Shown: piece by piece, positions 1-64,000 of the stretch | Position numbering within the stretch: the stretch's first letter is position 1 | Layout: every line of letters starts with the position of its first letter | Assembly: GCA_965655095.1 (NCBI GenBank) | Contig: OZ296650.1 | Coordinates: forward strand, 35,154,001 to 35,218,000 | DNA length: 64,000 nt | Direction: 5' to 3' | Origin: Haplodiscus bocki | Taxonomy: Eukaryota | Program-made: the position numbers and the translations under genes | The notes under the pieces: generated by a model | Databases searched by the model: none | What the model saw: only the letters and a program-made list of their open reading frames with translations | What the model was told of the DNA's origin: nothing

Positions 1-1905
1 GTTTTGTTTTGAACCGTTTGCAAAAGTTGATCAAAATATTTGTAGTTGGGCGAAAAACATGCCGGCGCTAGCCGGCCCTCTTGTTTACGATGATTTCACA
101 TTTTTCGCAACAACTAGGATGCTTTTATGGCAACTTTAAACTCGAAAATTGAGCATCAACACGTCACTGATATGCCATTCCTCACTGACAGTTGCTACAG
201 GCCAGAGTGCGGACGTCGAATAAAACTTCCTCTTTAGTTTTGAAACTGAAATGGATTGTGGGTAAAGATAATTGTTTTACCAAGATTGAAGTTTCCCTGA
301 TATAGGTCTAACACAATCATGAAAAATGTTGCAAGTACGAAATCAGGTATGGTAAAAAGCATTGAGCCTGCTAACCCATACGTTACCTTTAGTTTGTTTT
401 TTTTCAGAATCAAAACAGCAAATTTTTGGTTCCCTTTTTGAATATTGGTTAGACCTGGATTTCTGCCGCCCAAAAACATCCAAATGGAAACACAACACCG
501 TTTCTAATCAAACAATTCAGTATTGCAGGGCCATCTTCACTCTTGATTGGTACCAGAACATTTGAATTGTCGGTAAACCTTACCGTTCATTCGGTGTCAA
601 GAGTTTCAACTCTTTCGTCACCTCAGTCAATTTCTCCGATGACCAATTCACGAAAAACTTTTTTTAAGACATCAAGATTTTTGGTTTTAATAATACTTTT
701 CAAATCTGCCCCGACAAGCCGCGAATTTGTTTGTTCTGATGATTGGATGCTTTACACTCTATTTAAAAAACAAATACTTTTCTTTGAAAAGTCTTGAACA
801 CCTTGAAATAAAGTTCTCGAACTAAAATATCGTTCTGTTAAAGATCTTTCGGGGGTCTGTAAAGCCTCATAGACAGTTTCCATTGTGCTCACACGTCTCA
901 AAGTGAAATGAAAACTTCCTCAACTTGATCGTCCAACGTTGAAAAAATGTGTTGTCCATTTGATGTTAGCTTTTGCGAAACGTATTGACTTTGGCTGCCC
1001 AAACAATACTATTGGCTTGCTTTTCAAAGCAACAGGAGACCAATGTTGTCTTTGTAAACTTCCGTCAAACCACAATGTGCTAAAGATCAAAGTACCTAAA
1101 ACGGAAGGTTTAACACCAGTATCAAATAAGCCTTCTGCCTTTTACGGAGCATCTGAACAGTCAAAGGGTTACAGCACACTCGAATCGTCTGTCTAGTTTA
1201 TTGTTCTTTCAGTATTTGCAGGAGTTTTAAGTTCTAGCTAACTGAATTTTTTTCACGATAATCAGGTCAGGGAAGAACTTTTGTAGTACAACAAAAATGC
1301 CCATTGTGCCAGCTCTGCCGACGTTCAAGACTTTATTCTCATTCCCAGCTGGAAGATAGAGGTTGTTGTGATAGGAAAATAGCTTTTCCTGGTTTTTAGT
1401 TGTCTTTTTGTTCTTTCAATCTTCGAAAATGTCCTTCTGGACTGAAGTCAATGTACGCAACGGATGCGATTGTTGTTTCCCAGTAAACCAGGCAAAAGTA
1501 ACCGATACACAATTGGGTTCTCTCCCTGAGTTTATCAATGTAAGTTGAACAACCAGCGTACACTCAGTTTCTGTAATTTAATTGATGCCACAGAGTGATG
1601 ACGAATCAATGGCGTCACCTATCGATGGTTGTGAAGCACTACCTGATCTATTTGTGGCAGAACGGTTTCAACCGAGCTACTAGGCAGTTCGAAATCGAAA
1701 AAGATTTATCAATGACGTTCATTGAAAGACAAAAGTTCATGCTTTCGCGGACGAACATTACAGATGTGGGACAAGGAAAATAGTACTATTTCTGCTGGAG
1801 TTGTTAGCAGTGGCAAACCAGGCGTAGATGCACTCTGGCTGAGCGTAGTTGGTTTGTTTGGATGATTTGGAATAGGTGTTCGAGGCGTATTTTTTTCCGT
1901 AGAAA

Positions 1906-2105
1906 NNNNNNNNNNNNNNNNNNNNNNNNNNNNNNNNNNNNNNNNNNNNNNNNNNNNNNNNNNNNNNNNNNNNNNNNNNNNNNNNNNNNNNNNNNNNNNN
2001 NNNNNNNNNNNNNNNNNNNNNNNNNNNNNNNNNNNNNNNNNNNNNNNNNNNNNNNNNNNNNNNNNNNNNNNNNNNNNNNNNNNNNNNNNNNNNNNNNNNN
2101 NNNNN
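1906..2105. other. Assembly gap (200 N)
   Basis: Run of exactly 200 N; a round fixed size is typical of a scaffolding join of unknown length. Confidence 0.98.
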
Positions 2106-2156
2106 CTTTTGTCCAGAAAACGTTCAATTCCTTCAAGTAGTTCTCAATGCAATGCC

Positions 2157-5100
2157 AACTACTGGTACAATAATACCGTTTGAAAAAACGGTGGTATCAT
2201 TCTTAGCGTCAAAATCCTTAAAGTCTAAAAGTTCCGAACAGAGCTATTAAAGTTTATTTGTTTTAATATTAAAACGCAATTAGCTCTTTAACTACAAGCT
2301 TGATTTTTTTCCATCACAGTCTCAATCGGAAACTTCACATGTTTACATTTGTAAAGGAGCGTTTGAAAAAAAAAAACATTTGTTTCTATGCTCGTTTTAA
2401 ATTCCTGATAGACCGAAAATTTGAAAGAAGCCTTCAAAGATTGACTAATCTTGATTTTCAAGCCTAATTTACGCTGGAAACAAAGCTTTACTTCTTCCAT
2501 CGTGGTCTCTTGTGACAACATAACAACTGCAGGCATGGATTCGATTGAAACTTAACTGAATTTGATTGATTTTTCAATCAGAATTTTTTTATTCACAAAA
2601 CTGCAAGTGAGTCTTTTGATAATAATTTACATCAATCCTCGATTTAATTTTTTGCGGTAAAAATGGTGGCAAGATTTTTCCCTCAAGATCTCAATCGAAA
2701 AACCGTGCGCTCCTACAAGAGTTTTCCAATGAAACATCAACGTTTTTGATCCTTGCTTCTTAACTCTGATGGTCAAAAAATTCCAGAAAAAGCTACTTTT
2801 ATTGGCTTCCCTCGATATCCAAACTATTGTTTCTCAATTACTACAGGTTCATTATTTTTATCAAGGTCTGAATTGAAAGTTGTACGATGTAGAGGAGGAA
2901 TATTTTGAAAATTTTTCAATCCGATCTTTACGTTAGTAACCCAAAAGTCAGTGTTTTCCAAGGAGTGCTTTTAAATTTCTCATTTCTCGGTTTTCGAAAT
3001 CATGCTTCTCCCTAACAAGAAGTTGGATTTTTCCAACAAGGTCTTCATGGTATAACTTATACCTGAATAACCTAAATTGCTAGGATGGCTTTTTTTGAAC
3101 TCATTTCGAGTTTAAATTTTTTGTCTCTCCAAATTTACTCAGTGCCTACTACCTTGAATGTTTGAAGCTTTTACTTCCTACTTCTGTTCAATTTTTTCAC
3201 GAAAAACTTTGTTTTCCTGGCACTCCAACTTCGATTCACCAGAGTTCCTAATTTTATTTTATTTTGACATGCTTTCTCTACTCAAACTCAAACTTTTTCA
3301 CCTGTACTTGTTTCTTTTTTCGATGAAGTTGTCAATCGATAGCTGCTCATTTGAGCGGGCTGTTAGTTTTTACATGTCAGGGAATTTTTTTCAAATAATC
3401 GAATTTGGAATTTTGATTGGCCTATAGTAAAGAAGGTCTATTAGTTTGGAGATATCTCAATGCTGCACATCATACTTCTTGAAAACTACAGCTTTGAATT
3501 GTTCCATCAAGAAATGAATTGAAGTATTTTTACTTTGCGATGTTACATAACTAGTAAGTTGATCAATTTCTTGTTTTGTTTCCTTTATTGGAAGTTTGCA
3601 AGATTAAGAATTTCGAGAAAGTCCAAATAATTTTCTCTGTTTGTCATTTTTGATCTCAAAATTCTCTAAAGCTACTGATTACAGGCTCGAATTCTTCCGA
3701 CGATAGTTTCTGTCAATAATGGGCTTCTTTATGAAAGTTTTTTGTTATGTTCTGGACCTATCTTTTTCGCGCCCCCTTGACGGAAATTACGGCAGTGCGA
3801 CTGCGCCCCTTTTTTTTATTTTCATCAACTCTGTGGTACATGAGGAAATTGGAGTTATTGACAAACGTGATTTTCGCCTGGTATTTTCAGCAATACACCT
3901 TTGGATTTTGAAGGCGAGAAAAAAATCACCACGGATGCTACAGCCAGTTGAAGTTGCAGGTGAATCCGTACAGTGTATGCACTGAAGAATTAAGGGGGTC
4001 GGAACATTATTACAGGTGAAACCTAGAGGTGTTTAATTTACTAGAGAAACTTTCGAAATCGGTGAACTACTGGTACAATAATACCGTTTGAAAAAACGGT
4101 GGTATCATTCTTAGCGTCAAAATCCTTAAAGTCTAAAAGTTCCGAACAGAGCTATTAAAGTTTATTTGTTTTAATATTAAAACGCAATTAGCTCTTTAAC
4201 TACAAGCTTGATTTTTTTCCATCACAGTCTCAATCGGAAACTTCACATGTTTACATTTGTAAAGGAGCGTTTGAAAAAAAAACATTTGTTTCTATGCTCG
4301 TTTTAAATTCCTGATAGACCGAAAATTTGAAAGAAGCCTTCAAAGATTGACTAATCTTGATTTTCAAGCCTAATTTACGCTGGAAACAAAGCTTTACTTC
4401 TTCCATCGTGGTCTCTTGTGACAACATAACAACTGCAGGCATGGATTCGATTGAAACTTAACTGAATTTGATTGATTTTTCAATCAGAATTTTTTTATTC
4501 ACAAAACTGCAAGTGAGTCTTTTGATAATAATTTACATCAATCCTCGATTTAATTTTTTGCGGTAAAAATGGTGGCAAGATTTTTCCCTCAAGATCTCAA
4601 TCGAAAAACCGTGCGCTCCTACAAGAGTTTTCCAATGAAACATCAACGTTTTTGATCCTTGCTTCTTAACTCTGATGGTCAAAAAATTCCAGAAAAAGCT
4701 ACTTTTATTGGCTTCCCTCGATATCCAAACTATTGTTTCTCAATTACTACAGGTTCATTTTTTTTATCAAGGTCTGAATTGAAAGTTGTACGATGTAGAG
4801 GAGGAATATTTTGAAAATTTTTCAATCCGATCTTTACGTTAGTAACCCAAAAGTCAGTGTTTTCCAAGGAGTGCTTTTAAATTTCTCATTTCTCGGTTTT
4901 CGAAATCATGCTTCTCCCTAACAAGAAGTTGGATTTTTCCAACAAGGTCTTCATGGTATAACTTATACCTGAATAACCTAAATTGCTAGGATGGCTTTTT
5001 TTGAACTCATTTCGAGTTTAAATTTTTTGTCTCTCCAAATTTACTCAGTGCCTACTACCTTGAATGTTTGAAGCTTTTACTTCCTACTTCTGTTCAATTT

Positions 5101-5970
5101 TTTCACTAAAAACTTTGTTTTCCTGGCACTCCAACTTCGATTCACCAGAGTTCCTAATTTTATTTTATTTTGACATGCTTTCTCTACTCAAACTCAAACT
5201 TTTTCACCTGTACTTGTTTCTTTTTTCGATCAAGTTGTCAATCGATAGCTGCTCATTTGAGCGGGCTGTTAGTTTTTACATGTCAGGGAATTTTTTTCAA
5301 ATAATCGAATTTGGAATTTTGATTGGCCTATAGTAAAGAAGGTCTATTAGTTTGGAGATATCTCAATGCTGCACATCATACTTCTTGAAAACTACAGCTT
5401 TGAATTGTTCCATCAAGAAATGAATTGAAGTATTTTTACTTTGCGATGTTACATAACTAGTAAGTTGATCAATTTCTTGTTTTGTTTCCTTTATTGGAAG
5501 TTTGCAAGATTAAGAATTTCGAGAAAGTCCAAATAATTTTCTCTGTTTGTCATTTTTGATCTCAAAATTCTCTAAAGCTACTGATTACAGGCTCGAATTC
5601 TTCCGACGATAGTTTCTGTCAATAATGGGCTTCTTTATGAAAGTTTTTTGTTATGTTCTGGACCTATCTTTTTCGCGCCCCCTTGACAGAAATTACGGCA
5701 GTGCGACTGCGCCCCTTTTTTTTATTTTCATCAACTCTGTGGTACATGAGGAAATTGGAGTTATTGACAAACGTGATTTTCGCCTGGTATTTTCAGCAAT
5801 ACACCTTTGGATTTTGAAGGCGAGAAAAAAATCACCACGGATGCTACAGCCAGTTGAAGTTGCAGGTGAATCCGTACAGTGTATGCACTGAAGAATTAAG
5901 GGGGTCGGAACATTATTACAGGTGAAACCTAGAGGTGTTTAATTTACTAGAGAAACTTTCGAAATCGGTG
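2157..5970. repeat. Near-identical direct tandem duplication (2157-4064 and 4065-5970)
   Basis: Both copies start AACTACTGGTACAATAATACCG and end GAAATCGGTG. ORF pairs are offset by 1906 nt (3158/5064, 3719/5625). I found about 4 substitutions and one 2-nt poly-A indel. Confidence 0.97.
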
Positions 5971-8900
5971 AATGAAATTTTCTTGTCGTGGTATGTTTTG
6001 GAATTCCTGTTCAACACTTTGAACTTTAGCACCTGGTGTTCTTCTACCATAAAGATTTCATTAAACTGCTCAATCGGTACTCCCAAGATCGTTTCAGTTT
6101 CTAATAGACGTTAGGCGCGGTCAGTTTCGAAGTGAAAACAATCGCTTCACATCTAGTCACCTAGAGTCCTCATTCAGTTTTTGGATTTCCATCTGTTTTT
6201 GTAAATTCGCTCATCCCTTTTTTAATGTTACTGCATCAACCAATTCCTCAAGATCACTTCTCGTTCGTTTTTTTCTTTGGCTTTAGAACCTACACAATAC
6301 GAGGTCGGAGCAGTTGCTAGGTCTCAGTTTCATACTTTTCCAATGTTCCAAACTGTTCAGGACTGATAAACGTCATCTCTGGTGACTCTTTTGCGCTCTA
6401 TTATTCCGAATGTCCACGAAATAACGTAGGTTGTAAGCCAGAAATTGATGCTACTCTGAGACATTGGTTTCCAATGGAAGATAGCGTCTTGATCGCGGAT
6501 GAGATCGAGTTTTTCCTTGTTTCCGTCGGCGTCTTCAATCCCCGGACGCAACTGTCTTTTATGGAAGCAAAAACAAAAGGGTGATTTTTTGTTAGGTAAG
6601 TTTTTGAATGTTTCAAAAAGACCTGGAGAAAAGCTCGAAAGCTTCCGCTTCAATTATCCGACATTTTTTGTGGGCGGACATCGACCGTCTGGAAGAACAT
6701 TCGCACTTTCTCAATTTCTGGATCTCCTGCTATAACGTCAAACGTTTTTTTCCAAGTGAGGTTCCATTGTTATGTCTTTGGATTCATCGAATCGACTCGA
6801 TACGGAAACTGATGCCAGATTTCGTTGGATCTGGTGAGCAGAGAACCAATCAGTCAGCCAGAAGTTTGGGAAGAATTTTTTGAAGAGTACCTATTGTTCT
6901 TTCATGTTGGTGCTCACACAATCAGAATTTCCAATTGTTGCAATCAAAAGTACCCTTGGCAAACATTATCAATCTGTTGAAGTGAGTTTTTAACTACTTG
7001 AAAGACAAAAACCCAAAGTTCAAGTATTCGAGGCAAAATCGATGTTTTCCGCACGGGCCAAAATTCGCAAGATTTGGCTTTCTGAGCAATTGAAGCCTCA
7101 AAGAATTGCACAAGTTATGGCAGTTCCGCGTTCAAAACTAACATAAACAGAGAAACAAAATTCGAAAACCGCGGAAAGCAGAGTAGACTGGAAACTAAAT
7201 GCGAACAAAAACCCAGGCGAAAAACCTCATTTCAAAGTCTTCCCAATCTTCTCCGGGATTACCCAGCCGACTTCCACAAACTGCAAAAAATGAGTAACCA
7301 TCGAGTTTTTCTTAACATCACGAACAAGACAAGAAGTTTTTTTATGGTGATCAGATGAATTTCGCTGTTTTTGATCTCGAAGAATTCTTTTAGCATTTCT
7401 CAATATCACATATATGTAACATGGACCAAGTCAGATTCTTCAACTGGCACTAAGTTCCATGGGCTCCTTCTTGTGAAAAATTCAGAGAACAAAATTGGGC
7501 TTCTGTGTGAAGAGGTATTGCTATCGTGCAGTCAGTTGAAGTTGATGCTGCAAGTAGTCACAGAGCTCTCGTTCCAGAATACAATGTCAGCCGACCTCGG
7601 GCAATATTTGAAATCATCTGCCATTGTCGAAGAACCATATGCTGTCAGAAGTTCTGAAACTTGGAAATAAATGAAAAACTGCTCTTGAGCAGGAAATTAT
7701 ATCTTCAGATGCTCTTTGTTTGAGTGACCTCCTCGCCAGGAAAAACCTTCGGAGAAAAAATTTCAGGTGGATTTATCAGTATCCCGACCCCTCAATAAAA
7801 CGTAAAAGTGTTAGCCGCAGTACTAGGAGAAATTGAATTAATCGTTCTGAAATCGAGGATTCGACAGTCGTTGTATAGCCTAGAGCTATTGTATGGCATG
7901 TCCTTTTGCAAGGCGAAGCAAACGGGTTGAAATAACTATGGAATTAGTTTAGTGGCAGCAACTTTGAGCTTACAGGTTGTTGGAAACTCAAACAAAAGCA
8001 CCTTTTCACCATTTACTAGAGTAAGCCACTTTCTATAACTTAGTTTGTGGCATATTGGACCTATCAAACTGAGGCTGAAGTGCTGGATGAACGTCTCGTG
8101 TACATATTTTTAGAAAAAACTGAAATGGTTCAATCCTGTTGTTTGATTCCGCAAAAGCGCTAGCTCCTAATCAAAATTTAAAAGGAAATGGGAATCAATT
8201 GAAAGTGGTTCCCGCCTTTATTCCTCGAGTAAGTCTGAACAAAGTTTGAAGTCTGCCGCTGCTAAACTTCGAACAACCTGCCGTAAATCTTGATGGGGAG
8301 GACAACAGCACTGAATGATTCACAGGCCGAAATCTCAACGGGAAAGACAATGGGTGGTCAAATTGCTGGTAGTCAGTTATCATCATTGGACTCGTCTAAA
8401 ATGCATCTAAATGTCTATCAACATTTTGTTTTTATGGTTCCTTTCCCAAACAGAACATTTTGAAACTGGTTTCAGCTCACTTGTACAGACCAGCTAAGTA
8501 GTTGCCAGAAATGATCAAAAACAGGATTTTCTCTGGGTTCACTTCGCACAAAAAAACGCATTCGGTCGATGAATTAAGCTGATAAGCCGTGTCAGCTCGG
8601 AAACATCTACTGGGCATCAGCATTTCCAAATCCTATTATGTTTGGTGGGTTTTGGATCCTTTTCAGCACAAAAAAGCAATCTTTGTGGTTACTGGGATTT
8701 ATATTCAGACTTTTGACATTACAGTCTGATCAAATCAAGTCAACATTAAACGAAAATTGTCTTACTGTTAGAAACGGGCACTGTGCAAAGAAACCAAACA
8801 ATTTACTCAGATTTTTAGTGAGCTAAACTCACTGATACTGTTTTTCATCTGATCAATTCGGCAAGACAATGGACCCCAGCTTCAAAAACTTTTATGTGAG

Positions 8901-9588
8901 TGTAAATAAAAAGCATTATTTATATCAATTCAATTTTCAGGTCAGTTTCTTACAGACTCCTTAGACATATTTCTTCGGTCCGATGGAGTTGGGAAGATTA
9001 TGAATGCTGAACCGCTTAAGCACTTTAGTTCAGAAGTCATATCTGTTGAACAGCACCACTCAAGTTTAACGCGTATTTTGCAAACTGAAATTTTTAGGGT
9101 GAAAAAAATTGTTAGTTCCATAAAACAACTCTGAAGAGTTTAGATAATCAACTTGAAACCATTCGATCGTTAAGCATTAGGATGAGTCTGGAACACTGAC
9201 AGTTTGATGCCAGACTTGCTCTAAGAGTGGGGATTGCTTTCTGATTCAAGAACGTTTTGTTGCAGGACGCTTCAGGCTTTTTTTCCTGGAAGGAAAAAAG
9301 TCGAATGTTCTCGGTATGACCAGGTAAGACCCAACTGAAAAACTTTTTCTGAAGTAGAAATCATCAAGGTAAATGCATCTGTCGCAGCAATTCTGCGAAT
9401 CCTGCGGGCAAATGCGGCCAATGGAGAAGATATCCCAGGTCCTTCCACAAAGTCGATTGAGACTCAATAAACATTGAACTTTCTAAATATTATTGCTTCC
9501 ATGTAAATGATACGTAGCGTCCACGTATTGTTACTTATAATTGTTCTCATGAAAATGGAACGTATTGTATATGTGCAGTTCTGGAGTA

Positions 9589-10354
9589 CTGATCCAGATT
9601 CGGACGGAAACGCTACGGAAAAAACGGATAATCACCTATTTTCCTAATTGCATATTTATGTTAATGAAAGGTGCTATATTTATTATGAATTTATGTACTT
9701 ATTAACATAAGACTAAAAAATGCATGATCCATAAACAGAAATTACTAAATATTTCCTTAATCAAGAAAAAAAATAAAAATGCAAAAAACATGTCTCTAAT
9801 ATAAAAGTAGTAATGTTAAATGGTATACAAAATATAGTTATTGATAAAACGAAAATAATGATCACCCTTGCGCACACTTCCTTGGTAATTCTGGTAGCTC
9901 GTAAGTCTTATTCTTTAGATATGAGGAAAAACTAGTAGCACTACTCCCCATTCATACGAGTAGCGAATAGGGTTTTCCGGATAATTCAGTATTCACTAGT
10001 AATGGTAGTGGTCTGTGCTGAAGTGAGTAGTGAATCCAGACTCACTCCGTATTCACCATAGCACTGCAGCACGGCATAGTCAATACAGTGGAAATATCGT
10101 CACCAAACTAATTGTGACGGAACATATACGGAACAAATTTTCAATCCGAGAGTCAATACATTTTAAATCAGTCAAGCTGCTTATCTATTTGCAAACTAAT
10201 TTATACTGCACATGTTTCAATCAATCAATAGATTTCTTTCAAAAAAAGTGGAGTTGTATTTAATATTCAATTGAATATACAATAGCACCTTTCAGATGTA
10301 ATCCTCTATGAATAATTGTTTGTTCCGTAGCGTTTCCGTCCTAGTCCGGATCAG
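9589..10354. mobile_element. MITE-like non-coding element bounded by inverted repeats
   Basis: 9589-9625 CTGATCCAGATTCGGACGGAAACGCTACGGAAAAAC pairs with the reverse complement of 10318-10354 (33/37 match). An inner inverted match TGAAAGGTGCTAT lies at ~9665 / ~10282-10294. The interior is very AT-rich. True termini and TSD are not resolved. Confidence 0.65.
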
Positions 10355-13300
10355 ATTGGTTCCGTATAAATACGTACCAACATATATGTACATTTGTTAT
10401 GGAGACGTATAAGATACGTATCCGTATATTTGTACAAAAGTTGTAAATATGTATGATAGTTGTAGTTTAGAGTTTGAATCAAAGTGATTAATTTTTGAGT
10501 TTATTCGGAGCATTGGAATGTCTTTTGTGCTGGTAGGGGATGACTGCAGCTTTGCAGATCTGCTGCGACACATTTCTTGAGTTTTTTGCAGGAAAATATG
10601 GAAAAACATGCATTACCATCATCTTCAACGTTTTGTTTTTCATCAGTGGCATTTGTCTGATTGGTTGGGTCAAATATGGCCAGTGCAAGATAACTGGCAT
10701 TTTATTACCGCGAATTCATTCGGTAGGCCACATTAGGTTGTTGCTAGTCTTCAATGTAAGATTGCAGAAAGTCTAACAACAATGAATGAATGTAGTGTTT
10801 GTGATGTCCAACTTAAAACAGATTGAGCTTCTTAGGCCGTTCGGCTACTTGGAGCGATTTTTGGAGTAAGAGTTGAGTGATCAAGACTCTCTTAGTTTCA
10901 CAGGCACGCTGACATGTTTCATTTCGTAGTACTACATGTATATTCAGAGTGAGGGAAAAGTTTTTGAGTAGTTTGCATTCCTTCATTCTAACTGATCAAA
11001 CCTGTTCCTTTGTATCTTCAATCCGGTTTTTTTGTGGTGCATGGCTTTTCAGCATCCATGGCACCACCAAAAACAGAAAATATATTAGATCAATATCTGA
11101 AATGATTTCTCCGAGAATTTTCAAGAGAAGCATTGATCTTCCGTCCGGAACAAGCGTATAATTCTCTGAAAGCTTCAACAGATAGTGTTATTCGACTGCT
11201 CACAAAATAAAGAAGTGTGTCCGAAAGAGCTAAGTTAGTTTTAAGAAGGTAGCCGGAGTCAATTAGAGCTGCTTCCGCCTTTTTGGAGTTAATTCACGAG
11301 TGAGTGGGAAAAAGTTTCCCGCGATGCAAATCAGTTGAACAAGGCTGTCAGAGGCTAGACCCAGAATAAGGCGCCTTCTAGTGTTTTGAATGAGTGTAAC
11401 GCTTCTGCTGATGACATACTCATTCCCTGGATGACTTCAGTGTAGCTCTGTATCAGATGAGGTCCGAAACACAGTACTCGATTGATTCGTCTTGCGTGCA
11501 ACGTCCAGGCAGATGCAAGTGCCAGATACCGTCTCTACCCCTCCGATTCTGTTTTCGAAAAAATTGGAGAGCAGCTGCTTCCTGGAAAAGCTATCAAATA
11601 TTCTAGTAAAAAGGCTTGCTCTCCAGTTAGTTGATGTTGATGGTTGGTTCTTTAAGAGGGCGTGAAGGTTGGGCAGGCCAATGTTATCAAGGTCTTTTGT
11701 CATACGTCAAAATATTAATGTTGTCGTATCGTTGGGGCATTTAGGAGTGCTTGTGAGATTCTTGCAAATGCATTTTCCCGAGCTTCAACTGTTCGCTGAA
11801 GTACACAAGTGCTTGGTCTCAAGCAGATTGATAGCTTCAGGTTTCCAATGCGATTCCATCAGGGTCAAGTTCAAGCTCGAAAAACATTCCCCCAGTTTTG
11901 GACGCTATGCGAGCTGGTAGTATCACGGCGTTTGGTTTTTAAAACATACGTTTTATGATAAAGTTATGATAGTTGAAGCCCTTTTTCGATTTTGGGAAGC
12001 ACTGTAGAAGAGTGAAAACGTGATTTGTGCATTAAAATGTCTGGCCTTTGTAACAAGTTTGCAAGAGAAATTGGGCTTATGTAAATTTTTCTTGAGAAAC
12101 TGTTATCAACTCCAGAGTTGGGACTAAAGTTGCTGATGAAGTTTATAGTTATTCTCATGAACGTTTTCGGCTAAACTTTTCAAGAAATTTTTTTAGTCGA
12201 TGGAGAACAATCTTACGCAACTATATGTTGCTCGGTACTGGCAATCAGTAAAATCGTTTTCGGTGGTACACCTAGATAGGACTGTTGACTTGCTTTGGAT
12301 CAGATTTCTATGAACGCAGCGGGAAAACTCATTTAGAAAACATGGTTTTCCAAGATGAAAAGGTCTTTTTTGGAAGGGAATAATGGTCTGAGGAAACAGG
12401 CAATCAACAAGGATGTCAGCAGCGAACAAACTTCAGCTTGAGGAAAAATATGAATATCAAGCACGGTTGCTATCAAAATCTCATTGTCATCAATTTTCGC
12501 AGTTTTGCTTAGTTACATGTAATTTTGTTCGATTCTCGCAATCCAATATTGAACCGGCAGAAACAGTTGTAAACTCAATTCGAAGAGTTGCATTTTTGTA
12601 CTTTTGGAGCTAATTAGAGGTGTTGTTCAACCAGCGGCTCCACTTTGTCTCACATGGTGCTCCATTTTCAGCTTGAACTGGTTCAACTGAACTCGTCGAG
12701 CTCCTAAAGCCAATGCCCAGCTGCTTTAGCAAAACACGATTTTCCTACATTTCTCTGAATAGTTGCCACAACTGACTTTTTTAAAACTGGAGCATGAAAT
12801 CATGATTGAAAACCACTTTGACAGTTGAAGCTGCGTTCTGGTGAAAGGTTGACTGGTCTAGCTGAAGCGAAAGTTACGTTGTATTTGTGGAGTAATTTGG
12901 AAAATATTGGGGGATGGAAAAACAACTGGCCTTCTTACCAAGCCGGCAGTCGTTTCCGTGAGTATTCGTGCGTTCAAATGTAAGGACTGACGGGGAGACG
13001 AAGTCGTTGTCGGATGTTAGCGTGACATACTCGAAGTATCCCTTGCTTTTTTTCTGCTATGCACGGTGCGTCATTTAAAGTACAGTCTTCTTTCTTCGAA
13101 AACCATCTTTCGAAACGATGATTGATTCTGAGGTGTAGTAACTAATGTATGGAGATGAAATTGTACATTGGGGAGAAGGAAAGTTTTTTCGTGAATTTGG
13201 TAAGAATCAGGGCGTACAGGATATCTTATGGAAGTTTAGGTTCTAATTGCACATGTGCAGTCTACAATTACCATGTCTTTGATCTGCAGTAGGAATTTTA

Positions 13301-14459
13301 AAGAGCATGGTCTAATAGCGCTGTTTGATGCTGGGTATAAGTATCAAAATCAATTGATTGGTTCTTGTGTACTATTTGGAGGTTTTTTTCAATGACGATA
13401 CTTTTGCAGTGTTCGAGTTATTCAATGGCAATGGCACGGTCATTAACTGTTTTGTACACTGCCAAATTCGATACTCGTTTGAGTCGTTACTCAGGTTGCT
13501 GCAAAAAGCCTTCCCTCAAAATGGTTATAACTGAGACAACAACTTAATCCCTTTGAGCTGGTTCCAACGCAACTGATGAGTACGAGCAAAACGCAAATCA
13601 CCACTGTTAAGAAGTAATGGCATCTCCAAAACATCAAAGCCACTAAAAGTCAGAACTCCTGTCATTCAAGCTAGTTGGCTAAGTGAAACCAGATATTTGA
13701 AGGAAAATTCTACGAGAGGTTTGGCGTTTGCTTTACCAATTTTTTGATGTCTCTGCCAAAAACACTCCAGAAGTTTTTCAATGTTTTTGTCAAAAGGAAT
13801 GTTAGAAACTTTTTTCGAAGGTCCCATTGCAACAGCCTCAGTTCTAACGCGGGTTACAGAGACCAGGTTCCTCCAACCTCTTGCAACAAACTTGACCAAG
13901 GTTTATACGCCAACCAGTAAAAGTTCTTCGTATTTCGGTCGGAGTCAGCCGGGCCGAAAGTATAAAACATCGCAAGAACGCCACGAGCAGAATTGCTTAC
14001 AAAGCTTTCCTCTAGCGTTATGCCAATTCCGAAGGGAAACATTATGAGTCTTGTATGTATGAAAGGATGATGTCACGAGAGGCAGAAAGTTGCTAAGATT
14101 TTGCTTAAAATCTTGGTATTGTCTTTCCAAGATTTGTAATATCCGATCAAAAGCATATTTCTTGTTCAAAAACGGTCAATGTGTCCGAACCATCAATTCA
14201 TTTTTCAAAAATTGTGTCATTTCGTGTCGGATTTATGTTTTCAAAACCCTGTCCCTGGTTGCATAAAGGTACTTGGTGGCTGTTGTTACAAACAATTTTA
14301 CCTAAATTGTTCCTATCTTCTTGATCAGTCAACGTACACCTACTTTAACAATAACGAAATTTGGAAAAAATGTAAAAAAAAGTTCTATCATCTTTAATGT
14401 TGCAACTCAATTCGACTCGAATAGAATGATAAATAAGAAAGAGCAAATAGTTGCATGTT

Positions 14460-15030
14460 CTCCTTGTTGGACGTTACAAACGGGCTGATTATCCATAATT
14501 TTATCAACCACAGATCTCATTACCTCGCGCAGACATTAAAATTCATCAACTTCTAATTTTCAGAACACAGTTTGTTGAAGTATCTAAACCTCTATCTTGT
14601 CTGCAACGAATCGGACGTGAGCACATGAACTATCTGGCTTGTCCACTTTGTACCGCAGCATAGTCAAACACATCTATCAGTTTGGACGATCCCAAACGTC
14701 CACCATCCTGTGAGCCAGTTTGAGTAGTTCATCCATGTGTTCGGACAATGTTATTTTCTGCAGAGGAGACAATTTTTGCTCTCTGCCAAAAATTATTGTT
14801 GCCATAACTAGCTGATTCCTCAATCGCACGAATTGGTCGAAAGCTGAATCTCCCACTGTAACATTTTGTACCAGTCGAAACTCTTCGTTGTCACCTTCTT
14901 GAAAACAATGCGTTTCACATCCAAGTTGTTGGATTCAATTTCGGCCCAAGAAGTTCCCTATATCTGTCGTGACATTCTCCAAAATCCACAGAGTTGGTTC
15001 GAGTTGACTTGCCTAGACCGCTGGTAGCTA
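14460..15030 (-). pseudogene. Decayed small ORF, probably a Polinton accessory gene (possibly PC4-like ssDNA-binding)
   Basis: Manual translation across frameshifts reads as protein: VDFGECHDR..SWAEIESNNLDVKRIVFK/EGDNEEFRLVQNVTVGDSAFDQFVRLRNQL..LLKLAHRMVDVWDRP..LTMLRYKVDKPDSSCAHVRF. It lies upstream of and divergent from the PolB relic. The family call is pattern recognition only. Confidence 0.35.
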
Positions 15031-15979
15031 AAGGAAGTGGTTCAATTCTGGGAATGATATACTAAGAAAGATTTTGGAGCAGCAAATGGGTGCTTGTATA
15101 CGTTTTTTTGTGGCTATTGTCACGTGATGTTTTCGTATAAAGAATTTCTTTCTTTTTTGGTCCTTGTCACATGATTTTTCTACATATGGAAAGTTTGGAG
15201 TTTTTGCACTTTTGTACAAAAAGTAGTGCAAACTTGTTCTTAGAATCATTTGTACAGAAAGTTTTTTTTCATTTTTCTCGGAGACCATTCTGCATTTTTC
15301 TACAATCTCCTATGAAAAATACATTGTGAGTAAAGCAAACTGTATTGTTCGCCAAGATGACTTGATGTACATTGTTTCTTATTTCAAAAATACTGTTTTA
15401 CTGCTGATTTACTTTAAAGAGTTGCTACATAAACTGCACGCACTATTCTTTATGTATCAACAATTGTATTGTCTCTACACACAACTCAAGTTTCGGTTCA
15501 ATGAAGAAATTGTCGCCAAGATTGTATAAACATTTGGAAATGTGTATAGGGCAGTTCACTTCAACCAGCAAAACACAGAAAGAAAGACAGAGTGCCTAGC
15601 ATTGCAAAGAAGAGATTCCGGAAAAAACGATGTCTTTTTTGGGCCCTTTGGAAAGACAAAATCAACGCAACCGAGTGGTACAGTGTTTGTAAATAGAATT
15701 GAGCCAGCCAAAAAGAACAAAATTGATCTGGAGTTATTGAAAATTGAAAATTGTAAATTGTTTTTTGAATGGTAAGCGTTAATATTTCAAAAAAATAGTA
15801 ACTTCTTTTTTGAAATTCTTCTGAACGGACCAATTCTTCAACCCATACAAGCCTGTAAATGTCAATTGATAGTGCAAATGAAAGAACCATCACACCCACG
15901 ATTAGTCTTACAACAAAAGAAAGACCAACGAAAAACCAATCAATTCCACCGATCGTCAGAAACAATAAATGAACACTTC

Positions 15980-16415
15980 TTGCGTTCAGATTTCAATTGT
16001 ATACACTTTTGTGCTATAGTCTGACAATTTGAAAACCAGATTTCTAATCATAAAATCTATATCGCTGCAGATTTTGAAATACTTTTTTGAAAGGTGTCAG
16101 GTATTGAAAAGCGAATTTTGCATTGCTTGACATTTGTAAGCAAAAGTTTCAAAAAGTGTAATATTCGGGTTAAAACTACCGCAAGGCGTCAGATTTTGGT
16201 GTAAATTTAGTTGAAAAATAAAAAAAATTTGAAAAAATCAGGCTGTGAAGAAAATTTTGCATTCAAAAAATCACGTTTTGAACCATTTTTATTCTCAGAG
16301 TTGACAAAATTGTGCGCTTTTTTGTTCTTCTTGAAAAAGTATAATTTTGAAGCAAATATTTTTTGCAATGAATTAATTTTGGAAATGAAGTTTTGGCAAC
16401 GTGTCAGATTTTAAA
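15980..16415. repeat. Degenerate ~30-bp minisatellite
   Basis: (GT)CAGATTTT(GAA)-like cores recur at ~15986, 16036, 16067, 16096, 16188, 16237, 16295 and 16403. Confidence 0.45.
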
Positions 16416-18449
16416 ACAACTTGGTGAGTTTCAATGTAAATTTTTAACCTAAATCCACCACATATACTTTTCACAACAATGTCCTCTCTTCAATCAAGAG
16501 CAACTGGAACCTATAGTATCCTCGTTATTGAAACTATAGCATTCATCGTACAAATTAAGTTCCTGTACACATCTTCACAAAGAGTTTCACTTCTGATTCA
16601 AGTGTGTTGTCCCACTTCCATCTCTGTAGAATTTTGATATTTGCCAAAACTAGTTGCTACTGGTAGGAGCAAGAACGAAGGAACTAGGACTACTTTTGTC
16701 GCAGACATTTCCAGTAGTTTTTGAAAATGAACATTATGAATTGAAATACATTAAATAATTGTTTTTATAAAATCACTTATTCAACAAAAATAATAATTCA
16801 AACATTTTTCCAAACACATAATTAGGGACGTCTTATATTCGCTTTCCAAAAAAACGGTTTCTTAACAACCTAGGCGACACATTGGGTTGCTGAAAGACTA
16901 TGGTTGTTGAAGGAGGAGGAAAGTTCCCCTTGTCTTACTCCTCGTCAATCAGAATCGGGTTTTTCATCCCTTGAACCCATCTCAAGAGCGTCAAAAAATG
17001 AAGAGGAAGTTTAATGTCTAAGCTTGGTCGAAAATTTGAATTCGTTTTCAAATCAAGATCCTCCCAGTGAACTTCAATGTCTTGAGATCGCACACCTGAT
17101 ACGCGCTTGTGTCCATGTCGTGTGCGCCTACACTCAAATGTACTTCGCCCGCGTCTCCAAAGTTCCTTGCTGGTTTGGGGTGATTGGGTCTTGAGCCAAA
17201 TGATTGCTCAGAGAGTTTTGTCTCTGCTGTAGTCGTAAGTTCCACACAGCAGGAGGTTTTTCTTCTGAGCTGATTGTCATTTCATCTAAAAGATCTGTTA
17301 CTGTCAAAATTACAGAGTCTGCACGATAGTCAAGAACCCACTGGAGATCGTCACTTCAAATTGAGAAAGAATTTTGCTTGAACGTAGGTTATATTAGTAC
17401 AAGTGTTTTTCAAAAAATGAAAGTTTTGCTCATTTCATCAGCTAAAGAGAGCTGGACACGTTCTTGCCAAAGGTGTATTGATTTCTGCCGCCTTTGATAC
17501 AATTTCAACAAATTGTGATTAACGGGGATACTTTTGTTGCAACTGGAACGGCTTTTTTGGTTCGCTGTCATGAAATGACGTTTCGGCGAAACAGTATGTC
17601 CATTCATCGCTAAACATCATATCTGTCCGTTTGTGGTTTCCGAAACGAAAATTCAGAACATGGCCCCATGATCTTCACTGCAGACATTCGTAACAAATTT
17701 GCCAGTTTTGTTTCAATGTATGGACATAGACACACTTTTGATTTGTAAAGTACCTGCCAGGACAACACAAAGTTCCAATTGAACATTGAATTGATTTTGG
17801 TGTCTCTACAGAGGTACAAATTCACTGATTACACAGCGAGAAAAACTAACTTCTTTGTTCCTCAAGGAAAATAGGGCAGACTCGACATAGGGGCCAGCAT
17901 GGAAGACATTGATGATAACTTAAGTCAAGTGATTAAAAGGTTTTTATGTGCAGGCATAAAACAACAATGTGCAGGCGTGATAACAAAAACATAACGCTGC
18001 TATGTCTCCATTTTGCAAAATCGAAAAACTTTGATTTCGAAAAATTTTTCGTTGAAACCTTTTTAACTCCTGCTATTTGGTGCTAGGACTGTGAAATGTC
18101 AATAAAAATTTGTTAAAAACAGCTATTTATGTCCGTTCGGTCCGGAAGTTCCTCTGGTTTTCCCTAAAAGTGAATACAATTTGCATGATCTTGGAAAATG
18201 TGTTTTGACAGAAATCAACTGCTTTTAGCCAGTAAATTTGCAAAATGGTTTCATCAGCGGTGTAGTCGTGAAAGTGATGCCGTTGGTTGATGACTTCGAC
18301 CATCAGCGCTGGCAACGCTTTTCCTCGGACCAATTACTTTTAAACATCTTGCTCTCGAATACGAAACTTTGGTATAGTGGTTAAAAACTTAATAGGTTGA
18401 CTAGGTCAATGGAAGAGCCTACATCAAAAGTTCCTTGAATCGGAAGTTT

Positions 18450-21400
18450 TTAACCTCTACAATACGCTACTTCTGTGAAAACTTAAATTTTTGCTCTTTT
18501 GATGGAATTTCTTTCGGTTGACGGTTGTTGACGGAAGTAAACAAGACAGATAACTTTCTCAGACAATCTATCTCCTACCGGAGGAATTTGTTCCATTGGA
18601 GCAGTTTTTCGAGGTGTTTCTGTGGAAGATATGGCAACAATGAAAGCAATACTTCTAGCAGTTAATTTGCTGTGCTACGTTGACTTTGTTGACGGATCTC
18701 TCTTTGGCAAGCTTGCAAAAAGAAGTGTAGGGATACTTTCTGATATTCAACGATTTTTACATAACAACAGGTGCAATTGCTTTGTCTCTGAAATCAACGC
18801 CTTTTTCAAAGCCTATCGTTGTCCTTCGTGTGTGTTCGATTCATCAAAGGTACTCTGAACCTGGAGCGGCATTTGAAAATCTGCAAAAAGGTCAAACATT
18901 TTTTCCCGAAGAACATTTAAAAACTGCCAGAAACACTGTTTGACAAACTAAACTCGTTTCGTATCCCCTAGACTGATAATCAAAAGCTCCTCAGAAACTG
19001 CGCAAAACTTGAGTTCGAATTAATTTATGTACATGAGTACTAATTCGTCGTTACGGATACTGCAACTTGGATCGGCAAGCATGTTCCCATTTTGGTATCA
19101 CTTTCATCTACCATGATTGAAAAATCAATCTTTCTATGCAAATCCCGTTTAAAAGTTTCGTTTGAGTCAGTTGTTGATGATTCGAGGGGTCAGCAACACG
19201 AGGCAAAGCTTAGATGAAACTTAATTTAATCGCTGTGAGTGTGAGTTCATTGCAGAGAATAAACTTAATCATATAAACTCCACGCATAATTGACGGCTCT
19301 GTCAAAAGGAACCAGTATTGGAAATTAAAAGCATATTTATTGAAGAGAAGAACAGAATGCATCCACACATTTTTCTTAACCACAAAACAATCAGGTGATT
19401 GACTTGCCAGGTCACTTGCAAAGATAATGCAAAGTTCCTGCTGTATTTGGCATCAACAGGGCGAAACAAGACTTTAATTTAAAAAAGAGTTTTTTGCTGC
19501 CATTCCGCATGAATGGGCAAGGGATCGAACAAATTGTGATCAAGAAAACAAATTGATCTGTATTTTTCAGGTGCGGAGATCAATTGATCAATTGCTAGAG
19601 GAATTGAACTTTTTTGGAGGAGATATGAGTGTCGATTTTTTCCTTAAAACCCACAAGACTTCAAAAACATAAAGTTTGGTTCCATATGATTGGCTCGACA
19701 ATCCAGAGAAGGCCAACAAACTTCAACTTCCTCCCTGTCAACATTTTTTCAGGAAACTGCAAAACAAAAACCCCTCTGAAAAAAAATTGTCAGATCTTAT
19801 AGGCTCGGCAGTTGGAGCTATAACATCGAAAAAAGCATTTTCGCAATTGAAAGTAAATCGAGCACTTTCAACTGGACAAAACAACCATCAATGGTTGATC
19901 AATATAGGAGAACAAGAAAACATGTGAACTTTCAAAGAAAGTTTGCGCTGGCAGAACAAAACAGACATTGCTCCAACGTTTCAGACTCCACAGACGGTAG
20001 TTGATTTTTATTTCACAATAAAGGGACTGACATGTTAAAAATGGTTGAAAACTGCCAATTTATGCAAAGGTTTGATTTCACAGGTCAACTACAGCAAAGT
20101 TGTTTACTTTTGCAGAAAGCGACCAAGAATTGTTGGAAAAAACACGCCACAACGTGGTTGGTGGACCGTCCAATGTATTTAGAGTCAAAGCTGTTGTGTA
20201 CGAGACTGTTATTTGTGATTCAACAAACTGTTACAAAGCAATTGATGGAATTGATGCGAGTCAGCTTTCTCCTTATTTTAAGCGTCAAGCGATGTCTACC
20301 ATTCTCTACACAACATGGAAGCTGCCTCTTAATCTGGCAAGTTTAAAACGCGTCAAAACATGGCCGAAAGTTTTGAAAACATAGTTTTGTTAACCTTTCA
20401 AAGGGTCAGACCACAGTGTAGTGTGGAACAATTTTACACGAAAGGCACACAAACAGAGTATGAGGCTTGTAGCGTTGACAGCTCTTTTGGATACCGCAAC
20501 ATTCTGTTTGAAACAATGGTATGTTTTTATCAATATTGTCCACGTCAGGTCACTTGTCCTTCTTTAACTGACGATTAAATTCAGCTGAGCGTTAAAAAAG
20601 AAAGCAAGTCGATCTATATTATTATTACTTGTCGAGAACGGTGTTGTGACGTAATGGACATGTACGAATGTGATTGGTGGAAATCATTAAGGATGAATAA
20701 TACTTTTAAGTAGCATCGACGTGAATTTTTAGCCTATTGTATGCTCCTCAGAGAAGAAAGGTTTTTCAAAGAAATCAAAATTGGAAGTCCGTTTTATTAT
20801 GTTCAATGCAACGTCGAAATGCCAGAGAACCTCTGAAAATTTCGCCAACCTCACACCATTACTCAGAAACTCAGAAACGTTGATTTTGCTACGGATGACA
20901 CTGGTCTGCTTTTGAAACAATATTCCGAGAAGGGAGGACTTTTGTCTCAACCTTTGAAAATGCATATATCGAATTTTTTCATGGAGCGGGGAACAATCAT
21001 TACACCGATGCTGCCTTTTATTTGGATTTGAGAATGGTCTGCGCTAAAATTCTTGGGATTTTGGAGTACATTCTAACGAAGTGCTTCAGTTACTTTTGGT
21101 CACTCTGCTGTGAACGCTAGAAGAAAGGGCGGTTAGAATCCTATATCTAGTGTTGCGGCTGAGGCAATGAAGTTACTATCGAAGTTTTTGTTTGCTTACC
21201 AGATTATGAACGGGGTGCGATTCACAGTGTAACAAAGTATGTCATGGACAAAAAGCGCTTGAAGCAATCAATAACAATCACTTTAAGCGCTGGGGTTATA
21301 TACACGATTAATTGTATGAAGCATAGCTTGTAAAATCAGAAATGGAACACAGAGAATGGAAAATCGTCAGTTTTTTCTTTGTGCAGTATGCAAAGTTTAA

Positions 21401-21950
21401 ACTGCTAGAGCTTCATTAAAGTTTTATGAAAAGTTTCGGCACCATCATCCGAGCCAGATTTTTACTATTGCAGCCAACCAGCAATGAAAAAATAATGGGG
21501 TTCCTTGAAAACCGGAGGCTGTGCGGATGATTTTTCAGCAGAATCAGAAACAATCTAGCAAATTTTTGCCTAGTATTTGCTCCAAAGAACATAGAGAACA
21601 CAGTAAACGAGAACCTGGACTGTTTGAAGAAGAATTCCATTGCATAGAAACGATCTTTTCGTGTAGCAAAACTCGATAGTGCTGTGACCCTGGGCCAAAA
21701 CAATATAATTTTAGTTGCAAAATGTTGAACAAAAGAACTCTCGAAGACTGTGGAGCTGGTGCTATGTCCAAGTAAAGGAAAGTACGGGAAAAGATTGCTA
21801 CCTTAACATCTTTTCGAAAGCGGTTTTCGCACAATACAACGCACATAACGACATGCTGTTGCCACATATGTGCAAACAAAGAGAAGATTGTCAAACTTCT
21901 GTCCGAAAATGAATGTTCAGCAAGATAGACTACATACTCTTCTCCTTAAT
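18450..21950 (+). pseudogene. Protein-primed DNA polymerase B relic of a Polinton/Maverick
   Basis: Motifs occur in the expected order across many stops and frameshifts: YRCPSC..NLERHLKIC (Zn-finger-like), PAVFGINRAKQDFNL (ExoII), VPYDWLDNPEK..LPP, VGGPSNVF...GIDASQLSPY (motif A), MYECDWWK, AMKLLSKFLFAYQIM (motif B), KREPGLFEEEF, and C-terminal VQQDRLHTLLL. Confidence 0.85.
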
Positions 21951-22599
21951 ATAAAAACATCATTAGTTCAATATATTGCTTCGATGTTTGTGAGTTACAA
22001 CTAGTCAACGTTTCGCCGTTTTAATAATCTGAAATCAACTTCTCTCCGTTTCAATACCTCATTCTTACATAACATTTAGTCGCAACAGTATTTTCTGATG
22101 TGATAAATAACCGCAAACGTCAAAAAGTATCCGCAGGCAATGAAATTAGTCAACAGCGTAATAATTATCCTCGGCGCCGTGCAAAAAAGCGGTCCGAACT
22201 TTTCCGCGAAAAAGTCTCACAATGCCAAAAACGAAAAACATACAAGCTCGCCTGTTCACCAAACTCGGAGGGGCTTTTATGTTATTACTTTGAGTGGGGT
22301 CATTTTTTGTATATTACTTATCTTTATACATTGAGTGGAATCCCTATCAATATACAGTGCCTATCCTATTGCCACGAATCGGACACACTATCTCATCACA
22401 TTATTGAACTATAGCTCATCTGAATACATTGAGGCAGCCACACAATCCATCAATAAATTGCCGAACTAGACCCAATCTAAAAACTTAAGTGGGAGACTGA
22501 ACTCAAGATCCAGGGTCTCTCGGCTATCTTAATACATGGGAGGATCTTCCATCCCTCCCAACCTAATGGACTCACTCTCTTACTATTCGCCACTTTTAC

Positions 22600-24800
22600 T
22601 ATTGACTAAAAGATTGGCAGCAGAGTTTTTCGAGAGAACAAAATCTGTAACTCTGGCACCGCTGGGGTTTTCTTCTGCAATTTTTGAGTCATCAACTTGA
22701 CCCTATGGTAAAAGTGTGGTAAACGTTGATGCAAAGAAGGTGTTAATAGGTTCAGCATTATCGGAGTCGTTAGTTTTTGGGTTTGACTGGTAGAGGAGTT
22801 GGTGGGGAATATTTGAGTTTGTTTTGAAGAGCTTCATGAACCTATGGACCTGGTTAACGTTTTTCGCAAGGAAGCAATCAAATAAAACGGCTTTTTTCCA
22901 CACGACGCATTCGGTGAAAGCATGTGCTAGTGAAGCAAATTTCTCATCTTTTCTTCTCAAAGTGGAACGATGGTTCTTGGCCAGACGAAAACAATGAGAC
23001 GAGTAGTACCAAGGTAATTCATAACGTCTTTTTATTTTTTTTGCAGCTCTGTTTCACAAAATTGAGGATAAAATAGTTCCTATCAATTTACCAGTTGTTG
23101 TGATATCAATCGAATATCAGAACAAATCATTGGCAGGACCCGAGAGAACTGTAAAACAAATTTTGTCGGCCAAAAAATGAAATTAGACTGAAGTTGAGAA
23201 GTTTGAAGAACTTTCAACGCGTTTTACATCAACGTTTATGTATACTGGATGTTATTCAGGAACTGGTTTGTCAAGAACAAACATTTTTTTTGAGGTTGCT
23301 GTCAGGTAGCAACTATTCCTAGTATACAACCGTTAATGCGTGTGAGTTTGCGAACAAGCAGTTTGACATTTGACTCCTGAATACAATCAGGGTTAATTTT
23401 TGTTTCCATATAAGTGATAAATTGTCCTTCTCGATCTCTGGGTAGTTAAGGTCCCAACAATTGAAATTTTGCTTTTTTCAACCACTATTCCAAGTTGCTT
23501 CCCTTCTGCCTGAACTAAATTAAAGGTTTCGATAATATTCTCGCAGAGCATGTTTTCATTGTTGCATTTAGCTGAAACTTAGGCCGGATTGTAATACAGT
23601 ATGAAGAAAACGGTTGATGTTAGCGTATCACCATTTATTGGAAAGGAAGCACCAAATTCACATATACGCTGGTTCGTAGATGTTTTACCCGAAACTATTG
23701 TTCAACTGTTGGGTCCAGTTTCCGTGTCCGATCTGCTCAACAGGGACATGTTCTTCAATGGAAAGATTTCTTTGTTACCAAGTTTAGAAGTGAGCCATGT
23801 TTCACCTAAGAAGGCTGGCTGGTGACCTTGAATGTGATTTAGTAATTTGATGAGTTTGTGGTTTGAGAATTGGATTTGTACATTGGAAAGCTGTGTTGTA
23901 AAAAATGAAAGTGGATCAGTTTCGATTGTCCTGGCATCTATTTGAGGAGCGTAGATACCATTAGTGAGATCAAGTTTTCAATTGCGAAGGTAAATTGTTT
24001 TTGGCTTTAATTGAATGGCTGTTTACTGTCGGTTCTCTTTTGGGGTCACTTTTCGCTAAAGCAATCTCGGTCCTTAACTTAGGAAGCTTTTGTGGTTCAA
24101 ACTGATCGAAAGTGGATGAGAAACGTGATACAAAGCTGGGAATCAAAAATACTGGATTGCATATTGCTTGAGTTTGACCAGCAATTTCTGATATCCCATT
24201 CACTTTTTTGGCGGAAATATACTGTTGAAGGTCTTTTGTTTCTTGAAATTGCGCTTCTTAACTCATCAGGCGTTTTGTTGTCGAGGTTTTTTGAATCAAG
24301 CGGGACGCATCTGTTCGATGCCGAAAAAAATGTAGGTGGTAGTCTTCTCAAGACAGAAAACCATGTCAGTAAACAGGTTACCATCAGAGTGATTTTGTTC
24401 GTTTACCTTTACAGGTTCATGTTCAGTTATGCTATCAAAGTCTGTCTCAAGTTTGTGGTTGTTAGAGGTCACTGAAGAAGTATCACAATTTGACACGTGG
24501 ACTTGTTTTACCCAATACGTCTGCATATGGTCCTGACTGACTATACATGGCATTCAAACAACCTACGACATCTTTCTTCAGACAATGCACTCCACTTGCA
24601 GTCGAAGCTGACTGGATGAAGTTCGGCAGCAAGATTTCAGCGAAAACATTTGTAAAACACAGATTTGTGAGAGGGCACTCGGTACTTCATAGCACTTTTC
24701 TGTCCTTCCTTTCCCTGTATGGCATTGAATGCCGCCAAGTCGTTACAAAAAGATTCTTGGTTGAATGCATTGAAGTATCGAAATTTTTTAGATCTTCTGA
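22600..24800 (-). mobile_element. Decayed CR1/L2-group LINE fragment (ORF1 remnant, APE endonuclease, linker; RT missing)
   Basis: Minus strand reads FLGETWL...LSRSD (APE) near 23720-23820 and AEPINTFFASTF (conserved pre-RT motif, ORF 22703-22960). ORF 24097-24384 resembles the RRM-like ORF1 end. Boundaries are approximate. Confidence 0.65.
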
Positions 24801-25849
24801 TTAGTATTCGGGCCAAAAAACTCTGAATTTCCCCAGAAAACCGTATCCGACAAAACTTCTTTATTATCTAAACATTACTACATTCAGAGTGCTATTTTAT
24901 GATGCATGTCATCTGCAATGCCGGAACGATTAAACAATGTGTACAGTAGTGAATTCAAATGCTAATTTTGACACCGAGAAAAATTTTATACGTCGGAAAA
25001 AAAGTAGTACACCATGGGTTTTCCAAATTTCTCAAGACAATTCATTCAGTTGTGCAAACAAGGAAGGTGAAATAGGCTTGGTGACGGCCACTGGGTTGCC
25101 TTGCGAAGCAGGTTAGAGCTTTTGAGGATACCCTTGTTCTTAAGAAAAATGGCAGCCCAAATTATATTCTGGACGGGGAAGTATTTCTTCAAATTGCAAT
25201 CTGCCAGTTTCTACAAGGAATCTTCAAGGAGTTTATAAGGATGATATTGCCTCCGTTCTGTGCCTGACAAAAACCCCTAGTGTTCCATGACTGTTCGTGC
25301 GACACTGGCGTTGCGTAAAACTCTTCTACTCGAGGTTTCCCTGATTAACATCGGAGAAAACGCCCTTTTGGGAAGATTTTTCGTTTACAAATTCGTATAG
25401 AGCTTTCTAATGACGCAGTTGTCTTTTTTCACTGTTGCTCTGAAGCTGCTTTTGCCGTACGGTGGCTCGTTTTTGCCTCTTTTTCTGATGTTGTTTTTCA
25501 ACTAGTTTTTCAACTAGTTTTTTTCCCAAAAGTTGGGATTAGTACTTAAAAGAATCTGTGTTGTTGTCCCCATTGTTTGTTCTCTAGCTGATTTCTCTGA
25601 ATTTTGCCACAAGCTCGGATATTGCATCAGCATGTGGTCAGTGAGTTTTTAAGAACTTGGTTACCTCCGTAAGCTTTTTGTTAAGCACCATTCAGCTTTT
25701 GTTTTAATTTGTTTCTGAGTTGCTTTTGATGCTTCAAATCAGGATTGTTTGCCCATCCACTTAACACCAGTTTTTGTTTGAAATGGACCGCAATAGTTTG
25801 AAATGGTGTTCCAAACTAAATGTTTCTGGCTATCGGTCCGATGTTGATT

Positions 25850-26300
25850 CTCAATTGGCCTTAGCTGTAGATTGTGAGTTTAACGTTCAATACGGTGAAT
25901 TATTCCAATTGACATTCAGGGCTGGTACCTTCTCACAAGAAGATTGAAATCGAAAGGCCAAAGCTGCTTGGCGGTTTTGCCAAAGCAAAAACTAAGAAAA
26001 AAGAACACATGATTTAACAGCCAAGACACAGAAGAGCCTTATATTATGTTTGTGTAAGGTCAATCCTGCAATATAATTGCTCTACCTGAGTTCTAAACGA
26101 GACAACAATTAATCAATTGAATGATTGGCTTCCGCTAATTAAACTCATTTGACTTCTGTAAGTCTTGAAAGCCTGACCAACTCATCCTTTTCTTGAACCG
26201 AAAACCTGTAGACGAAATATATATCAGTGTTCCTGCGTTCGTGGTCGTCGGTATTCTAGATTGCTTTTCTGAAAAAGCGGTCTTTTATGCCATTGATGTT
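25850..26300 (+). mobile_element. Possible RTE-like LINE C-terminal fragment
   Basis: NRKAKAAWRF followed by ALYYVCVRSILQYNCST*VL resembles the post-RT thumb region of non-LTR elements; heavily decayed. Confidence 0.35.
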
Positions 26301-27279
26301 TTCATCTACCTTGAATTGATGATTTCGATAACCTGCACGACTCATCAGCGATTGATGAGGGATCTAATGAAACTTTAACCGGCAAAATTGTAGGCAAGGG
26401 GCTATCCATTATGAGTCAGGCAGCTAAAATATCTGTTATGAATTTGAAAGCCTGAATTGGAGCAAACGTGTGTTACTAGCCCCAATAATGTTAACTAGGA
26501 TTTACAACATGGAGTCCTTTTTGCTACTTCTCTGGACACTGACCTGGACGAACGGACTGGATCATGAATCCGACTGTGACTCCACACAATCCAGCTAACT
26601 TCTTTACTACTCTATTTTCTCAATATCTTTTTTGTTTCCTTCTTTACCGTACTATATTAGTAGCTGCTGCAATTTCACTTTATCATTCACTGAAAACATT
26701 GGACTAAAAGAACTGGGTTTTTGTAGACGAGCTCGTATATTCTTCCCCAGACCTGAACTTTGACACCAACATTGGTAACTTTTATTATGACTACCCATCG
26801 TCGCTTCACTCTAAAGTTGTCATATTGTGCTCGGGCACGATGTACTAAACATTTCTAATAAATCGCATCCGACAAAAAAGCAAAGAAGTAGTTGAACAAA
26901 TTGTCTCCACCATCAAAACACGATACACATAGCGTAGTCAATTGTCGAAGAGAGGGAGCGCATCTCTCAACTGTTATATCATCAGTGCCGCCAAAAGCAT
27001 TCACGAAGCTACACTCACCGAAAACAAAAAGTTACACCATTGAACTGAACTTGAAAATCGCTAAATCGGGGTTGTGCTCTTCAAGCAAATCTTCAATGCA
27101 AATCTTCAAAACAAGAGGAAGAAAAATACGAAAAACTGGGGAAAGGCGCGAAGCCAAAAAAAACACCGGCAAGATATTGTCAATCACGGTTAGGGTATGT
27201 TTTGGATTCCTCTGTCTAACGCTTTTTATCGAAACCATGTGTGCTTATTGAGTCTCTGGCTCTGAAACCCCAACCAAAA

Positions 27280-30200
27280 AATTATGTCAAAATATAACAC
27301 CAGAAATGGAACAAACTCAACACTTAACTGCTGTAAATTTTGTTCCGAAACTGTTGCAAAAACGAGAGCTGTTTTGTATGCTTCATATGCGACTGTCGAA
27401 TGCACCTTACAAAAAAGTGCAGGTTTCTTAACGATGTCGCAAATGAAAACATCATGGCACCTGAGAAAAACGCCCTCTTGCTGTGTAGTGCATGCGTTGA
27501 TGACAAACAACCCGACAAGCTCATCAAGGAATCAGCAACAAAAAGCGAGCAAAACTAACAGCAAAAAATTTTGAGAGCAAAATGGCTAACCTGAAAAGCT
27601 CTGTCTCTGAAATCAAAACCGTCATAACCCAAAACAAACTTGCAGACCGGTCAGACACTGAGATTGCTCACAGTGCAATAGGGGCCACCCCTGCCACAAG
27701 AAAAGATGAACGGAATTCGAACCGGAAAAAATCGCCGAATCCAAGAATAATGATGTTCGCTGCCGGCAAGAGCACGACTCCAATGAAGTTCAAAATGTCT
27801 TGGAACACATCGACGTTGAAGCAGCGATGTAATACAACTCCGCGATACGAACAAAACGAAAACAGTTCTCCTCAAATAGACAAATACATACCAAAGACGC
27901 ACGATTCAGCTATCGTCCCGCAAACTCCATCCTTATAGGGGACCCGTCAACTATCTAAAGAGAAAGCAGAACGCAAGAACCTGGCACTCACCAGGAGACG
28001 CGAACTATTACAGCAAGGTGCAAAGTCAAGAAACATAGGAGTACGCGACGGTGTACTATACATTCGGGACGGCAACAAATGGACACCTGACGGAGAAAAC
28101 CGTAACAAGTCGGGCACTAGTACCACCTGATTTTTTATGGTTCTCAAAGAACTTGTCTTCAACACAAGAGGCTTTCTTGACTACCAGAGAAAAGCTACCT
28201 TCTCAAACGCTGTTCAAACCAAAAACAGCCGCTATATCGTCTCCCTCACTGAGATTTGACTAACGGAACACATGACTACCAAAGGAAAGACAGACCTACT
28301 GACAGTGGCAACACAAAATATGTGGGCCTGCCGTTTGCTGTAACCAAAAACTAACTTACTAATTAAAACGTATCTGACTCCCAAGACTGCATCATCATAT
28401 TTGTTACCTAGTACAAAAAAGTGTATACCGCCTCCTTAGTGCCTCAAAAACTAGTCGATACTCATGGGCGACTGATCAATTTCAGGAATTTATCAAATTC
28501 TTGAGACTAACACAACTCCGACACAATGCTGCCCAGTCCTACATTGTAGGGGAGATCAAATTTCAATCTACTCAATGGCCAACAATTTTTTCATCCACTG
28601 GAGAAGAACAATTGATAAGCTACGATCTTTGCCAAAGAAAATTTAAAACAACTCCTTTTTACCCCGACAGGAAAAAGTCTTGACGTCCTCCTTTGCAAAA
28701 GAACTGACAAAAATCATCAGTGTTAACATCAAAAACCAAAGGAAACACCTGTTCTCATCTAACCACTTCCCCTTTTTCGTCAAAAGCAGCAAAGACTTCC
28801 AACCGAAACATGAATTAAAACCCCCTCCCAAGCTTCAACACAAACTCACATCGTTTGATTACAGAGAAGCAAACTGGAACGAAATCAGCCAATTCATAAG
28901 TGATCACCTTTTTGACCCCTACTGCAGAAGCAATTTAGATCTTATGGTAGACCTCTGGTACGAAAGGCTGTACGAGATCCTGGAAAATTTTTGCCCTATC
29001 AAAACTAAGCCCCGCTTTACCTGAGCACCTTGGTTCGGGAACGAAGCATCTCTTTCAATAAAGAAACTCAACGCCCCGCAGGAGGGCTACAGAACAAAAG
29101 GCAAACCGGCACTGAAAACTAAAGCTGAAGAAGCTCAGACAAAGTTGACATGATCGCTACAAAATGACAAGTTCAAATACGAAACAAAATTCTTCCACGA
29201 GCGCAAGTTCTCGGCCGTACAGAGGTATTTGAAATCATTTTCAAAGGCAAACGGTACAACATCCGAAATCCCTTTGGAAAGGAACGTCTCGAAAGATGAC
29301 TATGAAAAAGGTGAACTATTTAATAAGTACTTTCATTATGTTTTTTCGCAAAAGACTGCTAAGCCCAACTGGACCTCGAAAAGGAGCAAAAGTTGAGGTG
29401 CATTCACTGCACAGCGAGAGAAACTAAAAGGGCAATCCTAAATTTAGACGTGAACAAGACCCTCGGCGCCGACCATATCAGCATTGCGCTCTTCAAAGAC
29501 CTCGCCGAATTCTTACCGAAATCACTAATAATGATTTTCAATGTTATCGCAATACAAGCTGTTTTTTGTGAAATGGAAAGTAAGTGTCATACTTCCCCTT
29601 TTCAAAGAAAGTGATAAGCAAAATGCATCGAACTGCAGGCCCATTGGCCTTCTATCTTTGGTCTCCAATTGGACAGAAGAACTAGTTTTTGACAAAAAGT
29701 CGCCTGCCGTCTACTCAAAGCTATTCCCGAATCAGCATGGTTTCAGACCAAAGAGATCTATATTTGTCAAATCTGATCGAATTCTTTCACTAAGTATATA
29801 CTCAACTTGATTCACCAAACTGCTCAACTTTAACTGCTTTTAATATTGACTTCCAGAAAGCCTTTGACAAGGTTTCCCATCAATGACTTCTCGAAAAACT
29901 CTCAAAATTTTGTATTGGACACAGCTGCCTCAAGCTAATGAGGAGCTACCTAGCACAACAGAGACAAACCGTGAAAGTCAATGATCAAAAGTCAAGCGAG
30001 CTACTAGTTCTGAGCTGCGTCCCACAAGGATACTTGCTCGGCCTTCTCTTGTTCTTTGTTCACGTAAATGATTTGCCCGATATCATAATGTCAACCAATT
30101 TCATTTATGCAGTTGACTTCAAAGTCGTTGCAGATAGTCCAGTTACATTGAAGATCGATATCAAACGAAGTTATAAATGGCGTTCCGACAACTCCATGTC

Positions 30201-30669
30201 AATGAACCCTGCGAAAAGCAAACATGTCGCGATAAAACATGTGCAGTATCAATGACGAATTACGCTTTCGAAAAAGCTGAGTTGTTGAAAGATTTTCGAG
30301 TTCTTTTTCCGAAAACCTATCATTATCACCTCATCCTAAAGAAAGAGCAGAGACAGTTATCAAAGCCCTTTACCTTTTCAAACGAAAGAAATCGAAAGCT
30401 ACACTTGTCAATCGAAAATTTGAAAATCTGATTTTAGTCGTCAGCTACGAATCGGCCTTATGGATGCCCAACAAAGGAAACCTAGGAGTAATCAAAAACG
30501 TGCAGCGGAATTCGTAGCCTGGATACCGGGACCGAACCGCCTCACTTACAAGGATAGTTTCACTACCCTGGTTGTTTTAACTCTCTTTACACCATGAGTT
30601 TCACCTAATCCTATTACTTGACAAATTATGAACGGTAACATCAACATACACTGGACGAAATATATGTCA
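27280..30669 (+). mobile_element. CR1/L2-group LINE, 5' part (PHD-like ORF1, APE, RT), interrupted by a nested LINE
   Basis: Cys-rich CCKFC..CFICDCRMH..LCSAC ORF1 fragments; APE end SSNHFPF; RT motifs WKVSVILPLFK..CRPIGLL, QHGFRPKRS, IDFQKAFDKV, VPQGYLLGLLLF and YAVDFK. Many lesions. Confidence 0.88.
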
Positions 30670-30748
30670 AATATGTATGTATGTATGTATGTAAGACTTT
30701 ATTACTTTTCGTAATGACTAAAAATTAAACAATATGGCAAACTAAAAA

Positions 30749-33520
30749 TTAAAAAACATGTTCATCTAATGCAAATAAGCGTTTGAACAGCTGTTTCACT
30801 CGAGGTTTGAAGATATTAGGCTCATCGAAAGAGTCGAGATTGTGCTTCTTCATCAACCAGTTTGACAGGGGAACAGTTCGCTGGAAGAAGTGATTGTCGG
30901 CCTGCTTTGTACGAGTTGATTTAACCTTGAGAACGGGCTTCAGGGTAGATCTGGTGTTGTAGTAAAAACTGTCACAGGGGTATGTGATCGATAAAAAGTT
31001 ATGAAAATCAAAATCGTACATGGCATTTAGGATTCGGTTGAGAAATAGCAGATCGTTTATTTTCAGGAGAAGATTTATGGGAAGTAAACCAGACGCGATT
31101 AATCTAGTCTTGTATGTAGTACCCTTGCATATCCACTTTGAGACGTTTTTCTGGAACTGTTCTAATTTAGATAGGTCTTTCTGGTTCGGGGACCAAACTT
31201 GGGACCCGTAAAGTAATTTTGGAAAATATAGGTCCTATACAATTTGATCTTGATTTGGCTATGTAAATGTGGCGGTAGACATCTTCTTAAGTATATAATT
31301 CTAATGTAACATGATTTTAGACGATCAGATATGTGTTTTGACCAAGCTAAGTTGCTTGAAAAAGATAGACCGAGATCAACCACGCTTTTTTGAAGAAATA
31401 TCTCTTGGTCATCCAAGATAAGCACTGGAATATCTGTGATGTAGTTTCGAGACCGAAAATCGAATGAAATGAGCTGTGTCTTTTTGGCATTGAATGATAT
31501 TTTGTTTACCTGAGACCACTGACAAAGTGCTAATATATCATTTTGCATTTCTAGAAGGTTGTTATGAATAAGTTTAACATCATCGGCATACAGGAATGTT
31601 TTTGAGTGCGATACTTGGGTTGGCAGGTCGTTGATAAAAACCAAGAATAAGAGTGGACCCAGAATTGATCCCTGTGGCACACCACTGGTGACTGGTAATG
31701 ACGCTGATTTAATATTGTTGAGTTTAACACATTGAACACGATTTGTTCAGTAGCTCGATAGCAAACTAAGCAAAGATCCTCCAATACCAAAAAGGAGTAA
31801 TTTTGCGAGTAGCGTCGCCTGAGATACGCTATCAAATGCTTTTGAGAAATCAAGATAAAGTGCATAACAATCTGTATTTGTGTCAACGTTATTGTAGATA
31901 GCCTGCAAATAAATTATTAGTTGTAGCACCGTAGATTTGCGTCTCATGAAACCAAATTGGGAGCCGGATAACTGGGGGGAGATGAAATCATATAACTTAT
32001 TGAACAGTAAGCGCTCCAATACTAATGATAATTTTGATAAACAAGAAATTGGTCTATAAATACTTATCGATTCGATATTACCAAATTTATGAAGGGGTGT
32101 TATAATAGCTTGCTTCCATTCGTTTGGCCAATATGAGTGATTTAACAAGTTCTTTATTAAATTATGGTAATGGATTCCCAGCGCATTAGAAGTCTGTAAA
32201 AGGACATCACCATTAATAGCATCTGTACTAGAACCACGTTTTGTTTGTCGTAAGGCCTTATCAACGTCTTGAATTGTGAATTCGATATTGTTTAGGTTAT
32301 TTTCAGAGAAATGAGAAAATGGTAGAATATCTTTCTTAAAAACACTGCAAAAATATTTGTTGAAACCGTTTGCTATAATAAGATCATCAACTAGGATTTC
32401 ATCGTTTAGAGTCATACAAGCTGATAATGTATTGCTACGTTGGAAAGAATTAATAAGTTTATAGCAATCCTTAACGTTCAGATTTGCGTCTACAAATTTT
32501 TCAATGAATATATGGGTATCAAGAGCGATAGATTCTTGTACATTGGTGGTTAATATCTGAACTGATGGTGTGGGAATATACGTTGGTTGTCGATTGACTC
32601 TTCTTTGTGTAGTATGGAGCTTGTTGAGCATGTGAATAATGTGCGAACTGTAAAAGCTAGGAAAATGGGTTCTTCTTTGCCGCTTACGTTTGAAGAAGGG
32701 TTGAATAATGGAGGTTTATTCTCCAATCCAGTGGGAATAATAAGCAGTCGTGTCATGTATAAAAAGTGAGAATAAACTGGATCCGATACACTGATTTATT
32801 TTTAGGTAATCTGGTTTAAGGGATAGTATAGGCTGAGATGTAGATTCGCTTGAGGAGTGTGTTCTTGGAATGTCGAACTCAACAAAATAGTGATCAGAAA
32901 AAGAATTTTCATCTATGGTAAAGTGCGTTGACCCATACTTTATAAGCACACAGTCGAGAATATTTCCAGATTGATGTGTGGGTGAAGTAATAATTTGTTC
33001 ATAGCCATTTTTAGTAAACATTTCGAGGAATAAGGGATACTCTGAAGTAGTGCTTTCGGTCATGCTGTTCCAATCAATTTTTGGCATGTTTAAATCACCA
33101 CAAATATTAATGTTGTCACATTTGGCTTTGGAAATAGTTTTATCGATATTCTCTGTCAGAATAATATCTTTGATGCGAAAATCACTGGAAGATGGTGGAT
33201 TGTATATGGTAATAATATGTACATTGCTATAGATGACTGAGCACATAAAATCGGCATTTAGAGATACTTTGCGCACTTTCAAACCTTTTCCTGACAGAAT
33301 TAATACACCGCCGTGTGAACCAGTATTTCTGTCCGAACGATTTATAATTGAATAATTGTCGTCAGGAAATTTTTTTTGTGTAAAATTTTCATCCAGCCAA
33401 ATTTTGGTGCACAAAACGATGTCGGTGGATACTAAATTTACCTTTGATGGTAACGATGAGCGACGGTTAAGTGAGAGAAGGCTCTGACAATTGATTAAAA
33501 GACATTTTGCTTCTTTATTT
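30749..33520 (-). pseudogene. LINE ORF2 (APE endonuclease and reverse transcriptase), frameshifted
   Basis: APE motifs RSDR..HGGV, IYNPP, GDLNMP, FSDH; RT motifs YRPISCL, LDFSKAFDSV, PQGSILGP, YADD. Split over ORFs 32716-33414, 31747-32631, 31162-31680 and 30749-31021. Confidence 0.92.
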
Positions 33521-33522
33521 AG

Positions 33523-34299
33523 TCAGTCAACGTTTAATTCTTTATTGCCTTGATAAAGTTTCAAGTAACGTATTTTCAGAGTTTCTTTTGGCACACCATT
33601 GGATATCAGTTCATAGCGCTTTGACAATAGTTTTTTTTCTATTGCAAGATCTGATGGTGATAAGTCCGTTGTAATAAGAATTTTATCGGTTTCAAATAGT
33701 TTTTTCTGAATTGCACTAGATATTACTAAACGCGCATCCCATGGTGATGAGAAAGTAGCTATTAGTTTTCTTTGGCGATCTTCAATGAATTTACCACGTC
33801 TGTTTGTTTCGATAATTGGACTATTGACATTTAGTTTTTTGAAGACTTCTTCCACTTTTTCTTTATCAGCAAAATGTCTATCAATAAATGATTTTTCTTT
33901 GCTTTCACTAATTCCGGAAATACGAACTCTATAGTGATGGTCATATTTATTGTTTTGTAGTACTTCTATGGGTTTTGAAGGTTGAGTTCGTTGTATTTCA
34001 GTTCTGGGTTCTTCAAGTTTGAATAGAACGGAGTCAATTTTCGCTTCCAGTGTTTTATATGGCGTAACCTCAATGGTGATACAACTGTTGCATTTCCAGA
34101 AAAGGTTATCACTACTCCCAAGGAAAGAAATATTTTCAACAGACAAGTTCATACAAGACCCATGATGCCAGTTATTACACGAATCGCAACATATGGAATT
34201 GGAATTGTCTGATAATTCAGCAGAGCATGTAGAGCATAGACATGTTTTTGTTGAACTTTTTTTGCTTTTTTGACCATATTGTAGCAATAATGTTTGCAA
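33523..34299 (-). CDS. LINE ORF1 protein with PHD finger and RRM-like domain (258 aa, open)
   Basis: CSTC..ICCDSCNNWHHGSC..FWKCNSC is a C4HC3 PHD finger; VRISGISES...ITTDLSP is typical of CR1-group ORF1. Confidence 0.85.
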   Translation of the reverse strand: MQTLLLQYGQKSKKSSTKTCLCSTCSAELSDNSNSICCDSCNNWHHGSCMNLSVENISFLGSSDNLFWKCNSCITIEVTPYKTLEAKIDSVLFKLEEPRTEIQRTQPSKPIEVLQNNKYDHHYRVRISGISESKEKSFIDRHFADKEKVEEVFKKLNVNSPIIETNRRGKFIEDRQRKLIATFSSPWDARLVISSAIQKKLFETDKILITTDLSPSDLAIEKKLLSKRYELISNGVPKETLKIRYLKLYQGNKELNVD

Positions 34300-34617
34300 C
34301 CGATTTATATCAATATAAAACGTTTTTGGAACCTAAAAAACTGGCCTGTTGTTGTTTTTGAGTTGGTGAGTTTGAGCAGAACCTGTGGCACCTATGTGAC
34401 CGTTTGATAAGCAGTCAAGCACCTGCGGTTCTCTGTGGAACGAATTAACCTGGTAGTTGGTGTGAGGTCCAGCTGAGTGGAGTTGAACGTTGGGATGGCG
34501 ATCACCAGCGCCTCTTCTCACACTAGATCTGCTGGGCCACCACGGCTGCCCAGGAACACATTTCAAAAATCTCTGAAAGTATTTAATAAGTTTATCACAA
34601 CAATTAGGCTAGGTTAG

Positions 34618-34980
34618 ACTATGGAGGCACGGGAAATTAACAAGCTAGTTACTTCGTCGCCATACCCATGAGGCTCAAGGAATGTGAGTCCGAATTGTGA
34701 TTCCAAACCTGCCAGCTAGCCAACCTCTTCAACGAATATTTCGAAGAAGACTTTCTCTTCAACCCGAACCACAAAAATACTTCTCCAAGTCTTACAAAGC
34801 CTTTTTCCGGCAAACAACAGCGAAACCAATCCCTGCACCTGGCGAATATTATGTGATTGCAGGACTTGTAAAGAAACAGAAAACTCGAACTATTACTTCA
34901 TTTGTAAAAGAACATGCATACGAATGGGTTCTTACCAATCCACTGGACATTTGTCCTAAATCCTTTTATTATTATTTTTA
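34618..34980 (+). mobile_element. 3' remainder of the interrupted plus-strand LINE
   Basis: Encodes FQTCQLANLFNEYFEEDFLFNP and NPCTWRILCDCRTCK, the C-terminal Cys motif of ORF2; ends in a TTA-rich tail. Confidence 0.7.
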
Positions 34981-34986
34981 AGTAAA

Positions 34987-35105
34987 GTGGCTATTCATCG
35001 CGCCTAAAGGTATATTGTTGACCATGCAGAATTGCAAATATTTCGGCGCTTTGAATAGTCTGCAATTTTTCGGCTTATTGAATGTTCGGCGCGATGGGAA
35101 GTCAC
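34987..35105. mobile_element. ~120-bp MITE-like palindromic element
   Basis: GTGGCTATTCATCGCGCC pairs with the reverse complement of GGCGCGATGGGAAGTCAC (14/18); three internal TTCGGCnnnnTG(AAT) units. Confidence 0.5.
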
Positions 35106-35645
35106 CGGAAAGTAGATGGTCTTGGTGGTTAGCTAGTACGGTGTTAATTTCAGCTGCATTTGACTCAATGTTGCTGAAAGTTTAACAATGATTATTGGAT
35201 TATCAGATTTTCCCTGAATGATCTTGAAAAAGGTGACAATGTGATCCTCCCTCATTGAATTACCCAAGTGTTCCAGTAGCCGCTCAATTGAGAAAGTTAG
35301 CGAGGTGCTTTTTCCAGGCCTACGGGCATCATGCTCCACCTGGGGGTGCTCATGTCCTCGTTTGGGAGCATGAATGCCCTGAGGACTAGACCAAACGTAG
35401 GGTAATATATATTCAGAATAAACGTCGTGCAAAGATCTCTTGATTTCTTCAACCCGGAGAATCTGAAGAAGAAACTGATTGATTATATGTGGATGTATTT
35501 TAATAGACATTGGACTGAAAACAATCCCTGTACTTGGATTTTCATTTGTTTACGTGTAAACTGTCGTGCCAATCCTAGATCCTAGATTGTAACAGCGGGG
35601 TAAAATTCCCCAGTGGCATATCCACCTAGTCATAATAATAATAAT
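35106..35645 (+). mobile_element. 5'-truncated LINE 3' end with (TAA)n tail
   Basis: DFFNPENLKKKLIDYMWMYFNRHWTENNPCTWIFICLRVNCR carries the same NPCTW..C..C motif as ~34830-34870; a short UTR is followed by (TAA)4 at 35633-35644. Confidence 0.7.
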
Positions 35646-36004
35646 ATTATTATTTAAAGGTATCACTTTTCTATACGTAGTTATCTGAACTTGAGTAGTA
35701 CAGATAGGGATTTTCCTACTCCAGGCGCTTTAGTAAGGAGGTAGTCGTCTAGCAGTCAAGCCCGATTCTTTCTTTAGTTCCAGAAAATGATGCCTCCCTC
35801 AAAAATGGAAAACAGCGGAATGTACTATTGAGGAAATAGGTTTTAGTCCAGTTATTACCCTCCGGTTCTGAGTCAGGCTGTTGGCCTATTTCAGTCAATT
35901 CATTACATCTTTTTTGGCGTCTAATGCCTAGCATGTGTGATACCTGTGTTTTTTTTCAGATTTACGCTGTTAATACGTTATGAAGTAGACTGCATTTAGA
36001 TTTA

Positions 36005-36533
36005 ATGAGCGATCTGAATTTCGAGAAGCTTGGAAAAATTGGCCAAGGACAGTATGGAGTTGTATATAAAGCTAGAATGGTTGCAACCGGACATGAAGTA
36101 GCCTTGAAACGTATCTTGATTGATGAGTACGATGGTATTCCTTCCACAGCTTTGAGAGAAGTTTCGCTCTTACAAGATCTTAAGCATCAAAATATTGTGA
36201 AATTGATAGATGTACTGCATGTCGATGCGAAGTTTTATTTAGTTTTCGAGCTACTTGAAATGGATCTGGGACAGCTTCTGAAGTCAGCCCGTCCCGATGT
36301 GTTCCCGATAGAAGTAACCAAGTCTTTATTCAAGCAGCTGATCGAGGGTTTATACTATTGTCACTCTAGAAGAATCTTGCATAGAGATATTAAGCCTCAA
36401 AATCTACTTTTGAGTTCCGAGGGAGTCCTGAAACTAGCTGACTTTGGACTGGCGCGTTTGTTTTCACTTCCATTGCGGGCCCTTACGACTGAAGTTGTTA
36501 CTTTATGGTACCGGCCACCAGAAGTTTTGTTTG
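36005..36533 (+). CDS. First coding exon of a CDK1/2/3-like cyclin-dependent kinase (subdomains I-VIII)
   Basis: [36 protein letters not shown] and [11 protein letters not shown], with no lesions. Acceptor TTTTTTCAG ends at 35959 and donor G|GTGAGT is at 36533/36534. The ORF-track tail past 36533 is intronic. Downstream exons were not found in the window. Confidence 0.9.
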
Positions 36534-36604
36534 GTGAGTTTCCACTTTTCCCACTGGAATGCCAATCACTATTGCAGTGTTAAACGGTATTACATTGAGA
36601 TCTC

Positions 36605-36735
36605 TGTTTCTGGTAAAAAAAACTGGGTAGATAAAATAGGTCAATTCAGCTGAATATAGTAAGACCCCACACAACGATCGTTCATTAATCTGGAATACCA
36701 GTTACAAATTACAACACTAATTAATCAATGAAACA
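36605..36735 (-). repeat. Copia 3' LTR (131 bp)
   Basis: Identical to 41429-41557 except A8 versus A6; polypurine tract GAAAAGACAGAGGAA at 36736-36750 on the minus strand. Confidence 0.95.
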
Positions 36736-37102
36736 TTCCTCTGTCTTTTCTAAATAGGCAAGCACCAAATGACAAGCGACGCGCGATGTAACTATGCAGC
36801 GCGCAATGAATATATCAACAGTAGGTTGGTGCTAAAGGTGCACGCAATAACAACTGTACAGCGAATCTAATATATCAGCGGCTAATTGAGAGCTCATGCA
36901 TATATTATCAGAGTAGATACATGTACATGCGAAGTGAATATATTAACAGCCTGTAAACATGTGTTTAATGCAACAACATAACAACAAATACATGGCTAAA
37001 ATAAGAGATTACGGCACAAGAACAGCAAATTTAAAGGTGATTTAATTAATAGGTCAAGGAAGGATATTTACGTACAGCACGTTAACTAGGGTGAACTATA
37101 GG

Positions 37103-40100
37103 TTACTTTTGAGCGGGAAAATGTTCTTTTGGCAGCGGAAAATCAATTTTTCCATTCTCCAGCGTCTTTTGTAGGATCTTTTCCGAACAATTCTGCTTTG
37201 TGAGACAATTTGCGAGTTGATAACCGGTCGGTATCCACAATAAGCTTTCGATTTCGCCCTTTTCCAGGGATTCAGCTATAGAGGCGACATCTATACGTAA
37301 TCTCTTCTCAGATACCGGTTTCGTGGAACCAACAGCGCTGATCAAAGACTTGTTGTCGCTGTAACAAATTATGGGGAGCAAAATTCCGGTAATTTCCTGA
37401 ATCTGAGCGCGAATAAAAATAGCAGAATCGATAGCTGTGACTAGCGCCAGGGTTTCTGCTGCTAGGGTGCTATGAACTACCCGGTTTAATCGCTTGGACT
37501 GCCAGTTTAAAGGACAAATTCGGTCGTTTTTGTCCGCCAGTAGCAACAAAAACCCCGCCTGAGTATGACAGGTGGCTGAATTTGCAAATGAAGCATCTGC
37601 AAACACTAAAATTCGCCACGAATTCATGTATTCAAGTCTTGAAAACGTAATTCGCTGACTTTTAGAGTATTTCAAGCGTCGAATCACCTTGTTTACGACA
37701 ATCTGACACGTGTCAGGGGATGCCTTGAATTGGACACGAATGCTATGGAGGCCGAAACAGTTATCAGGTCGGGTTTGCCCGGAAACCCATTCAAGCTTTC
37801 CAAGGATAGCTCTCACCGAATTTTCATCTTGAATGGCGCTCGATTCTTCAAGATTCTCAATATACTGTTCCTGTGATAGCTCCAGGACCCCAGATTCCAG
37901 TTGTTTCATGAAAACACCCAAATGCTGGAAGCCTTTGACTTCTTGACGTCCAATGACAAATGTCTCTTTAAAGGGCTTCATTACCTCCTTATGGAATTCC
38001 GAAGTACCGCCATACAAAATATCATCCACATGAACGCAAATCGCCCCGCCAATGCCAGATTAACCTGTGTAGAAGAAAAACGCCTTGTTCAGTTTGCTTT
38101 GTCGCGTTTTATGATTAACAAAGAAGCCAACAATTTTTTTCGTACCACATTCGGGCTGCATCACCAAGTCCATACACGCATTTATTCAGTTTCCAGATTT
38201 TGAGGGTGTCCGCCTCTTTCGGAGGTTTTAAGAACACGTCACGGCCAATCTTCTCACCTTGCAAAAACGCAGTTTTAACATCAAGACTGCTTAGTGTCCA
38301 GTTGAAATGAGCAATCAGGGTCAGAAAAACCCGACGGAGCTCCCTAGAACATGTAGGAGAGTCCACAGAGTCGAGATGTGTCCTCTTGGAATCCTCGGGC
38401 TACAAGTCTCGCCTTGCGAGTTCCGTTGTCTTTAACCGTTAATACCCATCGTACTGACACGAGCTGTTGACCCGTAAAATCAACTTCTTCAAAAACACCA
38501 TTTTCACGCCAATTAAATAATTCTAGTCGTTTCGCTTCTGAAAATTCATCTACAGATGTTACGTGAACCGTTTCGTAGTCAGTGCCATTCTGGTGATTGG
38601 GTACATATCGCCACGATCTTATGTCCGTTCTCCAATTATAACACCCTGTCTTACCTGCTACAGTGTCAGGTGCTTCGTGCTGAACGTTAACCCAATCTTT
38701 GTGTTTTCCCGTGCTCTTTCAGGCAAGAATTCGGCCATGATATGATGTAGACGTTTCATCATTTTCCAATTCGAAGACTACACAATCCCTCCCTTCTTCG
38801 GTTTGACGGATCCGGGCCTTGATTTGCCATTTTCGGAAATATCATCGCAGATAGCATCTGTAACTTCATTGGAGCAGCTGGAATTCAGAGTAACGCCAGT
38901 ATCGCAACTTTCAGAGGTTACGCCACCGGATGCGTTACTTACAAGTGGCGCAGAGTGCTGATCATGATCAGTATAGCTTGGTGGTATGTTCCAGGTCTCA
39001 CTCTCATTGCTGACGAGTTTGTCATTACTGACTAATTTCCCAGAATTTACTGTAACTTCGCTTTCACTTTCAGCCTTTTCCGCGTTATCTCCATTAATTC
39101 TTGACGCTCTAAATGCATGAACTGTAATTATCTGCCCTCCGTCTTTTATGATCAATTCCTGACCCTCATGAAGAATAACACGTCCGGGACCTTGCCACGG
39201 TCCACTTTGCTGGCGCTTGTAAAAAACACTTTCACCTGGCATGAAAGGCGCATCAGAATACCGAACTTTTCCCAGTAGAGCTCTTCGAACACGTTCGGAA
39301 CAGTCTGCCCGTATGAAGCCAGATCGGGATGCCTCTAACAATTTGAAATGATCCGCGACTAAACTCGAAATTGAAGTTGTTTCAAGGGCAGGAATATCGT
39401 CATTCAGAACAGACGGGAGACGAGGATTGTGGCCAAATACTAATTGATACGGAGTGAATCCAAGATGGCTTTCTAGACAATTTTTAGCGAAAATGACATG
39501 TTTTAACGCCAAATCCAGTGCCATATTCGGATTTTGAGTCATAGTTTTATCAAGCATCTCCGAAATAACTCCATTATGCCTTTCACACAGCCCGTTGCTC
39601 CAGGGGCTATAGGGAGTCGTAGGGAAAATACGAATACCATGTCGCTGGCACAGATTTCTCAATTCTCCATTTTTGAATTCTCTTCCGTTATCAACATGAA
39701 TTCCCCGAGGTGGGCCAAATCGTAATATCCAATATTTCACGAGTGAAGAAATAATATTCTCAGACGATTTGGAGTTATTAATAACAGCGTCGCTAAGCCT
39801 TGAGAATTCATCAATTATATGCAGAAACCACAATTTTTCCTTGAACGATAGTTGATGAAGGTCCATAGCAACGACGTCGTTGAACTTGTGGGCAAGTGGT
39901 AACCCAACTTTCGGACGTGGCCTGTTTCGGGAATTTCCTATACATATCTTACACTTCTTGCACATTTCCTGTAGTCTTTGAGCGAGCGATCCACACTCAT
40001 ATCCAGCGTTCTTTAGGAGAGTCAGTAGTTTCTCTGTTGAACAATGCGCAAACTGAACGTGCAACTTCTCTAGGTCCATCTCAGTCAATTCTGTGCTCTC

Positions 40101-41417
40101 TACGGCGAGAACGCTCTCTTCACATTCTGTCTGCTCTGACCATTTCCCTCGCCCTGTAAACGTAAGATCAAGCGCGTAATGACCAGATTTCGTGATTAGC
40201 ATCTCATTTGGAGTTTTCTGGTCAAAAACAGGAACTGCATCGTTAATGGTGTCGATAACAGCCTTCATACGTTTCATGGCACTTTTGCTAAATAAAAGCG
40301 GGAGGTTCCCGTCAATCACATCAACCACTATAAAACATCTAACAGTGCATATTTCAACAGGCAACCGAATCTTGTATTTCGACCATGATGATTTTCCATC
40401 TCCAAACACAAATTTCGTTTGGGTATCGATTTTCTTAACCCTTTTTCTTGCAGTCTCAGGAAGCGATGCGATAAATCTGCTAATCCATGGATCACCACAT
40501 ACGCTCGAAGTACATGCGGTGTCCAGAATTCCGCGATTCTTTGTAGAGGTATCGACATCAGATCTGTTATTGTGTACAATAGCGCTCTTATTGCACCCTG
40601 CTTCCACAATATGGACACTTTCCACGACATCCACAGTTTCCCCACCATTTGTGTCTCGATCAGGGCAATTGCGGTACCAATGATTCACTTAACCGCAATA
40701 CGAACATCTCGTGATTCGGCCATCTTTGCCGAGAGGATTACGTCCTTGCTGCTTGGGTCCTTTTGAATACGGCCTATCCCGCTGATCCGCATTCTTCTGA
40801 TAAAAACCTTTGCGTTTTTGTCTTGCAGATGTTAAATACACAGGTTCTTCCTTGATCTCTGAAAAATTTGTTCCAACAACTTGGCGTTCGCAATCACCAA
40901 ATATACGTCTCATTGCTGATTTCATCGATTCATACTTTAGCTCCTGAGACGCCGTGAGCGCCATTGGTCGTTCCCGTATATCAAGAGCGGCATTTTCGAG
41001 TAATTTATAAGCGAGAATCTCATCTGGAAGCTCCATTTTGTGAGTCTTTGCCTTCTCATACAGGCGTTCGAATTCCAATATGTACGCAGTAATGGACATA
41101 CCCTCTCTCCGGACACAAATTTCGAAGTTCTTATATGCTTCGTAAGCACAATCCACTTGGTCCCGCTTAAAACTCTTGTCCAGTTTTTCAAAAAGCTTGT
41201 CTATTCCATTATCATCATGCAGGTCGTCTGCAGGTATAGAGAGAGCAATCTGCCTGGGCCTGCCAGTAAGTCGCAGCGCAATTGTAGGTGCCTGCTGTTT
41301 CTTGGTCATGGAAGTGATCCTCCTCCAGATATCAATTTCGTTCCTCCAAGTGGAGTAATCCGTCTTCTCTGTGTCTCCGAGTGTTGGCGGGGTCTTTGGT
41401 GAGCAAGGTTCCGTCAT
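37103..41417 (-). pseudogene. Copia gag-pol polyprotein, disrupted
   Basis: gag 40689-41417 with CCHC knuckle CSYCG*VNHWYRNC broken by TAA; PR/INT 38778-40688 (HVQFAH..CKIC, MDL, VDNGREF, NGLCER); RT/RNase H fragments at 38115-38366 and 37103-38029 (FADASF, YSDNKSL, QLANCLTK); at least 3 frameshifts. Confidence 0.92.
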
Positions 41418-41418
41418 C

Positions 41419-41427
41419 CTGCTACCA
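41419..41427 (-). promoter_or_regulatory. Primer-binding site for tRNA-iMet
   Basis: TGGTAGCAG, 1 nt after the LTR, is complementary to the 3' end (..CTGCTACCA) of animal initiator tRNA-Met. Confidence 0.85.
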
Positions 41428-41428
41428 A

Positions 41429-41557
41429 TGTTTCTGGTAAAAAACTGGGTAGATAAAATAGGTCAATTCAGCTGAATATAGTAAGACCCCACACAACGAT
41501 CGTTCATTAATCTGGAATACCAGTTACAAATTACAACACTAATTAATCAATGAAACA
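41429..41557 (-). repeat. Copia 5' LTR (129 bp)
   Basis: Direct repeat of 36605-36735, TGTTTC...GAAACA. Confidence 0.95.
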
Positions 41558-43942
41558 GTCTCTACCTTAAAGCAAATTAGCATCAAAAGTACTCTAACCC
41601 GAAGGTCTCAAGTCGGTGCTGCCGGTAAGGCTCGCAATATGTTACGGTGTATATGGTAGAAGTTGCTATATTTTGAATATCGGCATTATTTCCATCATTT
41701 GGACCTGTTTTATGCGCGTAGGTGCTTCTTGAACAATTTTGAGCATTTTGCTGAAACTATAAGTGAACCCTTAGCAGTGAGTTTTACGAAAAGTCACGGT
41801 CATAGTCGGGCACTTTTCTAAAAGGACCGACCTTGAGACCGTTCCAGGATGGCATTTTGATTCCCGATAGTGAGGAGGAAAGGCGGACGGCCGTCCCCGC
41901 CTACGGTCGGCGAGCAAGCTCCAACCATTTCGATAGTGATTTTTAACCCAGTATCTCTACTCATTCTTTATGAAAGGAAGAAAGTGTATTGGAAACCGGC
42001 TTATGCTTAGTTTTTAGGCGAGCGAAGCGAAGCCTATTCGCATAAGGACACGCAAAAAAGATTTCGTTTTTTCCCGTTCATGACATCCCTCTGCGTTTCA
42101 TCTCTTCAAATCCAATTTTCTCGGCACCTGTTGGTCGCTTTTTTCCGATTTTTGTATAAACACCATGAAAGGTTCACGATCTATCATGTTCCAAATTTTC
42201 GGACGCCGAAAGTTTTTTTCCAACGAAAAATAACTCAATTCTCGGAGTTTTTTAGAGGGCAAAGGGTATTTTTTTGAGTCATCTTTACAGGAATCTTGGA
42301 AATGCTAATGTTCTCGCATTAATCGTTGGAGCACCATTCAGCTGACTGGCGTGCTGTGATATTTTTGCCGATTTGCAGAGCGGACATTTTTGAATTTTTT
42401 CGAAACAGATTTGACAATCCCCATTGCCCACTGCGTTTCTTAATTTTGACTCTCATTTTCTACAAACGCATTTCTAGGATCCGTTTACTTTTTGCTTAGC
42501 TGCACTGGCAACGTAGTGATTGATCGGAGCCAAAGTTTTCGGTGGCCAAATATTTTTCGCCGGCGAGTTTTTGGCGAAAACAATTGAAAACCCAAATTTT
42601 TTCAGAAGGAAAGTGTTACTTTGTTGCACTTCTCTGGCCTAATATCCCATGCATGGCTTCTCAATGCTGATTAGGAGATGGAATATGAAGCGTTAGTTGC
42701 TTTCACTTTTTAGTGGATAATTTACTGGTTTTTCACAATATTTTTGCAGAAAATTTTTGTCCAAAAAATGAATTTTTAAATAAATTTCTGTATTATCTAA
42801 AGTTAGGCGCGTTCACCATGCCTCAAAGTGATGCATATCACTTGAATTGAGGAACCGTTCCTACAGCTGATTGTGTCACAAAGAACAGAATCTGACTGTT
42901 GCCTCCGATCCATGTCAGAGTATTGATTTCCAGAGGGAGGAAGGAATCCATCCATATACGTCACAGGAATGACTGGTGTAAAGTATCATCAGTGAAATCA
43001 TCAATTATCTTGTTTGTGACCAAAATCTGTGTTCCATATTCCAAGTTAAGTGACTTCTGCATTGATCAATGGGAAGTCATAGCGAGTATAGCTTCCTTTG
43101 TTTGTAATTGTTTCACCAGACATCACGGTTGTCTGCATGCCAGCAAAAGATTTTACCACGAAATGTTTTTATTCAGTCGAAGTAGCCTGTACTTTTTTGG
43201 GCAAAAGTCAAGAATTTCCAAGGGCACATAAGTTTCCCTCAGTAGATGTCTTTGGGAAAATTAGAAGGTCGTTGTTGTTCAGCTTCATTGAAAAGTCCGC
43301 AGGCATTTCATAAGATGAGCTAGATTCAGTGTCCAATACAGGTAATTTCATCTGTTGAAACAAATCGAAAGAACTACAAATTTGATGGTTATTTCTCTCT
43401 TTCATGAGTCTCTCCACCTTCACTGTCTTTCTATTGACAGCGTGTGATTTGTGCATGTTTGTTTGGTTAATGGTAGAGTGAACTGTATACTGTAGGCAAA
43501 TGAAGAACCATTCAAACTCTCAATAACGGCGGTAACTTGCAGAAGGTTTCCGGGAGCGTGCTTCAATGTTTGATGCAAAACTTTCTGTTGGATGTGGTGC
43601 CAAACTCTGATAAGTGTCATCCGGGATGTCCATAAATCGGTAACAGCCACATCTCAAAGCTCTTATCTTCTTCGTTAAGTGCAATCGGGGTGTGATTGCA
43701 TGATACAGAGAAACGGTTGCGGCATGTTGAAAGACAGACATGAATTCTTTATCTGTCGATATCCATACACAGTCGTACAAAGTCCACAATAGTTTTATCT
43801 TCATCTTTTTTTCTGCAAGTAGTAATTGATCATGTCATGAACACCGTGACAACCCTGACTCAGTACGTCCTGCTTTGTAGTCGATTTACATACACTCGGT
43901 AGGAACGTGTAACGTTCTACTGCTCACCTCTATGTAACATGC

Positions 43943-44469
43943 TGTAAGATTGCTGCGGGGGTTGTTGATATAGATCTTTGATATCTTTTCCCTTCTAGTC
44001 TTAAGACTTCAATTCCTTCTTTAGTGGCTATCTTCAGCGCGTGGCGTGAGGAAAATTTTCTTTATCTTGATTGAAGAATTTATCTCAGGAATATAGTGAA
44101 CTATTCAGTAGCAATCCCAAAATCTGCTGTCTCTCCTTAAATCTCTTATTTACAGCTTCATAAATTATCCAATCTATTTTTTGTCATCATGCGGAAATTA
44201 GAGTTCAATATAAGTTTATCTTCAATATCTCTTCTTTGCATTTAATTTCCATGCGGTTATTACATATTTATTTCTTGCCCTCTGATTTATTAGTTGTTTA
44301 TTTTTCCGGATATTAATATTTCCGGTTAGGGGAGGGTTCGTTGTCAAGAAAAGGTACATCAAAGAATCTAGTAACTCCTAGGTTTGATGAATTAAAATTG
44401 AATTAGATTGAGATCATGCTTTCCCAATTAGATTATAATTAATCTTAGAATAGTCGTTAAAATATTACA
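43943..44469 (-). repeat. Gypsy 3' LTR (527 bp)
   Basis: About 98% identical to 56324-56854 (roughly 9 substitutions and one poly-G indel by eye). Confidence 0.95.
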
Positions 44470-44552
44470 CTAGCCGACTTTAAGTTTTATTCTCCGGTTC
44501 TATTTTTCTTTGATGAAATATTATCCATGCTTTCTAACAGGTTACTTCTTCT

Positions 44553-46650
44553 TTAAACTCGGTGCATTTGTCGACTGAGATGTGCATATGTGGGTGCACT
44601 TTCTTCTCTTGTATCCATCAGTTGAGATTCGGTTAGTAGTAAGCTTTGATTACGCCATTGAATATTTTCATCATTCTTACCCGATCCAAGTGTTGGTCTT
44701 CTACCACCATTATTGGTTTTGGGGGATTTTTTTGTCCAGTTTGTGAGAGAAGGGTTGGAATGTGTGGAGTTTTTCGTAGCGGTGTAGCGCAAACATTAGT
44801 CCCAAGTGTAGTACCGCACTAACGTTGAATACTGCAATTCCAATAACCAAATGACTTTTCCACGATAAATAGTTATTGAATTGTTTTTCAAAAGAGGGCT
44901 TTAGCATTGTTAGTTTCTGTGCGATGGGTTCAGCTATTTGTTGGATGTTCTTTTTGTAGCCATATTGTGGTTGGGCTTGAAGTTCGAGTTTGACCGACTT
45001 CAATAGTTTCATATTAGCCTCCACTTTCGTATTGTAGTAAGGTAGTTCATCCACTGTTGGTAGTAGGCTGAACAAGTGTGCCATTGGTTGAGGCAGTTCC
45101 ACGTCCCGTTTGACTGGTGGGACTTTTGCACATGACGATAGGTCAGACCGGATTCTGATATTTTCACCATTTAACTGTTTACCACATTCTAGCGTTATTA
45201 CGCAGATTCTACATCCTTTGACTGTTTTCGAACCTGCCAGTGTTGTAGCGTCCATATAATTTTCTTTGAATTCGAAGTTGGCCTGGGCTGATGAAGTTAA
45301 GAGCCATATTCCATATCCCAGGTTTGTTGCTTTGACTTTCAGTGGTAGTGGGACTGGGACTGTATCACAGACTTCTAACGCATTCATAATTTCTCCAAAA
45401 TATGAAATTGCGAGGCATGACGAGTCTTTATTTTCTGTTGCCAAAGTTTCATGGCATATTCGATACTTGCTTGAGCCAATACATTTGTCAAGTTGATCTC
45501 TCGTTACTAGCGAAGTTTTCAAGTTTTTTGACACTGCCAATTGTTCTGCTTCCATATCCCATTTAATTGCCGTGTCTTCGTCCATTTGGGGTAGAAGCAC
45601 CCTTATTGCTTTGTACACTGTGAATGCTGTTTGTCGTGCTGCAAATGGGGTTGCCATTGTCATCAAAAGACCCTGATCCAGAGTGAATACGTCCAATAGT
45701 AGGCGTGATTCATAATATGCCAGAAGTTCTTGTTTTGGAGTGGCCAGTGTAAGTCGGCTATCCGACTTCTCTTGTGAGTCGTCAACCACTTTCAAAATTT
45801 GTTCCAAAGAGTCTTTGGGTAGTAGTGACATGGCAATATATTTTGAAAGTAAAGAGAATAGCGTTCATTATGTTCATCTGGAATGCGAATAGAGGGGCGC
45901 GATAGGCCTTGACATTGCTGTAGATTAGCGAAAATAGGGAAGATTTTGTATCAAAATTGAAGTTCACCTGTTGTAGTGTGTATGAGAGTTGATCGCAATT
46001 ACGCATGTCGTGAATATTATCGTGGAGTGTTTGAAATTGTTTGTCGATCTATTGCCAGTTCTCATTTTGGGTTTCTATAATTTGGGTTTAGATTTCATGA
46101 AGCAGGGCTAAATCCTTCGCGGCACGGAAAAATTTCTCATCGGTTTCATTTGCAAGTTGTTGTGAGTTATCTCCAGTGGCTATTGTATATTTTCCTAACT
46201 TTTCAATGTTTTTGGCATTCGTTTTGGCCTTTTCTTGGCACGAAACGGCTGCTATAGGTAGTGCTCTTCTAGACCTTTGGTTTTTCTTGATTTCGGTTCC
46301 CTTCAGGAAGGAGGATACCGCTTGTTTTATTTTAGTCAGGTCGTCCTCAGCGAACGCTATTTCTTTTTTTGTTTCTTTTAGAAGCCAGTCTACTTTGAAT
46401 TCGTTTTCGCCTGTGTTTGTGAAATTAACAAACACCGATAGGTCGTCATTTGCCACATGTTCTGTAATTCTTTTGCAACTTTGTCGAGGCTTTCCGTTAG
46501 TTGAATGTCAAATTTTTGATAGGGGCTGAGAATTGGGCGTTTACATATTTTTCGCCCGAGTATTTTTGTCTCTTCATGAAAGAATACTCCTCGTTCAAGA
46601 CTACCGTTATCATTTGTTGCTACTAGTATAAATAGCAAAAGTAGAATCAT
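44553..46650 (-). pseudogene. env-like class I fusion glycoprotein, disrupted
   Basis: Signal peptide MILLLLFILVA; furin site RSRR|ALPIAAV (46265-46276); heptad-like helices; Cys-rich region in ORF 44710-45831; TM segment LVIGIAVFNVSAVLHLGLMFAL; located just before the 3' LTR. Confidence 0.85.
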
Positions 46651-46755
46651 TATGGGGGCTGTTTTTGTTGAAGGTTGTATTAATTAATACCTTTGATTAT
46701 TGGAATACTGTTAGAACACAGATGGTTTGGGGATATATTTGCAATTTAAGTTGCT

Positions 46756-47090
46756 TTAAAGTTCGTCTTCTAGATAGTCCAACAGTTCTTCTAGTTTGTA
46801 TTTGAACGTTGATTCTAACTTCAATGATTTGTAGTGTTTGCTCAGGGTATCATAGAGGCTGTCGTGTTCAATTGTGTCACTTTCAATTTCCATATAGTAG
46901 GGTTCATTGTGGGGTTTGAAGAGAAGACTCTCATTCGAATGAAGGGACAGCATCCACATTGTTGTAATTGAATATTATTGATATAAATTGGGTTGTTTTC
47001 GGGTGGTGTCCACTGTAGGAGTACTTTGAATTGTAATTGAATTGGGGTAAGTTGCCAATGAACTGTAATTGTTTTTCCATATGTATTCAC
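46756..47090 (-). pseudogene. Gypsy accessory ORF C (one frameshift), paralogue of ORF A
   Basis: ORFs 46842-47090 and 46756-46959 join to give QFKVLLQWTPPENNPIYINNIQLQQCGCCPFIRM../..EIESDTIEHDSLYDTLSKHYKS..KLEELLDYLEDEL. Confidence 0.6.
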
Positions 47091-47481
47091 TGTTAGGTCT
47101 TCGAAATAATTTTTTATTTCAATTTGGAAGGGTTTATCAGAATTTCAAACTTCTCCAGCCACTCTTAGATGATTTTTTTTGCCATGCAAAAAATTTGAAA
47201 TTCAGGAGCTTTCGTTTTCTTAAAGAAGGAGAATGAGTAACTGACTGCTGGAGATTAGGTTGTAGAATGATTGTCGCAATAAAAAGGGAATTGTAGTTCC
47301 GTGGATACACATTCGGTGTTTTGACGGATATTAAAGTTGATTTGGACGGGACTTCGCCGGATATTAAATTTTGTTGGTACGGATATTTAAATGTGTCCGG
47401 TCAGATATGAACAGGTTGTCAGAGCTGTCATGGTTTTTGCTGGATCATGGAATGCAATTGTTAGTGTTGCAGTGCAGCCAA

Positions 47482-47766
47482 TTAGGTTTTTTCATTAATT
47501 TGATTTCCCATGAATTGAACTAAGGCATCCAGTTCAGTCGGATGAGGAGATGTATACAGACGTAACAATTTGTAGAGGCTAACGAATTTCTCGATTGTTG
47601 TGGAAATATCGAAGATCGCTTTTTAGCCATTGTTCATGTTAGGTTCGCTGATTGAAAGTCTCAGAGGTGCACAATAGGAGCATTTTTGCCATTGAATTCG
47701 GTGTATCGTAAGCAGTGTATCTTTTCCAGGTGGTTTCCATTGTAAGTTGACGTCAAATTTGTCCAT
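47482..47766 (-). pseudogene. Gypsy accessory ORF A (~94 aa, one internal stop), unknown function
   Basis: MDKFDVNLQWKPPGKDTLLTIHRIQWQKCSYCAPLRL..G*KAIFDISTTIEKFVSLYKLLRLYTSPHPTELDALVQFMGNQINEKT; homologous to ORF C. Confidence 0.6.
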
Positions 47767-49904
47767 TTGTCGTGTTTTTTGCCTTTTTTGTCGGTTCCCA
47801 CAATGGGTAAAAAATTGTAGAAGTGTCGTTTTTACGGGCGGATCGCTAGAGGTAATTTAGCTGTTGGTTGTTTTTGCGGCGGATATTAATGTCGGCGGCG
47901 TGTTAGGTGTCCTCTGAAGTTTTTTTGGCTGTTTTCTCAGTTGTAACCTTATTTAAACATTGTCGTTTAACTGGAAATGAGTTTAATTTATTTTATTTGA
48001 TGAGGTAATAAGCTTTCTGTTGCCTGTTGTAAAGTGACCAGTTGTTTTGGGGCTTTGGCGATCTGCTGTATTACATGTTTCTGATTTATGCTATTGTTTT
48101 TCAGAGAATGGAATGTTCATTTGTTACTTTGTTCGCCGACGCCATCCTGGAATGTTGCGATGATGGAACAACCGTTTTGGCGGGGCTCACGAAGGGTGAT
48201 TTTCTCTCATCGTGATCCGGAGTGTCCGGGTGTAAGTTCTGGCAGTCTCTAGCTACTGGTTATGAACTGGAAGTGGGGAAGTTTGTCCTTCTAGGGGTTT
48301 CGTCCCTGTTGTTCTTCTGCGTTCTGTTGTTCTTTTGGTTACAGGGAAGAAAGAACAGACAGCATGAGAGACTGTGAGGGCAGACTAACTGTTTTATTTG
48401 CAGTTCGTGCAGTGTCATTGCTGAGTTTAGTTTGATACTGTAGTTAGATTACTATCGTTTAGGTGTAGGCGTTGTGTTAGTTAATTGGAAGTGATTTGCA
48501 AATTGGATGTGTATCTTTTTTGTTTTTGAAAGGAAAAAATTTGCAATTGGAATTTAATTTCACTCACTTGGTTAGTGAGCTTCTTTAAAAATAAGTCTAT
48601 GAAGGTGTATTCTTCTGTGTGTGTGTTTCTTACAATTCATGGGCATGCAACGCAATGTTGCTACTTTTCAGAGTTTAGAATGGAAAGGTATAATCTACTT
48701 CAGTTTCTGCTCGGACAATTTCAGTCTGTGGAGGAGGCTGTCAAGTGTGACAGTCCATGTATTGTGAAGGGAGTCAGTTGTTCTTACAAGTCAGTGAAAC
48801 ATCAAGCGTTAGCTCTAAATTGCATTAATGTTCGTCAGTTATTACGATACTTCAAAAATTGGGGCGAGGACAAACCTAATTTATGTGCATTTCCTGAAAC
48901 AAGGGTATTGACTGCACTAATACCGCGTATTGAAAATTTGCAAAGATATGATTCATGATTTAACAGTTCTATAATACCCGTGAGTTCAGTTCATGACCCT
49001 ATTCTGGTAGCAACGGGTAATTGTGTAACTGGGTTGCACAGAGACGTTGGTCCCCCGACAGAAGTTATTGCCTCGCTTTTACGGGGTTGGAAAATCTGGG
49101 TATTTGCCTCCAAAGGGTTCCAGGAAGTGCTGGAATGTGACTAGGGGGAGCAAAGAGCGTATCCATCAGGGATTACGTGGAAAAATGAGGGGCGTCACTC
49201 GAAAGAGGTTTGGCTCTCGAAAACATCGGACCGTTCCCAAAAAGCTCGGTTAGTTTAGTATTTGTTCTAAATGATGATTCCCTTATCATCATTTAGATTA
49301 AATATTAAACTCTGTTATTAGGCTCTGTTTTTCGTTAGATATAATTTATTTTTGCATAATCCGAGATTCCTTATATCCTATCGAAACAAGCTTTGTATTA
49401 GGCGTTCGGGAAGGTATGATGTGTTGGCCTCACTCACTAATCTTAGGCAGTCGAAGTCCGCGTTCGGCCATTTTCATAGGGTGAACACTTTTTGCTCAAA
49501 TTTTGCCAAAAGTATAGTTGTTTTGTGAGCAATAGGTTAGGCCTAGTATCCTACTGTAATCGGCGTTTTCTGTGCTTGATGCTGGAGTATATAGGACTGC
49601 ACTAAAGCTATTTGGTCTCAGTCGAAGTGCGCGTTTGTTGATGACTAGCATGGCTTTTGAGGTGTTTTTGGACTTCATTGCAAAACTGGTTCCATTGTTG
49701 TCAATGTTGCTGGGTAAAAACCTGTCCCTGACATACAGAAATATTTCATTCCGCGGGTTTTCCGGGGTGTTTTTTGTCGTCAACTCTTGTACTTTTTGTG
49801 GTCTTCAAGATGTTGGGAATTTTTTTTGGGCCTTTTTTTGTCTCTTTGCCAATCTTTTTCGTTTCAGTGTCTGTTCAGCCGTTCCGTTTCAATACCTTAT
49901 CGTT

Positions 49905-50321
49905 TCTAATACAAACTGTTATACATACATTCGTCTGTTGGAAAACTTCGTGTAGAGTTTTGTGCACTATTGGTGATTGAAGTTTGTCTGGGCCACATCC
50001 AAGTTTTGGTAGTCGAATGTTTTTCACGCGGTGAGCCTCAGCGTGATTGCGCATCAAGATAAGGCTGTTCCTCAATGCATCATAGAAGGGTTTGTGGAAG
50101 TATTTTGGTTTCGTTACCAAATTGTATAACCATCTTCGTGAATAAAAGTCGTAAAATGCTAACACTGATTCTGGTGTTATTTTTTTGCAGGCTTCTCTTT
50201 TCATTTTTGGGTAGAGTCGGTCGAATCGCTTAGCAATACCTGCTCCCATGAAAAAATCGGAAGGAACACAGTGTCCCATGCTAGATGAAGTTCGAAAAAC
50301 GTCGTCTTGTACTATTGTCAC
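49905..50321 (-). other. TARG1/OARD1 (Poa1p-like) macrodomain fused to the integrase C-terminus
   Basis: GHCVPSDFFMGAGIAKRF..LYNLVTKPKYFHKPFYDALRNSL..RLPKLGCGPDKL matches the family pattern HCxSxDxxMGAGIA / LxTK / KPTY / PRIGCGLDxL. Confidence 0.88.
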
Positions 50322-53300
50322 TTGTGAGGTTTTCTTAGGTGCTTGTATTTCGTTCAAGTTAGTCCTACTTCTTTCCGAAGTCGTTCCTTCTTGGGTTGCG
50401 CCTAGTCTTTGTACAAACTGCATTTGCTGTTGTTGCTGTCGACGGTTATTGAGAAAATCCACAAAGTTTCTGGCTTCTACCGATTGTCCTTGATTTGTTC
50501 GTTTACTGCTGCAGGTTTGTTGGAATTGTTGTCCTGCCACTTCAAGAACACGTTCACCTAACCGTTTGGTCTGTTGTTCTTGTATCCTTGTTGAGCGTCT
50601 CGGTGCTGTATTGTTTTCCGCATATTCATCAGATTCTTCTGAAGCGTCCGGCAAATGAGCTGTGAGGTAAGGCGGTGGTGTAAGTATTCTTCTAAGTTGT
50701 TCAGCTCTAGGAGCTTGATGAACTGTTATTGGTTCTACTGTCACAGCTGCGGCGTCGGGTTGATTGACTATTTGTGCTGGCAGTGGTTGTTGAGCTTGTG
50801 CTCCAAAAGAGATTAAGACTCGAACTGGGCTGTCCAAAGTCGGAGTTTTCTTTTCCGGCGCCACTTGGTCTTTATCCAGGAGAGAAGGGAGACCGTTGTC
50901 AAAGAAGTCTTGATCGCCTCTGTAACATCCCATTGTTGGGTCTGTCTGAAAGTTTTCCGAGTTGATGTCCTCTATGTCTGTTACCTGATTTTGAGGTTTG
51001 ATTGGACGTAGTCTAATTCGGTGGACAATTCGTGTATAATTGGTTCCAGTTTTTCTGATGAGATAGTTAGATTCGGTTAAAACTCTCTGCACTCTATACA
51101 GAGCAAGCCATTTTTGGATAAGTTTCGGGCTGGAAACTGATTGTTCTGTGAGTCGGGGGTTCAGCAATAAGCAATATGTGTGTTCTGTCAGGGGATTTGC
51201 CCTTGCCTTTTGGTCGTAATACCTCCTGTATCTGTTGAAAGATTTCGTGAGACTTTCCTTTGTATTCTGGACTTTCTTCAGCATTTCATCTCTGTGATTC
51301 CACAAAGTCATAGTTGAATGCTGATTTCTGGAAACAGTTGCTGTAGAAACGAATATCCAAAAGCGTCACCGGGTCTCGTCCATGGAATATCACCGTTGGT
51401 GCGCATCCAATTGAGGTATGATAAGATGTGTTATGGATGAATGTTGCTAAGTTTAAGTATTTGTGCCAATTTGTGAAGGTCTGGTTGCTATTTAAATTCA
51501 GGATTCGCGTTAGTGCTGCATGTGCTCTTTCTACGACACCTATTGTTTGTGGCTGTTTCAATGATGCATGAGATATTTTGATTTCGAGTGGTCGGTTGAG
51601 TGCATGGAAAAGTTCAGACACAAACTGTGTGCCTAAGTCTGAGAGTATTTCCTGTGGTATGTATTTGTGTTGGAACATAATGGGAACTAAGGCTGTTGCC
51701 ACTGAGATTGCACTTTTTTTAGTCAGCGGTGTTGCAAATGGGTATTTAGTGAGAACATCAATAGCTGTCAGAACGTACTTTTACGGTGACGATGGAAATG
51801 GTCCCAGAATGTCTATCTGCATTAGTTCTCCTGGGAACGATTTCAATGTAGGAACTTCTTGCAGTCGTAGTCTAAATCGTGAGGGTTGTACTTGCTTTAT
51901 TTGGAGGCATGTGGAACAATTTCTGATTTAATCTGCTACTAATTCCACATAGTTTGGGCAATAGAAGCGATTTCTGATTTCCTGGATGGTTCGCGTTATT
52001 CCCAAGTGTCCTCCAGTTGGGGCGTTGTGTATTCTGTACATTTTTTCAACATTGTTTTTGGCCCGCACAATTATTTGTACAACATTTTGCCATCGTGTGC
52101 AAAGTATCGCCTGTAGAGTGTTCCATTCTCTATATAATCTTCGTAACTGCTTGAGGTACTTTTGTTCTATAGAGTAAATGGTGGTTGTAGGTGCGGACTC
52201 GGTTTCCATCCATTTGAGCACTTTTGCTATCACGGAATCCGAATTTTGTTCCTTTTTCAGGTTTGTAATTGTTGTTTCCAGTTCGGGGTAGTCGTCCATC
52301 GGGTTTGTGTGTTGGGTGGCGTTCATTTCCGTTGTTTTCCTGTTGTATTTTGTCAATTGTAGTTCTTTATCTGATGTCAAACTTTTTAGCTGGTTTACTG
52401 CCTGAGCATAGTGTCCGGATTGTTTTAGGGTTATTAGTGTGTTTATATCGACTACGTGGAGTAGGTCAACCGGTAAATTGTCTGCAAAGAGCTCATTGAT
52501 TGTATTGTCTGGTAGCTCTGGTCGTACATCTATTTCAATTTCTCTGATTGAGATTCTGTCCGTAAGTTTCAATTCAATTGTTTTATTCGGGTTTGATTGC
52601 AAATGAGATAGGAAATCTGCTGCAGCATTGGCTTTTCCTGGAATGTGAGTTACCACAATGTTAAATGCTGTTACTAAATCCACATAATTCCAAAGTGATG
52701 GGGGAATTCTTTTGGCTTGGAAGAATCTGGTCAAACTTTTGTTGTCAGTCAGTATGAATACTGGTTTTTCACTTCCCCATATCAAATGAGAAAACGTTTC
52801 CAAGGCAAAGGAAAGAGATAAGAATTCCTTGCAGTATATTGACATCTTTATTTGCGCTGTATTGAAAACTTTAGATTCGAATGAGACGGGTGCATAAGAG
52901 TTAACAGTTTCTCCTTTGTTGTCTTTGACGTAGTCTTCGATCATTAGTACAAATCCGCTGAAGTGGTAACTAGCGTCACAAAGGATGGCGTATTGCATTC
53001 CCGGTTTGGCGAGTCGAAGAGTTTGTGTTGTGGTGGTTTGAAGTTTTTCTCGTAGTACTTTAAATGCATTCTCAATTTCATCTGTTATTTCAAACGAGAC
53101 ATTTTTGCGCAAATGTTTGTAGAAGGGTATGAGGTGTTCGTTCAGGTTCGGGATGAAGCTTCGAAAGAATTGTAGGAAACCTATTAGCCGTTTTACTTGT
53201 TTCACTGATTTTGATCTTTCGAGTTTCTCTTAGAAACTTTTCGATTTTGCCTTTTTCAAGTCGTAAGCTCTTTGTTATGACATTTCCAAGGAAACTAACT

Positions 53301-55132
53301 TTTTCTGATCCAAAGACACATTTTTCTGGCGATAGTTTGAGTCCTTATCTGCGTAAGCTTTTGAAGTTTTGTCGTAAATTGGGTATGAGTTGTTCAACTG
53401 ATTCCGCTCCACATCCAAAATCATCCATGAACTGTGTACAAACATTTGCTGAGAGATGTGGCTCTAAGTAGTTTTTCACAAAAGCACTGAAGCCTGTAAC
53501 TGATCTGTTCAGACCTCTAGCTAGTCTTTGGTAAGCCATAGTTCGGGAAGCAAAATTGAATGCAAGCAGCTGTACCGAAAGAGGGTCAGCCATTCTTACA
53601 CAATGGTAGGCTTGAGAGCAATCTAATTTACAAAAGATTGATTTTCCAGCAAAATGCGCTGTTGTGTCTGCCATTGTTGAAATCGGGAAATTGTTGTTAT
53701 GATAATCATGTAAGAGAAGGTGGTTAATTCGGCGTAGGTCCACTAGAATTCTGAGCTCCCCATTTGATTTGCGGTGTGCAAAGATTGGGCTACTGTATTT
53801 TGAATGGTTGAGGCTTGTAATGATTCCGAAATAATGTAAGAGGGCAAGCTCTACTTGTAGTTCTTCACGTAAGTGAATCGGCGTTGGTGGGCTTTGGGTG
53901 TAGACCGGTTGGTCATGTTCTGGGGTTAGCTTCATTGAAATCTCAGAGTTATATCCAACATCAAATCAATGTTTAGCAAAAATATCCGAAAATTTTATCA
54001 AAAAGTCTTCAATTTGCTGTCTTTCATCCACTTTAAGTATAGATTCGTTCCATTTGAATCTCTGTAGAAACTGGTTACGGTATTCATCATTAATATATGG
54101 GTCTATACTGTCTAGTTCTCTTAGCTTCTCTAGTTCATTGTAGATTTTCTTAACACTTTTCAGTGCTGTGGGGTTCTTGCATGTTCCTGGCGTTGGGAAC
54201 CAGAATCTTTTGTAGTCGGGTTTTTGTCGAGGTGGTTAAAAATCTGCATCAAATTCTTCGTCAATTATCAGCTGGATGATTTTTTTATCAAAGTCGTCTA
54301 GAGTTTTTGAATTTGGCCAATGTTAGTAGTTGTGGCTCTATCGGGGTTAACGTTTCCGCTTGTTGAAGTGAGAGAAATTTGAAAAATGCATTGTCCGAGT
54401 TTCGGGGAATAGTAATTTCTTTGGTTTGAAGGTTTAGGGCAGATAAGTACAAGTTTCCGTCAGAGTCAGTTCGTGATAATGGAGAAGTAATGCACAGTCC
54501 TGTTTTTTCTTCAAAGCTCACTTTTGGTTCTACAATACCACATACATCAGCAAATCGTTTGCTTTTCATTTGGAGGTTGCATTTTAATATAGCTTCTTGG
54601 TTGGGGGCACTAAAGCATTTTTCCATTGTTCTAATAGGGTATTGGGGTTTTCCGGATTTATCAGTTTGTGTTGATATTTCGTTCAACTGCAGCCTTAAGT
54701 CGGGTAATCTCATCAGATTCTTTCTGGGGTAAAGTTGAATGGAGTTGTTTTTGAAAAATGGATTTCCTAAAATGATACTGGTCGTGTTTGGAAGTACTAA
54801 GAAATGTTCTTTGAAATAATTTTTTGCTATTGAAAATTCGAGTTCGATTTGGCCACGCACAGGTATAAGTTGTCCTGAAGCTAATTCAACTTTACTGACC
54901 TCAGAAGGTTTTGAGATGGTCACTGTCGTTCCAAAAGATGATTTCAGGTCCTCGTAGTCTTTTTCACTGATCGCATTTGCACAGGCACCAGTATCTATCA
55001 GTGCTTTCCTTTGTTGGTTGTTAGGGAACTTCAGTGGAACATATGATAGGACATCACCTTCAAGAGAAATGCATGCTGTTTTTTCGTTTTGGTCATCCGT
55101 CTTCTCTCGTTGTTTTTCACACTGGCGTGGCT

Positions 55133-56281
55133 TCACTCGTTTTTTGGTGCGGTTTGATATGGTATTTGTTGGTTTCCGTTCGCTGGTCTCCATTGGTTAC
55201 AATCTCTTGCGTAGTGGTTTGGGTAACCACAAATGTAACATACCAGTTTGGAATATGTAGTTTCCGCTATATGCTCTCGTTTGGTCGATTCCTGGGTTTG
55301 AGGTGAATTATAGTTGGAATAGGAACTGTAGTCCTTACGGTTTTGATTACCATTGAAAAAACCTCTGTTATTATTGAAACGCCCTCGTCCTCTGTTGTTG
55401 GAATATCCTCGTCCTCTGAATCCTCGTTGGTTGTTGAATCTGTAATTGCCGCGCTGTGAGGGATTAAAACCACTATTACTACCATTGGAAATTTGGTGGC
55501 TTGGGAGGTGGAGAGTTGATTCTATTAGATAAGTCTGTTTGTTGTTGTTTCAGTTCATCTTGTTGCTGTGTAAGTTTTGTTAATGCCCCTACTAAGTTTT
55601 CTGAAAGTGTTGAAATAACCTCATTGAAGGCATATTTCGTCCAGTCGTCATTTGGACAAAGTTCGAAGAATACCATTTGGAGTCTTGCAACTGTATAAAG
55701 GTCTTGCACCGTTGCTGCCTCATTTTGGTCCATTAGCTTTTTTTTGATAAAATTTGGCATGGCGTTCGTGAAGATTTCCTTGATTCTCCTGTTTCGCTCA
55801 TTAACTGCATTGTCTAGTACTGCTTGGTTGGCATTTTGTGCGTTCTGGACTCTGTCAATTTCTGCTTGTTCATTCGGTGGGTTAGCTGGCGGAATTGGTG
55901 GTAACACTGGATCGGGTAAGCTTGTGTTGCTTTTATCTGAACTTGTTCCAAGAAGTCTTCTGGACTACCATGCTCTTGGTCAAATTCTAAGTTGTGAAGC
56001 TGTAGTATGTGGAGTTCTCGGAGGTTTGGGTTGCAGTAATGATTTCTCAGTGCCGTTATTGCTGCATCAAAGTCATCTCTGGTTGCTTGTGGTAAAGTTC
56101 GGAAGAACTGCAGGGCTTGGTCTAATAAGTGAAGTTGAAGAAACTGGGGTCGGTTGGCATTTGGGATAGTGCCAACATTAATGAGACTTTTGACAAGACT
56201 TTCGAAATCTGGCCAGTTTTCATCTGCTTTTCCGCTGAATGGGCTGAGAGTAATATGTGGTTGTGGATTTGCTGCTGCCAT
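55133..56281 (-). pseudogene. Gypsy gag (capsid, RG/N-rich region, CCHC knuckle), frameshifted
   Basis: PFSGKADENWPDF..LHLLDQALQFFRTL (retrotransposon capsid); RGFRGRGYSNNRGRGRF; CYICGYPNHYARDC at ~55198-55239; stop TGA at 55133-55135. Confidence 0.85.
55139..55145 (-). promoter_or_regulatory. -1 ribosomal frameshift heptamer A AAA AAC at the gag-pol junction
   Basis: gag codons CCA AAA AAC GAG TGA place the heptamer in X XXY YYZ phase; the protease ORF (54288-55193) is in the -1 frame. Confidence 0.75.
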
Positions 56282-56323
56282 TGTTTTCGGATAGTTGTAT
56301 TCCTCACTTCCTCCTTGTCACCA

Positions 56324-56854
56324 TTTAAGATTCCTGGGGGGGGGGGTCGTTGATATAGATCTTTGATATCTTTTCCCTTCTAGTCTTAAGACTTCAACTC
56401 CTTCTTTAGTGGCTATCTTCAGCGCGTGGCGTGAGGAAAATTTTCTTTATCTTGATTGAAGAATTTATCTCAGGAATATAGTGAACTATTCAGTAGCAAT
56501 CCCAAAATCTGCTGTCTCTCCTTAAATCTCTTATTTACAGCTTCATAAATTATCCAATCTATTTTTTGTCATCATGCGGAAATTAGAGTTCAATATAAGT
56601 TTATCTTCAATATCTCTTCTTTGCATTTAATTTCCATGCGGTTATTACATATTTATTTCTTGCCCTCTGATTTATTAGTTGTTTATTTTTCCGGATATTA
56701 ATATTTCCGGTTAGGGGAGGGTTCGTTGTCAAGAAAAGGTACATCAAAGAATCTAGTAGCTCCTAGGTTTGATGAATTAAAATTGAATTAGATTGAGATC
56801 ATGCTTTCCCAATTAGATTGTAATTAATCTTAGAATATTCGTTAGAATATTACA
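56324..56854 (-). repeat. Gypsy 5' LTR (531 bp)
   Basis: Direct repeat of 43943-44469; followed on the minus strand by TGGTGACAAGGAGG (PBS position) and the gag ATG at 56281. Confidence 0.95.
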
Positions 56855-59249
56855 CATGCTCATTAACTTTTCGCCAAATTGACTGGAATGGGAGTCATTT
56901 TTCGGCTTACTGGTTTTGACAATGTGAAGCTGTTGTTATAGAGATGCAAGTCGTTGAGGTTTGTTCTTCGCAATTTTGAACGAAGAGGGTTGTGGGCAGG
57001 ATGAACATTCTTTGCAGAATCTCCTGTGTGATGACTACAAGCCGTTTAGAGTAGGTTTCCTTCGTCAATACAAATTGGTTGTCTAATCTCAAACCTATTG
57101 AGAAGTGTAAACCCCTGAAGATATGTTGGCAATATTCAGCTACGAAGAGATTGGTCAAGAAAAACGACGTCAAATATTGGATAATGGAAACGATAATTTT
57201 GTCAAAAGATGAAGAATTATCCTTTCAAAGTCAACATCTCAGTCTACTAATATTGGAAAGTGAGGTATCATTCAAATCCTTCTTGATGCGGTCAACTTGA
57301 ACAGCGTTAATTGTTTTCTATTTTGTACGATCTGGTGTTCTTGGCAACTACAAACTTCATCTTGAAGACAATTTTTTTGTTCTGTGAGCCGGCCTCCAAG
57401 ACTGTGAATACATTTCGTTTATGGACTTTGGCAACGGTTTCAGGAGGTTTCGCAAATTTTCCTTCACCGTCTGTCTGTCTCACTTTCTTCCTTCACCAAT
57501 AGTTACAGAATTTACGTGGCCAGGCGTGTTTGAATTTTGTCTAAGTGTTGTGAAGGCAATTAAAACAAAGTTGAACTTACAACAAAATCATCCTGATATG
57601 AGTATGTGTACACCATATCGCGAGCGGGTCTATGTCTCGATTTTTTATATCTCGTGCAGCAATCGGAGGTTCGCAGGCACTTAGTTCAACATGGTTTTGA
57701 TTCCATGGCTGATGTGTCTGATCGAAAACAGCTCTTGGAAAAGATTTGATGTCGTGCCAGAGTTTGTTTTTTAAAATCACTTGTTCATTTTCTTTCGCTG
57801 ATTGGCAGTGATCGGTTTTCGTTTGGCGAAAAAATGTAATCATTATGTCGTATTGTATGGTATTGCATATCTTTTACTCAGGAATAGGTTTTGCTTTTCT
57901 TGTTTCCGATTGAACGGATGTAACAATTTGGTAGTGAGAAGCATTGTGAAACAAGAACACTTGCTGATGAATATCATCGATTGCAGATAAAAACCATATA
58001 CGTTCCTCTAGGAAATTTTATTAGACGAACTCATCCAACCTTGTCACATGCTAAAATGTCGCAGTTTCCAAAGCGCCACCAAAAGATCCTAACTATCTCG
58101 TTTGTAGCAAACGGTCTCCAGGATAATCATCAAATTGACCATTAGACTTGAACAAATGCATAATCGAATGTTGTCGTAGAGTTTGGTGACTGAAGTTTAA
58201 TTTTTTTCCAGTTTCGAAAAACAATTAAGTAGACAATCACTGCGCCTGTAACTTTTTAGGGATTTTGGAAGTAAAGAAGTAACAGGAAATTTAGATTGAA
58301 ATTGCGTTTTATAATGCCTATCATGCCTGCTGCGTAGTTGAAAGCGAAGAGGCAGGTTGTAGTTTTGTACTGACGTTTCTTCTTCCTTGTAGTTTTTGTC
58401 AACGAGAAAGGGCTTCGGTGACATTGCGCCTGTTGCGTTATCCCAACTTGGTTTATATAAGCGAGAGTACTTTTTAATGTTCCTATAAAGTGAGACTAGC
58501 GTAAACCTTTTAAACTTTGTGAAGATGACCCTTCATCAGTCGATGCTTTAACCTGGAAACAAAATGTGTTTTTGTGACTTGGGTTTGGTGTAGTTTATAG
58601 AAATTGAGTGCACGGAAGCATACTTGTGTCGAGTGTTGTAAATGCTATTCGCCGTAGATTTGAATTTTAACCAGCAATTTTTCAGCCTTCTGGACACTTC
58701 CTTCTAATTCCAAAGAAAAAGAGAAAATGTTTTTCTTTTCCTTATAATTTACCAGTAGGAGAATGTCGCACATTTCCCCTTACGTCAGTGATCAGTGAGT
58801 AAATCAGATCTAAAAATCGACAAGTATTTTGAATCCTTGCGTTTAAATAATTCATGAAGTCGTTTCACACATAAAATTCTTGTTAAATGGAGAATGGACT
58901 TCATTCTGTTTTTCTTCCCGATTGATGAACGGGAAGCTCTGGGAAAAATAAATACTCAAGTTGGGTTTTTTTCAAGTTTTACGACATGGAACACGCAGGC
59001 GATATTATCTTGCACTTGACTGCTGACATAATGAAGAGAATTTTTGGCAGCATTTTGTCGATTTTAGAACTCTGAGCAGAAGTTGGGCGCTCGAAGTCTC
59101 CGTCAAGAGGTTGGGAAACTGTCATGCTTTATTTGGCTCGTTTTGATTGGTAACGGTTATTAGGAAGATGCGAGTCCCCTTTCCAGCCCAACTTGTAAAA
59201 GAGCAAGTGATGAAACCTGAATAATAGCCATATGCGAATACTTTTTTGT

Positions 59250-62200
59250 ACAAAAACAACCTGATTACCGGGGAAGTCTGAGAAAAAAGTTTTGAAATTT
59301 GGATTGTATCTAGCTCTTCATTAACAAATCGCTTAAATGGAAAATGGTATCGACACCACAAGCAGTCAATGTGGAGAAAACTTTTAGTTGCAGTAGGGTA
59401 AGTTAAAACGAATTACAGTCTTGGTAGAGTAGTCGTTTGAGGGCCTCGTTCACCAGACGGTCAACATGGATTAACATTCGTCTTTGAGGTGGCCATCCTG
59501 CTTCTTCAAATGTCTTGGTCTGATGACAGTTGCAATATTCTTGGAACCAAGTCCTAGAGCAACATGTAGGATTTCATTTTAACGGGATCTTAATTGCCTT
59601 CCGGACGCATCGAGCCGTTATTAAATCAGAGCTTGCCCAAACCAGTACAATAATTTTAGAGACCTGAGAAAGCTTCCCAACTTTTTTCAAGAATACGGAT
59701 GACCTTTATAATGGTAATGAAAGTACAATGCAAAGGAAACAATTTCTGCCACTTTTAGAAAAATTTGCCGATAAAATAGAATGCACAACTTATAACTTTG
59801 GCTAACGTTGCTTCACCAGTTCCTCGTTGAGGGTTCTTTCGCTCATGCCACCAATTATCAATCCCGCCAGTGATGATTAAGATGACGTTTCAGTTACCAT
59901 TGAATATTTGTCCAATAATGTCGTAGCTTTGGTACTCCCACAGCTAAGAAAATCTACTTCACAACATGTTTTTTACTGGGCCTTTTTGTTTTGTGGTTGC
60001 TTCCGATGACCAATGTTCAATATTTAAATAAACTTAAGTAATTTTGGAACTCTGAGAAAATGTGTCCTGATTTTTTGCTCTTTTAGATCACTTCGTTCAA
60101 ATTGGATGGAGATAATGTATCTGGCTCTATGAATATTTTTTCGAAAATGTTGCCGGAGACAGTTCCAATCACAAGTCGCTCGCCATTACCTGTTAACTAG
60201 TTACTGTGAATTGTCAACTAGTGTTAACTAGTTGACAGTGAAAATAACCTATCAATCAATTTTTCAGTTACCGAGATTTGTCGAAGCTAAATTTGAGTGA
60301 AATTGTTGTAGGGAGTGTCAGTTGCACTGTTTCAGGTTAAACAGCGTGGCATTGATCTCAATTCCCTTGGGTTAATATTTTAACATCTTAGTATTTCCCT
60401 CGTGAAACTCATCCAATTCATTTTCTCTTTCTTATCGTGGTCCTTCTGAAAACATTGTGCAATTTTCATAATTTTCATTTCTGTTGGTTTGATATCAATA
60501 GGTGAAAAGCGTTTTTGTCGATGTTGGTGTTTCTATTGTCTTTTGTTTCTGAGATAACTCTAGATGTACTTTCTATAGTTGATAGATTACAGAATGTTTA
60601 ACTTTTTTCAACGTTTCTTGAACTTGGAATGTTTTGGCATTTCCTGTTGAGACAGTCCACCGTAAGTGGGTCCTTAAAAAAGGACTGTTATCATGACGAA
60701 ACAAAAAAGAGGGAACTTAAAAACCGGAATTTAGCTGTCGAATAGCGACAAAAACTCAGATAGCAGACACTCAGAAACAGTGAAAAAAAAGTCGTAGTAG
60801 CATAGCATTAGCAGAAAAGCGGCACCAAAAAGGACACTTACAAAATGGAAAATAACTTAGTAGGCAGACGTGCAGAACGCATTAAACATCAAAGCAAACA
60901 AAAATACGCATACAAAAAAAACAGCAGTTGAGGAACAGCCGAGTTGAATCAGCAGTTATATATCAGCACAACATCAGATAAACAACATACACCTCAAAAA
61001 AATGGTCGAGCAACGCAAAAAAGCCAGCAAGCAGTCAGTTATTATCCACACTAGGTTAACCGATTTGTGGAACAAAGTGGCGAAAAGCAAACACACAAGA
61101 ACAGAATGGAAAAACTATATGGAAATTGTCATTTGGACTCGACAACCATTGCCAGAGAACAACGTGAGAAAGCATGAAACGGCTGAATGCCACTAGCAGA
61201 AAACAAGCAAAACTCCGGAAATGCCCAAAACAGAACCACTGCAAATACCCATTACATCCTAGACAGGCGGCTAGCGCACTCGCGGACCGTTGTAAATATC
61301 AAACTTTCCAAGATCACAAAAGAGTTGAATGTTTTTCCTGAGGTGATCTTTGTTAAGATTTACGTGCAGAAGAAAGGATAAATGGAAACTCCTTTGTGGG
61401 TTTACTCAGTTGACAGTCAATTCCGATCAAATTTTGAAAACTAGAGCCTACCAAAAAAATCATTAATAATTTTTCAGAAGTATTAGATTTTCGATCAACC
61501 TCAGAAAGTATTGGGTAATAATCGCAAGTTAAGGCAGTCATTTTTTTCAGCAAGGAGATCCAACAACTCAGCAAGTCTTCCTAATGCCAATACAATAATT
61601 GGAAAAAACGTTACGTTGCTTTGTGATTGAACAATACGATATAGACTGACATTAAGAAACGTCGATCAATGTATCCTGTGAAATTTTGACGATTGAATAA
61701 TTTAAAAGCAACCGTATTGAGGTGATGAACAGGTTTTTGGTCCTATTGCTAAAGGTGACAGGCACGCCAGAAAATGTTACAGTGCTGAATCATGTGACAA
61801 CTGTTTATTTTCCCCGAAAACAATTGTTCACACTAGAAAGTCTGAAAAGGTTTCAAAGTTTGGATTGTATCTCGCTCTCAACAATTCGGCTAAACGGAAA
61901 AGGGTATCAACACTGGAAAAAGTTGATGTGGAGAACACTTTTGGTAACAAAAGGGTAAGTTAAAATGTATTACTGTCGTTTGATGTCATGATTCAGAAGG
62001 TCCAACAAGGATTAACAGCTTTCTCTCAGATGGCCATCCTCTTTCTTCAAATGTTTTGTTCTGATGACAGTTGCAATTTCAATGGAACCAAGTCCTAGAT
62101 CCTCAGCTAGGATGTCATTTTTAATGGGAACTTGATATCATTTCTAATGGGAACGAGGAATCAAGCCAAATCAGAGCTTGCCCAAACCAGTACAATGTTT

Positions 62201-64000
62201 GTAGAGACCTGAGAAAGCTGCCCAACTTTTTTCAGGAAAACTGATGACATTTGTAATGGTAGTGAAAGTATAATGCAAGGGAAACAATTTCTGCCATCTT
62301 TAGAAAAATTTGCCGAAAAAATGGAATTCACAACTTATAACTTTGGCTGCCGTTGCTTCACCAGTTCCACGTTAAGGGCTCTTTCTCTCATGCCACCCAT
62401 TATCAATCCCGCCAGTGATGATTAAGAAGACGTTTAAGTTACCATCGAATTTCTGTCCAATAATGTAGCTTTGATACTACCACGAAGGTAAAGATCTACT
62501 TAACAACATGTTTCTTGAGCGGGTTTTCTTGCTATGTGAGTTCTTCCGACGACTAATTTTCGAGACATGATCAAGGTTATTCAATTTTGGAAATGTCTTC
62601 TGAAGTTTTGCTCCTGAATTTCACTGCTATCTTTTATGGATGGTGATTCTGTATTTGACATAAAAATTTATTTGAAAAAGTTGGGTTGATCTACAAGTCG
62701 TTCGAAATGATTTGTTAATCACCTGCTGTGAAGATTGTTGAATGTCTGAACATTCCCAATTAATTTTTCACCCACAGGAATTTTTGAAGCTTTTTAATAT
62801 TGAAATTGTTGTAAAGAGTCAGTTGCACTGTTTCATATTTAATCAGCGTGATAGCGATTTCAATTTTTTGGAGTTAAATTTTGAACATCTCAGCAATTTT
62901 TCCCTAAACTTCAGCCAGTTGTTGTTTTCATTGTTGTCGTGGTCCTTCTGAGAGCATTGCGCGCTCTTCGTAAGTTTTCATTTCTACCTTAGATTGAGAT
63001 CAATTGCTCACAAACGTTTTAGCTCCATGCTGATGTTTTATATCATTAAATTTTTCGATAACTCTGTATGTACTTCAAGTTGATAATTTATAGAAGCTTC
63101 AAGTTTTCTTGACTTTTCACCGTTTGTTGAACTTGGAATGTCTTGCCATTTTGTGTGGAGACAGTCCGTCTGAAGTGAGCCCAAAAAAATTTGTTATCGT
63201 GACAAAATGAAAAGGGCATCACAGGAGCCGAAAAAAAGCGACAAAAATTAGACGGCACAACACACAAAAACACAGAAAGAACAGCCAAAAAGAGGCGCAC
63301 GCGCAACAGAAGAAAAGCATCACCAAAGAAGCACACTTACAAAAAAGGAAAAGAAATCCGTAGCCAGACGCGTAGAAAGCATCAAATATCGAAACAAACA
63401 AAACGCACTGGCAAAAAATAGAAATGAAAAAAACCATAAGGAAAATGTTGTTCCAACTCCACAGCCATTGCCAGGGAACTAGGTGAGAAAGAACAAAACG
63501 GTTGAACGCCACTAAGAAGAGACAAGCAGAACTCTGCAAATACCCAGGGCAGAACTGCAGCAAACACCCAATGCATTCTAGAAAGGTGGCTGGCGAACTT
63601 ATGTACCATTGTAATTATTTCAAAAGTTCCCAGATCACAACAAAGATGAAAGTTTTTCCTGAACTAATTTATACAATGCAACCTAAATCACTATTAAGAT
63701 TTAAGTGCAGTAGAAATGTTAAATGGCAACTCCTATGTGAAATTACTCAATTGACAGTCAATGCCGATCAAAATTGCAAGCTGGAGCTAACCAAAGAAAT
63801 CATTAATAATTTATCAGAAGAATTCAGAAGAAAATTTCGATCAACCTCAGAAAGTATTGGGTAATAATCGCAAGTTAAGACAGTAAGTCATTTTTTTAAA
63901 AAAAGATCCCACAACTCAGCAAGTCTTTCTAATGGCAAAACAATAATTGAAAAAAAACGTTACATTGCTTTGTAATTGAACAACACGATGTAGACTAACA
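59250..64000. repeat. Old diverged tandem duplication (~2.35-2.55-kb unit; second copy runs off the window)
   Basis: Colinear shared blocks: GCTTGCCCAAACCAGTACAAT (59631/62176), GCCAGTGATGATTAAGA (~59867/62411) and TCAGAAAGTATTGGGTAATAATCGCAAGTTAAG (61501/63847). Confidence 0.9.

Follow-up and report, generated by a model that had tools for sequence, protein, structure and literature searches.

An antisense JmjC dioxygenase gene under purifying selection in an env-carrying Ty3/Gypsy family of Haplodiscus bocki

A Ty3/Gypsy family with an F-type env, present in multiple copies in the genome of Haplodiscus bocki, carries additional genes between pol and env. The largest of these lies on the antisense strand, encodes a JmjC-type 2-oxoglutarate (2OG)/Fe(II) dioxygenase and shows purifying selection in its reading frame. 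We consider it about an even chance (probability roughly 0.5) that the JmjC protein acts in trans as a lysine demethylase, stripping repressive marks from histones and thereby easing silencing of the element.

In the window (64,000 nucleotides of contig OZ296650.1), the family is represented by a decayed copy on the minus strand at 43943-56854 (Table 1). The first-pass annotation had described this insertion as bounded by a CATGC TSD and LTRs of ~98% identity; the TSD was found at both ends and the LTRs were 97.6% identical (518 of 531 aligned columns). TG...CA LTR ends, a TSD within the 4-6 bp range and a tRNA PBS place the family in the Metaviridae; the copy in the window carries a mutated 5' LTR end, where its sisters have TTACA. 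In subfamily B, the PBS matched the host tRNA-Leu(CAG) over 11 nt. Family elements were 12-13 kb long, with a pol-env interval of ~3.2-3.5 kb that holds the extra genes. The copy in the window is defective, as had been proposed: every gene contained stops and frameshifts and, compared with its sisters, the copy had lost ~233 bp at ~49125, which takes out the third iron ligand of the JmjC protein, and ~83 bp at ~46245 in the fusion-peptide region of env. Contigs from four runs spanned both element junctions; these may represent the source sample and are uninformative on expression. No RNA data set was listed as a carrier. A CDK-like ORF used to place the host had a best match of ~59%, with no named relative close to it.

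Table 1. Features of the element and its flanks (positions in the window).
Feature	Position	Strand	Basis or remark
TSD CATGC, left	43938..43942		sequence
3' LTR	43943..44469	-	LTR alignment
Weak polypurine-tract-like site, conserved, adjoining 3' LTR	44470..44481	-	motif recurs before the 3' LTR of sisters
env, F-type class I fusion glycoprotein	44553..46650	-	Baculo_F matches in relatives; broken here
orfD, ~106 aa, paralogue of orfB	46756..47075	-	QxxxCxCC motif; frameshifted here
orfC region, doubtful gene	47140..47488	-	no frame stands out
orfB, ~94 aa, paralogue of orfD	47488..47766	-	one stop here
Antisense ORF2 (aORF2), ~100 aa	48075..48375	+	CC..GTT motif, one predicted transmembrane helix; broken here
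Putative splice-acceptor-like pyrimidine tract + AG	48665..48671	+	just 5' of JmjC start codon
JmjC 2OG/Fe(II) dioxygenase gene	48680..49253	+ (antisense)	~273 aa in sisters
pol	49875..55196	-	protease, RT, RNase H, integrase, low-complexity linker, macrodomain; several stops/frameshifts
TARG1/OARD1-type macrodomain, pol C-terminus	49881..50327	-	PDB 4j5r, E 2.8e-20
gag with zf-CCHC	55133..56281	-	domain matches; two frameshifts in this copy
Slippery heptamer A_AAA_AAC, predicted -1 frameshift	55139..55145	-	directly before gag stop
PBS	56310..56323	-	host tRNA-Leu(CAG); 8 nt exact here
5' LTR	56324..56854	-	LTR alignment
TSD CATGC, right	56855..56859		sequence

The domain order was gag/zf-CCHC, protease, RT, RNase H and integrase, with a C-terminal macrodomain in pol, as first annotated. 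pol starts in the -1 frame and overlaps the end of gag, and A_AAA_AAC lay just ahead of the gag stop in 20 of the 27 copies aligned at that site, which agrees with the -1 frameshift suggested earlier. When RT was compared with the PDB, foamy virus RT (E 2.5e-26) and Ty3 RT (E 3e-23) scored alike; the RT relatives recovered, at least 120, had uninformative names. One RT_RNaseH domain of Ty3 type followed the RT, and a spacer separated it from the zinc finger of the integrase; the retroviral arrangement, in which a degenerate tether precedes a second RNase H, was absent. The macrodomain was of TARG1/OARD1 type (E 3e-20), with domain-wide homology and TK and GCGLD motifs (GCGPD in the window copy), of which we take the Lys and Asp to be the catalytic residues. 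It was kept at 19 of 20 loci, with a dN/dS of 0.15. The annotated fusion glycoprotein was also borne out: env relatives matched Baculo_F, and a sister copy encoded a furin site and fusion-peptide-like and TM stretches. Together with a signal peptide, called by eye from the hydrophobic N-terminus, and Baculo_F/paramyxo-F homology, these are the features of an F-type env errantivirus (broad sense). The shared-variant dN/dS of env was 0.13-0.17. Further, gag and pol showed a selection pattern like that of JmjC.

The JmjC ORF is interrupted in the window copy (stop at ~48957) and open in sisters. Of 36 family members, 22 matched Pfam JmjC, the lowest E being 1.7e-7; a sister copy scored E 8.5e-5, just under the cut-off. 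A single-sequence search of the PDB with JmjC returned nothing relevant, and the family profile matched PHF8/KDM7 best (E 4e-5), followed by JMJD6 (E 4e-3). The family retains the HxD...H triad and the 2OG-binding Thr/Lys: among 24 copies holding the gene, the first His was present in 21, Asp in 23, the distal His in 22, Lys in 23 and Thr in 21. The aromatic residue that precedes the PHF8 LxGxK motif, which presumably has a role in 2OG binding, was not kept in the profile alignment.

The single-sequence fold reached a pLDDT of only 33, and an alignment-based AlphaFold model (pLDDT 79) was used instead. The predicted model contained the double-stranded beta-helix of JmjC oxygenases. Its top VIA rows were PHF2 and KDM2A (Z 13.6, 214 aligned, rmsd ~4), with FIH (13.1), JMJD5 (12.9) and TYW5 (12.6) within 1 Z of them; AlkB-type rows reached only 8.5-9.2. 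Foldseek placed TYW5, FIH and JMJD5 first. The protein resembles KDM2/KDM7/PHF8/PHF2 in its best profile and top VIA matches and in T-x-x-H-x-D, G-x-K and the distal H, but it is much shorter, is only 12-16% identical to any solved JmjC and has a basic C-terminal tail that is kept across the family. Further, only JmjC/cupin families were matched in the domain search, and reader domains such as PHD or CXXC were absent. The profile favors PHF8/KDM7 and the modeled structure ties with FIH, JMJD5 and TYW5; the predicted fold does not settle the substrate.

Selection was assessed using a nucleotide-based frame scan, because protein-guided pairwise dN/dS was biased low and was saturated between subfamilies. 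Among 12 subfamily-A copies, the antisense JmjC frame had a dN/dS of 0.15 for shared variants (76 synonymous, 39 nonsynonymous), compared with 0.32 for the mirror frame and 1.15-1.88 for the other four; singletons gave 0.74. The selection was frame-specific (Fisher p 1e-10). The gene lay antisense after pol at 20 of 20 further loci, down to ~30% identity, and its tree followed the element subfamilies. The gene was wholly or mostly missing from four of 10 sisters, and a single ~1.27 kb deletion of JmjC and aORF2 was common to three copies, each on a different contig, so that one deleted form has multiplied. Thus, neither gene is needed in cis, and the JmjC gene is dispensable for mobilization.

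The pol-env block had been annotated as ~3.2 kb of small same-strand ORFs. This was confirmed only for orfB and orfD, small Cys-motif paralogues of which the block holds one or two and the only credible sense genes; JmjC, the central gene of the block, which had been missed, and the membrane ORF, aORF2, are antisense. The block was common to all 10 sister loci examined, none of which lacked 46650-49870, and its position and order were constant at these 10 and at the 20 JmjC loci. It is a stable, selected part of a multi-copy family, and secondary insertion of the block was rejected. aORF2 was found at 20 of 20 loci (dN/dS 0.23, p 0.011). For orfD, dN/dS was 0.32 (p 0.06); orfB, with 0.44 (p 0.24) within subfamily A, was kept across subfamilies. 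Neither orfB/orfD nor aORF2 had a significant match in Pfam, the PDB or the Atlas. In the six-frame scan, orfC (matched in subfamily-A-like copies only) and an ORF at 49496-49804 gave no frame-specific signal and were rejected as genes, as was sense-strand coding of 48500-49250. The gap between JmjC and aORF2 also had a low ratio (0.16 on 15 variants), for which we have no explanation.

BEL/Pao elements of the same genome carry a related JmjC gene, again antisense and placed after pol (8 of 9 copies), and so do BEL/Pao elements of another assembly. LTR pairs were present in 6 of the 9 BEL/Pao carrier copies, and the carriers L096 and L062 had the Peptidase_A17, integrase, DUF5641 and LTRs of BEL/Pao. 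The BEL frame scan was underpowered (JmjC 0.72 on 17 shared variants; pol itself 0.50). The viral contigs scanned yielded no locus. In the cargo JmjC tree, 5 of 17 branches were starred and deep relations were not resolved; we therefore name neither a donor nor the direction in which the gene moved.

Across invertebrates, F-type env is already known from Ty3/gypsy elements (PMC13524379), and the novelty first suggested for such a lineage is not supported. The family shares LTR-gag-pol-env organization, Ty3/gypsy pol, a furin-site F-type env and a tRNA-Leu PBS with the "ancient errantiviruses" (PMC13524379) and Oikopleura Tor (PMC4402516), but differs in its length and its extra pol-env genes. 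The first filter of the former survey was a pol-env gap of <=1 kb and a length of <=10 kb; its text mentions no macro, JmjC or accessory genes, and JmjC is absent from 7 supplement files. Lokiretroviruses and complex retroviruses (PMC7947760) likewise have an F-like env and accessory genes, and the RT of the present family is about as close to foamy virus RT as to Ty3, but the family lacks the tether and second RNase H, and its accessory genes occupy the pol-env interval, partly antisense. Macrodomain genes have been described in fish ERVs (Basta 2009, via PMC4977317), and the present family likewise has a TARG1-type macrodomain in a retroelement; it differs from these and from TARG1/OARD1 in that the domain is fused to the C-terminal end of the integrase in a Ty3/gypsy pol. 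Antisense ORFs 3' of pol occur in plant Retand elements (PMC11963269), and bdelloid LTR elements (PMC5408684) have ORF3s/cargo common to unrelated retroelement groups; the cargo there is TRP28, GDSL esterase or DEDDy nuclease rather than JmjC. Phalaenopsis Gypsy elements encode an active AlkB m6A demethylase, another 2OG/Fe(II) dioxygenase with a proposed counter-defense role (PMC9289625), but that system is AlkB, plant and RNA-directed, whereas here a JmjC is antisense in an env-carrying animal element and common to BEL/Pao. Stand-alone JmjC genes of genomic parasites include KDM4-like genes of endogenized pandoraviruses in Amoebidium insertions (10.1101/2024.01.08.574619) and LbFV ORF11/13 (PMC5381508), proposed to act against H3K9 silencing or to alter host expression. 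Those belong to large DNA viruses and are traceable to host KDMs, whereas the retroelement proteins are 260-300 aa and deeply diverged. No LTR element with JmjC cargo was found in the literature searched, which did not extend to Repbase, to subscription journals or to the supplements of bioRxiv papers (the TE-fusion tables of 10.1101/2021.11.30.470311 in particular), where one could still be present.

The demethylase reading draws on the frame-specific selection, JmjC fold, retained Fe/2OG ligands, persistence of JmjC-deleted copies at separate loci, BEL/Pao cargo and viral and orchid precedents. The JmjC mRNA would be a spliced antisense transcript; the acceptor-like tract preceded JmjC in 20 of 23 copies under a loose rule, whereas four other ORFs had one in 0-2 of 22-26 copies. 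Its promoter may be divergent and internal, between aORF2 and orfB; an internal promoter for env is known from some Oikopleura Tor elements (PMC4402516). The basic tail might serve nuclear import or chromatin binding of a protein whose substrate would be methyl-lysine, and removal of repressive marks in trans would ease silencing of the element. No targeting route is evident, because reader domains are absent.

A serious competitor, although well short of even odds, is an active dioxygenase that hydroxylates protein or RNA, as FIH, JMJD5, JMJD6 or TYW5 do, and acts on host restriction factors, ribosomal proteins or tRNA, for example to tune frameshifting or priming. The Foldseek leaders, VIA ties, JMJD6 profile match and small size without reader domains fit this activity, but the sequence profile prefers PHF8/KDM7 by ~100-fold in E-value and the basic tail is conserved family-wide. 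It is unlikely that the protein is a demethylase or decoy for non-histone targets (element proteins, methylated RNA/DNA or host silencing proteins), or reprograms the host cell instead of de-silencing the element. The missing chromatin-targeting domain, the m6A RNA target of the orchid enzyme (PMC9289625) and the host-expression role proposed for the LbFV genes (PMC5381508) suggest such targets; the fold is nevertheless JmjC, not AlkB, and full ligand retention speaks against a dead decoy. That the block is passive DNA, either inserted secondarily or captured from the host, in which ORFs arose by chance, is very improbable and largely refuted: the broken ORFs of the window copy, the common block deletions and the non-significant orfB and orfD selection in subfamily A would suit it, but not the constant layout, the frame-specific selection or the 64 JmjC matches at E<=0.001, all 63-301 aa and none of cellular length.

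In the same model, the TARG1-type macrodomain would erase ADP-ribose marks as a second counter-defense, and the F-type env would let the element pass from cell to cell. The counter-defense kit proposed in the first-pass annotation is plausible. Somewhat short of even odds, we suggest that an old mobile family of antisense JmjC genes has moved among Ty3/Gypsy, BEL/Pao and possibly Polinton-like elements of animals, erasing repressive histone methylation, and is paired here with an ADP-ribose eraser as the kit of an invertebrate retrovirus-like lineage.

It has long been asked how animal retrotransposons evade silencing by chromatin, and few elements encode chromatin enzymes of their own. Surveys that filter for short pol-env gaps or read only the sense strand would overlook the antisense-JmjC architecture; related genes, oriented alike, occur in two LTR superfamilies and in at least two assemblies. 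If the JmjC protein is instead a hydroxylase, it would point to an unrecognized host restriction step. The JmjC cargo offers a small, natural and testable enzyme that has been selected in >20 copies.

The Ty3/Gypsy element that the first-pass annotation had singled out proved to be both real and unusual. The two LTRs are identical in 518 of 531 alignment columns, and tRNA-Leu(CAG) of the host matches the PBS of the element. Pfam domains of gag/zf-CCHC, protease, RT, a single Ty3-type RNase H and integrase were found together with a weak Macro match, and the extra macrodomain reported for pol resembles TARG1/OARD1 (E 3e-20). The -1 frame of pol opens overlapping the end of gag, and a candidate slippery site, A_AAA_AAC, lies upstream of the gag stop in 20/27 copies, in agreement with the predicted frameshift layout. 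The proposed fusion glycoprotein was likewise supported: relatives of the env matched Baculo_F, and the env of a sister copy has a TM helix as well as a furin site and a stretch resembling a fusion peptide. The window copy is defective, as had been noted; every gene is broken and two segments are missing (see table).

Features of the window and of other contigs of the same genome
Feature	Position	Strand	Remarks
Env-carrying Ty3/Gypsy element	56854 to 43943	minus	CATGC on each flank
Segment absent from window copy	~49125		~233 bp
Segment absent from window copy	~46245		~83 bp
Gap between aORF2 and JmjC	~48380-48660		very few shared variants; low ratio in two frames
Ty1/copia-like element	37103-41462	minus	gag, integrase, RT/RNase H ORFs
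Direct repeat of Ty1/copia-like element	36617 and 41439		122 nt
CDK2-like ORF	35984-36583		adjoins Ty1/copia-like element
LINE	30749-34332	minus	PHD-bearing ORF1, endonuclease, RT; presumably CR1/L2 type, judging by motifs
Direct repeat pair	2157-2667 and 4065-4573		~510 bp, near-identical, 1.9 kb apart
Diverged tandem duplication	59323-64000		~2.4-2.5 kb, at window end
BEL/Pao element	L096:434-7251 (contig C6)		full 6.8 kb, LTRs ~245 bp
Tandem array	contig C1, ~161.07-161.14 Mb		period ~424 bp, tRNA-Leu-like 3' ends

The tRNA-Leu-like 3'-end pattern of the array had 947 matches genome-wide, versus 6 for the control.

The interval between pol and env (the block) belongs to the element family. 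There were 56 DNA matches to it in the 1.5 Gb genome, of which the window represents contig C3, and all 10 sister loci fetched carried at least part of it at the same position, 8 of them with an LTR pair and mostly with their own TSD. ORFs were broken somewhere in all 18 copies for which they were listed. Assembly artefacts may account for near-identical large tandem duplications within or adjoining family copies (L027-L028, L057-L058 and L025-L026; two of these at 99.8-99.9% identity).

The block had been described as small same-strand ORFs. One or two small sense ORFs are present, but the key gene, JmjC, is antisense and had been missed. An open 273-aa frame on the strand opposite the element in two sisters matched JmjC, and had 143 matches across the genome with identity down to ~30%. 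In all 20 loci fetched to cover this identity range, JmjC was antisense and 3' of pol; next came another antisense ORF (aORF2) and then 1-2 small sense ORFs. Macro and env were found in 19 of the loci and an LTR pair in 14.

Selection was examined in 12 subfamily-A copies using shared variants, with singletons for comparison. The dN/dS of the JmjC frame was 0.15, that of the mirror frame 0.32 and those of the remaining four frames 1.15-1.88, and singletons gave 0.74 in the JmjC comparison. The pattern was similar in gag (0.10), pol (0.10-0.14), macro (0.15) and env (0.13-0.17). Set beside these ratios, the reading of the block as passive DNA is highly improbable. Fisher tests gave p = 1e-10 for JmjC and 0.011 for aORF2, but 0.06 and 0.24 for the small sense ORFs orfD and orfB, which are therefore supported mainly by retention across subfamilies. 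These two are paralogues sharing a Cys motif, and no known match to them was found. A small exon or regulatory signals may lie in the stretch separating aORF2 from JmjC. Further, 4 of 28 copies checked lacked most or all of JmjC, and among the 24 still holding it each ligand site was intact in 21-23 copies. One ~1.27 kb deletion is common to three of the four lacking copies, at loci on three contigs; thus the deleted form multiplied, and JmjC is dispensable in cis.

Among 36 aligned JmjC relatives, the HxD motif was kept in at least 90% of rows and 22 matched Pfam JmjC. The predicted structure has the JmjC fold (pLDDT 79), and JmjC clusters came up as well when Atlas was queried with a 49% relative. 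When PDB entries were ranked by the family profile, PHF8 and KDM7 came first, then JMJD6. We favor a lysine demethylase of repressive marks, with a probability of about 0.5. The second, more tentative reading is a hydroxylase of protein or RNA: hydroxylases rank first in Foldseek, and VIA placed PHF2 and KDM2A (Z 13.6) level with FIH, JMJD5 and TYW5. Action on other targets is unlikely. As a demethylase or otherwise, the protein would be a trans-acting nuclear dioxygenase, translated from an antisense and probably spliced mRNA. An acceptor-like motif, scored by a loose rule, precedes the JmjC ATG in 20/23 copies (other ORFs, 0-2 of 22-26), hinting at such splicing.

JmjC cargo was also found in other carriers. 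The 64 database matches were short proteins throughout. One distant subgroup, used as the query, returned 17 short contigs of one other assembly; JmjC lies antisense directly after a BEL/Pao integrase in two (L062, L071), and the other 15, mostly <2 kb long, showed no such neighbor. The BEL/Pao element at L096 has an open 294-aa antisense JmjC relative between pol and the 3' LTR (HHalign 99%; no Pfam match of its own). This family had 40 genome matches; among nine copies examined, BEL pol adjoined JmjC in eight and the iron-ligand triad was intact in all, and its frame scan was underpowered. Deep branches of the cargo tree were not resolved, and therefore we claim no donor of JmjC.

A third, more decayed small-JmjC family (L078-L089 on contigs C3, C8, C10 and C4; 47 matches) shares a ~1.65 kb segment. 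At L081 the segment adjoins DNA polymerase-like fragments, which judging by motifs may be of the protein-primed B-family, with no Pfam or PDB match; a Polinton-like carrier is possible. Contig C5 (L094-L095) has one more decayed JmjC, from a different subgroup, antisense to BEL integrase remnants, as well as a separate element whose ORFs include a TARG1-like macro region near their start.

Env-bearing Gypsy elements of invertebrates are already known from PMC13524379, a survey that in its first filter allowed at most 1 kb between pol and env, and PMC12730594 concerns TET/JBP in DNA transposons of fungi. Other studies were used for comparison (PMC9289625, PMC5408684, PMC11963269, 10.1101/2021.11.30.470311, 10.1101/2024.01.08.574619, PMC5381508, PMC4977317, PMC7947760, PMC4402516, PMC9406493, PMC3248453). 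No JmjC-bearing LTR element was found in the literature searched; supplements and Repbase may hold one. We conclude that the element represents a Ty3/Gypsy family with an F-type env, in which a TARG1 macrodomain is combined with an antisense JmjC cargo that is under selection and is shared with BEL/Pao elements.

What the first reader, a model, noticed from the sequence alone, without database searches (positions are those of the whole stretch)
49875..50330. TARG1/DarG-type ADP-ribose hydrolase domain where chromoviruses carry a chromodomain
Seen: the macrodomain is in frame with the integrase C-terminus after a P/Q-rich linker, and residues matching the TARG1 catalytic Lys (LVTK) and Asp (GCGxD) are kept. 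Known: TARG1 removes ADP-ribose from acidic residues and from thymidine in DNA; many RNA viruses use macrodomains against PARP defences; INT C-terminal domains can target integration. Macrodomains have been reported in some retroelements, so the domain alone is not new. Inference: either an anti-PARP counter-defence or a tether to ADP-ribosylated chromatin.
Basis: partly seen in the sequence, partly recalled or inferred. Interest (0 to 1): 0.72.

Follow-up and report, generated by a model that had tools for sequence, protein, structure and literature searches.

The report
Retrotransposon integrase ending in ADP-ribose eraser
This is a dead copy of a virus-like jumping gene whose integrase protein ends in a domain matching the human enzyme TARG1; related families keep the domain and its two catalytic residues, and unrelated elements carry it at other places in the same protein, so it likely strips ADP-ribose tags from the element's own molecules rather than steering where the element inserts.

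Summary
Confirmed. Window 50330-49878 (minus strand) encodes a TARG1/OARD1-type macrodomain (human TARG1 structures, E 2e-20). It has the catalytic Lys and Asp and the published TARG1 pattern; it is not DarG-type. It ends the pol frame of a 12.9-kb Ty3/Gypsy LTR element with an env-like gene. This copy is broken, but other natural copies read integrase core to macrodomain in one frame. The Lys is kept in 30 of 31 copies and the Asp in 27 of 31. dN/dS between subfamilies is about 0.17, though recent pairs look near-neutral. All 14 sister-family loci examined carry the domain there too. Other Gypsy lineages, here and in insects, carry it at other Pol positions, one carries it beside a chromodomain, and the after-integrase layout arose more than once (AU p 0.001). 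That favours a position-independent enzyme over a chromodomain-like tether. The clade also carries an antisense JmjC-like gene under purifying selection. Activity is untested. Macrodomain ORFs are known in fish retroviruses; I found no paper on TARG1 inside Gypsy Pol. This scan reported the same fusion twice elsewhere in this genome and a similar one in another genome.

The parts
43943..56854 (-). Whole Ty3/Gypsy LTR element with env-like gene, about 12.9 kb, dead copy
   Evidence: 5-bp target-site duplication CATGC at 43938-43942 and 56855-56859; TG...CA outer ends
56324..56854 (-). 5' LTR, followed by a TGG-starting primer-binding site
   Evidence: 508 of 514 bases identical to the 3' LTR; TGGTGAC follows the LTR end
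43943..44469 (-). 3' LTR
55136..56317 (-). gag, in pieces, with a CCHC zinc knuckle
   Evidence: Pfam DUF1759 E 3e-5, zf-CCHC E 3e-5
54288..55196 (-). aspartic protease region
   Evidence: Pfam gag-asp_proteas E 2e-4
51928..54307 (-). reverse transcriptase, RNase H and integrase zinc finger, with stops and frame breaks
   Evidence: Pfam RVT_1 E 8e-9, RT_RNaseH E 6e-14, Integrase_H2C2 E 5e-7; breaks seen
51289..51780 (-). integrase core (3' part); frame break near 51290 separates it from the next part in this copy
   Evidence: Pfam rve E 6e-8
50331..51365 (-). integrase C-terminal part and P/Q-rich linker, in frame with the macrodomain
   Evidence: continuous with the integrase core in L045 and L039
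49875..50330 (-). TARG1/OARD1-type macrodomain and stop codon; catalytic Lys codon 50111-50109, Asp codon 49988-49986
48572..49241 (+). antisense JmjC-like gene, broken in this copy
   Evidence: 70-85% identity to the open natural copy P0161; P0161 has Pfam JmjC E 1.8e-4 and Atlas JmjC clusters at 0.92-0.95
44556..46665 (-). env-like gene, broken in this copy
   Evidence: 74-89% identity to a 739-aa natural ORF in L082; signal-like start, RSRR plus hydrophobic stretch and C-terminal hydrophobic segment seen by eye; no significant profile hit

Best explanation
The element's Pol polyprotein ends in a TARG1-type macrodomain that is likely a working ADP-ribosyl hydrolase, predicted to travel with Pol into the particle and integration complex and to remove ADP-ribose that host PARP enzymes would put on the element's RNA, its cDNA or its proteins. 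Shown: the fusion, the TARG1 signature, family-wide retention of the catalytic pair, purifying selection at depth, varied position in Pol, and a PARP gene family in the host. Inferred from TARG1 biochemistry: a Lys-adduct/Asp-hydrolysis mechanism and activity on base-linked or acidic-residue-linked ADP-ribose. Inferred only: packaging with Pol, the substrate, and that the modification is a host defence.
For: Lys 30 of 31 and Asp 27 of 31 in copies of the window's two subfamilies; Lys plus Asp in 8 of 8 non-redundant element domains of this genome and 27 of 28 from databases. dN/dS 0.17 between subfamilies (25 non-independent pairs), 0.17 with 95% CI 0.10-0.28 for one deep pair, and 0.20 in a sister family against 0.33 for its linker. 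Domain after integrase in 14 of 14 sister-family loci fetched by env similarity, at about 37% identity to the window's domain. Position varies among 50 Pol-linked records; sister elements P0104 and P0236 (100/99 support) carry it at different positions. The three basic residues that TARG1 uses for RNA substrates (K50, R86, R126; bioRxiv 10.64898/2026.03.31.715305 section 7) are R, K, K in the window copy. Median net charge is +9 and +7 in element domains against +2 in named non-element proteins and 0 in the candidate host gene (no statistical test). The host has 31 PARP-domain matches over the Pfam cut-off.
Against: No activity, expression or substrate data. Three recent pairs give dN/dS 0.87, 0.62 and 0.34, each with a CI that includes 1. 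The domain is much less constrained than RT or integrase core (pN/pS 0.36 against 0.09 and 0.17) and only somewhat more than the linker (0.46). Dyad retention is equally high in non-element controls (15 of 16; 164 of 167), and all rows were found by similarity, so it shows no drift to a pseudo-enzyme but is not independent of the search. The K50 position is Q in 16 of 31 copies and the R126 position is N in 10 of 31. I found no paper showing PARP restriction of an LTR retrotransposon, though my searches did not aim at that directly.
Confidence: 0.55

Rival explanations
1. Housekeeping rather than defence: the hydrolase clears ADP-ribose that ordinary repair PARPs add to cDNA ends, single-stranded gaps and nicks during reverse transcription and integration, so that the insertion is repaired.
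For: PARP1 modifies single-stranded DNA at unligated Okazaki fragments and overhangs, and TARG1 removes it (PMC11102865, abstract and introduction). The commonest positions flank integrase or RNase H.
Against: Most Gypsy elements manage without the domain (established knowledge), and its patchy, repeated gain looks more like conflict. The co-carried antisense JmjC-like gene points to countering host modifications.
Confidence: 0.17
2. A tether, like the chromodomain of chromoviruses: the domain binds ADP-ribosylated chromatin or damage sites and steers integration.
For: In this clade it sits at the integrase C-terminus in every family examined. TARG1 localises to DNA damage sites when overexpressed (PMC4695847, passage).
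Against: The catalytic pair is kept, which a pure reader would not need. The domain also sits before protease, between protease and RT, and between RNase H and integrase. It co-occurs with a chromodomain in P0205. 106 env-marked insertions show no chromosome-scale or telomeric bias (KS p 0.61; 12 near ends against 10.6 expected); this is a coarse test with no macrodomain-free control.
Confidence: 0.15
3. A passenger: an old capture kept only as a folded or nucleic-acid-binding appendix with little current function.
For: Near-neutral dN/dS in recent pairs; constraint only somewhat above the linker.
Against: Active-site residues are kept across families that share only about 37% identity in the domain; deep dN/dS CI 0.10-0.28; one origin of the after-integrase layout is rejected on both trees.
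Confidence: 0.1

Closest known systems
Human TARG1/OARD1/C6orf130 (PDB 4j5r, 2eee)
   Same: Sequence match at E 2e-20 over the whole domain; K84 and D125 equivalents; H32/C33 loop; published signature pattern; basic residues at the K50/R86/R126 positions in the window copy.
   Different: Fused to a retrotransposon Pol instead of standing alone; multicopy; activity untested.
Bacterial DarG antitoxin macrodomain
   Same: Same ALC1/TARG1-like class and catalytic Lys (PMC8501950, PMC9411070, passages).
   Different: DarG lacks the Asp of the dyad; NCBIfam DarG score 34 against a cut-off of 250.
[quoted passage not shown] 2009, cited in PMC4977317)
   Same: A retroelement carrying a macrodomain.
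   Different: The review calls them additional ORFs in epsilon-like retroviruses, not a Pol fusion in Ty3/Gypsy. I saw only the review's passage; the primary paper was not held, so its macrodomain class and position are unchecked.
Chromoviruses and chromodomain-bearing errantiviruses (PMC13524379; bioRxiv 10.1101/2021.11.30.470311)
   Same: An accessory domain after the integrase of a Ty3/Gypsy element.
   Different: No chromodomain here; the accessory domain is a predicted enzyme and moves between Pol positions.
Env-containing Ty3/gypsy elements of metazoans ('errantiviruses' in the operational sense of PMC13524379)
   Same: LTR-gag-pol-env-LTR layout with F-like anatomy of the third ORF by eye.
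   Different: That survey's text and 7 supplements hold no macrodomain or JmjC mention; env type not confirmed by a profile hit.
Transposons with captured modification enzymes or accessory enzymes (TET/JBP in fungal DNA transposons, PMC12730594; GDSL and DEDDy ORF3s, PMC5408684)
   Same: Host-type enzymes carried as accessory modules; a counter-silencing role is proposed for TET/JBP, and modules are exchanged among elements in the rotifer study.
   Different: Different enzymes; neither paper mentions macrodomains or JmjC.

Membership tests
TARG1/OARD1-type macrodomain | Pattern TKx(30,35)Px[IL]GxGxD (PMC6397177) | tested here: met
   also 123 of 150 representative hits
TARG1/OARD1-type macrodomain | Catalytic Lys84/Asp125 pair | tested here: met
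   (30 of 31; 27 of 31)
TARG1/OARD1-type macrodomain | Distal-ribose pocket H32, C33, S35, T83 | tested here: inconclusive
   Family: H 31/31, C 30/31, S 28/31, T 29/31; the window copy has proline at the S35 position
TARG1/OARD1-type macrodomain | ADP-ribosyl hydrolase activity | not testable with these tools
   needs an assay
DarG antitoxin | Full-length DarG model score; Lys without the Asp dyad | tested here: not met
   34 bits against cut-off 250, profile positions 26-145 of 338 only; Asp present
Ty3/Gypsy LTR retrotransposon | LTR pair, target-site duplication, primer-binding site | tested here: met
Ty3/Gypsy LTR retrotransposon | Domain order gag, protease, RT, RNase H, integrase | tested here: met
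Env-containing Ty3/gypsy (errantivirus, operational sense) | Third ORF homologous to an F- or gB-type fusogen | tested here: inconclusive
   F-like motifs by eye; no significant Pfam or PDB hit; single-sequence model unusable
Chromovirus | Chromodomain after integrase | tested here: not met
   no Chromo hit in the window ORF or in P0005
JmjC 2-oxoglutarate/Fe(II) dioxygenase (antisense ORF) | HxD/E...H iron triad and 2-oxoglutarate Lys/Thr | tested here: met
   H 27/29, D 25/28, distal H 26/27, K 28/29, T 26/29; the motif assignment itself is recalled knowledge
JmjC 2-oxoglutarate/Fe(II) dioxygenase (antisense ORF) | Profile or fold match above threshold | tested here: inconclusive
   Pfam JmjC 22.3 bits against cut-off 24; Atlas 0.95-0.96 to JmjC clusters; no PDB hit; model pLDDT 34

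The most novel reading that the evidence does not exclude
Ty3/Gypsy elements have repeatedly taken up and shuffled a TARG1-type eraser because hosts restrict LTR retrotransposons by ADP-ribosylating their RNA or cDNA bases, an undescribed defence layer. The env-bearing clade here pairs the eraser with an antisense JmjC dioxygenase, forming a two-enzyme kit against host modification.
Probability: 0.3. Interest if true: 0.85.

Novelty: new variant of a known kind. Interest (0 to 1): 0.6.

Why it matters
Macrodomains are established counter-PARP tools in RNA viruses (established knowledge), but whether ADP-ribosylation restricts LTR retrotransposons is open. A TARG1-type domain kept with its catalytic pair in many Gypsy lineages, and moved between Pol positions, is an evolutionary sign that it does. 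TARG1 is the hydrolase reported to reverse base-linked ADP-ribose on DNA and RNA (PMC8501950, passages; bioRxiv 10.64898/2026.03.31.715305, abstract and section 7), so the finding points to a specific substrate. The isolated domain can be tested with existing assays.

Tried and rejected
Structure predictions of the env fragment (pLDDT 34) and of the JmjC-like protein (pLDDT 34) were unusable, so no fold search was run. Env gave no significant hit in Pfam, NCBIfam, PDB or the phage collection; hits to haemagglutinin and spike heptads at E 0.1-1 are not evidence. Donor of the domain: the 142-column trees cannot resolve it. One origin of all element macrodomains is not rejected (p 0.09); grouping this clade with the candidate host gene is not rejected (p 0.29), nor is grouping all element domains of this genome (p 0.34). 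Telomeric or chromosome-level insertion bias: none seen. 'DarG-type' rejected. Basta 2009 not held. Literature searches that found no description of a TARG1-type domain in Gypsy Pol or of JmjC in an LTR element. I judged these from listings, plus passages of the papers named in the report. Searches matched too many papers to be conclusive. Subscription journals, Repbase and CDD descriptions, and bioRxiv supplements were not searchable and may hold a mention. One JGI/IMG record already carries an automatic name joining transposase and O-acetyl-ADP-ribose deacetylase (P0075). Tandem Repeats Finder missed the 1.5-kb array because its period limit is 500.
Full report
OBSERVATION. The minus-strand ORF 51365-49875 (496 aa) holds the integrase C-terminal part, a P/Q-rich linker and, at 50330-49878, a macrodomain. 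Against solved structures the domain matches human TARG1 at E 2-3e-20 over residues 2-139, and a DarG-type entry only at E 1e-3. Pfam Macro scores 19.5 bits, under its 22-bit cut-off. The Lys of LVTK and the Asp of GCGPD align with TARG1 K84 and D125, which are the catalytic residues (PMC6397177 and PMC8501950, passages). The published TARG1 pattern matches. DarG lacks the Asp (PMC9411070, passages) and its NCBIfam model scores 34 against 250. The domain is therefore TARG1-type, not DarG-type.

THE ELEMENT. The ORF lies in a 12.9-kb LTR element at 43943-56854 with a CATGC target-site duplication, LTRs identical at 508 of 514 bases and a TGG-starting primer site. Gag, protease, RT, RNase H and integrase follow in Ty3/Gypsy order. 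An env-like gene lies at 46665-44556. A natural 739-aa copy shows a signal-like start, RSRR plus a hydrophobic stretch and a C-terminal hydrophobic segment by eye, but no profile hit was significant. The window copy is dead: pol, env and the antisense gene have stops and frame breaks, one of them near 51290 between the integrase core and the ORF that bears the macrodomain. Other natural copies read through: L045 from RNase H to macrodomain (978 aa), L039 (806 aa) and database protein P0001.

CONSERVATION. The genome search gave 151 matches among the best-scored of 5833 candidates, about 65 of them in one tandem array. I examined 43 distinct loci of these, chosen by rank or long open frame. Dropping 9 loci of a second lineage and 3 array neighbours left 31 copies: Lys 30 of 31, Asp 27 of 31, His 31 of 31. 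The window copy alone has proline at the S35 and L124 positions. Between subfamilies, dN/dS is 0.17 for the macrodomain, 0.21 for the linker and 0.06 for the integrase core; pN/pS is 0.36, 0.46 and 0.17, and 0.09 for RT (25 non-independent pairs, near saturation). One deep pair gives 0.17 (CI 0.10-0.28). A sister family gives 0.20 (9 of 45 pairs with pS above 0.1) against 0.33 for its linker and 0.05 for its integrase core. Against this, three recent pairs give 0.87, 0.62 and 0.34, each with a CI that includes 1. Decay of dead copies would give this, but so would relaxed selection. All 14 sister-family loci fetched by env similarity carry the domain after integrase at about 37% identity to the window's; of 2 close-family loci fetched the same way, 1 does.

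POSITION IN POL. Among 50 records with both a macrodomain and a Pol domain, 21 have it between RNase H and integrase, 12 after protease in records that lack RT, 10 after integrase, 4 after RNase H in records that lack integrase, 1 before integrase, 1 between protease and RT, and 1 before RT; Pfam places that last one before the protease. These records are not independent: several are own-genome copies, and some unnamed ENA records may come from this organism or close kin (P0244 is identical to L153 in integrase). Named carriers are the insects Athalia rosae, Harmonia axyridis and Uroleucon formosanum, all with the domain after RNase H. On an integrase tree of 30 rows the window's clade is one group (100/100). 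One origin of the after-integrase layout is rejected (p-AU 0.001). P0104 (after integrase) is sister to P0236 (between protease and RT), and P0257 (after integrase) nests among RNase H-integrase types (the tool flagged long branches for P0205 and P0075). The macrodomain tree also rejects one clade of after-integrase domains (p 0.008; two long or oddly composed rows were left out). P0205 has a chromodomain and then the macrodomain. The donor is unresolved, although a near single-copy candidate host gene exists.

SECOND ENZYME. It matches Pfam JmjC at E 1.8e-4, below the cut-off, and JmjC clusters in the Atlas at 0.92-0.95. The HxD...H triad is kept in 27 of 29, 25 of 28 and 26 of 27 copies, and dN/dS is 0.35 and 0.17 in two comparisons. 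25 of 30 loci have the macrodomain nearby on the opposite strand. 11 of 14 sister loci have an antisense ORF of 245 aa or more. The two I translated show HxE...H; the profile match to the first group is weak (E 2e-4, probability 44%) and the Atlas score is 0.96. No PDB hit or usable model was obtained.

MECHANISM. The best reading (0.55) is an active eraser carried with Pol that removes PARP-made ADP-ribose from the element's RNA, cDNA or proteins. TARG1 reverses thymidine-linked DNA ADP-ribose (PMC8501950, passages) and uracil-N3 and guanine-N1 RNA ADP-ribose, using a basic surface K50/R86/R126 (bioRxiv 10.64898/2026.03.31.715305, abstract and section 7). The window copy has R, K, K at those positions, though two of the three vary among copies. 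Element domains are more basic than named non-element ones (median +9 and +7 against +2, untested statistically). The host has 31 PARP-domain matches. Rivals are help with repair at cDNA ends and integration gaps (0.17; PMC11102865, abstract and introduction), a chromatin tether (0.15; no chromosome-scale bias among 106 insertions) and a passenger (0.10). Packaging, substrate and host defence are all inferred.

PRIOR KNOWLEDGE. Fish endogenous retroviruses with macro domain ORFs are known (PMC4977317, passages; the primary paper was not held). Chromatin-domain fusions to transposons (bioRxiv 10.1101/2021.11.30.470311, passages) and captured enzymes (PMC12730594, PMC5408684, passages) are known, and none of those passages names this domain. 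The metazoan errantivirus survey mentions neither macrodomain nor JmjC in its text or 7 supplements (PMC13524379 and its preprint, term searches and passages). Nine searches showed no description of TARG1 in Gypsy Pol; two were too broad to be conclusive, and subscription journals, repeat databases and bioRxiv supplements were out of reach. SIRT6 ADP-ribosylation of KAP1 silences LINE-1 (PMC4695847, passages), one known link between this modification and retroelements. This scan noted the same fusion twice in this genome and a protease-RT version in another genome; those notes are not independent support.

VERDICT. Real and conserved; a new variant of a known kind (retroelement with a captured enzyme). 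Interest 0.6.

Noticed in passing
window 48572-49241 (+); L045:1041-1943 (+); L105:5912-7027 (-); L112:4105-5181 (+): Antisense JmjC-like gene between pol and env. 25 of 30 loci found with it have the macrodomain on the opposite strand within about 1.5 kb. dN/dS 0.17-0.35. Sister families carry a much diverged version with an HxE...H motif (hhalign E 2e-4, probability 44%).
   Followed up: yes
G000:C1 about 120.05-120.18 Mb (L117, L118): Tandem array with a unit of about 1.53 kb, derived from the linker and macrodomain part of this element family (76% identity over 935 bases to the window). About 65 of the 150 listed matches lie here; most copies appear frame-broken in the domain.
   Followed up: partly
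L031-L038, L050, L122-L150, L152, L153: A second Gypsy lineage of this genome, with many near-identical open 1580-1604-aa pol frames, carries the macrodomain between RNase H and integrase. Some members have an env-like ORF followed by a 343-aa ORF with a DnaJ-like match (E 7e-6).
   Followed up: partly
G000:C2:12306343-12307326 (-) (L121, L151:4844-5827): Candidate host TARG1-like gene: 328-aa open frame, no pol domains in 10 kb, one partial 72% relative elsewhere, 36% identical to the window's domain.
   Followed up: partly
database protein P0205: Integrase followed by a chromodomain and then a TARG1-type macrodomain, with a weak rhabdovirus glycoprotein match further on.
   Followed up: partly
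database proteins P0049, P0188, P0192, P0199 and others: TARG1-type macrodomains fused into DNA ligase III-like proteins, and others fused to PNKP, NADAR, HMG-box or RWD domains.
   Followed up: no
L115:4591-8437 (-): A close copy's env has, in place of pol, two unrelated long ORFs upstream (704 and 606 aa); one has a weak endonuclease VII match (E 1e-3).
   Followed up: no
window 36617-41560: A second LTR element with integrase before RT (Copia-like order by motif, read by eye), between 122-base direct repeats at 36617 and 41439.
   Followed up: no
window 30749-34332 (-) and 28647-30255 (+): Broken LINE-like elements (endonuclease and RT motifs by eye), one with a PHD-finger-like ORF1 at 33523-34332.
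   Followed up: no
window 35984-36583 (+): Cyclin-dependent-kinase-like exon with PSTALRE in place of the usual PSTAIRE motif (recalled), apparently interrupted by the Copia-like element.
   Followed up: no
window 59323-63956 and 2157-4573: Diverged repeats with a spacing of about 2.3-2.5 kb (78-90% identity), and an exact duplication with 1.9-kb spacing next to an N run.
   Followed up: no
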